Shown: piece by piece, positions 1 to 64,000 of the stretch
How the letters are laid out: each line of letters begins with the position of its first letter
Position numbering within the stretch: position 1 is the first letter of the stretch
Origin: Balanoglossus misakiensis
Taxonomy: Eukaryota > Animalia > Hemichordata
Direction: 5' to 3'
Assembly: GCA_040954595.2 (NCBI GenBank)
Contig: CM082596.2
Location: 5,778,791 to 5,842,790 of the forward strand
DNA: 64,000 bases
Translations under genes and position numbers: made by a program
Notes under the pieces: generated by a model
What the model saw: only the letters and a program-made list of their open reading frames with translations
Database searches by the model: none
Told to the model about the DNA's origin: nothing

Positions 1-160
1 TTATGTCGCCGCCACATGCTAGATGGAAAGACAGAATGACGTCTTAAGGATTTGTCTTCGTTTCACGTATGTTGCTTTCAATACGTGATAACAAATCCGG
101 ATAAAACCGTAATATTTTTGTTATACATCTGATTAATTTAATTTAGAAATCCTTACTTAC

Positions 161-964
161 AATCATATTGTATTCGAAAGTAGACTTGGTCATCAGTGAT
201 TGTGGGTGAATACAGTCGAATCCACATCACATTGTACGAAGCATATCCTATACCTATTGGTAATTGAGAAGTGCAGTCGGACTGGGTGTAATTTGCCATG
301 AGTGTGTCGGTAGCAGTTTCACCGTCTCGGATCTCGATATAACTGAAATCATAGCTTCCATTTCCTGCCAACAAATTGCATTTTATAAGCTTGGCTGTCA
401 CGTTGGAACCCTTAGTTGTGTGCACCGTCCAAATACACTCGTCTGTATCCACTCCAGTTGAGCCCTGGTATTCTATTGTGCCGTCTTTCCCGTGAACTTC
501 GCCTCCACATTCTGACCCTGTGGAAACGTGGGAATACCAGTTGTGAAGTTGAGGTTGTAAGGTATAATGTGTTGTCAGTATAAGATTATACAACCAATCA
601 GTCAGTCAGTCAGTCAGTCTATTAGTCAGTCAGTCGATCAGTCATTTTATCCAGGCTGTCGCATGTATAGGAGTAACATGTCAAACGTCTGTCTTTCTGT
701 CTTGAAATTTCATGAAAGTGAATTTTTCAGTCTATGAAGTTCACATCATTCGTTATTTGAGCTAAACGTCTTGTTGTCCAGTTTCAGCTAGACGATGTCA
801 ACATCATCCGTCAAAATAAAAAAAAAACGACACTCGAAGGTGACATGGTGTCATCCAATATCAATCTACAGCTTCGGCTGAAACCACGTACCTTTGCAAC
901 TGGCTATGCTCATCAACAAAGGAGCGACGGCGTAAAACACTGTAAGTGATGACATGACACCCAT
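161..964 (-). CDS. 5' part of a CUB-domain secreted/membrane protein (paralogue of the 2596-8840 gene); runs off the left edge
   Basis: Signal-peptide exon 964-892 (MGVMSSLTVFYAVAPLLMSIASCKG, GT donor) and phase-1 CUB exon 517-161 (GSECGGEVHGKDGTIEY...CIWTV...YIEIRDG...MWIRLYS), clearly similar to CUB exon 8223-7879. Confidence 0.85.
597..645. repeat. (CAGT)n microsatellite; a similar one at ~4945-5020
   Basis: Direct reading: cagtcagtcagtcagt... Confidence 0.85.
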
Positions 965-2595
965 CTCAATGACGAGTAACCAGAGGAGGAAATCGTCTGC
1001 ACATACATTATTTCCTGGTTCAATGTACACCCCGATATTTTTCACCCTTCACATGGAAACCCATAGACTGAATTGTTGTGTAAATATATAACTAAAATCG
1101 ATACTGCCATGCACTACCATAGACAAAAGAAGGTTTAGAGGTGGAACTTCCAATTTCAAGTCGTTGGGGTAGTGTAGATTAAATCAGTTTTATCAGTCGA
1201 TAAAATCAGACCAGCTACTCTACAAAACATCTACATAGTCTTTAAAATCAAATTTGTTAACATCAATCATCAACGTGTCGTCATTAATTGGTCTGCTGTT
1301 TAATCTATTAATGGAATCGAACTAGTACGCCGGCGCACGAAACCCACTGGTGTCAAACCCAAATATGGCGACTCAGATATCGTATTAACATAAATGTTGG
1401 CCAATAAACCAATAATATAAAACAACATTAATGTTTAACTTTTGAATTTTTGAACTTCCTTTTATCGCAAAAGGGGCAGAAATCAGTTATCTTGATAGTC
1501 TGTCGACCACACGAGATGTTTTATTTCTCATCTAAAGGTAACAAAAACCTTATGTACATTAAAATTGGGACGCTCGTTTATTCCAAAAATGACATTTGGG
1601 GTGTGTGAGAGAAAAATGACAATTCGAGATGACAGAAAATAAACACTATCATAGAAATCGATGATCCATCAAATCCAATGTTAGACGTGTTATTGTTATC
1701 TTGAGGGAGTGCTGTACTTTCAACGATTTTGGCCAAAATGTCAAATACATAAGATTCAGGTGTGTGTTCATCGCAGCCTGACACCAGCCACAGGTGATGT
1801 CATGGTTGTCATCTGACTCATCGTGAAAGAATGCAGAAATTATCACTCAGATATACCGTACTGATAACCCTTCTGACCTCGTACCATCCTGTCTTTGAAC
1901 GACCATCATCCCACACACGATATTCATCCAAATGTGGTATGCGAGGTATTTCTACCTTATACACTATCAATCAGCGAATTCAATCTTTGCTCGATATACT
2001 GAAGCAACTGATGGAATAGTTCATACTCGTTAAGATCTGATTGTGATTGTCTTGGTCATGATTATAAATACATACACATAGTGCGCTAAGATTACATCAG
2101 AAAACATTTCAATGTAGACTTCATTATACCGCATGAATATAATTTCAAATTGAATCAAGTTCTGCATACTAGTATATTGTATACAAACGTCATCGGCGTG
2201 AACAAGTTAATCGTAAGTTCTTCATATCATAGATGAAATGTAAATATCCGTGTAAAAATAATGTTATCGAATCTGAAAACTTGGCATTTGCATTGCTTTT
2301 GTGGTCGCAGCGAAAGTTTGGCTGTAGACCTGTCTCATTCATTTAATCACCATCAATGGAAAACAACAAAAATATGTTGTTATTTGATTGGGAATTTATT
2401 GTAAATGTAAAATGTTGTGCGACTTAAAACTTATTTCATCTAAGCTGCTGAAGCTAAGTAGTAGTATCGATATAACCTATAGCTTTTAATTTGACGCTGT
2501 GACAGTTTTCTCTGACTGTATATTATACAAAACAGACTGCAACTTGGTTGAATTCTACTGATATGGGCAGATATGTTCATTACACGTGTGTCGAT

Positions 2596-5500
2596 TCATT
2601 TGAAACTGGTCGGTTCGTAGGCAATGTTGTCATGGAAACCCGACTCCTCGACACCGTCTCCGATTGTTGAGTAATACACGTCACTTTCTTCGCAATCTGG
2701 TGTGCGAGAGCTGTCTGGATTTCGACCGCCATCGTCCGCACCCTCGTATAGAATGTTCTCCTTGGACTTGAATTCTGATTCTGGATTTATGTCATCCCCA
2801 CGTTCATGGGTATCGGTGTCTGTATCTTCATACAGAACGTTCTCCGTGAATTGGGGTCCAGAATTCTGGAGTTCACGGGCACCGTCGTCTGTATCTTCGT
2901 AGAGAACGTTCTCCGTGAATTGAGGCCCAGAATTCAGATGCTCATCGTTGTCTGCATCTTCATACAGAACGTTCTCCGTGAACCGAACGGCAGATTTGGG
3001 ATGAGCATCGCCATCGCCAATATCGTTGTAAACGACGCCTTCGACAGAGGATGAACCGCGCGGTATGTTACCCTGCTCCGGGTCGTGACTTGCTTCGTAC
3101 AAAATGTTATCTGTAAACGTGACCCCTGGTTGATGTGTGCTGTTGTTGTAATTCCCGTGATGTGCACCATTATCAGTAAATCCGGTTTTGGAAGCGCCTA
3201 CATCCGGGAGTTGGGCGACACCAGATTCGGCATAGTCGTACGCCAGATCACCATCCGCCACTGCACTTTGGATGGGCAAATTGTCAGCAACGACACCACT
3301 GTGTGTGTTTTGCTTCTGTTGGGGACTTGCTTGCGGCCGGTGTCCATGGTAACCGCCAACCTCCGCGTAAGCGTGTGCATCTTGTGCGTCGTCGACCTCA
3401 TCAGCGCCTTCGTAGATTTCGTTGTTTTTGAACCCGACATCATGCTGTTTTCCCGGTGGATTGTTACTGTTCACTCCGTGGTTAGTTTTAGGGTCGACTG
3501 CGTACGCGCATTTCTCTCGCCCATCCTCGGACTTATCATTGATAACATAACGAGAATCTCGTGCATCGACGTCATCAGTCGAGCTTTCGCCACCGATGAC
3601 GTAATCAGCATTTCCGAAAGAGAAGGAATTTGATGCATGATCATGAACTGGGAGCTGTGTATGAGGGTTTAGGTTGTTTTTGGTGTTGTTGAGATTCGCA
3701 CTTTTCGTTCCAAATTCGGAACCACTTTTCCCGATATTGTTAAGTTCATTTTGCACGTTGTTGGCATCGGGTTTATCTCTCTTGCTGCTTGAAAGAAAGA
3801 AAGAAAGAAAGAAAGAAGAAGAAGGAGAGAGAGAGAGAGAGTGAGAGAGAGAAGAAAAATTGTGAATCAAAGATGTATGGCTGAATGATCACTGTGACGC
3901 AATCTCTCTATTAGTAACACATATAATGGATTGCGGTATTAAAAAGACACCTATCTGTCTACCAATATACATGTACATGGTATTAGAGGTCGTTGGGAAC
4001 AGAAATCTCTTTGTCACACCGAAATATAATAGGCTTGTTTGTTGTATTGGTGGTGATGATAATTAACATTTACCTTCTCCGAAGTAAAAGTATGACTATT
4101 CCAATACTGACCACAATAATTACCAACGCCAACAAACTTATGGCAATGATAGCTGAGAATATGAAAATATGAAAAGAAGAAAAACGCATTTATTCAAGGA
4201 GTATGATCCATATGATACACTAGAATACAAATAATTTCGTGAGAATGTCAGTCATACTCATCCACTGTTGTGTGTATTGGATTTCCATTTTTTCCTTCAG
4301 AAAATGCCCAGTACTCAGTATACGTAGTTTTGCCCTTGAAAATTCAAATGTTATAGAGCAGTTGTACAGATGAACCACATATGTTTTAGTGACCTCTAAA
4401 TAGTGGGCATTTTTATAGTACTGTACATCCCGGTGAAGTCAATGCATGTGTATATAAATTGACATACATGTATATATAAAGGCCACCTGTCTATAAAGAA
4501 ATGTTCTGCCTTACCTATGATAGTATCACTGTTGCTGTCTGTAACAAAAGACAAACATGAAAATAGATAACAACGTCAACGAAAAGAAAGGTGCTACCTG
4601 GGCAAATGAAGTTTCAGAAGTTTCAGAAATCGCAACCAACTGACATAGTGATGACGTCTTACCAGAAGGCACACAAATGGGTCGTTCACTCCACTCTCCG
4701 TTGGCCTGACAGACAACATAGGTCACATTACTTTCAAAGTAATACCCGTCATGACAATCGTAGACCACAATGTCTTCATAGAGGTACGAGTCGCCAGACT
4801 TCTCGGCATCTTCTACGTCATCAGGTTCACCACAGTTAACGGCTGCTCAGAACGAAAATGATCGTTTAAATTGCAGTATGCATATTGCCAAACTGACGTC
4901 ACCCAAACCCACCATTCCCTTATTAAACGGCATATGTTATTCAGTTTGTTAGTTAGTTAGTGACTCAGTCATTGAGTCAGTCAGTCGCAGTCAGTCAGTT
5001 AGTCAGCCAGTCAGTCAGTTTAATACAAAGAAAGGGTTAACTCTACTTCGGGAGTGGAACAAAACAGACAGGCCCAACACAGTATAAAATTAAATTGAAT
5101 TGATGAATTGAATTAAGTTGAAAACCTACGTATGCACTCAGGCACATCTCCACTCCAAAGTCCACTGGAAAGACAAGTTATTGTCTCAGTTCCGTTCAAA
5201 GAGTATCCTTCCTGACACTTGTAGGTCACATTGCTACCATAGGTGAAGTCATCACCATTTGATTCGCCGTTTTCTGGCTGACCTGGGTCACCGCATGTTA
5301 CAGCTGTTGAAACAAAAGAGTGTCAATCATACAAATTACATGTATGTGAATTGTGATATGAAGGTGTATATTATTGTATCTCCACTGACAGCTGCATATT
5401 TTCACGAACTTCAACGTTAGAACAAGAAGGTAATAAGTGTTAAAGAAACGCCCTTTTGAAACTTAAATTGAAAACCTACGTATGCACTCAGGCACATCTC

Positions 5501-8500
5501 CACTCCAAAGTCCACTGGAAAGACAGGTTATTGTCTCAGTTCCGTTCAAAGAGTATCCTTCGTGACACTTGTAGGTCACATTGCTACCATATGTGTAATC
5601 ATCACCATCTGATTCGCCGTTGTCTGGTTGGCCTGGGTCACCACATGATATTGCTATGGGAATATTAAGTGTAAATGTTTGTGACTTGAGGCGATTCATT
5701 TATGCAATTTCATGCTACCATGGACGTCCAAAAAGCCGTAGCGAAACACGACAAATACCCGAAGAAACATATATTCATATGTAAATTATCTTACGGAGGC
5801 ATTCTGGGATACTATCACTCCAGTTTCCATCTTCTCCACAAGTGGCGTTCGTAAAGTTTGTTGACATTTCATACCCATCATGACATATAAGCATAATTTC
5901 GTCACCAGGTTGGTAGACAACTTCTTCTGGAAACAGATCACCATTACTGACATTTTCCGGTGCATAACACACAATTAATGCAGCTGTAATTGGGGACACA
6001 TAATTATGAGATGAAACTACTTCCATATCTGTTCAGCATTAATGTAAACCATAATGAATGCTTTCAACAGTTTGGGATAAAATAAAGCCGTCCACTGATT
6101 ATTGTACAGATAGTGTATTCAGTTATTCTCACAAAAGACGAAGAGTAGAAATAGGGAAAATGATTTTATTACCTTGAAATTCTACACAGTAACTTCCATT
6201 GCTGGTGTCGTTTGTGTCTCCGGAATAAAGAATTATTATAGAAACATTTGATGTTGTTTCCAAGACTTCTGGATTATCAGCCGATTGATAGGCAGCAAGA
6301 ACGGAACCATCTTTATCATAGACAGTCACGTTGTCTCTCCTTCTTAATGTAAATTCTGTAAATTCTAACTCCATGATGGTTCCTTCCGGTGTTGTTATCG
6401 TAGTGGTATACATAATGTTTGCCGGATACGCAAGCGGATAATAAGGTGACAGTATTGTACCATTATAACCTGAAACCTCTTGACTTGTTGAGAGTTCCGC
6501 TGAGAGAAAAGGGTTAAAACAGATTAGGAGATTGTGTATGTAAAAGGACTACTTGTCAATAATGGTTTGTTCCTGTGCAGAATTTGAAGTTCAAACAATC
6601 CTGAGTACTTATACGTGCTCAAGATTTAAACTTCGATAAAACAGACTAATTTAAATGTGTTTTCTTTTTACACACGAATATTCAGAGAGCGGACTGCAAA
6701 GACAAACCTTGAAATTGAAGTTCAAATGTGCCCGCACTGCCGGCTTTCACTGTCTTCAACTGTACCACCATTTTGTTTCCTGTTGTATTAAAGTGTTCAT
6801 CTTGTCCCTCCGACCCACGATACACTTTGAGTGGCTTCTCGCTGTCTCCGTCAAAGATATAGACAACATCCGACGTGCCAAGGTTAAGTTTGATAAACCG
6901 CCCAAGAACGGCAGTTCCACTTGGACAGTATACATTCCAGGTGTACGTATCACCCGTTTTTGGATATGCGTTTGCCGGATATCCTGGTGAATAAATGAAA
7001 CCCTTTTCTCCGTAGATATCACCACCATTGCCACCAACAGCTGTTAAGAGGAAAACATAGTATACCATACGAAAGTCGCTGAAACACATTCTTTAAAATA
7101 CACCACTACTTGCGTAAAGTCTTAAATTTACCCTCGTTTACTCCAAATATTATCACCACTGCAATCGATAGCAAAAACATGTGCCTAATTTGTTATGTCA
7201 AATAAACCCTTTTAACACATAGGAACAGAAGTAGTTCGGTAGTGACTATAAAACCATATTCTCTCATTGTTTCAGCAACACTGTGTGCAGTTGTTTTGAC
7301 AACTTTGCCAGCAAGTGTTGAATGCTAGGATATTGCACTGTTGATATTGATCAACCAAAACAAACTTACCTTGAAATTCTATATTAAATCCATACATATC
7401 GTTGTCGTTTAGTGCAGGTTTGTCATTGCTGTGTAATTTTATCCACATTGCATTCGACACTGTATCATCTATGTCTTCGGATACAGGATTGTCTTGATTG
7501 GTGAATTGTCCTATATCTGCAGTTCCCTCGCTGATGTCATTTCCCATTTCAACAAAATCGTCATCATGTCTCAAGTTGAAATCTTTGAAGCTGGATTCGA
7601 TGACAGTTCCTTGAGGAGTTGTTAGCGTCCAAGTACACTCACCGCCTCTTACGTATGATTCAGGAAAAAAGGGTGACGACACTCTGCCTTCCATTGCATT
7701 AATTTCACCACCACACGCTGAAGAGATCAGAATAAAATATTAACGTTGTCTTATTGGGAAGTTAGATGTAACTGCCATATACAGTTGTATGTGCATTTTT
7801 ATGTGGGTCTCCTGAAGGTAGGTGAATATTTTAGTGTTTGCATGCAAATTTACAGACAGGTACATACAGCGAACTTACCACTATAATTCAATGTGAAGGA
7901 TTCACCGTTATTGCCGTTAAGACCAGGGGAATATAGCTGTACCCATATCTTGTTTGCTGTCGCATACTTTACGTCTTTTGGCAGACTCGAACAATTAGTT
8001 TGAGTAAATTTGCCTAAACTATCTCCAGTGGAATCGCCATCTCGGATCTCTATGTAGCTGTCAGAGAACGGACCAGGTAGCTTGCATTTAAGTAGTTTTG
8101 AGGTAACCGTTGATTTTTCAGTAGTGGTAATTGTCCAAACACATTCCTTAGTTTGAGGCGGAAAAGATCCCGTGAAACTAATTGTTCCATTGTGACCATA
8201 CACATCATCTCCACAATCGCTACCTGGCGAAATGAATGGAATAGAAATGTATGAAAGGTTGTTCATTTATCAATAATTATTATTAGTGAAATGGACAAAA
8301 TAATTAAAGAGAGTTTCATTCAGCACGGGAGGGTCTTGTAGGAGGGTTGAGGGGTCGGCCGGACATTCAAAATGCGACCACCATATGGCAAGTTACTAAA
8401 ATGTGACCACATTAACATGGTCCACGGTACATTTGGGTATAGCTAACCGCACCCAGTCAGAATTAGATTATGGAAAATTTACCCAAATCTTTTCTACAAA

Positions 8501-8840
8501 CGTCTACAATGCGAAGACAATCGGCAAATTTATAAGAGAATAAATAGTAAGGTAACACATAGGCCTAACATATCATTATGGATAAACGGTTCACAGTTTA
8601 ATTTCTAAGACTCACACAGGCTCAGGTGTAACTTGTACAAATGGTTTGGTTTCAAAGTTGCTTTGGACAAATTTGCTATCTTGTGTTGTGGTCTGGGCAT
8701 TTTGGCTTATACTGATAAATCAGTGCTATCGCTAATTTGAAGTTAGCCTCACCTTGACAACCTGATACACTCAGTATCAGGATGAAAACTGCAACGGCGA
8801 CGCCACCAGTGGACGCAGAGTCTGCCTTCTTCAACGACAT
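2596..8840 (-). CDS. Type I membrane protein: signal peptide, 4 CUB, 4 sushi/CCP, TM, ~395-aa acidic tyrosine-motif cytoplasmic tail
   Basis: Exons with GT/AG sites in consistent phase: 8840-8753 (MSLKKADSASTGGVAVAVFILILSVSGCQG); CUB 8223-7879, 7717-7370, 7040-6708, 6499-6173; sushi 5983-5795, 5653-5480, 5303-5130, 4842-4663; micro-exon 4538-4515; TM 4152-4074 (IIAISLLALVIIVVSIGIVILLLRR); last exon ~3787-2596. Confidence 0.9.
3790..3852. repeat. (GAAA)n/(GA)n microsatellite forming the polypyrimidine tract of the last intron
   Basis: Direct reading. Confidence 0.85.
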
Positions 8841-10819
8841 CACGATCTGTTTCTGGGTTTAGGGTTCGAGCAGCTGACGTTATGTTGATTAGGGCCTATC
8901 TACTTTAAAACAAAACTATCACGGTGATTTTGGTCCTTCACCTTGATCACCTCCAGGTCTCAACAAAAGAACCGAGAGGATTTCGAGTCAAAATGCGCAA
9001 TAGCTTGCGATGAAATCCCGGGTGGGCTACATGCGTTTAATCTGAAATGAGACAGAGGAACTCGAACTATGGTAGAAGGACGGTGGCACATGATCAAATA
9101 TTGGCCATGAATAATGGGATAACATGTCACAAATATGTAACGAATTAATCACGCTTATAAAGGAGTGATTTTTGACCTGTACATGTTTGCGTATCCCAAG
9201 TATCTGAAACACATATCTGTTATTTAAAGAAATACAGTCACATCTAATTTGCATGTGCCCATGAACTGGTCATTGGAAAAAAAAAACATTGTACTCCACA
9301 AATGGATTAATTGTCTGTTATATAGTGACACCTCTGGGACCAGAAACCCTGTCTTTAATATAGAGAGGTGTCCTTAATATATATATATCCACCTGATTTT
9401 GCAGGTATCATTCATTTCCGGTGAAAGAGGGCGCATTTCAATATGGCGGCGGCCATCGGCATATCACCTGTGAGACCGAAATATGATTTCAAGGAGGTTC
9501 CCTGCCGAAATTTACACGCCTTGGCTTAGCGAAGATGACATGGAAAAGGTTTTTAACACAGTCCATCCATTTTGTGTGTTGGCGACTGACAACAACTTGT
9601 TATATCGCGCGTTTGCCTAATGACGAACATTGGTGGAGCCAGGGACATGATATGCCAAGACCCGTGAATGTGCAGCAGCCTGCAGTCAAACCATTACGAG
9701 CGGTGGACTTTGAATTCGCGGGAAATATACAGGGTAAGTTCTATTTGCGTGTATTTATGATATCATAGCATGACAAAGTGGGTAACTACGTTCACCATTG
9801 CCATGTGTTTGTCAGAGTATGCATGGCGTTACTGTCTGGATTGATGGCTTTGGCAGGACTCGTTAAACACGTAAGGTAGTAAATTTGATAGAGCTGTTTT
9901 CTATATTTGTATATACTTGATAGCTTCAATCAAAATAAGTAATTATTTGTAATTTGTAGTACAAGGAGATGGCTACTTGTTAATCACAAAACCTATTGGT
10001 GAATAATTAATAGAAATTTCCAAATAAAATAAATGGTTTCCAAAACACAACTGATAATACTTTTGTGAAAACAACTGGGGCCAAAGAAAGTTGAAATGAG
10101 CCTGATAAAACCATAACATATTCCAAAATGATATAAGAATGTTCTAAAGGCTAAACAACAAAAGTTACAGCCTAATCCACAGAAATAGTGTTTTGAGCGA
10201 AGGAACAGTAGTTATAATATTTGATATTTTCAGTGTTTGTATTCTTTGGTTTCTTGTGCCAGTCACTGAATACTGGCTACATCAACAAGTTGTAGAGACA
10301 AGAACAAGAAACTCCAATCTGTAAAGAGAATAAAAATACTACCCATTTCCTCAACATTCTTTTGACCCTTGAATATAACCTATGTTTATTTCAGATGGAC
10401 ATAAGCATGTGAAAATGTATTGCACAGTTTGTGTTTGTCGTTTTTGTTTCTCGAGCACTTAAATCAAGCACACTGACACTTGGCATTTGATTTTGAACCT
10501 ACAGGTCAGATCTCCAAACGTGAAGAGACAGAAAATGCCAGCAGAGATGATTTGGACAAGTTGGTTCAAGAAGACCAAAAGAGAATGGCAGTTGAAACCA
10601 AGTTTGTCTTTGTAGAATTTTGTTGTTGTAAATTTTACTCCAAGAACATTCACGTAAATTTGTGCGATGTGTTATAAGTAGATGGAGAAATGTACCCCTG
10701 GAAAATTTCCTAAATTTCATAGAGAAAATTTAACCTTAGCAAGTTGGTTCAGTCACTCACGCTACCATGAATTGTGGATTTGTTTGTTGATCATTTATTC
10801 TGACTACTCCTTGATAGGA

Positions 10820-13165
10820 ATTTTGGTCACCTTCAGCATTTTCATGTTATGTGCATTGATTCTACCTTGTACACACTGAGATATTGACCAATTCTTGAGT
10901 TTGTGAATTTTGGTCACCTTAATCATTTTCATGTCATGGATTCTACCTCATACATGCTCAAATAATGACCAATTCTTGAGTTTGTGAATTTTGGTCACCT
11001 TCAGCATTTTCATGTCATATTCATTGATTATAGCTCATACATGCTCAAATAATGACCAATTCTTGACTTTGTGAATTTTGGTCACCTTCAGCATTTTCAT
11101 GTCATATGCAGGGATTATAGCTCATACATGCTCAAATAATGACCAATTCTTGACTTTGTGAATTTTGGTCACCTTCATCATTTTCATGTCATATGCAGGG
11201 ATTATAGCTCATACATGCTCAAATAATGACCAATTCTTGACTTTGTGAATTTTGGTCACCTTCATCATTTTCATGTCATATGCAGGGATTATAGCTCATA
11301 CATGCTCAAATAATGACCAATTCTTGACTTTGTGAATTTTGGTCGCCTTTAGCATTTTCATGTCATATGCAGGGATTATAGCTCATAGACACTCAAATAA
11401 TGACCAATTCTGGACTTTGTGAATTTTGGTCACCTTCAGCATTTTCATGTCATATGCAGGGATTATAGCTCATAGACACTCAAATAATGACCAATTCTTG
11501 AGTTTGTGAATTTTGGTCACCTTCAGCATTTTCATGTCATATGCAGGGATTATAGCTCATACACACTCAAATAATGACCAATTCTTGACTTTGTGAATTT
11601 TGGTCGCCTTCATCATTTTCATGTCATATGCAGGGATTATAGCTCATACTCACTCAAATAATGACCAATTCTTGACTTTGTGAATTTTGGTCACCTTCAT
11701 CATTTTCATGTCATATGCAGGGATTATAGCTCATACATGCTCAAATAATGACCAATTCTTGACTTTGTGAATTTTGGTCGCCTTTAGCATTTTCATGTCA
11801 TATGCAGGGATTATAGCTCATAGACACTCAAATAATGACCAATTCTTGAGTTTGTGAATTTTGGTCACCTTCAGCATTTTCATGTCATATGCAGGGATTA
11901 TAGCTCATAGACACTCAAATAATGACCAATTCTTGAGTTTGTGAATTTTGGTCACCTTCAGCATTTTCATGTCATATGCAGGGATTATAGCTCATACACA
12001 CTCAAATAATGACCAATTCTTGACTTTGTGAATTTTGGTCGCCTTCATCATTTTCATGTCATATGCAGGGATTATAGCTCATACATGCTCAAATAATGAC
12101 CAATTCTTGAGTTTGTGAATTTTGGTCACCTTCATCATTTTCATGTCATATGCAGGGATTATAGCTCATACTCACTCAAATAATGACCAATTCTTGACTT
12201 TGTGAATTTTGGTCACCTTCATCATTTTCATGTCATATGCAGGGATTATAGCTCATACATGCTCAAATAATGACCAATTCTTGACTTTGTGAATTTTGGT
12301 CGCCTTCATCATTTTCATGTCATATGCAGGGATTATAGCTCATACTCACTCAAATAATGACCAATTCTTGACTTTGTGAATTTTGGTCACCTTCATCATT
12401 TTCATGTCATATGCAGGGATTATAGCTCATACATGCTCAAATAATGACCAATTCTTGACTTTGTGAATTTTGGTCGCCTTTAGCATTTTCATGTCATATG
12501 CAGGGATTATAGCTCATAGACACTCAAATAATGACCAATTCTTGAGTTTGTGAATTTTGGTCACCTTCAGCATTTTCATGTCATATGCAGGGATTATAGC
12601 TCATAGACACTCAAATAATGACCAATTCTTGACTTTGTGAATTTTGGTCACCTTCATCATTTTCATGTCATATACAGGGATTATAGCTCATACACACTCA
12701 AATAATGACCAATTCTTGACTTTGTGAATTTTGGTCACCTTCTTGACTTTGTGAATTTTTGTCACCTTCATCATTTTCATGTCATATGCAGGGATTATAG
12801 CTCATACATGCTCAAATAATGACCAATTCTTGACTTTGTGAATTTTGGTCACCTTCATCATTTTCATGTCATATGCAGGGATTATAGCTCATACATGCTC
12901 AAATAATGACCAATTCTTGACTTTGTGAATTTTCGTCACCTTCATCATTTTCATGTCATATGCAGGGATTATAGCTCATACATGCTCAAATAATGACCAA
13001 TTCTTGACTTTGTGAATTTTGGTCATCTTCAGCATTTTCATGCCGTGTGCATCAATTCTACCTTGTACACGCTGAGATATTGACCACTTCTTTACTTTGT
13101 GAACTTTGGTCACCTTCTTGACTTTGTGAATTTTGGTCACCTTCAGCATTTTCATGTCATATTCA
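10820..13165 (+). repeat. 87-bp tandem array, ~27 copies (left arm)
   Basis: Unit GGTCACCTTCATCATTTTCATGTCATATGCAGGGATTATAGCTCATACATGCTCAAATAATGACCAATTCTTGACTTTGTGAATTTT; period checked at 11081/11168. Confidence 0.97.
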
Positions 13166-13760
13166 TGGAGTATAGATCAAATACTCTCATATATACCGGT
13201 AATGCATGTAAACTTTTGGTCGTGAGCGAACTTAAGTGAAAGACTACAACAAGACTAGTAAAAAGTGTAAAATCTTTACCAAATCCGGTATTCATCATTG
13301 TGGATGGAAGAGAATAAGCTGAGAATATTCTCAAGCTTCAAGATCTGGCTTGTCAAAAAGCAAAGTGAGTACAAATTTTATCACCATTTTCATTGAAGGA
13401 AGCAAGAGAAAGTTGGAGTTTAGGCTTGCAAGGTCTAGATCAAAATTATTGAAGAGGCAAAAGGGAAAGCAGTTTCTGCTTTGTGTCGTAGAGGGCGTGT
13501 GTTGAATTGTGTCAACCGTTCCTTGAGCAGGTTTTAGTGCGCTGAAGCTCGCAATAGAATTGTTTGTGCAATCTACTTAATTAACATGTCGTAGAAAGAC
13601 TGTTTCGGATCAAAACAACCGTTCATTGAATAATATAAACCGTTTATTGAATAATATAAGCGTTCAACAGAAATTATGCTTGTTCAACGTGTTGTAGATA
13701 GTCTTCAAAACGTGTCCAAACAAATCGCTAAGTACAAATGAAGAACGTCACAACTTTAAA
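13165..13760 (+). pseudogene. Decayed intronless ORF of unknown function inside the foldback element
   Basis: From ATG 13165: MEYRSNTLIYTGNACKLLVVSELK*KTTTRLVKSVKSLPNPVFIIVDGRE*AENILKLQDLACQKAK*VQILSPFSLKEARESWSLGLQGLD, frameshift, KIIEEAKGKAVSALCRRGRVLNCVNRSLSRF*... Protein-like composition with isolated stops; no homology recognised. Confidence 0.4.
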
Positions 13761-14219
13761 AAAAAAACGAAAAGTCGCACAATATTTTCGTATTTTGGAA
13801 TTGAAAATGTACAGTTCGCAACAAAAGATGCGTTTCCGCGATCCTTGATTTTAAATTGTCGTGTCTCCGCGATCACCGTTGACGTGAATTAGTGTATTTC
13901 ATCGATCTGTTCAAAGTGTAGACACTTCGTCCCCTCCATCGTTTTTTTTTTACAAAAGTTAGATTTATCGTGAGAATTAATGCATGATTAAATTCCAAGT
14001 GTCGGGTTGTTGTTTTTTGAAATCGGAGAGAGGTATTTGTCGCTTGTAATTTGTTATTAATTCTGCCAATTGTATTTTTTGCTGTCTGCTGTTAAGTTGT
14101 ATATTAAGTGTATATTTTTACCGCTTCTGTGTCATGTACATTTAAATCCTGATTTAATTAAATAAAGAATGAAATGCATGTAATAATAAGTTTTGCAGCG
14201 GAAGTTATTGATCGAAATT

Positions 14220-14275
14220 AGGCTCGGTTTCATTATAGTTGGTATAACAATACTGACTATAATGAAACCGAGCCT
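14220..14275. repeat. Perfect 20-bp-stem hairpin, mirrored at 15781-15836
   Basis: AGGCTCGGTTTCATTATAGT-N16-ACTATAATGAAACCGAGCCT present in both inner arms. Confidence 0.9.
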
Positions 14276-14344
14276 TATTTATTTTTTTTTAAATTTCACG
14301 AGTCTGATCATAATATAATACTTTTGAAGTCTTGAAGTTCGTGA

Positions 14345-14416
14345 GTCACCGTGGCTCAGTGGTTAAGACGTTAGACTAACGATCGCAGGACTGGGGTTCG
14401 AATCCCCCTGCTGACT
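14345..14416 (+). ncRNA. tRNA-like Pol III unit A (AAC at anticodon position; imperfect cloverleaf)
   Basis: A box TGGCTCAGTGG, B box GGTTCGAATCC, acceptor GTCACCG/TGCTGAC, TTTT at ~14439; D and anticodon stems are mismatched. Confidence 0.7.
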
Positions 14417-14525
14417 CAACTTTCCCTGAAAAAAATATCTTTTAGCTTCCAAGTGTCTCAGTTTTCCAAGTCAACTAGGCAATCTGATGTATAAGTACAA
14501 GTTAAAAGTAAGCTTATCTCGAGGA

Positions 14526-14961
14526 AGCACCGTGGTCTAGTGGCATTGTCGCTGGGCTGATGACTGTATGGACAGTATTGGTGCGGGGTTCGAATCCCGC
14601 TGCTGACTCAACGCTCGGACAGGGGAACTATTGGCTTGCGTACCAGTGGCTGTGCGTAGACGGTGCTATTGGCTTGCTGTCAGTAGCTGTGCGTAGAGGG
14701 CGCTATTGGCTTGCTGTCAGTAGCTGTGCGTGGAGGAGCTATTGGCTTGCCTGTCAGTAGCTGCGCGGTATGGGCTTTCATAGAAGAGTATCGCTTGTAC
14801 GGGGATTGACGAGCCATCCCTGTGGTGTGCTTTGAATCCGTTCAGTAGGCCTTCTGTGGTAAGCCCAGCTCTACTATGCCTATCTATGTTTCCGGGCGAG
14901 AGTAAAAATAAATTAAATGAAAGAAAAAAATAAGCCCCTTCGGGGGTTGTTTAATTTTTTT
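14526..14961 (+). ncRNA. Putative ~430-nt tRNA-headed Pol III RNA (unit B, left)
   Basis: A box TGGTCTAGTGG, B box GGTTCGAATCC (head 14526-14608), four ~37-bp repeats, G-U-rich stem domain 14770-14867, A-rich tract, C(UUCG)G hairpin 14934-14947; first run of 4 or more T is T7 at 14955-14961. Confidence 0.55.
14628..14765 (+). repeat. ~37-bp tandem repeat x4; ~5 inverted copies at ~15255-15430
   Basis: CTATTGGCTTGCTGTCAGTAGCTGTGCGTAGA(C/G)GG(T/C)G; each unit contains ATTGG/CCAAT. Confidence 0.92.
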
Positions 14962-14978
14962 CCCAGCGGATCTAAAAA
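14955..14978. terminator. Adjacent Pol III-type oligo-T terminators for convergent units
   Basis: T7 on + (14955-14961) and T5 on - (14978-14974); each is the first T4+ downstream of its tRNA-like head. Confidence 0.5.
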
Positions 14979-15531
14979 TTTCTGGAAGTCTGGACTTAGT
15001 AATTTTTTTTTGCCCTTCTATTGGCTTGCGGTCAGAGGTCACGGGTATTCCCGTGACAAAGCTAGTCCCCAGAGGACATATTGTCTTGCGGGCAAATGGA
15101 TAACTACCCAGTTAGAGCTTATTAATGGTTAAGAAACCATTTGACATTTGAAAGTCAATAAGCTCATACTGGGCACTTAGCCATTGGCCCGCAAACCAAT
15201 ATCTCCTCTAGGCACTAGCTAATGGACCGCAAGCCAATAGCTCTTTTTTTTGGGCACAGCTACTGACAGCAAGCCAATAGCACCGTCTACGCACAGCTAC
15301 TGACAGCAAGCCAATAGCGCCCTCTACGCACAGCTAATGACAGCAAGCCAATAGCGCCCTCTACGCACAGCTAATGACAGCAAGCCAATAGCACCGTCTA
15401 CGCACAGCCACTGGCACGCAAGCCAATAGTTCCCCTGTCCGAGCGTTGAGTCAGCAGCGGGATTCGAACCCCGCACCAATACTGTCCATACAGTCATCAG
15501 CCCAGCGACAATGCCACTAGACCACGGTGCT
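14974..15531 (-). ncRNA. Putative ~555-nt tRNA-headed Pol III RNA (unit B, right) with a long branched hairpin
   Basis: Head 15531-15449 mirrors 14526-14608; then 37-bp repeats, ~220-nt imperfect hairpin 15240-15018, A9 tract, and first T4+ on this strand at 14978-14974. Confidence 0.55.
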
Positions 15532-15640
15532 TCCTCGAGATCTACTTACTTTTAACTTGTACTTATACATCAGATTGCCTAGTTGACTTGGAAAACTGAG
15601 ACACTTGGAAGCTAAAAGATATTTTTTTCAGGGAAAGTTG

Positions 15641-15712
15641 AGTCAGCAGGGGGATTCGAACCCCAGTCCTGCGATCGTTAGTCTAACGTCTTAACCACTG
15701 AGCCACGGTGAC
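15641..15712 (-). ncRNA. tRNA-like Pol III unit A, mirror copy
   Basis: Reverse complement of 14345-14416. Confidence 0.7.
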
Positions 15713-16364
15713 TCACGAACTTCAAGACTCCAAAAGTATTATATGATGATCAGACTCGTGAAATTTAAAAAAAATTAATAAGGCTCGGTTTCATTATAGT
15801 CAGTATTGTTATACTAACTATAATGAAACCGAGCCTAATTTCGATCAATAACCCTCGCTGCACAACTATTATTATTACATGTATTTCATTCTTTATTTAA
15901 TTAAATCAGGATTTAAATGTACATGACACAGAACCGGTAAAAATATACACTTATATCACGGTTACTAGAAGAAGTCTAGAAGACAACGACAACATTCTAA
16001 AAAACAATATTCAAATGAAAAACACTCAGTCAGAATAGAGCGAAAATAAATACAATGTGATTTACGCCACTTTAAGGACTACTTTCACCAAAGTAGGAGA
16101 GCGTTTTTGTCAGGTAGAAATTTTGGCGACCGGGGGTTTAAACACCCACATCGCAGCCCAAAGTAAAAAAAACATTAAGATTTTTATCCCACATCGATCT
16201 TTTTTGACGTCGCCCATCATAAAATGTCCAAATAACCGAAAATTCACGTCAACGGTGATCGCGGAGACACGAGAATATTTGCTGCAAAGCGTATTTTTCA
16301 ATTAAAATGCTCCGACAATTTAAAATAAAGGATCGCGGAAACGCATCTTTTGTTGCGAACTGTA

Positions 16365-19300
16365 GAGCTATAATCAATGAATATGACATGAAAATGATGA
16401 AGGTGACCAAAATTCACAAAGTCAAGAAGGTGACCAAAATTCACAAAGTCAAGAATTAGTCATTATTTGAGCATGTATGAGCTATGATCCGTGAATATGA
16501 CATGAAAATGCTGAAGATGACCAAAATTCACAAAGTCAAGAATTGGTCACTATTTGAGCATGTATGAGCTATAAACCCTGCATATGACATGAAAATGCTG
16601 AAGATGACCAAAATTCACAAAGTCAAGAATTGGTCACTATTTGAGCATGTATGAGCTATAAACCCTGCATATGACATGAAAATGATGAAGATGACCAAAA
16701 TTCACAAAGTCAAGAATTGGTCATTATTTGAGCATGTATGAGCTATAATCCCTGCATATGACATGAAAATGATGAAGATGACCAAAATTCACAAAGTCAA
16801 GAATTGGTCATTATTTGAGCATGTATGAGCTATAAACCCTGCATATGACATGAAAATGATGAAGATGACCAAAATCCACAAAGTCAAGAATTGGTCATTA
16901 TTTGAGTGTGTATGAGCTAGAATCCAAGAATATGACATGAAAATGATGAAGGTGACGAAAATTCACAAAGTCAAGAAGGTGACCAAAATTCACAAAGTCA
17001 AGAATTGGTCATTATTTGAGCATGTATGAGCTATAAACCCTGCATATGACATGAAAATGATGAAGATGACCAAAATTCACAAAGTCAAGAATTGGTCATT
17101 ATTTGAGTGTGTATGAGCTAGAATCCAAGAATATGACATGAAAATGATGAAGGTGACGAAAATTCACAAAGTCAAGAAGGTGACCAAAATTCACAAAGTC
17201 AAGAATTGGTCATTATTTGAGCATGTATGAGCTATAATCCCTGCATATGACATGAAAATGATGAAGGTGACCAAAATTCACAAAGTCAAGAATTGGTCAT
17301 TATTTGAGCATGTATGAGCTATAATCCCTGCATATGACATGAAAATAATGAAGGTGACCAAAATTCACAAACTCAAGAATTGGTCATTATTTGAGCATGT
17401 ATGAGCTATAATCCCTGCATATGACATGAAAATGATGAAAGTGACGAAAATTCACAAAGTCGAGAATTGGTCATTATTTGAGCATGTATGAGCTATAATC
17501 AATGAATATGACATGAAAATGATGAAGGTGACCAAAATTCACAAAGTCAAGAAGGTGACCAAAATTCAGAAAGTCAAGAATTGGTCATTATTTGAGTGTG
17601 TATGAGCTATAATCCCTGCATATGACATGAAAATGATGAAGGTAACCAAAATTCACAAAGTCAAGAATTGGTCATTATTTGAGCATGTATGAGCTATAAT
17701 CAATGAATATGACATGAAAATGATGAAGGCGACCAAAATTCACAAAGTCAAGAATTGGTCATTATTTGAGCATGTATGAGCTATAATCAATGAATATGAC
17801 ATGAAAATGCTGAAGGTGACCAAAATTCACAAAGTCAGGAATTGGTCATTATTTGAGCACGTATGAGCTATAATCCCTGCATATGACATGAAAATGCTGA
17901 AGATGACCAAAATTCACAAAGTCAAGAATTGGTCATTATTTGAGCATGTATGAGCTATAATCCCTGCATATGACATGAAAATGCTGAAGGTGACCAAAAT
18001 TCACAAAGTCAAGAATTGGTCATTATTTGAGTGTGTATGAGCTATAATCCCTGCATATGACATGAAAATGATGAAGGTAACCAAAATTCACAAAGTCAAG
18101 AATTGGTCATTATTTGAGCATGTATGAGCTATAATCCCTGCATATGACATGAAAATGATGAAGGTAACCAAAATTCACAAAGTCAAGAATTGGTCATTAT
18201 TTGAGCATGTATGAGCTATAATCAATGAATATGACATGAAAATGCTGAAGGTGACCAAAATTCACAAAGTCAGGAATTGGTCATTATTTTAGCATGTATG
18301 AGCTATAATCCCTGCATATGACATGAAAATGCTGAAGGTGACCAAAATTCACAAAGTCAAGAATTGGTCATTATTTGAGCATGTATGAGCTATAATCCCT
18401 GCATATGACATGAAAATGATAAAGATGACCAAAATTCACAAAGTCAAGAATTGGTCATTATTTGAGCGTGTATGAGCAATAATCCATGAATATGACAAGA
18501 AAATGCTGAAGGTGACCAAAATTCACAAAGTCAAGAATTGGTCATTTTTTGAGCGTGTATGAGCTATAATCCATGAATATGACATGAAAATGATGAAGGT
18601 GACCAAAATTCACAAAGTCCAGAATTGGTCATTTTTTGAGCGTGTATGAGCTATAATCAATGAATATGACATGAAAATGATGAAGGTGACCAAAATTCAC
18701 AAAGTCAAGAAGGTGACCAAAATTCACAAAGTCAAGAATTGGTCATTATTTGAGCATGTATGAGCTATAATCCCTGCATATGACATGAAAATGCTGAAGG
18801 TGACCAAAATTCACAAAGTCAAGAATTGGTCATTATTTGAGTGTGTATGAGCTATAATCCCTGCATATGACATGAAAATGATGAAGGTAACCAAAATTCA
18901 CAAAGTCAAGAATTGGTCATTATTTGAGCATGTATGAGCTATAATCCCTGCATATGACATGAAAATGATGAAGGTAACCAAAATTCACAAAGTCAAGAAT
19001 TGGTCATTATTTGAGCATGTATGAGCTATAATCAATGAATATGACATGAAAATGCTGAAGGTGACCAAAATTCACAAAGTCAGGAATTGGTCATTATTTT
19101 AGCATGTATGAGCTATAATCCCTGCATATGACATGAAAATGCTGAAGGTGACCAAAATTCACAAAGTCAAGAATTGGTCATTATTTGAGCATGTATGAGC
19201 TATAATCCCTGCATATGACATGAAAATGCTGAAGGTGACCAAAATTCACAAAGTCAGGAATTGGTCATTATTTGAGCATGTATGAGCTATAATCCCTGCA

Positions 19301-20060
19301 TATGACATGAAAATGCTGAAGGTGACCAAAATTCACAAAGTCAGGAATTGGTCATTATTTGAGCATGTATGAGCTATAATCCCTGCATATGACATGAAAA
19401 TGCTGAAGGTGACCAAAATTCACAAAGTCAGGAATTGGTCATTATTTGAGCATGTATGAGCTATAATCCCTGCATATGACATGAAAATGCTGAAGGTGAC
19501 CAAAATTCACAAAGTCAAGAATTGGTCATTATTTGAGCATGTATGAGCTATAATCCCTGCATATGACATGAAAATGATAAAGATGACCAAAATTCACAAA
19601 GTCAAGAATTGGTCATTATTTGAGCGTGTATGAGCAATAATCCATGAATATGACAAGAAAATGCTGAAGGTGACCAAAATTCACAAAGTCAAGAATTGGT
19701 CATTTTTTGAGCGTGTATGAGCTATAATCCATGAATATGACATGAAAATGATGAAGGTGACCAAAATTCACAAAGTCCAGAATTGGTCATTTTTTGAGCG
19801 TGTATGAGCTATAATCAATGAATATGACATGAAAATGATGAAGGTGACCAAAATTCACAAAGTCAAGAAGGTGACCAAAATTCACAAAGTCAAGAATTGG
19901 TCATTATTTGAGCATGTATGAGCTATAATCCTTGCATATGACATGAAAATGCTTAAGATGACCAAAATTCACAAAGTCAAGAATTGGTCATTATTTCAGC
20001 GTGTACAAGGTAGAATCAATGCACATAACATGAAAATGCTGAAGGTGACCAAAATTCCTA
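16365..20060 (-). repeat. 87-bp tandem array, ~42 copies, inverted relative to 10820-13165; degenerate copies at ~20575-20750
   Basis: Reverse complement of the same unit, with occasional 26-bp partial duplications (AAGAAGGTGACCAAAATTCACAAAGT). Confidence 0.97.
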
Positions 20061-21579
20061 TCAAGGAGTAGTCAGAATGAATGATCAACAAACAAATGTT
20101 AATCCACAATTCATGGCAGCGCGAGTGACTGAACTAACTTGCTAAGGTTAAATTTTCTCTGTGAAATTTAGGAAATTTTCCAGGGGTACATTTCTCCATC
20201 TACTTATAACACATCGCACAAATTTACGTGAATGTTCTTTGAGTAAAATTTACAACAACAAAATTCTACAAAGACAAACTTGGTTTCAACTGCCATCCTC
20301 TTTTGGTCTTCTTGAACCAACTTGTCCAAATCATCTCTGCTGGCATTTTCTGTCTCTTCACGTTTGGAGATCTGACCTGAAGGTTCAAAATCAAATACCA
20401 GGTGTCAGTGTGCTTGATTTGTGTGATTGAGAAACAAAAATGACAAAAACATACTCTGCAATATGTTTTCAGGTAACAGACTGCAAGAAACCCCTGGAAC
20501 TTGATGTTAGGTACCCATTGGGGAATTTCAATATAGATGTTTAAATGAATTACACCATTGCACTATACATTGAACCTTTTTGAGAGCGTGTATAATTCAC
20601 AAAGTCACAAATTGGTCATTTTGGAGTGTGTATGAGTTAAAATCTATGCACATGACATGAAAATGCTGAACATGACCAAAATTCACAAAGTCAAGAATTG
20701 GTCATTTTTTGAACGTGTATGAATATCCATGCATATGGCACGAAAATGCCTAATAAATAAAGCATTAGATGCATACAGGGGTATTACATGTATGGCTGAC
20801 AAGATCTTGTTTATTGCTAGACATGTGCGAGATTATCTTTTGAGGTGCAACAGTTGTCTATTAAATGACGTGCGAGTGGACCATTTTTGATTGATTTATA
20901 ATTGGTTACACAAATGACCGACACATTCAATTACTTTGTAAAATATTTTGATATGTATATAAATATGAATGGGGGCTAAAGAAAAAAATTGTAAATTCTT
21001 AGGGGGCCATCAATTTTTGTCATAACGTTTTAGGAGGGGGGCACGGAAAAAATCCTCCAGCACCCACCCACCCCTGGAAGTATTTTCTGAACACTCCCTA
21101 TACAAGTTTGGCAGTGTTTTTTTGTTGTTTTGACAAATTATTTACACATAGTGACTATATTGTTTTTCAACATCAAATAAATTTGACAAGTTTCACAGTT
21201 TGGGTATATCATTTTCAGTATTTTGATTGTAAATTGAACATGAAGCGGGATATTTCATCTCAGCAGAAGTTATTATTGACAAAACAACAAAAACTCTCCA
21301 AGAAAAATTACATACATGTATTTTGTAAACATTTACTGAGCAATAAAATCATTTCAGTGAAACAGCTGTCATGTGCACTGAAATACACTGTGCACACCAT
21401 GGGCATTTACGCATTATATTCTTCCTATCAATTTAACCGGCCTATAACTTATCTATTATTATACTAGGAACAAAATAACCCACTTTTGGGGTGTTCTCCG
21501 TAGACTTTGCGTTGTTTTTACCCCCGCATTTGCGAGCAAACATACTCAAACTGGACTAGAACTTTCACTTGGCCCTGCG

Positions 21580-21669
21580 TGCAGGTCTGTGTGTGCTCCC
21601 GGCGTTACGCGTGTAACACCGGTAGCACATTACACGCGTAACACCGGTAGCCCAGTGCACAGACCTGCA
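21580..21669. repeat. Short imperfect palindrome, probable MITE remnant
   Basis: TGCAGGTCTGTG...GTTACGCGTGTAA...TTACACGCGTAAC...CACAGACCTGCA. Confidence 0.55.
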
Positions 21670-22715
21670 GTCTTCTGCAACAGTCGGCACATTTCAATCG
21701 AAATTGCCAGGGCGACCACACATACGTTCACCATATAGCATGACCTGAACAAAAGTTATCCGAAATGAGTTTTTAGAGAATAACTTACTTTTAGTTGGTT
21801 GTCTTGTTGTTGCTGCTTTTTTCCGGTTCTAGTCGCAGAGGTCATGAACTCATACAGGATACATGGACGCGGAGCGTAGATGGCGCTTTACAGAAAACTT
21901 TCGCCTTTTAAAGTGACCTGGCTGTAAAGAAAATAAAAATAGGCAACATCTTTAACCCAGCATCAAGTTGATAATGGAATTTTAGTATGTTTTGAGATTG
22001 TTTCTTTATGCCCAGTACAAACACAGGGACACTTTTCCTTGTTTGTTCATGAGTTTGTTATGATTTTTAATAAAATAAATCAGTGCCCTTGTCTGAGTTG
22101 GTGACAAAAGTCATTCGAGAACAGAATAACAAAAGATTGAAGATCTTTCCACTGGTGTAAGGACACTTTGGTGCATAAACTTGTGATTGAACGTCAAGAA
22201 CCATGTGAATGCTACTGTATTATGATAATATAAATGGAAGGTAATACCATTTGAAGTAGAGGGGTGTGCCTGTTCAGAACAGGTGGTCACCGTATGAGAT
22301 GTGCCGAACCCCGGGATTTTCTTTCTGTGGGCATTCACGATACTGGCTTACTTTGATGTTTATGTTTTCTCGTGTCATCTTAGGTAGAGTCCATCAAATT
22401 GTCCAAATTCAGTTAAATGCTCACTGGGTTTGTCTGCGTGGAAACCCCACCGCGCCCAAAACCGTCCCTGCCCGCTGACAGTTATATTGTAATTGAAATA
22501 AACACCGTGTACATTGTAAACAAATTAGTGCGTGTTTACATACTCTAATTATCAATCTTAATCGGGATGAATATGAAAGGTCTGATTCCTATACCCTCCC
22601 CCCACATTATTATATATTTCTTTGGGTTGATATCTTCTGATGACGGTCATGGCCAACTTTGCGTCACCTGTCGTCTAAGCAATGGTTGTCATGTGATACC
22701 CACTGGCCGGCCAAG

Positions 22716-23053
22716 TTCCGGGAAATTTCAGAGTTTCCAAGAAGACAGTGTTTTCGCTTTTAAATAACTGTGACATCACAGATCGCGGAAAGGGGTTTTA
22801 TTTTGCCTGTCACATTTATACATCTGCTGAGCAGGGAGGCAAACCAGAGGTTGTAACGGCGAACTCTGAAGCGCTTCCTGTTTCATCGCTGGCCGGGATT
22901 CAGCAACGTGTAAGCTTCTCTCTCTGAGCTGCCGTCGTCGTCGCGATCGCCAGGAAACCAACCCGTGTTGCACGTGATCATGGCGAGTATTCAAAAGGTA
23001 GGACCCCAGGTGTAAATTATTCGGGAATTTTGCGCCGTCTGTGGGGGTTTCCC
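22716..23053 (+). promoter_or_regulatory. Innate-immune motif cluster at the SHFL 5' end (STAT, NF-kB, IRF, ATF/AP-1)
   Basis: TTCCGGGAA (GAS, 22716-22724) overlapping GGGAAATTTC (22720-22729); GTTTTCGCTTTT (IRF-E-like, 22750-22761); TGACATCA (22771-22778); GGGGTTTCCC (kB, 23044-23053, intron 1). Confidence 0.6.
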
Positions 23054-25823
23054 GCACCAATCACAGCCGGAATTGACGCATATTAGACCCTGTCCGCAAA
23101 CAGCTGTTCGACATTGCCAACTGCAATGTACTATAGTATAGCAAGCTGCCCGTTTTTAAGTGGTATGGATGATCACATATACGAGTATGAGAATCAAATG
23201 AATTCCTTCCTTTGTTTCTGTAAAGTTTGGTACATGTATATTATAATAAGTCATTACAATCAGAATACTACTATTGTTTTTCCAGGATTAAAAGGGGAGG
23301 ATTTCTGAATACCACGCATGGGTCAAGGGTTAAAAGCGTGGGTTCAAAATTAAAAAGATGGGCAGCTGCATATATATAAATTGTGGATCTGCTCACACCA
23401 TTCATATGTTACATTGAAATATTTTTTCATTCTTATAGCCCTTCTACATTGCCCTTGAAGAATTCAAGTTCCGGAACGACACAGAAGAGAAAAGGAAAGG
23501 AAAGGTATTTGATGATTATATTATTAAATATTATACCAACCTTGATATGCAAATTGATAAATCAATGAACATATGTGATGGACACTGCAACCACATGTGG
23601 CAGTGAGTACGAAACACATACAGGTAATTGAGGTGATAGGTTATATGTGATATGTTATTTGAAATGTACAATGTCATTGAATGTAACTGTGTTGTGTTTA
23701 ACACAGACCAGGTCATGCCCCGAGGTGACACAATGTCAGATGACAAACGCCTTTTCTCAAGAGGAAATCCATTATGTTTTTGATAACTGCGATATTTACA
23801 ATTAAAGGCCTGATATGGAAACGTGCGGCCATATCACATTTTCGTGACCTTTTTAAGGTCAAAATAATTATGTCACTGCCATACAAATCCACAGCGACAT
23901 TTACAATCAAAATTAAAAGGAGTCAATCAGAGTCTAAACAACAAAACCATTCATTGTGCCAATGCACACTTTGCATCATTGGAATGAGCCAATCACTGTG
24001 ACTGTTTCACGATTATTTGAATACAGATCCATGTTACTGGCAGTGCAATTAAGAAGGAAACCAAAACAGACATCGAGTTCCAAGTCCTGAGAAACGGGAC
24101 ACTCAAGTTTCTCATCACCGGAATTAAGGACAATGTAGGTACTGCCATCGCATTATTGCAACGCAGATTAACTGAGGTATGTAGTCAAATAATTATGCTT
24201 TTTCTTTGGCCCTTCCGATTCCTTGCGGCTGTGGATTCAACCAAATCATCCATTGAACTTAATCAGTTGTGAAAGGGTTTCATCGGTGATTAGAAAGAGT
24301 GGGCAAAAATTCTATGATTTTCTGTATAATGATGATGATGATGGTGGTGATGATGATGATGGCGACGATGATGATGATGGTGACGATGATGATGATGGTG
24401 ATGGCGACGATGATGATGGTGGTGATGATGATGATGGCGGTGGTGATGATAGAATGAAAAGAACTGTTTTGAAAACCAATTTCTGTTTCTCTTTAATAGC
24501 AAAGACGTCAAGTAACAGAAAACTTGCCGGATGGAGTCTCAGCACTGACCGTTGACAATCTACGAAAACACAACCAGGCGTTGACTGAAAGGAGGGAGTT
24601 TGGCTGTGAACCATGTGACAACGTCTACTGGAGAAAAGTGTTCGCGTACAAACCGGTGGCTAAGTATGTCCATCTGAGCGGAGTTCAAATCTTACACCAC
24701 TACCTGTCTTTGTAGCCATGGCTACCAATCATTTTGTTGTACATGTACACTTCAAAGACACATGTCCATTTCCCATGTTTATCACAAGTTGTGACAACAC
24801 GTCTAATCTTAACCATTGAGGTGAGAATTCTGCTGTTTGCAGAAACAGATGACAAATAATCAGACCAAATAAATGTAGAAACTTGCAGAACAAATTACTG
24901 ATAAGTGACATGTAGTCAACTGGGTAAATGTGTCATTTTCCAGACTTTATGGAAAAGTCAACAGACCATACAAATGCAAGTCCAGACACACACGATCAGA
25001 AATGAAGTCCCTCGCTTTTCCAATAAATATCTGACTGTTTTTTCTGTTTCCAGGTGCGATAAATGTGGGATTTGCTACGACGCCATTCCCAAAGATCAGG
25101 AATATGGCCTGGGAACTTATGAATGCTCAAGTTGCAATAGAAAATTCACAGGGAGGGCCAGAGCTGATGTGCCGGCAATGTGTTACGAATGCCACGTCAT
25201 GGTGAGAATTCTCTTCTTTAGAATTTTTCATTTCCTGAAATAAAGTTGAATAATAATAATAAATAAAACTGAATTTGAGCAGAGTGACACTGAGCAAGAA
25301 ATGTGCAAGAAGCCTTAGTTTAGTGGGAACACCAGCAAACACACAGTTTGGAATATTGTTTAGTTCAGTCCTTTTGTCGACAGAAGAATTCCTTACTCAG
25401 GAATTTTGTATCGATCCCAGTGGACTATCACAGATGGAATAATTCCCCACCCATCCCGTTCTTAATTTTGCGAATGATTATTATTATTTTTAGGTAAGGC
25501 CGACAAACATCGGGCCTAGACCACGCAGCGGACCCAGACGTAGTCGATACATCCACAGCTGTCAAGCGTGCCACAATGGTACGATCCGACCATGTCCGAT
25601 GTACAAGAGGGTGGTTGTGGCCAGCAAGGTGCACCAGAGCACGGGGAGCACCGTCTCCAGTTTTCTGTCGCAGCTGTCGGACATCTATTACCCGCCTCTC
25701 ATGCAACAAGTCGACGGCAATGCCTTGCCTGCCCCGCCCAATCCTGAATCGGCCGTCGCCATGACCGCGACCGAGGCCAGTCCCGCTGTGGAAGTCGAAG
25801 CTGAAGTTGAAGCCGCAGAGTAA
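22980..25823 (+). CDS. SHFL: Shiftless antiviral inhibitor of ribosomal frameshifting homologue (RyDEN/C19orf66 family), ~291 aa
   Basis: Exons 22980-22997, 23439-23504, 24027-24176, 24500-24663, 25054-25201, 25494-25823 splice in frame. Family pattern: LTVDNLRKH, EFGCEPCDNVYWRKV, KCDKCGICYDAIP, GLGTYECSSCNRKFTG, CYECH, HSC, HQSTGSTVSSFLSQ. Confidence 0.88.
24329..24450. repeat. Intronic (GAT/GGT/GAC)n trinucleotide repeat
   Basis: Direct reading; lies in SHFL intron 3. Confidence 0.92.
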
Positions 25824-26842
25824 CACCCCCTCTCCCCGTATTCTTCAGTGAAATGGAATGATCCTGTCAATGAAATAAGCCAGGTGATTTGAAACTGCTA
25901 GGTGATGTAGGGGGGTTAGGCATGTATGGGGGAATATAGGGTGCAGGGCAATGCCATTCTTTCACTAGGATAGACAACTGTTTGTAAATCATCATGGCTT
26001 TTTAAAAATCTTGTCCTGTAAAAATAACTTGTTTAAGGTAGTACACTGCTTCAAAATTAAATTTCTGTAAGCTTGCGTATATTTTATTTAGGAAATTTCA
26101 GGCAGTTTGTATTTTAAACTCAATAAAAGGATCTATCCCCTGATTCAAGTTGGTAGTTTTCTCATTTTACCGGAGTTGTTATGTGAAATAATAGCCAAAC
26201 TCTATGTCAGTTTGAAAAGTATGTTTATATATAGTTGATTTCAGAAATCTTGTGAGTACTTTCATTTGAATAGAAATGACAAATGTGCAAAATTTTTGGA
26301 AGAAAATTCTGTTTAAAAATATGGATCTTACATATCACACATATCACTGTCTACATTCTAAAATGTAATTTTTAGATCCTTACTATCTATGTCTCTTAGA
26401 GAGAAACCCACAGAGTGTTTACAGTTGTGTTCAGATTTTTACATTTGAAATATGTCTTATAAAGAACTTCCAATCAACATTTTCTGAGCGCTAAGTATTT
26501 TTCATAGGCTTCCGCTAATATTTTTTGTCTTTAGTTCCTAAATTTGCGTTGAACAGACATACTGGTAATTTTTCCTTTGTTGTTTTTACACATTTCCAGT
26601 GCGGTAGACACATCAAGAAACACTTTTAACAAACAATTTGATTACTGCTTTTGAATTGTATAAGTCATTCAAAATCCTCCACTTAGGTTTGTAAGTATTA
26701 GAGAATTGTGAAATCTTTACTGTGTAAATGTCATGAACATGATAATATATTAATGAATAATAAGTATATTTTGGCCATGGTGTGAAATCTTCATTGTAAA
26801 TTGACTGGAGAAGTGAAGTTATATATATTAGCTCACCACCCA

Positions 26843-26933
26843 TAACCCTTCCACCCCCAGTACCTGCTTTAGAGGTCCAACCTTACCATAGAAAACAATG
26901 GGTTTGGACTGAACCATTGTGGTGAAAGGGTTG
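26843..26933. mobile_element. ~85-bp piggyBac-like MITE, degenerate copy (another at ~29428-29514)
   Basis: Similar to 44021-44105 (TTTAGAGGTCCAACCT..CCATAGAAAA...GGTTTGGACTGAACCAT..GGTGAAAGGG). Confidence 0.65.
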
Positions 26934-28291
26934 ATATCAAACACTGTATTTACAAAATACAGTTATGGCAGTACTTACACACATCCCAGCAATTTTGCAG
27001 CAAATTTCCCAGCAAACTTGCTTATTTACTTGTTACGAAGATTTTTATGCTTTATATGGCTGATCGGTATTTCTAAATTAGGTCTTGAAAAGGAGATATT
27101 TATATATATTTTATGTGAAAGCTGAAAGTGCAAATATTGTGCAAATGATTGAATATAGTATTTTAGCTCAAAGTAATTATCGTTGCCTTTTAAAAAAGAT
27201 TTCAATATTACAATGTTATGATGGGAAATTATTGATCTTGAAAATATTGTTACAGTGAATATTAAAATAAAGCTTTAGAGATGGTGTTTGTCATTTAATT
27301 ATAATGGCTTAAATTAAATGTTATTTTATTATTGAAATATTTTTGCATATATTTTGTGAATTTTCAATAAAAAAGGACTTGTCTATTACTGGTATTGTAT
27401 AGGTATCCAAATTCACGTAGGTGTTATTTTAAAAAATTGAACCAAAAAAGTTTTCATTATTGGAATAGATAGGTCTGTATTGTGCAACTGTAACCAGTTC
27501 AAGTTATGTAGAAACCTGACGATGCTATACCATAATATTTTCCCCGATGATTAGCCAATCACTGCCAGCGTGCCATAATTGGAACATTTGACGTTTGCAT
27601 ACCTATACATAGATCCTTTGAAGATACACAGCACAAACTACTGAATATATAGCAAATTTTTAGAATAAGATGACTAATGTCCCTGCAATAAACCATGGGA
27701 GGGGAAAATGTTGAGAATGGAACACAAGTACGTAGAAAGTGGTTTATACTTACCACTGCGGGACCATGACTCTCCCTATACTATCTACATATCACGGAAT
27801 GTTCCCATCATAGGCTATGGCAGGCTGGGTCATCACACTTCGGGCTAAGGCTGAAAATATGACTGTACAATTTGCCATTGAATTGCCCCACATTGCTTTA
27901 AATTGCTTTTTGAAAGCTTTTAGATTTTTATCCAATAATAAATGTATTTTTGATGTATTCTTGATCTTTTCAAAAGATGTAAACATTTTTTCCAACAGTC
28001 AGTGATTTGTTTGATGCTTTAGGCAAACTGATGTTTCTTGAAATAAATGACTTTAAACACGGACGTGTCGTGTTTTGTGTCTGTTCAAATCTGCAATAAT
28101 CTGGACTGGTAAGGTTCACATCATGAAGTTCAGGCCGGCCCTACACTGATGTAGCATTTAGTGGACACCGTATATCAGACCACAGTCAGGGGGAGTAGGG
28201 TGACACACACGTACGTCGTACACACACACACACACAAACAGTAATGTAAAAGCTGATCATCACCAGTCAACTCATCCACCTGAAGTCAGCA

Positions 28292-28398
28292 TCAATCTGA
28301 TTAAAATCAGATGTAGGGAACGGCGACGTGTTTTTTTGTATGTTGTCGCCTCAAAAAACCACGTCGCCGTTCCCTACATCTGATTTTAATCAGATTGA
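28292..28398. mobile_element. 107-bp hairpin MITE with target-site duplication
   Basis: ~47-bp TIR TCAATCTGATTAAAATCAGATGTAGGGAACGGCGACGTG; flanked by AGTCAGCA (8 bp), or AAGTCAGCAT (10 bp) if the ends are 28293/28397. Confidence 0.88.
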
Positions 28399-30336
28399 AG
28401 TCAGCATGTGACCGACTATGTTTCTAAACCCCATAGAAACATGCGAATTCATTGAGCAAATTTTCTCTTGCCTCTTACGAAACATATTGACACCACTGCA
28501 CAAGAAATGTTTTCTACAGAAAAGTCTTGTTTATATTCTTGTCAGTGATTGTGAAACCTGTGTTTACAGCCAGAGTTTAGTCAAAGTTCAGTTTTAGGCA
28601 AAAATGAAGCATGACACTTATCAAAATCTTTCTTGTAAGTAGAGCGAGCAACAAGGAGAAAATCTCAAAAATAAAACTTTACAACAGTTTCAATAAATGC
28701 AGCCACATAATCTATACAATTATAAGAATCACAGAAATTAATGCCTTTTCTGTTTTAAAAAGTACAGGAAGTAAGTTAGAACAGACGCTGTGACCATGGA
28801 AACGGTTCTCATTGACAAGCCTTGATTTTGCTTCACGGAAGGTTTTGTGTTACCATGAAATATGTATCAGAGTTTCATGAAAATTAATGAGTTTGTTGCA
28901 TTGTGAGTCCTTGACGCTTGAGGCCAACGGAAAAACCGCTATTCCAGCACTTCATGCAAGAAAACACATGGTTTCAATGTTCGTATTAGCTCTTTGGTTC
29001 GTTTGTGGTTTATATTCTCCACTGTCCTTTGCAAGAAAGAAAAGCCCATTTCGTTTGACATTACAAGTAACACTACTGAGGTTTCACATGTTTTCAAAAT
29101 AATGAGTTGGCAAGCCTACTTTCTAGAGCAACAAGGGATAATTTCACAAGGGTTAAAGTCATCAAATGACAGAACTTGGGGGCAACCCTGACACAGTGAT
29201 TATTATTAAATACACAACAGGTAACATAATCAACAAATATAGTGGTTTGATAAAAGAACGGGGACCCAAAAGTTGGAAATACTTTGTGAATCAAGATGAA
29301 GACTGCTGTGGATAAATCTAGCTTCTTATTACATTAAAGGTTTACTATTTTGCCAGCCTTGGATTGACTGCCCACTATAGAAGATTAGAACTGAACAGTA
29401 TCAAAAACTGACTCTCTCCTGTACCTGTTTACCCCCCACTTCCCTGTACAGAGGCCCAACTTTACCACAGAAAACACTGGATCGGACCAAACCATGAAAT
29501 GGTGAAATGGTAACGTTCCCATTTTCACTGCATAACATTGGTACTAACTTGATTAAACTTTCTCATATGGATCCCTTTGTTCAACATACTTTGGTCCGCC
29601 CTCGTGAATTCTGATGGTACACTTGGACTTGTTTACACAGAAATGGGGGGTGAAACAATAAACACACTTGCCTTGTTTCACATATCTCCTGAAGCTGGTC
29701 TTCAAAAAGAAAAAACTGTGGTAAACTAGTTAAATGTCTGGCCGCTATCTCGCACATTAAATGAAAACTAGAAACACAGTCATCGAGTGAACAGACCTGA
29801 AAAAACACGAATTATAGAAACTTATAAAAAGGAAAACATCCATATCTTAAATCAATCAATGTAGACCAGTGATACTTTGAAGTATAAAAAAAAGAAATCA
29901 ACTAGTCAATTGGCCACATTAATTTCTGTACAACAGAACTGGAAGAGGAGGGTTGATGTGATTAGATGGTCAAAAAAGATGAGATTTTGAACAATATAAA
30001 TAAGCTATCAAAAGAACCGAAACGATGTCTAAAGTGAGGGAGTTGGCCCCTGTATTACATATTGGTAAGCCAAGGGGTCCATTTCTGATAACGACTTGAA
30101 TCTCCTGTTTTGGTAATTTTGAACATTATTTGCGCAATCTTGTTTACCTATTTACAAATCAACACAATTATCCCACTCTTTTAATTTACATAAACCCATA
30201 CTTATCATTAGTTATTTGATTATACTCATCAGCAGGCCTTTCTTGATTTACACATTTTTTGGCTTATTCGACAGAGTTATACCAGAGATTAGCATATCGC
30301 CATGCCATCATGAACCATTTGCATATCTATGTGACA

Positions 30337-33300
30337 TCATAGGCTTTCATCGCTCTCATTGGCTTGCAGCTGCATATCATCCCCTTCCACTTCCATCTCA
30401 TTATCAGCTGCAACGTCTGCGGCGGCCTGGCCTACAGCTGCAGTTATGTCTGCCATGCCTGGAAAATGTGATGGAAACAAAGGATGTGAAAAAACAAAAC
30501 GGAGAACAAACGTTTGAACAAGAGAGTGAAATTGTCCCAAATTTAATATTCAAAATGGCCGCCAATTTGTGTGTTTACTTGATGGTAAAATTAGTAAAGT
30601 TATTTTTATGAAAACAAGATGATGAAAACCCTGCTTTCTTCTTTGTTTTCACAAAAAGTACTTACACACTGCTATATAGCAGAGAATTGTCAGATTTGGA
30701 AGATTTTTTTTATAAAATCTGTGCTACTACCTTAATTTCATCTGGATGTATTAAACGTCTATAAGACCACATTGTCCTCACCATCATTGTCTGACTGGGG
30801 TTCCCCATTCAATGTTGTGTCTGCACCATCATCGTCATCCGGTAGATATCTCTTGTCGATTGCCTCTTTGATCTGGTTGTTGGTGCCCTTGGGATCCAAG
30901 TCCATTGCCCAGCTGAAGTTCATCAATGCTACGTGCGTCTGACCAAGCTTCTTGTAAACCTGAAATTTGCCACAATATGAGCTCGGTCAATGATGATCTC
31001 ATTATTTTGTCGTCCAGTGATCGTCACAGCTACTTCAACATGGCCGAGGAAAACACAGCATGTACACTTACTTTACCAAGCAGAAAGTAGACTAGCGATT
31101 CCTTAGGAACTATCTGTTTCAGCTCTTCGAGTTCATTGAGAGCCTCCTGCAAAATAAATGAAAGACTTGACTCTGTTGCTATCTGACGAACACACTTTAA
31201 CTGCTGGGATTGTCTGATTTCCACTTGGTAAAACTTGATTTTCATTAAACTAAACCTACGGTGAATTTCATTGCTGTTAGTTCTACAGTGACAATTTTAC
31301 CTGGTACCGTTCTGTTGCAAATAATATGGATGCTTTGTGGAATTTACACAGGGCGTCTCCCGGGTTGTTGGACAAGGCGTGGTCGAGAGTTGTCAGGGCG
31401 GCCTCTGACTTCTGAAGAGCATGTTGAACCTGTAACAGACACACAGACACAGAGAATATGAAGCAGAGTGTTGATCTGAACACGAACGTATTCTGAATCA
31501 GACTCAACACAACCACGAGTCGAGGGCATTAAGTCCCCATGCAAACTAATGGGTGACACCATGTCTGTGTGGATACTGTCGCACACTATATTTACCATGT
31601 CAACAGTCTTTTAATACATATTTGCACGGAGGCAGCCATATTTGAGTGGGACACCCATTTATTATGGACCTTAAAAAACCTGTGTGTGCATTCTCAGTCA
31701 GTGACCTCACTTTTGCTCATTATCTCCGACCACAATTTTTAAAAGCAATACTGGGACAAGCAACTGATTGGTACTTACCACTCCTATATGACAGAGCAGA
31801 GCCGAACTCTGGGGGTTGATGGACAGGGCTTTCCTGTAATGCATCTCTGCCAGGGCAAACTTTTCTTGCTTGTAATAGATCATGCCAACTCCATACCTGT
31901 CAGTGAAAAGTCAACAGTGAGAGCCACTCACATTCCCTCCGATGGAGTCTTGTTGTTTCATATCAATGGTCAGCCCAGCTTTATCCAGACCAGCAACAAT
32001 ACTGTCCTTGCCCATCACTGAATGTTAACACCATGAAGTCTCCACACAAAAAAGTGGTAATACTATGTTTAAACGGAAATGCTAAATTTTTCTATCAATC
32101 AATCAATCAATCAATCAATCAAGCCCAACTGATGATGTGTGTTTGTACACTCAACACAGAGTTCCAAGTTGACTTACCATGCATTGTAGTGCCGTACATC
32201 CACCCTGATGGCACTTCGGAAACACGCAAGAGCTCTCTCCAATTCTTCGCTTAAAACATACTCATGGCCGAGCAGAGTATAGGCATACGCAAAATTAGGG
32301 TTACACTGGGGGAGGTAAGAGCAGATACATGTATTTGTTATATCCCAAGTTTATCATGTATGTATAGATAAGACATTGCTTGTATTTTCACTAATGGAAA
32401 ACGCAGGTCTGGCACGACCCTGTAGAGCAGACATTTTCATTGTGGGTCCAGATCTACTCTTGAAAACACACTCGCACAGTTTGAGTGCTATCATCCGATT
32501 CAACAAAGCTTGTGTTATCTCATAATATTGGCAGTCTGACATAAATTATGGAATTCTAGATGTAATGTCTTTGGAGATTTCAAAATGAAGTTCACAGCAT
32601 CCTCACCTGAATGGCTCTTTGGAAAAACTTGATTGCCGTGTCGTGTTCTTTCTGAAGGCTGAAACAATTTCCAGTAGCACACCAGGCCTGCAGAAACAAT
32701 GGAATAGAAAGTAATACTACAAAAGTAGGATTTGAGAGGTTTTGATGATTTCCAAAGAAGCAGGAGCTGAAAATACTGAAAATACTTTGGAAAGGAAAGA
32801 TTTTGCAAATGCAGCAGAAAACACTTGAAACCTTGTCAGTGATGGCCAATAAGGTATAACAAATCTTTCAATATCGCATTTATTTTCAACAGTTCCTGAA
32901 ACTAACAGATACGGTTGAGCTGTTAAACAAAATCCATGGACCAAGTTCACTCACCTCTGGTGATTCCTTGTCCATTTCCACCAGTTCCTGAGCTAGCGCC
33001 GATAAAGCTACCTCCCTCTGTAAATGCCATAATGTGGTCGAGTACAACTCCATGCCTTCCAAGTGATACGGCGCATTCCGACGAACTTCTGCAAAGTACT
33101 TCTCGGCCTGGCAACACAATCAAGTTTGTTAAACAAAAATGGCAACACCTGAGATTTAACCCTTTCACCGCTATAGTTTGGTCCAAATCAATATTTCTCT
33201 ATGGTAAAGATGGACCTCTAAACAGGGAATAGGGGGTGAAGGGTTAATATGGAGATACCCACTACTTGTATTACCCAGCCTTCTGTCAGTCTGTGCTTGT

Positions 33301-36300
33301 TGCGTTGTGTCTATGTATACTACTGCACTGACTTGCCCCCCCCCCTTTGTCTACGAGTCTGTCTCTCTCTCTCTCTCTCTAATCACACACATACATACAC
33401 ACACGCACACTAGATTCTTACCTGTGCATAATCCCCAATTTCAAAGTACGATCTGCCAATCTGACAAAGAACCCACGAAGTGTTGTAGTGGTGCATGGGC
33501 AGGTGGTTAAACAACGCGATGGCCTTCTTACAGTCGTACTGGCTCAGCATAAGGTAGGCCTTGCCGATGTCTCGCAGCAAATTCATCAGCCCCTCTGAAA
33601 AGTCAAAGCAATACATTCAGTAAATAAAACATAGCGTGGCCCCATTTAGGGATTACATAGGAAAAGGTCTAGACTGGTATACATGTACACACATACAGAC
33701 AGTCCCATGGTATATATACATATACCCCATGGGACCTAATAAAATTATTTTATCTTAAATGTATAAAACATGAAATAGAAAGCTCAGTGTTTTTCCTAAA
33801 ATTGGCGGAGGCTAGTAAATGAACTAGGAACCTTTATGAAACCGCCTCTGCATTCAGAGACTGGACTTCAAACAGAACGACAATTATCTTTTTTTTTTGA
33901 GAAATAGAAAGACAATATCATAACATACCAACAGACGCCTTTTGATAACTTTGTATCTGGGCAACACTTGGAGTCTGTAGTATCGATTTACTGTTGTTAT
34001 CCACCGTGGGAGTTCCTTCGTTCTTACTCATGTCGATCTGCTCTGATGTGATCGTCTTTGAACTCCTGGTTTTCGTTTTTCGTGTCGGGGCTTTCGGCGA
34101 TGAGAACTTACTCTTTGTGGGCGCTTTCTTGGCTGCATTTTCCTAAAAAACCACAGCAGATGAAGAAAACAAATCACAATGGCCTCTAATAAGCATATAA
34201 TTAACATATACCCATATATAGTCAAAGGGTATATCCAAGTCTAAGAAAGACCATGTACTGGAACATTTTTTGATTTTCGCATGGCTACACATGAAACTCT
34301 GTAATGGTTAGATCTTTTCTCCATTTTTCATTACCGAGTAAATGTCCTAACAACAGAGCCAATTCAAGTTCACTGGAGTCAAGAAATGCTAAAGCGAAAC
34401 TGTACTTTTTGTCTTACCTTGACTGAATTAGAACTCCCAAATAAACGGGAACTCCGACGGACACCCTGTGCAAATAAAACCTGCTGTGGTGCATTACTGA
34501 AAACAAAACAAAATGAAACAGGTTACATACATTGAAAAAAAAACAACCAACTGCACTTTCTTCAATATATGATGTTTGCAATGGAAAACATCCTGTCTGA
34601 TATATTCAACTTAGTCTAGATATCTATACGTTCGTAGTCGCATTCACCCTACTACCGTCTAGGACCGCAGAGCCAAAATCTAGTAAGGCCATAAAAATGG
34701 TAATTTGAATGGGAATAGTCTCCAACTGAGCAGTCTGACGTCAGAGAAGTCAATCACTTACGTTGACCGACTACTGATTGGCCGTGAGGTGATGACGTTG
34801 AATGTTAATTATGTTTACAATGTAGCTCCGCCCCGAATGATACATAATCATGATCACGTGGTGACGCTTGACATCAGATTGCTCAGTTGGAGACTATTCA
34901 CATTCAACTTACCATTTTTATGGCCTTACTAGATTTTGGCTCTGCGGTCCTAGACGGTAGTAGGGTGAACGCGACTCCGAACGTATAGATATCTAGACTA
35001 TATTCAACTCAAAGACTCTTTTTTTCTGAAGTTCATTTTTTCCCACAATCAAAAGTTCTTACCTTAATTGTGGACTTGGTGTTTGACTCATTGTGATCGG
35101 CAAGTCTCTAGTTGTGTTGCTGCTGTTCCCTGATTGGGCAAACACCGGTTTTGTTGTGGTTGCGCTCTGATTTCGACGAGGTAGGGTCTGTCGAAAATCA
35201 CAAAGTGAGAAAACAATACAGAGAAATCAGATCACTTTGTCACCAATTTAAGGTAATAACTTGTCTCATTTCCGTTATGGAGAATAACATTATTTGTTAC
35301 TAATATACACGCATTATGTATTTTGATACCTACAATGAAGTTACTACAGTCAAACCTGTGTTAGTGGCCACCTCAGTGAAAAATTGTCTATAGTGACCAC
35401 TTTGTTGCAAAATTACATATGAATGAACTTACTTTCTTTGGTGCAGTGATCTGGGAGTCAATAATTGCAGTCGGCGATGGCGTGACGTACGACGTCGGCC
35501 CTTCCCCGGGGCTGGGTGTGTCTAACGGCAAGATGCCGAAACTGGGCGTGAGGGGACTGAGCGAGTTGGTGCCCCCCAGCAGGCTTCGGCCGACCCTGGG
35601 ACGAGTGCGACTGGCTCCCCGACTGACCATGTTGATGGAGGTCATGGCCTCCGGGGTTGCCATGTTACTGTCGTTGAAGCTCGGTTCGTGGGTGGTCGAC
35701 GACGTGTCCGGGGAGGCCATGTTGGAAGCCTCTTTCATGATTCCTTGCGGGCATGGAGTTGGTAGGTTTGCAACAGGGGTGGATTCCTACAAACACAGCA
35801 GCAAAAGTAGAGTTATTATTCAAGAAGAACGGGACATACCCATGCTTCATGATTTTAAAATCAAATCAGCAAATTTTTAGTTTCATGGGGAAAGATCAGT
35901 TGACTGAAACCAAATGAACAGACCATACACAGCAACAAGTACATCTACAACTCAGACATAAATTTACAGAGACTCTGACAAATGAAACTTGATTACCTGT
36001 GACATTTCTGATGTTGTGGACGCCACCTCAGAAGGTTGGCTGGTATTGGCAGTGTGCACGCTGGGATAGCAATATGACTGACAACTGGAAAAGTTTGGCA
36101 ATGACGACACTTGGAAAATCTTGTTAGGATCTGGTTTTTCACCTGTTGACAGAGATGTGAACCGAGAAAAGCATCAGACTTCTGTAGTCAGCAATCAGTT
36201 TTCAAAGGCTATTTCAACTTGGTTAAATTGAGGATTATATTTTAATGACAAAGTTTCTAATACAGGCATAAAATTTACTACATAAACCCATAATATACAT

Positions 36301-38579
36301 ATATGATCTACACATGATCGTTCCATGAACTTTTCTTGTAATTATTGAGTAAATACAGAACAGACTTACCTAAATCACATAGTGATAAATAACAGGACCA
36401 TAAAAATGGATTATATTTTAAACTCTTTTTATAGTATTCAATTCCTTTGCTAAATCTCTCGGTATGACTGTAAGAAAACACAAGAGAAAACCAATCATAC
36501 AACTTTCATTACAGATGTCACAAATCAATGCTGTTCTTGATCACAGTGAACCATTCAAACATGTTTTTATGCCAGTCTCCGATAAACGCCACACCTACTA
36601 ACTTGTAAATGTAAGTCAACTGATATCTGATAGTAGTAGTTAGCTAGCTAGCAACATTCAACTTCCCATCCCACAGCTGTCTGTCTGTCTCTCTCTCTCT
36701 CCCCCAACAACTCACCTATACAGATCTCCAAGCATGGAGTACACAAAACCAGCAGCATCTCCGAACTCGGTGGGAATATCATCGTGTGACTTGTTTTTAT
36801 TAAAAACATTTCCAGCCAGACAGGTTTCCGACTCTGACCATCTGGCAGAAGAAAAGAAAACATGCCATCAACGCGATTTAAGGACTTCATGTGGGAAATA
36901 TACAGACACATACAAATAATGCATCTTTTCAGACTAAAAAATGAACAGAAGTAACACGGTAGAAAGCTATTCTCCTGGCTCAGCTGTTTTGTAACTTTGT
37001 TTCACTCGAAGCTCCACATACAGGAAATATTATAACTCTGTGTGTGTACATTGCAGCCAGCTATTGGTCAAGACTGATTAGCCTGGGTAACTGATTTTTA
37101 ACAGAAGTATAATCTTTATCGCAGATGCAAGCTACACTAAGCTACCAGAAGTATGCTGCTCTAATTTCCCACTCACCTTTCAAGATCTAGACAACATCTG
37201 GCAAAAAGAAATTTACACTGTGGCGTTGGACAGCCTTTGGACTGCAGCAGCCAATATGCGTTGATGGGTCGTCCCGCCCTGTAGTAACATGTCGCCAGTA
37301 AAAACAATGCTTCATCTGATCCAACTGAAAGAGTATGAAGGGAAGCAATTAAACATCAACCAATTATTAGCAATTGCAATGATGTAGACAACAGGCATTA
37401 GAAATTAGAACAACCAGTATCTTGTTATATAATCACTTATCTATAAATTTGAACGCTGATTCTGAAAGGCCAGTTTACATGTACCATATCCCCAAGGAAT
37501 CACTTTCACTTAAGAGATGTTATATTTATGAAAACAAGATGGTGAACACTATGTTTTCTTCTTCACCTACCTTCCGCATGAAGTCTTTCTGCCAAGAATA
37601 CAGCATCTTCATAGGCATAGTGATTCAGACAGTGCCATATAGCAGCCTGTGAAATTAGATCAAAAATGAAGTGGGTGTGTTAATGATTTCAACCCCATTT
37701 TTAAGTTTCACAGTCAACATATATCAACCCTTTTTGTCAATGCTGGTTACCCTAAGTTTACTGTTTACTGTTAACACAAACTGAAACGTGTACAAAAAAC
37801 AAATGGCTGATAAGCACACAAAGAACCACAAAAACATTAGCTTTCTCACACAAGCTATGGAGGTATCAATGGCCCAACCTTGTCTATAAACCATAACCCA
37901 CAAGTCTTGTACATCTATCACAGTCCATGTAATAGAAGAACGGACTGTGCATATATCAACATACTCAGTCACATCAGGTAAACTCAAAGCAATTTTGCAC
38001 CATTAGTAAACAAACAGGATGTTTATCAGTATAACTGCAATCTGAACCACGGTCAAGGTCATCACAGCTGTTACGTTGTGTTAATTGTTTTGTCTTCACA
38101 CTAAATTCTATCTTGGTTACCAAGATACAGCGATGGTTCACCTGGCGTTTTACGGCTTCCCCGTTGGCCGGGATCAACATAACAGTGTTAATGTGCCAAC
38201 GAGCCGGGAAGAAAGGCGGTTCCAAGGATTATTATTACAATACAGGGGAATATGTTAAGTTTTTACTGACAATGTTTACGACCATTGTCCTGGAAATGGA
38301 GGAAAAGCTAGAACTTCGGGTCATTTCAGACTGTGGTACAAGAACAAGAAGTTTCTCATCTCGATATTTCAAATGGCCGATCGTTGCGAAACAATCTGTC
38401 TGGGTACCGTACACACAGGGACAAGATCAAGGAATCGGTCTGTGTTATGTACATATGATGAAATGTACATATCTGAGAAATTACTGGCAATATACATCGC
38501 TGTAGTATGGCCGACGTACAGAACTAGTGGGCAGGGAACAAGAGATCTAAACTACCTGAACGGGTTCCTGGACAACCAT
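30337..38579 (-). CDS. CDC27: Cell division cycle protein 27 (APC/C TPR subunit APC3), ~19 exons
   Basis: First exon 38579-38556 MVVQEPVQ, next AAIWHCLNHYAYEDAVFLAERLHAE; TPR exons YHLEGMELYSTTLWHLQ, AWCATGNCFSLQKEHDTAIKFFQRAIQ, FAYAYTLLGHEY, ALMNFSWAMDLDPKGTNNQIKEAIDKRYLPDD; ends LQANESDESL* at 30337. Confidence 0.97.
33160..33243. mobile_element. piggyBac-like MITE in a CDC27 intron
   Basis: TTAA|CCCTTTCACC...GGTGAAGGG|TTAA; inverted relative of 44021-44105. Confidence 0.75.
34612..35000. mobile_element. 389-bp MITE with ~130-bp TIRs and 9-bp TSD in a CDC27 intron
   Basis: TAGTCTAGATATCTATACGTTCG...CGAACGTATAGATATCTAGACTA; TATTCAACT at 34603-34611 and 35001-35009. Confidence 0.92.
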
Positions 38580-39141
38580 ACTCGCTGGAAATCTGACGAA
38601 TAAATATAAATATCTCTGGAACGTTAAATTGCGACGATTTTTACCGGCTTCGCGAATCACTCGTCAAATAACGCCCGCCATTTTGTAGCCTCGTTTTAGA
38701 ATTATCATGTTTAACGTTGGTGGCGCATTTTACAGCGAAACCAACAATACTGGCGGACAAAACCCCAGGGGCAACGTGAAAGACATGGTTACATGTATAT
38801 GGTGATAAAATTATTTTTACGACATATTTTAGTCTTAAAGAAGACGAAAAAGTACAAATGAAGTTTACAAATGGCGTCAAGTGTGTAAATATCGATACTG
38901 TACATGGTAACAGCTGAAACATACACCGTTTTTACACAAAACAAAACTGAGCAATATTGAAAACAACAGCACCTTCGTTTAGTTTTTTTGTCTTTTGTTT
39001 TATTTTATTCAGTTATAACAAGAACAATGATCAGATTACACCAAACAACTCTTTCTAGATCTGTGTGCGTAAATATTGAATGTCAAGCAGAGACTGTGGC
39101 CCAATAAATACGTATTTCCCATTCATTTCCTTTGGCATTCT

Positions 39142-42100
39142 CTACATCCGAAATTTGGATATTTCATTTACCCTTCGTAAATGTTGTTTATAATCGGGTC
39201 CGTGAAGTTTGTTACTTATTCCTTATTCCTTATTCCTTATTCGAATGTGAAGTTTGTTACTTATTCCTTATTCCTTATTCCTTATTCGAATGTGAAGTTT
39301 GTTACTTATTCCTTATTCCTTATTCGGATTATGAAGTCTGTGACTTATTCCTTATTCGAAATCTGACTTTTTCCTTATTCGCAATCTGAAGTGTGTGACT
39401 TATTCCTTATTCGGATTCTGAAGTCTGTGACTTTTTCCTTATTCAAAGCTTATTCCTTATTCGAAATCTGAAGCCTGTGACTTTTTCCTTATTCGAAATC
39501 TGAAGTCTGTGACTTATTCCTTATTCGGATTCTGAAGTCTGTGACTTTTTCCTTATTCAAAACTTATTCCTTATTCGAAATCTGAAGTCTGTGACTTATT
39601 CCTTATTCGCATTCTGAAGTCTGTGACTTTTTCCTTATTCGAAATCTGAAGTCTGTGACTTGTTCCTTATTCGGATTCTGAAGTCTGTGACTTTTTCCTT
39701 ATTCAAAGCTTATTCCTTATTCGAAATCTGAAGTCTGTGACTTGTTCCTTATTCGAAATCTGAAGTCTGTGACTTATTCGTTATTCGGATTCTGAAGTCT
39801 GTGACTTATTCCTTATTCGAAATCTGAAGTCTGTGACTTATTCCTTATTCGAAATCTGAAGTCTGTGACTTATTCCTTATTCGGATTCTGAAGTCTGTGA
39901 CTTTTTCCTTATTCGAAATCTGAAGTCTGTGACTTTTTCCTTATTCGGATTCTGAAGCCTGTGACTTATTCTTTATTCGAAATCTGAAGTCTGTTGTCAC
40001 GACTGAGTTTGAACGCTCATAGATCCTTTCTATGATTACGTAAGAAGTCATTCACTTGTATTGACATAGGTACTTGACCCAGAGTAAACAAGCTTGTGTA
40101 ATTGATACATGTCAGAACGAGATAGAAATATCACGCGCTAAGTTGCGCTAAGTTCATGTTTAAGAAATATTAAGATGACGTGTTCCTTTTATGACTTAAG
40201 GGACCGTTCAGTTTTTACGGCCGGGGGGGGGTGGGGGGGGGAACAAAAAACCAATCGAATTTTTATAAGTTCATGTATGTTAGCATCGTTCTGTGAGGAA
40301 AGTACTATCAAAGGTCACCGTAGTTCACCCCAAAATTGGGCAAAACAATTGGACCCCATACTAGTCTAGATCCAACAAAAACCAGACCCCTCTTGTGTAA
40401 GACTCCATTATGTGCTCCATCGCCCCCCCAAAAGCCAGGACTCTAACTGCTGTGGATGCTGAGATATGGGAAAGTAGATCAAAGGTCATCCAAGGTCACC
40501 CAAAATTTGGGAAAAAATTTTAACCCCATACTGGTCCATGTTCAACAAAAATCAAACCTCTAGCCCTATTGGTTAGCCTGGAATTAGTTATGCACATAAT
40601 TAATGAGATAAGCAGGTGTCACAGGTAACCCCCAATTTTGGATTTTCAATTTGAGTCCCAACCCTCCAAACGCCAAGTCTGTACCTGCTCTGGGTGCCGA
40701 GATATATATAGGAAAGTAGGTCAAAAGTCATCTGAGGTCACCCAAAATTTGGGCAAAATTTTTTTCAGATTTTCGTCAGATTTCGAATAAGGAATAAGTC
40801 ACAGACTTGAGCTTTGAATAAGGAATAAGTCACAGACTTCAGAATCCGAATAAGGAATAAGTCACAGACTTCAGAATCCGAATAAGGAATAAGTCACAGA
40901 CTTCAGATTTCGAATAAGGAATAAGTCACAGACTTCAGATTTCGAATAAGGAATAAGCTTTGAATAAGGAAAAACTCACAGACTTCAGAATCCGAATAAG
41001 GAATAAGTCACAGACTTCAGATTTCGAATAAGGAACAAGTCACAGACTTCAGAATCCGAATAAGGAATAAGTCACAGACTTGAGCTTTGAATAAGGAATA
41101 AGTCACAGACTTCAGAATCCGAATAAGGAATAAGTCACAGACTTCAGCTTTGAATAAGGAATAAGGAATAAGTAACAAACTTCACATTCGAATAAGGAAT
41201 AAGGAATAAGGAATAAGTAACAAACTTCACATTCGAATAAGGAATAAGGAATAAGGAATAAGTAACAAACTTCCAACACCTTTTATAATCGTCAAGTGTC
41301 TTTCTGTGATCATAGAGCGATCGTTGGTCTCCAACTCGACGGAAGAATTCCAGGTTGTCTCTTATTATCTGTTCGGATTCCCTCAACCAATTTTTCTGCC
41401 GAGGGGAGGTATCCAGTTTATTAACGTTAGATGTTCGGTAATCATAAAATGATCTTTGATCCTCAACCCGACGAAGCAGCTCCAGGTTTTCCCTACTTAT
41501 TTTTTCGAACTCCCTTAGCCGGTTTTTCTGGCGAAGTTTTGCGTCTCCCTGTTTGTTATCGTCAAGTGTCCTGTAATCATAAAAAGATCTCTGGTCTTCA
41601 ACCCGCCGGAAAAGTTCCAGGTTTTCTCTGGCGATTCTCTCGGAATCTCTCAGACGGACTTTCTGGTACGACGATAGTTGGTACTTCGGTATGTGGCGTT
41701 TCAAGTGATTATCCAAACGTGGTCTCCCGGCGTCTATTCGAAGTAACCTTTCGAATTGTTGCTTGTTTTCTTCAACTATTTTTGTGGCTCGGTCAGTATC
41801 CGATCTGCCTTTCTTTAGCCTCAAGTGTGCAAAACTAGTTGGAGTCTTGTTGTCCACGGCTGGCTGTATCCTCTCAAGTCGTTCTTTTTCTCTCTGCATA
41901 ACTCTTTCTTGGTCGAAATGAAGTTTCTTCAGTTTTCTTGCTTTGATGACGTCGTAGGTAGTCACCGCGTTATCAATTGTGGCATGAGCGTTGGCAATTT
42001 TTCTCTTATGCTCCTGATCGTTCTTATTCCTCTTCTTATTCCTATCGTAGCGTCTAAACATCCCCGCTTGCCAATGCGTATCTAGGGCCGTGCTCACACC

Positions 42101-42184
42101 CTCCACCTTACGACGGTGAATGTGGAATGCCTTCTCCTTGTCTCGCCTGGTAATACTTCTAATTTCTCGATGGTGCTGAAGCAT
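39142..42184 (-). CDS. Intronless CFAP97D/hemingway (KIAA1430-domain)-like ciliary protein, interrupted near the 3' end by a transposon
   Basis: Motifs HRRKV, AHATIDN, PAVDNKTPTSFAHLRLKK, KIVEENKQQFERLLRI, ERIARENLELFRRVE..RSFYD resemble the CFAP97D family (recognised from memory). Removing 39187-41281 joins ...TLDDYK to QHLRRVNEISKFRM* (stop 39144-39142), giving 315 aa; as it stands the ORF stops at 41144. Confidence 0.7.
39196..41281. mobile_element. 2.1-kb non-autonomous foldback (Mutator/FB-like) transposon with minisatellite TIRs and 9-bp TSD
   Basis: TSD TTTATAATC at 39187-39195 and 41282-41290; termini GGGTCCGTGAAGTTTGTTAC / GTAACAAACTTCCAACACCT; arms ~39203-39993 and ~40778-41273 built of 45-bp outer and 32-bp inner units with TTATTCC subrepeats in opposite orientation. 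Confidence 0.88.
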
Positions 42185-42265
42185 CTTGAACGTCTTGGGA
42201 ACTCGGATTATCCAAAAACGCGACCGGAATCCCGTCCTTACGTCTGACCACAGTCACTGCGCGTA

Positions 42266-42283
42266 TGACGTCGCCAAGGTTAC
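42266..42283 (-). promoter_or_regulatory. RFX X-box-like plus CRE-like site ~90 bp upstream of the CFAP97D-like ATG
   Basis: GTCGCCAAGGTTAC (one mismatch to GTNRCC-N0-3-RGYAAC) overlapping TGACGTCG; X-boxes are typical of ciliary genes. Confidence 0.5.
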
Positions 42284-42977
42284 CTGGTCGTAAAAATACC
42301 TGTACCCATCTCATTCACTTGTTGAACGTCAGCGCGATCACCCGTACGAGTTACTCTGTATCGATTCACTCACAAATCTTTTGTGTTGTCTTTTCCTGTA
42401 TATCGCTTTCATCCACTTAGACAGACAAAAGAAGTACATGCATCCTCTTCTCTTTGGGGGATTACCCTTCGAACTTTAGAAGTTGGAGAGGGTTAAGCAA
42501 ATAAAACCAACCACAGCACAGTAAGACAACATTCCTGGTCAAACCAGGTATCGACTACTTACCGACCATTAGCAGCATCACCAACGACCAGAAACCTCTG
42601 AAATTTCGACCATGTAGTCAAGTCAGGCAGTTGTTTTCATGTTCCACAGACATCAAGGCTCCGGCTAGATTATATACTTGTTCATGCATCACTTTCTATA
42701 CCTAGAAACAAACAAAAAACTGATATCAATCCAAACAGTTTAAAGGTAATTTCACTATTATAAAATTACAAATTAGAAAATTTTAAACAAGCAAACTTGC
42801 TGTTTATTTACTTATTGTTGATAATTGTTAGGTGTCTCTCAATAAAATGATGAATAAATGTGAACACAACACCTCCAGCAGTTTCATCTGCAGTGTCTTC
42901 TTTCTCTGTTACTCCATAAGGCAATTTCTGCTGTACCTCTCATAGACTCTATTTGATTATTCAAAACCCACTATTAA

Positions 42978-43161
42978 AGGTATACAGTCACCTTCAATTT
43001 ACATACGCCCATATATGGCTGAAATTGCGTATTTGAGCATTCTAAAGCACATATGGTGGCGCTCTTTTTTGGGTGTGCCACCCACTGAAAATGCGTGATT
43101 GGCTAGATCTCAAGTTTACCATGGTAACTGTAGCTAAACTTCCATAGGTGACCGTATACCT
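42978..43161. mobile_element. 184-bp Kolobok-like MITE
   Basis: TTAA|AGGTATACAGTCACCT...AGGTGACCGTATACCT|TTAA. Confidence 0.8.
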
Positions 43162-43493
43162 TTAAATGAAGACGTGATGACAGAGCAAAAACACATAACA
43201 ATACAAATAAACAAACAGCTTGAACAAGTACATGTTTGAATAATTAATTGTGCAACTTCTTCTTCACTTATATGTATGAACAGACATGACAAATGAACAA
43301 ATAAAAAAAGACGAAAATAAATAAACAAGAGAAATATGTTTTATTGTCATCATTGTCATTTACATATTCCAATGTCTTCTGATGAATTAACTATCATTTT
43401 ATGGCTTTGCTTTTATAATTTATGGAAAGGTGTTTTGTGTAATACTGTATTGAAGATTCCAAACAGCTCTCAGTGAGTATCACACTGAAATAT

Positions 43494-46400
43494 TCAATCT
43501 TTTTTCTGGTTGTCTTTCTTTTTTTGCAACTTTCCCATCAGTCTAAACATTTCCTTCTTCTCTTTCCTCTGCCTGTTTATCAGTTTGTCTCCCTGAACTT
43601 TCATCTGTCAAATAAAAAAATATAATAGCAGTTAAGTACGCGCAGAATACAAAATACAGAGCAAAAGTTTGCTGACATTAACAGTCATAGATTACAGGTG
43701 TTCATATAGTTTGTACATACCTGGTTTCTGTGTTCCTTGACTCTCATTTTCATTGCCTGGTTTTGCTTACGTGTCTTGTGCTGATTAATTGTTGATAACT
43801 GCCGCAGAAGATTGACGACCTGATCAGACGAACACAAAAAGAGAACTCGCGTTTTATTATATAGTTACAACAACCCGAAAGTCGTCATTCCCTTAGAAAA
43901 CATAACATTACATGCATATTTCTGTTCTCCTGTCATTTTGAGGTGCTCAAAACAGGTGCAACTAGTCTCCCTACTTTCCTTGACACTATTCTGTTTTGAG
44001 ATCACTGGTGCTCATATTAACCCTTTCACCCCTTGTTCCCTCTTTAGAGGTCCAACCTCACCATAGAAAATAATAGGTTTGGACTGAACCATGGTGGTGA
44101 AAGGGTTAAATGTGCCTTCAATGCAGTTATAACTGTAATGAAGACATACAACTCACCCTACGCTCCCCTGGTTCTCTGATGACAACTCTGTGCTTCTCCA
44201 GAAGAGGGTCCACTTTCTGTTTCTTCTTCTTGGTCGCTTCCTGCTTGGGTTTGGCGTTGAACGGCAGTTCTTTTTGCAGTTGCTTTGGAATGCGTATGGG
44301 ATTGAACACTCTTGGTTTCCTTGCGATTGGCTGCAACAGAGACGCACATATCAGATTAGACTGTAACCTGCCAGCCATGATCAGTCAACATTGCCTTTCT
44401 GTACATCATGCATACTTGTGCAAGGAATTAAACAGTGCCAACTCCAATACTAGTCTTCTGTTGGACATATTTCCTGAAGTTGAAATTTATTTATCTCAAC
44501 TTGAACCTGAATATACAGTGAACACTGTCTTTACAAACGCCCCTCTAATCAAGACATTTCGCTATTAAGGGCAGATTTTCTGGTATAGGTGTCCTTCATG
44601 AACAGGTTTCACTGTATATTCAAAACAGTAGACTGTGAACCTAAATGCAATGACAAAATTTACCATGAAGTACAAGGCAACTCACCTTATAGAGGGAGTC
44701 TTCCGACTGTTGTATCGCCAAGTTTCTTTCTTTCCTGAGCTGTCCTGTTGTCTTCATGCCGACCCATTTATCTTTCTTGTCTTTCGGTAGCAGTAATGAC
44801 GTGACAGGGTTGTAGAATTTGGGAACCATCACTGGGTACCACGTTCTCACAAACACAATATCTGGTCGAAGAAAAAGAACCGTCCCTGCACATTACACAG
44901 TGGCTAAGATGTTGTGTTTCTGTCTGAACAAATACGGTACATGCAAGTGTGAATTAAACCATACCGGGCATATTCAACCTCACTGTGTGTCCCTCTGCAT
45001 GTTTGACATGTTTATATGCACGTATTAAGTATGTACCTAGTTTGGATCACACACGCACACAGACGGGGCTCAAAATCATCACGTACCACTCATGATCAGC
45101 TTGTCTTCAAAGGTAGCACGGAATGCGCCCTCTGGTGTTCGCACCGATTTCTTGATCTGTCCACGAATTCCACTCACTGAGCGAATAGCTGCACCTTCGA
45201 ACTTAGCCACTTCCAGTTGGGAACTAAACATTCCCTGGAAAGACAGAAAGACCAAACTCTAATCTATTAATTTCACAAATTTTAACAAAGCTGTCTGGCC
45301 TTGGTATGCAAGTTTAAATAACAGAAAGTAATTTGAATACGCTGTTCACTTTTTTTGAATCAAAGACCCAATTCACATAATATGGATCCAAGTTTTGATG
45401 TGGATATATACAAAGCTAGTTGAGACTGGTGAGGACTTATTACCTTGATGAAAGCAGTGTTCTTGTAAATCTTGAATGGTGCACCGGTCAGTTTTAATTT
45501 CTTGACAATTGTAACCGATTTATCCAAATCAAGGACCGTTCCAGTGGCTGCAATTCTGAAACGTGACTGAAAAAAATACAACAAAACAAGAGTTAATGAA
45601 TGGCAATGAATGGAAAAAAAGTCTTAATTAGGAACTACAAAAACAAACATGGAGAAAAACTTACTGAGATGTCACACACTGACTGAATCCCCAAAATTCC
45701 AGTTCCTGGTGGTGTGATGGGTCCTGTAATACAATGTCAAGACAAGATTAAAAATCAGATGGTTTACATTTCTACAGTAGAGAGACCAATCACTGCAATT
45801 TCAGTACAACATTATTTCCACTTTTCATGTATCTTTTATTGATGAGCATATGATTTTCTTCCATGTTGTCTACAAGGCACACTTTTCTGTGGATGATATA
45901 AGGTACAATGATGAATACTCAAAACAAATCTCAAGAAACTATCGTATAGCACACCTAACCAATCATCCTGAACCAACTCATATCCCAGTATAGTAGTAAG
46001 GATGTGGGAAGTCCCATAACAAAAGATAACATAACAAATTCTTAGCAGCAGACTCACTGATGACTTTCTGATGATTTCGTACTCACCCCAAATAGTCGCA
46101 TGGCAATGCAAATGTTCCGGTGTGTATTTCAACAACCTGTGTCGACCGTTGTGATCTTGTATGGAATACATGGGCAAAGTTTGGAATCGACGCCATCCCA
46201 ATGAGATAATCAGAGGATCCCGGGTCTTCAGAATTCTATCGTACCATCTGTGCTTCTTCAGTCGCACCTGTAAAAACATGGATGACATACATCATTATAA
46301 GAGTTTTAGAACAGCGTCTCCAAATTAGCTTGAAATGAATTGGCTTTGTCCCAAGATGTTGAATTTCATGTGCTCTAGGAGACAAGCAGTCCAAAACAAA

Positions 46401-49400
46401 GGATTATAGTTACCAGAATCATGAGTGTGCCTTTACATGGACCAACAATGTTTATAAATTAAAATTACACTTACAAGAGAACAATCATAAGGCAGCACAT
46501 TACCTGAACAAAGCCAATGTTTTCTTCACTGTTGAGAAGTCCACCAAGTATCATTGGATATGTAGGATCGAAGTTCGTCACAAACTCACAGGACACTTCA
46601 GCAAGCTGAAACAATAACAAAAACACTGAATTTATACCTTTAGCTATACTTGGGACATCCATCTGTCGGTCTGCTATGTTCTATCTGGTTCTGCTCTGAC
46701 AATTTTGGTTCTTCCTTCATGATAGAAATCACACTCACTGCGACTGCAACCAACTGCACACACCAATGATATTCTTGCGTGAAAAGGCAAGAAACATATC
46801 TGAATGCAACTAGGAAACTACAGCCAATTGACGTACCTCAACTCTGACGTACAAGCCAGGTCGGTAGCCTTCATACAATACCCTGACATCATCCTCCATG
46901 TCTTCAAACTCAGCTCTGTTTATCTGTCATGATGGACATAAAAAGACTTTTAGTACGAAGCTGTAGACCACTGACATACATGCAATATTTACTGTAAAAT
47001 CAGACTAGTTTTGTATTATTTTATTTTTAGTCAAACAATTCATTCAAAATGGTCAATGTTTCCCCCAGCAAATTAATGCAATGTGCGATGGTACCCATAA
47101 CCTACCTGAGCTTGCTCATCAAGTTGTTGTTTTAATTCATCATAATACGAGGTCCCACCATCCTTGTCATCATATTCAGCATCGAAAGCTTCTTTCATCT
47201 TTCTTTTTCTCTCCATTCTCTTCTCTTTCTCACCCATCTCTTTCTCCTCATCCTCTTTCTCCAACTCTTCATCATTACTTCCATCACTATCTGCATCTCC
47301 TTCCTCGTTGCCATGGTGCTTTTCGCCTGTCTCAAGGTCTTCAAAATCCCCAAACATTTCGTCTACATAAAGGTCAAGGGACAGAGGTCAAAGTTTAGCG
47401 TACTAGGGGCAATGTCAAAGTTCTGCAAGTACATTTTGTACTCTTTGGGTGTGTGCATGAGTGTATGTACTACACTATCGCTCTTTTACAGGTCTACCCT
47501 TCAAAACATGTTGTATCATAGCCAGTATTTGTCTCTGGATGATATGTATGTGAACATAGCTAGTGCAAAAACAACTGTTGCAAAGTTTGGATGTGTACAA
47601 CACTCAGAATCTGATGATGCAACCAGAGTCTGCACAGAAGGGGGGAAGTACACCTGAAAACAAGATGGCCAACACATCAAAAGCATTTGTGACACCAACG
47701 TTACCTACCATCATCTTGTAATAGTTTCTCTGCATCTTCACTCTCGTTCCATTTACCAGTTACAAAACAATCTTGGATCTGCTCTTTAATCTGGAGAAGA
47801 ATAGATAAAAAAGATGGTTTTCAATAAAAGAAAAGCTAATATCAAAACATCTCAATTCACGGATTTGATTTGAGTATTCATGAATTAATTTGGGTGTGTG
47901 AACAAATCTGTATTCAGTGCTGTGTCTACAGGGCAACACACCAGAAAATTTCAGAAAATAATATTCTGCAAATTTATTGAGAAAAAATGCATGCAACATC
48001 AAGATTCATAACCACTGAAGATAATTCATTATTTGTGATTATCGGAGTCTGTCCTCACCTCTTCAAGATCCCAGTCCACAATTTTTGTCACGTCGAATCT
48101 GGAACAATCCAGCCCATTCAACGACCTAGTGCTTGCTTGCTTGGTTGCCTTGACAACTGTAAACAGTCCTCCCACATCATCTGATTGGCTGTCGTCTTCA
48201 TCTTCTATATCCATCACTATAAACACAGAGTTATCAATGAGGTCGACTTCTATCAGAATGCTTTTAGATCTTACAGACAAAGCACCACACTTAATTCCTT
48301 TAACCAGTTAAGTTACAAACAGACCAACATCTCTCAGTGCGTACAGTAACAACTTACATGATAGAATTTTAAGTATGAAAAATCACAAAAATGGTGAGAC
48401 AAGACACTCCTATTGAGTTTGAGTAATAGCTTTATGAACGCTTTACCTTGACCATAGACTATCTTCTTCAAGTTCTTACTATCAGCTTGTCTGTCAAGGA
48501 ATGCGCTAGAAGCTTTCTGACCAAGATTCTCTTTCCATTTGAGATGCCCTGCAACAAATATCAAAGAGAGATGAAAAGGTGTTATGATATTGAAAAAAAA
48601 CTAAGACATTTGCTTTATGATGCAGCTCTCTGAAATCGAAGTGCTTACACACCATTAGCCAGTTACAATCTCAAAGGTACCTAGTTACATTTCTACAGAG
48701 GTCCACTCTAAAAGAAAGCTTCCATATCTGGAGGAAAGCAAACTTTGGGGATTGTCAAATATTCTCCAACCTTTTCCAAGAATTTCCTCCTGGTCGGCAT
48801 CATCTTGATCGCTTGAATCGTCTGTATCCATAGAAACATCATTTTCATCCCAGTCTTCATCATTCGCAACAGCTGCCAGTTCTTTTTCTTTTTCGTCTTT
48901 CCGCACATCTTCTTTCTTGGCTTTTTTGTCCTTTTTGTTTTTGTCCGTTTTGCTAAGATCTTTTTCTATTTTGTCAGATTTTTGTTCAGCAGTCCTCGGA
49001 CTATCAGCATTTTCACTTTCCTCATCTGTTTCCATGGTAACATTACTGTCATTATCATCCTCTTCCTCCTCCTGTTCATAATCACCATCATCCTCATCCT
49101 CATCATCATCATCATCATCATCATCCTTCTTGGAGACAGGTTTTGTTCTTACTTTCCTCATTTTATCTTCAGCCAATTTGAGTTTCACTCCACCAACTCC
49201 TGACTTGAGAAGTTCATCTGGGTCGACATCAAAGTCATCATCGTCTGAGTCTGCATAGACAATGTCTCTGTTGTCCTGATAATAAATAATGTAAAAAACA
49301 CACATGGTCATTAAGAGGTACCACATCCCCAGGTAATATACTAAGTTACGTTCTGCTGTGTCATGGACATCACGTCGTGATTCCCAATGTAATCAAACCT

Positions 49401-52400
49401 CACTGTAAGACCCCTTGCTACACACAAGTCCCAGAATTAGTTTTGAGACCAATCACCACTGATGATACACGTAATAGAAGTGGACGCAGCTAAAAACCAG
49501 CTATAGGAACTTGAATTTCACTTTGGGCAGCACAGATTTTTTTTTACAGAAGTTCACATGAAAATAATTCAACTTACAACTTGCGACTTTTTTCCACTAT
49601 CTTTCCTCTTGATAGTTTCATCTTTTGAGTTGTCGTCATCCTCCTCCTCCTCCTCATCTTCTTCGTCGTCGTCGTCATCATCATCATCATCCTGGAGAGA
49701 AGAATACACCATATGAGTACAACCAATGTTAACCCTAATAACATCATGTAAATCTATGAGAACGCAGTCTTCAGGTGAAAGTGATAAGCTTTGTAAAAAC
49801 ACTGCTCATCTTACCTCATTCTCATCACTCTCTCTCCCAGAATCCTTTGCATCACTTTCCTCCTGACCAAACACAACTCTCCGTCTCGTTCTGCCATCTT
49901 TTTCGATGATCTTTTCAACTGGCAGTGTTGCTGTGTTCCTGTCAAGCAAGCATTTGGCAGAAAATTTGAAAACAGTTTTAGTAATGTGTGTATGCACTAT
50001 ATTCAACACTGCGAATTTCGAAAATATCCACAATGTACATGCATTTACCCTGTAACTTGCTCTGAGCTGATCGGTTGCGATTCTTGAAAAAGTGAGAGTT
50101 TGCTGGCAGCCATCTTGCTATCGATCGTCTGCTGTGTTCCGATGATGTTACTCACAAGTTCATTGGTTGGTTGTTCTTCTTCCTGCAGAATGCACATAAA
50201 TTTTTAAAATAATACATATACTGCAATATTAAAGTACTCTAAATTTCCCAGTCGTGACATGTCCCCTGTATGGCTAAGGATTTTGATGTTCTACATACCG
50301 TTATAGTTTGACTGTGTGTCTTCTTATCGCCAAGGTCTACATACACCACATCTTTGTCATAGACAATGCCCCCGACTCCTGACAACGGGGCATAAATCAG
50401 CCTCTCTCTTTCATTCAAGGCTCTCTTTTTATGCTTTTCCGGCAGTGGGCATGGATCTGGTAGGAATGTAATGTCCTGCACAGGAAAATCTCCACATCCT
50501 GTCAGATAGAATAAAAGAACTGCATGAGGACAATGTCATTTTTTTCAATTCCAGATGCACTATATAAGCATAACACCAGTCACCTCAAGGTCTACTACCA
50601 AAGTCTTTGCCCAACTCACCTGGTATGTGGACATTGCTGTTGGCTTTCAAAGGTGTACCACGCACATATCCATACAATGCTATCATTCTATCACATTTGG
50701 AATTCTGACGGATCTGCTCGGGATCTGTTAAATCTTCCATTCTGACAAAAAAGACAAGAAAATAAATGTTGTAAATATTTTTTTAGATAGAAGTATGCAT
50801 GTAAATCCAGAGAATATAAAGAGAATCAATAAGAACCTGCACGATATTCCCAATCTTGAAATTTACGTTCCTTCTCTCTTGTCTAAGTATCCCTGATGAT
50901 TTCTTTCAAATCGTTCAGTGCACACAAGTCCCAGTTCATGTGTGGAAAGTCCAAGAGAACCCCAACCCACCTGTCGGCGACCACGTAGGGGTGAGTGGAT
51001 CTCCAGATGAGCGGCCGGAACTTCATCACGGAGATGAACCTCCCCAGATTGTGTACGTCCGCCCGGTTGTACTCTCCGTGCACCATGCCGGAGACGTAGA
51101 ACAGCTTGGCGCCCTGGTAGATCTCCGTCCAGAAGCGGTGCTTCATGCGCTTCTTGGTCTTCTTCAGCACCTTGCTGTTCTTGAAGGTGTCCAGGTGGGT
51201 CAGCACGCCCATGATCTTGGGGAAGCCGTGCACTTGAACTATGTTCAGGAACTCAAACGTTTCCATCTCAAAGCCGAAGCTGGCATCGATCATCAGAAGC
51301 ACCTATCAGGATGAGAATATCAATGAAGTGTAAGTTGTGTGCAACATATGTGGCATCAAATCTTATGTGCAACATATGTGGCATCACATCTTATGTGCAA
51401 CACATGTGGCATCACATCTTATGTGCAACATATGTGGCATCAAATCTTATGTGCAACATACGTGGCATCAAATCAGGTCCAATAATCATTATCATACAAG
51501 GTAAGCGAACTGCAATATATTTTCAGCTCTGAGTGAGTCTGAACAACCAAGCTCGAGTGATTGACTCATTGGTAAATGAGTGCTTGTTCTACTTACCAGA
51601 TCAGCCACCTTTGCTATGTCAATCATGCAGTTGATATCATTTTTACATTCCAGCAATGTCAGTCTACGTCTTTTACCTGCAAGTGCAAGTAGACAGACAT
51701 TAATTAAAACTACATGTATACTGTTGCCACAAAAGATACATGGTGGTGGAGGGCATACTATTGTGTCAGTCAGACAGTCATCAACCATGCAAGGGATGCT
51801 GCCTGTGTTAATTGACTATAGGATAATTAATTACCAAAAATATTCTGAGGACACTGTTCCTTTGTGCAACCCACAAGTGGGTCATTTGGGTATGAAATTT
51901 TGGGACTCTATTTTTTATGTTTTTTTGGGGGATTAATATGTCCAGTACCTGACACAACGGTAACTGGTCCTTGTACGTTTGGTAAATTCTGTCTTGTAAA
52001 ATTTCTAATCAGGCCTTGTATGAGTGTGCTTTTCCCAACTTTTGGTGGTCCGACTACTGCTACAACAATTGGCGGTGGTTCTAGTGGTGTTCTATCGACC
52101 AGTGGGATGTGGTGTTTCTTTGTCTGGATGTCAAGCGTCCTGAAAATAAGCACATATACAGATATGTTTTGAGGGCATTTTTTTTTCAAAATGCTCATTT
52201 TGTAATTTTAATTTCAACTCTGTCACTCAGTCTCCTCAGTACAGAACAACTTTACCATATAATATAATGGATTTAGACCAAACCATGGTAGTGACAGAGT
52301 TTAAGACAAACAGAAATGAAAAGCACCTTCTGACCGCTCGCGTTCTTTTCACAACGGACTGCACAGCGAATGCCTTGGGATTTCTCTGACGATCTGTCAA

Positions 52401-52499
52401 TTCTTGCTCATGTTCATTCTTCTTCTTTTTCTTCGCTGCCTTCGGACCACTCTGTCTTGCACGGTGCAGCTTGCTGCTTCTTCCCTCATCATCTGCCAT
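43494..52499 (-). CDS. BMS1: Ribosome biogenesis GTPase BMS1, ~24 coding exons
   Basis: Start [30 protein letters not shown] (52499); P-loop [11 protein letters not shown]; [32 protein letters not shown]; [15 protein letters not shown]; [10 protein letters not shown]; [27 protein letters not shown]; [16 protein letters not shown]; stop 43496-43494; polyA signal ~43340. Confidence 0.97.
44021..44105. mobile_element. piggyBac-like MITE in a BMS1 intron
   Basis: TTAA|CCCTTTCACC...GGTGAAAGGG|TTAA. Confidence 0.8.
44516..44614. mobile_element. Short Tc1/mariner-pogo-like MITE (related fragments at ~9315-9380 and ~35345-35400)
   Basis: TA|CAGTGAACACTGT...ACAGGTTTCACTG|TA. Confidence 0.55.
51339..51474. 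repeat. 28-bp minisatellite x~5 in a BMS1 intron
   Basis: GTGCAACATATGTGGCATCAAATCTTAT. Confidence 0.92.
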
Positions 52500-54900
52500 G
52501 ATGTTTATGATCAAACTCAGCCTGTCAACAAGATCAATTACCAAGACACTCAAAACTTTTAAACGTTTCTTTGATTATTTGCACTTTCAGTGAAAAGACA
52601 TCTAACCCCCTTTCCTCATGGGCCCGGCTAGCCTGGTCCCATACCAAATTCTACAGGTATGTGTTTTAGCATCTAAAACACACTGGTATGGGGCATCTAA
52701 AACACACTACGGTTATACGTTACGATAATTCAGTTTAGACCCTCTGCAAACATTAGATCTCAAAATTTAACCCTGCAATATTTAATTCCCTTACCGCTAC
52801 AACTCGTCGTTTTAGTCAACGATCGGTGGAACTTCTAGATATCAGCTGATATTATTCGTCAACACGTGTTGTTGATTGCGAGCATGGACGTCGCCATATT
52901 GGAAATGGGGGAATCCCCTTTCCCATTTCTGCCGCTGGCTGCGCTGTGCTTTGTTGGCGTGATAAGGTCATTCAAAAGGTCATTTACTGCCACAGCCAGG
53001 CCTCTTGGCCAAAGGCCTCGGCTTTAACGGTTTATTTGCAACTTTTGTGACCACACAATTGATACAAACTGGATGCAAGTCGCTTTGAAACACAACTGCT
53101 TGAAAATCAAAATGTACTACCCCAATTTTCTATTATTATTAAAAGTAATTCCCCATCTTACATTGGTCTAATCTTGTTTGCAATCAACCCCAGCCTTGAT
53201 TGTAAGGGTATCAGTCATTTATTCCCTTGCCTAAGTCTCACCCCATTCCCTTGCCCGAGTAATGGTATTAAATACTCAAACAAAAAGAAACTTTTCTACT
53301 CAGACCACATGTAGAGTGATTAAATACAACTCAATTAAGAGCAATAAAAGCTTTTTTTGTGTTTAAACTGTTAATTTCATTGGGTTTATACATACATTAT
53401 CTTCCTTTTTACCCTCAAGATTTTTTTTTATGAGAATACTTTATATTGCTGGGATTTGGAAAAGTAGTATGCACCCTGAAAATCAAAGTCTTAAACTGTT
53501 CCTCATATTTTGCTCAAGGCAACTTTAGATTATTTTCTCTTAAAATTAAACAATGATAAAATTATGCCTTCTTTGAGTTAGAAACTGGCTACAAATGTGG
53601 TACAGCCCAAAGCTAACATACAGACAGAGAGGCCTTTTTAGCCACGCCCAGGTCCCAGACAAGAACATGCATTTAGCGTGAATAACACTGTTGTCAGTTA
53701 GTTAATTTGAGTTGTACCATGTTGATTGTAAGAGCTGTTGTGAATGAATATGGCTGTGAATGGCAGAGTGCAGAGAAGCGTAAGCCAGGGGGTGACCCAA
53801 AGTGATTCAAAATACACCTACTGCTAATGTTGTGTGTCTATGAATAAAAGCAGTTAACGGTAGACAAAAGACAAGGGTATAATAGATTTGCCTTTAATGT
53901 GGAAATCAGTGTATTACGTATACACCCAAGCGATTGACTACTATTTGACAGTACCTCCCGCTGAACGAAAAGTTTCAGGGTGTACTTTCGGGTCATGATC
54001 AATATCTCGAGCAGTTTCTAGAAGCTGGACATTATATGTGGTCCCGGAATGTGATAGCTGTTGTGTCTGGGATAGAATGTCTTCCCAGTTGGTAGCTTAT
54101 GTTATGTAATCTATGCAGTGAAAGTGCCGAAGTCGGTAGGTATTGTCAGCATAATGCAAACTGGATATTTTACACTGCCAACTAATGCATTTAATTTTAC
54201 TGTTCTGATACTATATCCCAGCATTGCAAAGTGTACGTACATACGGACTGATATTTTATACTGTTAGACATTAAAACTTAAGAATCCCCCAAATTTCCCT
54301 GCGCACTGCCAGCTGTCACTGAATGATATGCATCATGTATGCGGGCTGTGGTACAATTTAAAGGGACAGTTGGCAATGTTGATATGATTTCTCTCACTGT
54401 TTCTTGTGCATGTGAATTACATAGAAAAGACCCCTTTGCCAGAGTGGCATCCCCCCTCCCCCAAATATTCTGGCAAAGTTGTATGACTCTCAAACATTTC
54501 ACCAAATTCTGAACATTTTGATTCTTTTCATTAATGTCTGATTCACGAGTTCAAAAGTTCATTTTTATAATCGTAGATATGACGCCAGAACTTGATAGGT
54601 CAGGTCGTAACAGAAATTGATCCGGTCTTCTTTGATAATAATATCTTGATGCTCGACGAGCATTTGCTCATCCAGAGACGATTTATGAAAGACAGCACTG
54701 AACAGGTGGTCTAGATCTAACAGCATCTCAATCACGTTCACACTGTTGATATTTCTACAGCTCCACATTGGTATGGCATTCACTGTGCCAGCCACAACTT
54801 GAGAACAAGATCCTTTTTTTCTTGCTCTTCTTTAATCTTGGATGATTTTTGATTGTTTTCTCGGATGATGTAGCTAATCGGCGGGAGGCAAGACGTCGAG

Positions 54901-55005
54901 ATGTCTCACTGGAGAGAAGATCAGATTATTTTGGCTCGTCTCAGAGCAATGTCGGTACGTCGGCCATGGATGGACAAGAGACGCAGAAAGACCTACTCGT
55001 TTGAG
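54901..55005 (+). CDS. Putative first coding exon of an unidentified gene divergent from BMS1
   Basis: MSHWREDQIILARLRAMSVRRPWMDKRRRKTYSFE followed by a consensus donor GAG|GTAAGA (phase 0) in a locally CpG-rich patch. Confidence 0.45.
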
Positions 55006-58000
55006 GTAAGAATTATACTCTTGCTTTATTACAGTCCCCTTCCAAATTATCAACTGGAAAAAGTCTCAGCTAAGAATAAAGTATTAACCATTCTTAAAAA
55101 TAAAGAATTTTTAAAACTTTTCTACAGCTACTTTAAGAATTTTTTCTTCCTGATTGTACTTATTTTTCTAGACAAACTAATGCAAGAATTGTGTTTTATA
55201 TACTTTCAATTTATAAGTTGTCAGACTATCATGAGGGCAGAGTGTTCTGATTTATCAAAATTTCACCATTGAACAATAAGACTGGTGTGCGATTACCAAA
55301 GTACAAAAATGAAGGATTGCAATACTTTAATATTTATGAAAGTTAACAAGAAATGATCATGATTTTTGAAGTTTGCCAACTACATTTAATCAACTGCTGA
55401 AAAGTAGCAGAGCTGAGAAAATACAGGATAGTTTGTAAGATTGTTACTAGCCTACTGAGGACTGTGTTTACGTTGTAATCTCACGAATTGGAGTTTTGGG
55501 ACCACTGTTAATTGGTTGTTAGTTGTTGGGAAATGACTCCTTGGAGATTTGACTTTTCGCTCTGACTCAACAATGAAGCCAGTGTATTTTATGCTATATG
55601 ACACTCACATAGGTTGTAATATGGAAGCTAATATTAAAAAGTTCACCAGAGATTGTGCCAATAGCCTCAATACAATACCAATAAACTTCTGAATTATTTT
55701 CACAATGTCATCCAGGGACATTGTGAGGACAAAGAAATGAATAAAGATTTTCAAGGATGAAATAACAATTCTCATTAAATCGAGACTCATTTTGAAGGAT
55801 ATGAAATCTACATGTAATTTTAAAGTCAATGCAGGAAGTTGTAATTAGGTATTATGTCTTGTCTACGTGAGTTTATGGAATCTCTGATTTGTGGAGTACT
55901 ATATTCTCTATTGCATAAAAGTTTTTTAAAAGACTTTGAGAATTATTTGAAATCTGAATTATATCATTAAAAATGCACCAGAATCACTGACAAATCTAAT
56001 GAAAAACTTGTAGTATTAAATTGTTAAATTTTTATTTGCTTTCAAGCCAATTTAGCAGTTTATGTGTTGACGGTATACCAGCTCAAAACCAGTATCTGAG
56101 GTTATGAGTACATTGAACTCACCATACAAGCAAACCGACATATTGTTGTCACATATGGTGATACATGCAATTTTTCTAACGTCACTGTATTTTAATTTGC
56201 GTCATCCGTCTGAACATTCATCCATCACATGGTTGCACTTTTCACCAAGGCTGTCAGTTATAGTTTTTCCAAAAATGTGGTGAAATGTGTTGGAAACACG
56301 TGCTCTGTATTTTTGAGAATTTTCGTTATGCATTGAACAATTAGGTTTTGCAGACATATAAAATTATTTTGTTGTTAAAAGTACATCGTTTAAAAATATC
56401 TAGAAATTTTCATTTGATGTGAAATTTCCTTCAGTTGTTAAGTTTATTCCTGCCATTTGGTTCACATCCACTTGTCTGTTGTTGAATATCATGCGCACAG
56501 CTGTTTTGAGATCTGGCAAGGGTTCAAGGGATTTCTTGTGAGTGAAATAGCGCCACTTGTGGTAGGCTAAGCTCCTGCTGATGACTTCTGTTTTTCTGTA
56601 AACTTTGTTCAAACTTTCATGTCAACAGACAGAACACACTCTCACCACTTTCACATAAAAATTTAATTGGTGAAATTGGGACCTTGCTCTGTTTTGACCA
56701 AAACACTTTTGACTTGACTAGTTGTTCTGATGGCAGTTATGAACTATGTGTATACTGGACTTGAATTCAATTTTCAACAGAGACAGTCAATGCTGACTGT
56801 ACTACATGTTGACAAACAACATGTACATGTAAATACTGAGCATTTCATCACGCTCTCACGGGACAAACAATGAACTGAAATTGATACACAGAGCAAACAC
56901 ACTGAACAGCCCAAAAAAAACTTACAGCTAATGGACCTTTAATAACAACTTGGTTAATGATTTAATTTGAAGTGGTTTCATTGCTATGGCAATACAGGTA
57001 TGCCAATTCATCATAGTGCCACTTATCTCACTGCAATGTCATTTTAACTCGTTTTGAATTACTAAAGATCTGTTTTACTACAAGAGTGTGACCAAAATAC
57101 CTCATGATAGTCGTAATTCAAATGCCATTAACACTTCGACTTTGCCAAAGTGGTGTTAACATGTCTTAAGAATGTGACATGACATTTGGTGGACGTGTAG
57201 TCGAAAATCACTTTTAATTGGAAGATTGACTTAATAATAGAGTTCATCCTTTTTGCCAGAAATTGTTCGCAATGAAATATTGATAAAAATCCTGATCTGT
57301 AAGAGTATATCAGAATGGAAGGTGCAATAATCTTTGAATCAAAATGCAATGAACTAACTTTTAAAGATTACAGGGCATCACGTAAACATTTATGGTGCCT
57401 TAATAATTGAACAAAAAAAATCATAGACTGTTCACTTGTCAACTTGGGTGGAGCTGAAAAGGTGAAATTACTGAATGAATTTCATGAAGCTTGTCTGTTA
57501 ACAATAAGAGCAGTGAAGGCCTGAATGAATTTGCATTGAAGTTGGACCGACTGCATGTACAAAAGCACTTGACCATGTATGTTGGAGTTATTTGTTTCGC
57601 CTGCAATTCAATGCTGTCTATTTGTGTAGTCATGCATCTCAAATGCATGTTTCTGAAGGTTAACTGGCTTGCAGTTGAAGGCTACGAAATTATATGTGGG
57701 TCATTTCTGAAGGCAAAGATTTTCAATACAGATCATAGTAGACAATTTTAGAGTTGGTGTGCTACACAATTCAGATATCATTCATAATTTCTGGAAGAAC
57801 TGAAACAAAATATTAAAATATATGTTGTCAAAATTTAAACAATGGTCATTTTCATGGTCAACATTGTTCTGTCAATGTCTGTGTCCTTTTGATGTCTTTT
57901 GTCTGGTGACGTTGTTCTTGGTATGTTAACACACGTATCGCGTGCAAAAGTGTACCAACAATTTTTTGATTATATGCAGATTATATGCAGAGTTTTGATG

Positions 58001-58693
58001 CAAAATGTTTTAGTAATTTCCTGGAAATTGTCAAAAATCAATACAAACCAAAGACGAAACTCAGTGTGTAACTTTTGATCCAACAGGAATACAGATTTCT
58101 TGCTTTTTGTACCGATCGAGTCATTCTCCGATCTGTTACGGCCGAGCTGTTTTTACCAGAAAAAGTCACATCAGAATTGAAATACTCTGCGATTCAGCGT
58201 GACAGGATATATGGCCTGTGATGTGTCGCTTGGACTTGAGCAAGTTAATGATCAAGTGAATGTCGTCACAGCTGTTGATATTTGCCGACCACTTAACTGG
58301 GAGTCAGGTATTTTATGACAGTTCCGCTTGTGTTTTTGAATGAGCTGCCTCCTATACACCATTCCCATTGATCTGCTATCTCGCGGACGGACAGACCGGG
58401 CTAAGTGCGTACACCGAAATTAAGACACAGTGAAGTAGGTCGATCGGAGACCAATCTACCGATTTACATAAAAACTGATTAAGGTGTTTAGGGTTGAGTA
58501 ACAAACGTGATTATGTAGCAGTAGAGATCAACTTGATTCATCGAATCTTAGGGGTGTAACAATTCTCAAGTGCAAGAGTGCCTCTGGGGGGATCCAGATG
58601 AGTTGATTACGGAATTCTATCTCTAATCGGCTGCTGTATACACCTGTTGGATCTGGAGCCCAGTGCCAAATGCAGAACAGTTGGACGTGACCC

Positions 58694-58738
58694 ATGGCCA
58701 GCGTTACATGTTGTTTGTGTGGAATGTCCGATAAGCTG
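58694..58738 (+). CDS. Putative alternative first coding exon
   Basis: Kozak-like CCCATGG, MASVTCCLCGMSDKL then CTG|GTAGGT (phase 0), preceded by a ~600-bp CpG-richer UTR-like stretch. Confidence 0.35.
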
Positions 58739-61700
58739 GTAGGTGCATGTATGCCCACACACACACACAGTACATGTATACGTATGTGTACACACACATT
58801 TATATCTACTACAATGCTGCTATTAATTAATTTTATGCTGATAGGCACTCATATAATGAAACAGGACCAGATGTTTAAACTATATGCCCATTGTAACTGT
58901 TCCTGTTTGATTTTATGACCGTCCTACTTTTTTCAATTTTATTACGTCTGTCCAAGCAGAAAATGACAGAGTTATAGGTTGCCCAGACTTACACTATAGC
59001 TAATATCCAAACAGATGGGGCTTCATGAAAATCTCTGTGATCGGGTGTAGTATAATACTATGGTATAATTGGATTTATTTATGTCATCCTCATAGCTTGA
59101 CCCTTGCACCCCCATTTCTCAATACAGTAGTGAAGTCTTATCATTGGAAACAATTGGGTTATAGACCTCTGAACTTGAAAAGTTTGCCTATAGTGTGTAG
59201 AACAGAGAAGTTTTATTTACACCTTTAACTTCCTACGTTCCAAAGACCACTTCTGTATACAATAATTCAATCTACAAGTATTATGTCAGACAAGCGTAGT
59301 ATATAGCCTGAGCTCTAAACGTTTTGAAAAGCTACGCTACAATGCACCATAAGAACTCTTGGTTCGATCACAATAACTATAGAAGACATAAAGTTGTACA
59401 AGAAAGTGTGAAAAAAAGGCCTGTCTGAATCTGATCATTGCAATGGTTGAACGGAATTCAAAGGCCTTAACAAACACAAGTCGTACCGTCATATTGTTCA
59501 TTTGTTTTACTCTCAAACTACGAGCAATTTGCTCAATCCACCTTGTTTCCAAACACTGCACAGCAAACTATTAGATGTGTTTTTTTGCTGCATTTTTTTG
59601 CTGTCAGCATTCAAAGCTGAACGCACTTCTGTGTGTACAAAGTTTTAGGTTGTATAATCAGCCAGGGGTAGTTGATTGTTGCATTTTTGGTATGTTTGTG
59701 CTCCAGTTGTAATTTCTTTGAGCCGGAATCGAGTCAATAAAGAGGTTTAAATGTCTTGTAATACCGTATTTGATCACAGGTTTCACTCAGACAAATCAGG
59801 CAATGAAAGCATAACGCAGATTTTCAAATTTCGTCCCGACCTTCAAATTTTAGACGATAATAATGCCAAGACTTCTACATTGAGAATGCTTGAAATGCTA
59901 CGGTTGAATGGAGTGTAGGACTCGATGAGTGGACGTATCTGTCAACACTACAGCCAGCACTGATCATATTGACTCAAGGTTTAGACAAACTGGCTCAGTT
60001 CATAGCTAATGCAGAGACAGTCGGAGCGTAAACATGGATGTTTATGGTTGCATTTGACCCCAAGGGAATTGCGTTCTTCTGAAAAAGCCACGTTCAAATT
60101 CGTGATGACCAGTCGCGACCAGTCTTGGCACTTTGAGCCTGTGCAGTGGGAACCTAGTACCACACAAGTGTTATTTTGATAGCAACAGTAATTTTTAACG
60201 GTCATAAAGATCATTTTTATGTGTGGCCACTTTTACTACCAGCCCTCCCTGTGAGCGGCAGTGGTGGGTGGGACTTGGAGGTGAGAGTGGTGGTAACTAA
60301 TTCAAGACAAAATGTTTCTAATTATGCAAGAATAATTGAAATTTAAATGTTTTAATGTGTTTGTACAGATGTCATCAGTACACTGAGAATAAGTTTGAAG
60401 TAATTCAGTAGTTGATTAGTGATGTATAATAGATGGGATTATCTGAGGGTATTTGAGGTAATGCTGGAAGAAGCCTATTGGTATCTTAGCATGTAATCTG
60501 ATCTCCACCAATTAAATTGGCTCATTAGTCTGTAATCTGCCTGTAATTTACCATATATATGTAAATTACATTGTAATTATCCTAATACAATTAATTACCT
60601 TGTCTACTCAGTCTGTTTAGGGAGAGTTACTAGTACCAGAACCTGTGATGGGGATTATAATTATTTGAAACAAAACAATGTACTCCTGAACATTTTTGGC
60701 ATGCTGGGTTTATTGCTATGGGCAAAAAACACCAAGAAAACCAGACAGCTTCTATAAAGACTTAAATGGTTTGTTAAATGTTTTGTTTTGTTGATGTAAG
60801 GCTTGTTATTCCGACTCTCTGTTTCAACTTAACTGAAGTAACAGTTTCAACATAAACTTGTAAAGTACTTCACACTAGACTGTACATAGACCTTTGTAAA
60901 ATGAGGTCAGGGTTATACATGTTTATTTTCTGTTAGTCCAATACAACTGTTAAGACCACTGACTTCATTCTGTATCAGATAATCTTTCGGGTATTCCCCT
61001 ATTCAATGACAGTAAAACGTATTATCGTACGATTTTTTCGGGTAATTTCGTCACTTTTGGGAACACTGAAAATTAAATTGCAGTCTATAGCTAACATGAG
61101 TTTGCAACTCAAAAATTGTTAATGTTTGTTCGAATTCGTCAAAAAAGCTACATGAGAACAGTGGAGTATACGTCGTTCAGATATGTCTGTCAGCTAGCTA
61201 GCACACAGCGCTGGCCACTTTGGGTTGCATTGTGACAAAAAGTCAATATTGACTTTGAACGTTAAATGCCAGAATTAGTTTGAACTTTCATGCATAGTGT
61301 AGTCACAGTGACAACACAGTGACAGAGAAGAGATGGTAACAATAACAAAGTTTTTTATTTAAAAAATACCAGTAATATAAATTTGACATATTACAGCTTG
61401 TTATTTTCAGTCATAAACTTGTCTTTCAACACAAGTCAATTTTAATTTACAAGTGAATTTTTGCATAATTATTAGCTTGTCAGAAATTGTTACTGGGGTT
61501 TATTCATTGTCATTAGAGTCTGTTATGTTTGTTGGTATATGGGCAAATGTCTTTGTCATTATAACTGTGACTGTTTACAAACTGACAGAAACATTGAAAT
61601 AGAGTACAGTTATCAATGATATGTGTTGATAAGATCTTATCAGATTGTTTAAACTTTGCATGTTACTTTTAACATGTACACTTAGCATACACTCAGTGTA

Positions 61701-64000
61701 CTAATTTGGCAGAGCAAAGTCCCACAACAGTAAGCCTTGCTGAATATATCAGAAGTGCAAAATTTTTACAAAAGGAAAGTGGGAAAATCGTATTGATATT
61801 ATTAGATAGTTTAAGTCAGTGTATTATCACGGATCGATTTGTTGCATAAATTGTGGCCAACCACAACCGTTATATTTTTATCGTCATAGAGGTGCAAAGG
61901 TCAAATCAATTGACATAGTTATCAACCAGACCTGGTTGTAGTACAGTATGAAGGTCACTAGGCAAAAATTTCAGTTGTAGAGTCCTTGCTTTGCAAATAA
62001 ACTTTTTTCCATATTTATAATCAATCACATTACCCACAATGCCATGCATGTCTGCAAACTGTTGAAACATCACTTTAAAAGTGGTGAAAAAACACAAAGA
62101 AAAATGTTTGAAAACTGAACACAGCTGAAGTTAATAACCAATGATAACTGAGCCTCATGCTACATGTGAGTAGACAGCTGGTAGTTGTCTGAGAAAATAA
62201 CGACCTGAAAGCAACCTCCAAGTTGCTCAACAAGTGACCTTTGACACATCTCTGCCCTACAAGCAGTAAATAGTCTGATAATTTCTGATAATTGGTGATA
62301 GTGTTATCTTTTATTCTTTCTAGTGGTTCAGCTTAATGCACTTCATATCTTATCTCAGACTCTGTGGTGATAATCAGCTTTTTTCTCTCTCTCTCTCCCT
62401 CTCTCTCTCACTGGTGTTGAATCTAATTTCATGTTTCTTCCAATGTAGATGGCAAATGATGATGATGATTGTCCTAAAAATTATCAGGGCTTTAATAATA
62501 GCAATAATCACATTGCAATAAAGTCTTTAAGTGATGGCAAAGGTCATGAAGTGTAATATGACCGACTTTTATGATACATCTTCAAGTTTCTTTTGGCCGT
62601 TATTCTATCTAGTTTTAGCAAGGCCATTTGTCAGATAAAAAAACTGTGGTTCCCTCCCAATCTGTGGCTACTATTTTGGGGTCCAGCATGCTGCATTGCA
62701 CATGTTCGTTCCAGGGTTGAGAGAGGTTACTTCGCCCCGAGTCCAGTCAGAGAGATTGAATTTCAGGGACATTGGTGTTTGTGTGTATAGATTGGTTGGA
62801 GGGCATGTGCAAATGCCATTCAAATTTAGTCACACTCAACAAAGAGAAGAAAAAGCCTCTGGGGGCTTGACTTGTTCATTATGCATAGGTCATCTGAGGT
62901 CAGGTTCAAGGTCATTGCATACAACATGTAAACAAGTCTAAACTTGTAGAAGTCTTGTTGGTTATTTTCTACATCAAAACTTAGTAATGTGCAATATTCA
63001 TCAAATTATTTAAAAAAATATTGGTGCCTCTTTTTATTTAGTTTATTTTGTCAAGCGGTAATTTTGTCTATTACATGTCATCTTTGTTATCAAAAAGTCC
63101 CATCCTCTCAAAACTTTACTTGGACATGTGGTGATTATTCACAAAATCCTTTCAAGATGTTCTGCGGCTGTCAGTGATCAAATTGCACCATGTCTGGTGA
63201 ACATGTGGTATAAAATTACTATAACCATGTGTTTTATCTGGTATGTTATTGTTGTGTTTTTATTATCTTCAAACCCCAAAAACTAACAAGCAAACAAAGA
63301 CACACACATGCAAAATAAAGCCACGCAATTTCTACCACATTATAAAACTATTTTGGTCAAACAATTATTTTGGATGAGATAGTTGATTGAAATTTCTGTT
63401 CATTATTGGTCCGCAAGCGAATATTCCCTCCAAGGAGGACAACTACAGGTCACACTACTACATGACCAACCAGATGTAAATGACAGTAACCCTACGAGGT
63501 GATTGAACACTGATCTGACAGTTTGATGTGTGTGTATTGGCATGTATGCAATTACAAGAAGTGATTTTTTATCAATGTCTTGCGGGGTTCACGTCAATTA
63601 AAGCAATCAGACTGAAAAATGTTATAAATTTTGGGTTGTCACGCGATCTTCTCCACCAGATTGAATTTTATTTCTTGGTGAAGTTGTAACTGGTTTCCTC
63701 CGTGCTCTGGTGAGCACCTGACATTAGATATCAGAAGGGAAAAAAGTATGAAATAATATTATGAGAGCTGTCGTTATTTAAAGCGAGATAGGGTGACACA
63801 AACAAAGGCCACATGATGTCTCAATTGCAAGAGAGAGGCAAAGATAGGCCATCAGAAATCTTGCTCAAGTGGCCGGTTTTAAAAATATCACAGCTTTGGG
63901 CGTAACTGTCACTGAAGACTGTTCACCGAATCAGTTCTTGTCTTGTGGCAATGTGCGGTGCTCAACTTTTTAACGACCTTGTCTCCGCGACATTAAGTGT

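Follow-up and report, generated by a model that had tools for sequence, protein, structure and literature searches.

A candidate pair of convergent, tRNA-headed Pol III units within a broken inverted repeat of Balanoglossus misakiensis

Introduction

Pol III promoters of small-RNA genes are already known from SINEs and from direct-repeat LTR elements (Cassandra, Helenus and Ajax), and adenovirus VA RNAs are viral Pol III RNAs comparable to the TMERs. BC1, as set out in the accessible text of its description, is carried by few genes and combines a tRNA-derived 5' part, an A-rich stretch, a 3' stem-loop and a Pol III terminator, where the A-rich tract binds poly(A)-binding protein (PMC4923876). 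Cassandra, Helenus and Ajax are judged not likely to code for a functional RNA in the available portion of the report on them (PMC10886601). For SINEs, the accessible part of the SINEBase account sets a criterion of at least 100 interspersed copies and treats A and B boxes as an indication only (PMC3531059).

Here we analyze a stretch of 64,000 nucleotides from the hemichordate Balanoglossus misakiensis (assembly GCA_040954595.2, contig CM082596.2, positions 5,778,791 to 5,842,790 of the forward strand), referred to as the window. The initial annotation proposed that the window holds a Pol III-type gene pair with a common 5' scaffold and different 3' parts, a proposal supported by the layout described below, with no Rfam family at threshold. 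At a probability of roughly 0.5, we read the element as a low-copy family of putative Pol III genes of tRNA origin, duplicated at the DNA level and linked tail to tail.

Results

The putative units occupy the centre of a large inverted repeat. Its inner arms (14105-14767, plus strand; 15290-15953, minus strand) are 96.4% alike over 666 columns. Each outer arm consists of an 87-bp minisatellite array and a unique flank domain. The left outer arm (10410-13193, plus) is multi-copy by contig depth and carries a flank domain of ~400 bp (10410-10817) that includes an exon-like piece, and the right outer arm (16361-20471, minus) holds its array at 16361-20057, with an extra array fragment nearby at 20594-20749. 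Aligned as 10410-13193 and 20471-17676, the outer repeat, which is mostly 87-bp array, is 90% alike. Outer and inner arms are separated by a multi-copy left spacer (13194-14104) and by a right spacer (15954-16360) that is mostly unrelated to it. Comparison of 13193-14104 with 15954-16360 reveals only two common pieces, of 52 and 36 bp; the left spacer has a right-arm counterpart only for 13810-13890 and none for 13890-14095. What had been annotated as a giant palindrome does possess inner and outer inverted arms, but it is not continuous, as the arms are broken by unrelated spacers.

Inspection of both inner arms confirms the annotated order of a short tRNA-like unit followed by a second head and 37-bp repeats. 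These repeats amount to 3.9 and 4.7 copies in the two arms, with ~4 units at 14629-14767 (plus), each containing a reversed CCAAT-box-like motif, and ~5 units at 15254-15429 (minus). In every unit of both arrays TGACAG stands 4 bases before CCAAT on the outward-facing strand, an arrangement that we take to resemble a TALE-homeodomain plus NF-Y composite site; judged by these motifs, the arrays could serve as an outward Pol II promoter array. The arms also carry a 54-bp DNA hairpin with TTA on both sides (14221-14274; mirror copy 15782-15835), probably a tiny MITE-like insertion. Both copies, flanked by TTA/TAA, presumably resemble a very small Harbinger-type MITE.

Four tRNA-like heads with A and B boxes, two per arm, begin at 14345 and 14526 on the plus strand and at 15712 and 15531 on the minus strand. 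Using standard A-box and B-box consensus sequences, nine B-box-like matches were found in the 64-kb window, and an A box lies upstream of only four, namely all four heads described here. Head 1 (14345-14417) opens a short unit of head, A7 tract and T4 with a predicted RNA of 99 nt (14345-14443, plus), and the right copy of this unit (15614-15712, minus) is identical. Head 2 (14526-14612, plus), with intact A and B boxes and without a cloverleaf, is likewise identical to its right copy (15445-15531, minus). Heads 1 and 2, flank included, agree at 85 of 135 columns (63%). The layout is that of a type-2 Pol III gene, with A and B boxes at workable spacing and T4+ downstream. Canonical tRNA genes, with a cloverleaf that passes tRNA detectors, these are not: head 1 scores 24.6 bits against the Rfam tRNA model (E 0.0046; gathering score 29), with mismatches in the D, anticodon, acceptor and T stems and with the D and anticodon stems broken, head 2 is absent from the Rfam tRNA matches, and ARAGORN returns no tRNA gene.

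The sequences around the heads are shared between units and between arms. Upstream of head 1 (14303-14344, plus), TCTGAT lies at -42 and a TATA-like motif near -31; TCTGAT recurs at -43 before head 2 (14483), and the likeness of the two flanks has a p value of about 0.02. The 240 bp upstream of head 1 are common to both arms. When the arms are compared, no difference event falls in the 178 bp of heads, as against 17 in the 458 bp of flank, spacer and repeats (Fisher p 0.005). Gene conversion in a palindrome can also explain the identity of the heads, since the spacer between them has only 1 event in 106 bp. Contigs from three runs (X1, X2 and X3) of one sample, none recorded as RNA, were also compared. 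Another copy, represented by an X1 contig, has 10 differences in all, of which 9 are listed; 8 of these 9 map to the inter-head spacer, a concentration that is not significant alone (p 0.16-0.32). The loose ends of three X1 contigs at 15723-15724 (minus) present two other tRNA-like 5' ends after the same upstream flank, about 18 bp behind it; these heads, among 12 of 40 loose ends, were judged by eye on 30 letters each.

The first T4+ runs after head 2 fall at 14955-14961 (plus) and 14978-14974 (minus), which bears out the annotated convergence of terminators across a gap of 12 bp. The predicted RNAs measure 433-436 nt on the left and 557-558 nt on the right, in line with the species of ~430 and ~555 nt proposed earlier, and 99 nt from each head 1 to T4. 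Convergent first terminators at most 30 bp apart occur in 3.8% of 20000 core shuffles, and T4 is absent in 33% and 16% of shuffles. That is to say, terminator placement is better than chance, but modestly so. Within the bodies of the two long RNAs, each of the 4 homopolymer runs consists of A, not T, on the predicted strand. An A-tract precedes the terminator in both units, as annotated. The left tail (14904-14961, plus) comprises an A-rich tract with AATAAA (14907), a C4-TTCG-G4 hairpin (14935-14946; loop C-UUCG-G) and a T7 terminator (14955-14961), and the right tail (14974-15011, minus) comprises an A9 tract (15011-15003), a weak hairpin and a T5 terminator (14978-14974). Of the two small terminal hairpins annotated, the left is retained (z -2.8) but the right is not significant (z -0.5). 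Each of the statistics that favour Pol III genes is of modest weight (p 0.005-0.04), and the choice of several followed inspection of the sequence.

Downstream of the repeats, the left 3' domain (14768-14900, plus) is predicted as a weakly supported, G-U-rich multibranch fold, with z -1.0 over 128 nt and z -3.0 on a 96-nt stretch that was picked after folding (mean pair probability 0.66). Its single contig change (14868) lies outside the closing stem. An origin of this domain from decayed 37-bp repeats was rejected (score 38; shuffles 33 +- 6.6). Rfam gives no match to the left domain, and a search with the element at E up to 1 or 10 yielded nothing at gathering score and none of the vault, Y, SRP, ribozyme or miRNA families. 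Hammerhead, HDV-like and twister motifs were compared by eye against consensus sequences and showed no fit.

The right 3' domain (15017-15240, minus) is a 224-nt imperfect rod with two side hairpins, which folds with z -18.4 on the minus strand and z -14.4 on the plus strand. When the basal extension is included, 94 of 107 pairs have a probability above 0.9, and the longest helix spans 16 bp. The rod arms align to the 37-bp repeat consensus with scores of 88.5 and 56.5, above shuffle maxima of 45 and 41.5; the 5' arm extends the array without loss of phase through ~2.7 units in decayed form, of which the 3' arm is an inverted copy. Left and right do differ, as annotated, but the right part does not qualify as an independent domain, being built from its own 37-bp repeats. 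Because the right domain is an inverted copy of the repeats of its unit, a DNA-level origin of the structure is possible.

The foremost rival explanation takes this origin further and holds that the element is structured DNA debris, any RNA from it being incidental. The heads would be relics of promoters that were duplicated recently and that gene conversion has kept similar, the 37-bp repeats would be CCAAT-like protein-binding sites of transposon DNA, and the rod would be either the centre of an old palindrome or a MITE-like one. The alignment of the rod arms to the repeats favours this explanation, as do a true foldback with a 10-bp TSD elsewhere in the window and the placement of 12 of the window's 32 CCAAT-like motifs in the core, where they are borne by repeats and hence are not independent. 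Direct repeats of 9 bp that flank the rod (at 15004 and 15244) point the same way; however, the rod ends beside them do not match, with 5 and 3 unpaired bases, and its first unit keeps the phase of the young array. Folding of the rod is favoured by 18 kcal/mol on the predicted strand, a difference matched by 5 of 150 simulated decayed palindromes. In contrast, three control palindromes are nearly symmetric in energy per strand (-258.9/-257.8, -75.0/-74.8 and, for the third, -54.3/-60.5). Against the Pol III-gene reading, in turn, count the facts that the rod folds nearly as well on the other strand and is made of repeat units.

Mismatches and copy differences in the rod were also considered. 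Its oppositions on the minus strand are three G-G, three G-T, two C-T and one each of A-C, A-G, A-A and T-T. The annotated conversion of C-A mismatches in the right hairpin to G-U on the minus strand fits the three G-T oppositions; one A-C is present, and the minimum-energy fold contains two G-U pairs. Transition-type mismatches have a share of 0.33 in the rod and of 0.33, 0.20 and 0.33 in the control palindromes of the window (n=3). Mismatch type was dropped as a sign of RNA selection because the controls have a like spectrum, and this likeness to other palindromes of the window, two of them with direct repeats at their ends, is a further point for DNA debris. In the version common among contigs, the rod forms 87 pairs at -136.8 kcal/mol, versus 89 pairs at -141.6 kcal/mol in the window. 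Of the changes listed for this one alternative version, two break pairs and one lies in a loop, and no compensatory pair change was seen; that copy differences weaken the rod again favours debris. What debris leaves unexplained are the perfect boxes of both head 1 and head 2 despite disagreement at 37% of their columns, the other heads behind one flank, and the convergent terminators. We consider this explanation possible, if somewhat unlikely.

Pairing beyond the rod is suggested by its 3' end, which is predicted to form a 16-nt duplex with a left repeat at -25.7 kcal/mol, far weaker than the rod itself. One more ambitious explanation would combine this with the varied heads in a mobile DNA cassette encoding modular Pol III RNAs, in which one promoter flank serves interchangeable heads and a repeat scaffold carries different 3' domains, the right RNA acting as antisense regulator of the left repeats. 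Such a cassette strikes us as unlikely; if true, it would be an animal, non-viral counterpart of VA and TMER RNAs placed in inverted repeats, of which no description was found.

Contig depth was used as a rough guide that gives no copy number. Flank-identical X1 and X2 contigs (557-1134 bp) have depths of 26.5-29.4 (X1) and, as lower values for four of five such contigs, 37-59 (X2); two other X2 flank contigs, with depths of 98 and 178, map to CUB exons that have paralogues. Over the unique core, single contigs reach depths of 140-160 (X1) and 513-700 (X2) and carry 1-3 other letters. Core depth is about 5-12 times that of the exact flank contigs, and up to about 19 times with the lowest X2 baseline. 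By this rough measure the element is present as a few near-identical loci, at low copy. The tail-to-tail joint is common to several copies, since one X1 contig (14723-14998, depth 160) spans both terminators. X2 loose ends at 14972 and 13442 were tried as signs of a left unit with another neighbour and rejected; both lie on GATC sites and begin with GATC, and we read them as ligation junctions. Pattern scans of metagenome contigs with two patterns gave 0 matches. X3, whose library type is unrecorded, covers the region only at the spacers (13456-14175 and 15912-16270), with the core and equally deep neighbours uncovered, and the left cover ends about 10 nt past an AATAAA at 14161. This cover may represent poly(A) RNA of an inward transcript that stops just before the Pol III units.

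The low depth is one of three observations that refute an ordinary SINE inserted twice tail to tail, the others being the lack of TSDs (none of the four unit boundaries has a repeat above 6 bp) and the common upstream flank. To our knowledge, retrocopies do not bring upstream flanks along. Given the missing TSDs, the common flank and the conservation of the heads, the units are better read as genes duplicated as DNA with their flanks. The element lacks the TSD around a head-to-tail unit that marks a retroposed copy, the contig depth of about 5-12 times flank stays, as a rough guide, below the at least 100 copies of a SINE, and as for the SINE requirement of a tRNA identity of 60% across 60 nt, head 1 was scored by model only (E 0.0046).

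A related explanation would make the units source genes of a complex (dimeric) SINE, as BC1 serves for ID elements; such a SINE would consist of head, repeats, body, A-tract and unique tail, with the A-tract used by a LINE reverse transcriptase. The succession of head, A-tract, short hairpin and T-run is that of BC1, a SINE source gene in the accessible text (PMC4923876), the left tail has its AATAAA at 14907, and dimeric and repeat-bearing SINEs exist according to the available part of PMC3531059. On the other side, the depth of about 5-12 times flank, rough guide as it is, lies tens, not hundreds, of times below SINE-family expectation. One contig passes through the left A-tract unbranched, no loose end occurs there among 12 of 40, and a further copy in the window was not found. 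We regard source-gene status as improbable.

As for the carrier, the annotated foldback element agrees with the modular arms but not with the absent TSD and the ragged ends. The long modular inverted arms, internal tandem repeats and non-coding middle of a foldback are all present. No flanking repeat was found at the outer or inner ends of the large inverted repeat, whose outer-arm ends are diverged (about 80% alike) and set in unrelated flanking DNA. The search for TSDs had a positive control in the window, a second foldback (39197-41281) with a clean 10-bp TSD. No transposase family appears in 113 reading frames of at least 62 codons, and inverted duplication of a multi-copy segment fits the large repeat as well as a foldback does. 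Capture of a viral or LTR-type Pol III cassette (TMER/VA-like, or like Helenus with its tRNA-bearing LTRs) is very improbable: TMERs do have stem-loops after a tRNA-like head (accessible text of PMC4337559), and Helenus has tRNA-like sequence in its LTRs and occurs in marine invertebrates (accessible text of PMC10886601), yet the 113 frames hold no viral or transposon protein family, a viral-contig scan left two of three patterns empty and gave four isolated, chance-size matches of 17-20 bp for the third, and heads only 63% alike (85/135 columns) have no polypurine tract, that is no purine run of at least 9, between them.

The rest of the window contains CUB exons, BMS1, a CFAP97-like frame, TPR exons and a UPF0515 gene. 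BMS1, over all exons, is 72.8 and 71.2% identical to the proteins of two hemichordates, the closest among 10 named proteins compared, and 61.0-65.8% identical to those of an annelid, echinoderms, a nemertean, a brachiopod and vertebrates, which points to an acorn-worm host. Among the CUB exons lies a frame of 430 codons (2596-3888, minus) that carries 63-bp repeats and matches no Pfam family. The second foldback, with internal repeats of 45 and 32 bp and its TSD at 39187-39196 and 41282-41291, cuts the 3' end of the CFAP97-like reading frame (41144-42253, minus). At 24021-25820 (plus), KH-domain exons are followed by UPF0515 matches, possibly a KH-UPF0515 antiviral-type gene. We take UPF0515 to be the shiftless/C19orf66 family. 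The exon-like piece of the outer-arm flank domain (10477-10605; mirror 20207-20404) recurs in up to 13 X1 variant contigs, which suggests a multi-copy gene fragment; no homologue of its peptide was found. MITE-like palindromes lie at 34612-35000, 28292-28398 and 21580-21669, the first two with end direct repeats of 9 and 8 bp.

Discussion

If the element is a low-copy family of Pol III genes, its units would have been copied as DNA together with their upstream flank and would lie here tail to tail inside a broken inverted repeat. TFIIIC would bind the A and B boxes and TFIIIB the TATA-like flank, and Pol III would make two 99-nt RNAs, a left RNA of 435 nt and a right RNA of 558 nt. Transcription of the two long RNAs would end face to face, with 12 bp between the stops and so no overlap between the RNAs. 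For the right rod the likeliest origin is a turn-back duplication that took in the last 2.7 repeat units, and the 3' end of the rod would be antisense to the 37-bp repeats of all units. The rod might be cut into small RNAs that match the 37-bp repeats of every unit, in effect a self-limiting loop of a mobile cassette, and the A-tracts might bind poly(A)-binding protein, as for BC1. Should the RNAs have a job, small RNAs from the rod acting against the element's own repeats would be the likeliest one, itself a tentative proposal within the Pol III-gene reading; otherwise the putative RNAs would be transcribed passengers.

RNAs of 99, 435 and 558 nt with fixed ends are thus predicted in a little-studied animal group. 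If the Pol III-gene reading is true, the locus offers a snapshot of how a promoter and a minisatellite can give rise to a SINE source gene or a long hairpin RNA; should it yield no RNA, it is a neat but commonplace repeat rearrangement. No description of such a layout was found in the article texts searched, and a hemichordate repeat catalogued in Repbase, Dfam or SINEBase may yet match the element. The accessible parts of PMC9659126 and PMC11175523 contain nothing on it.

Among known systems, the Tetris foldback resembles the element in having a flank domain, tandem repeats, an inner domain and a non-coding middle in the same order, as far as the accessible text goes; Tetris has TSDs of 8-10 bp, in contrast to an element with none and with arms cut by unrelated spacers, and Pol III units in Tetris are not mentioned in that text (PMC4079207). 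MHV68 TMERs have in common with it Pol III transcription and a tRNA-like head followed by stem-loops, but in the available part of their description they are viral and shorter, with miRNA-size hairpins, whereas the element lies in a non-viral setting (PMC4337559).

Complex or dimeric tRNA SINEs, among which Twin of Culex is reportedly named, differ from the element in that it is low copy, has no TSD and has a common upstream flank; its heads each have their own terminator, and the tail-to-tail pair is copied as one DNA block. Their likeness, in the accessible part of the source, lies in two tandem tRNA-related heads, internal tandem repeats and an A-rich tail (PMC3531059).

BC1 is nearest in RNA layout, its tRNA head, A-tract and 3' stem-loop all being found in the left unit; in the right unit the A-tract is present, with a hairpin that is only weak (z -0.5). 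As described in the accessible text, BC1 is a single gene for an RNA of 150 nt, is expressed and seeds a SINE family (PMC4923876). The element, by contrast, has predicted RNAs of 435 and 558 nt, paired, with tandem repeats and a long rod, and no such family was seen. Cassandra, Helenus and Ajax (TRIMp3) are nearest in logic, each being a small-RNA Pol III promoter in a non-coding mobile element, and according to the available portion of their description they also agree with the element in conserving promoter motifs, losing the tRNA fold and placing the promoter inside repeated ends (PMC10886601). In the same source, the repeated ends of these elements are direct LTRs accompanied by PBS, PPT and a TSD of 4-5 bp, whereas the repeats of the element are inverted and these marks are absent. 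Inverted arms with convergent terminators occur in none of BC1, Cassandra, Helenus, Ajax and the TMERs. If the Pol III-gene reading is true, flank-bearing units copied as DNA in inverted repeats with convergent ends would add a third use of small-RNA-gene Pol III promoters by mobile DNA to those of SINEs and direct-repeat LTR elements.
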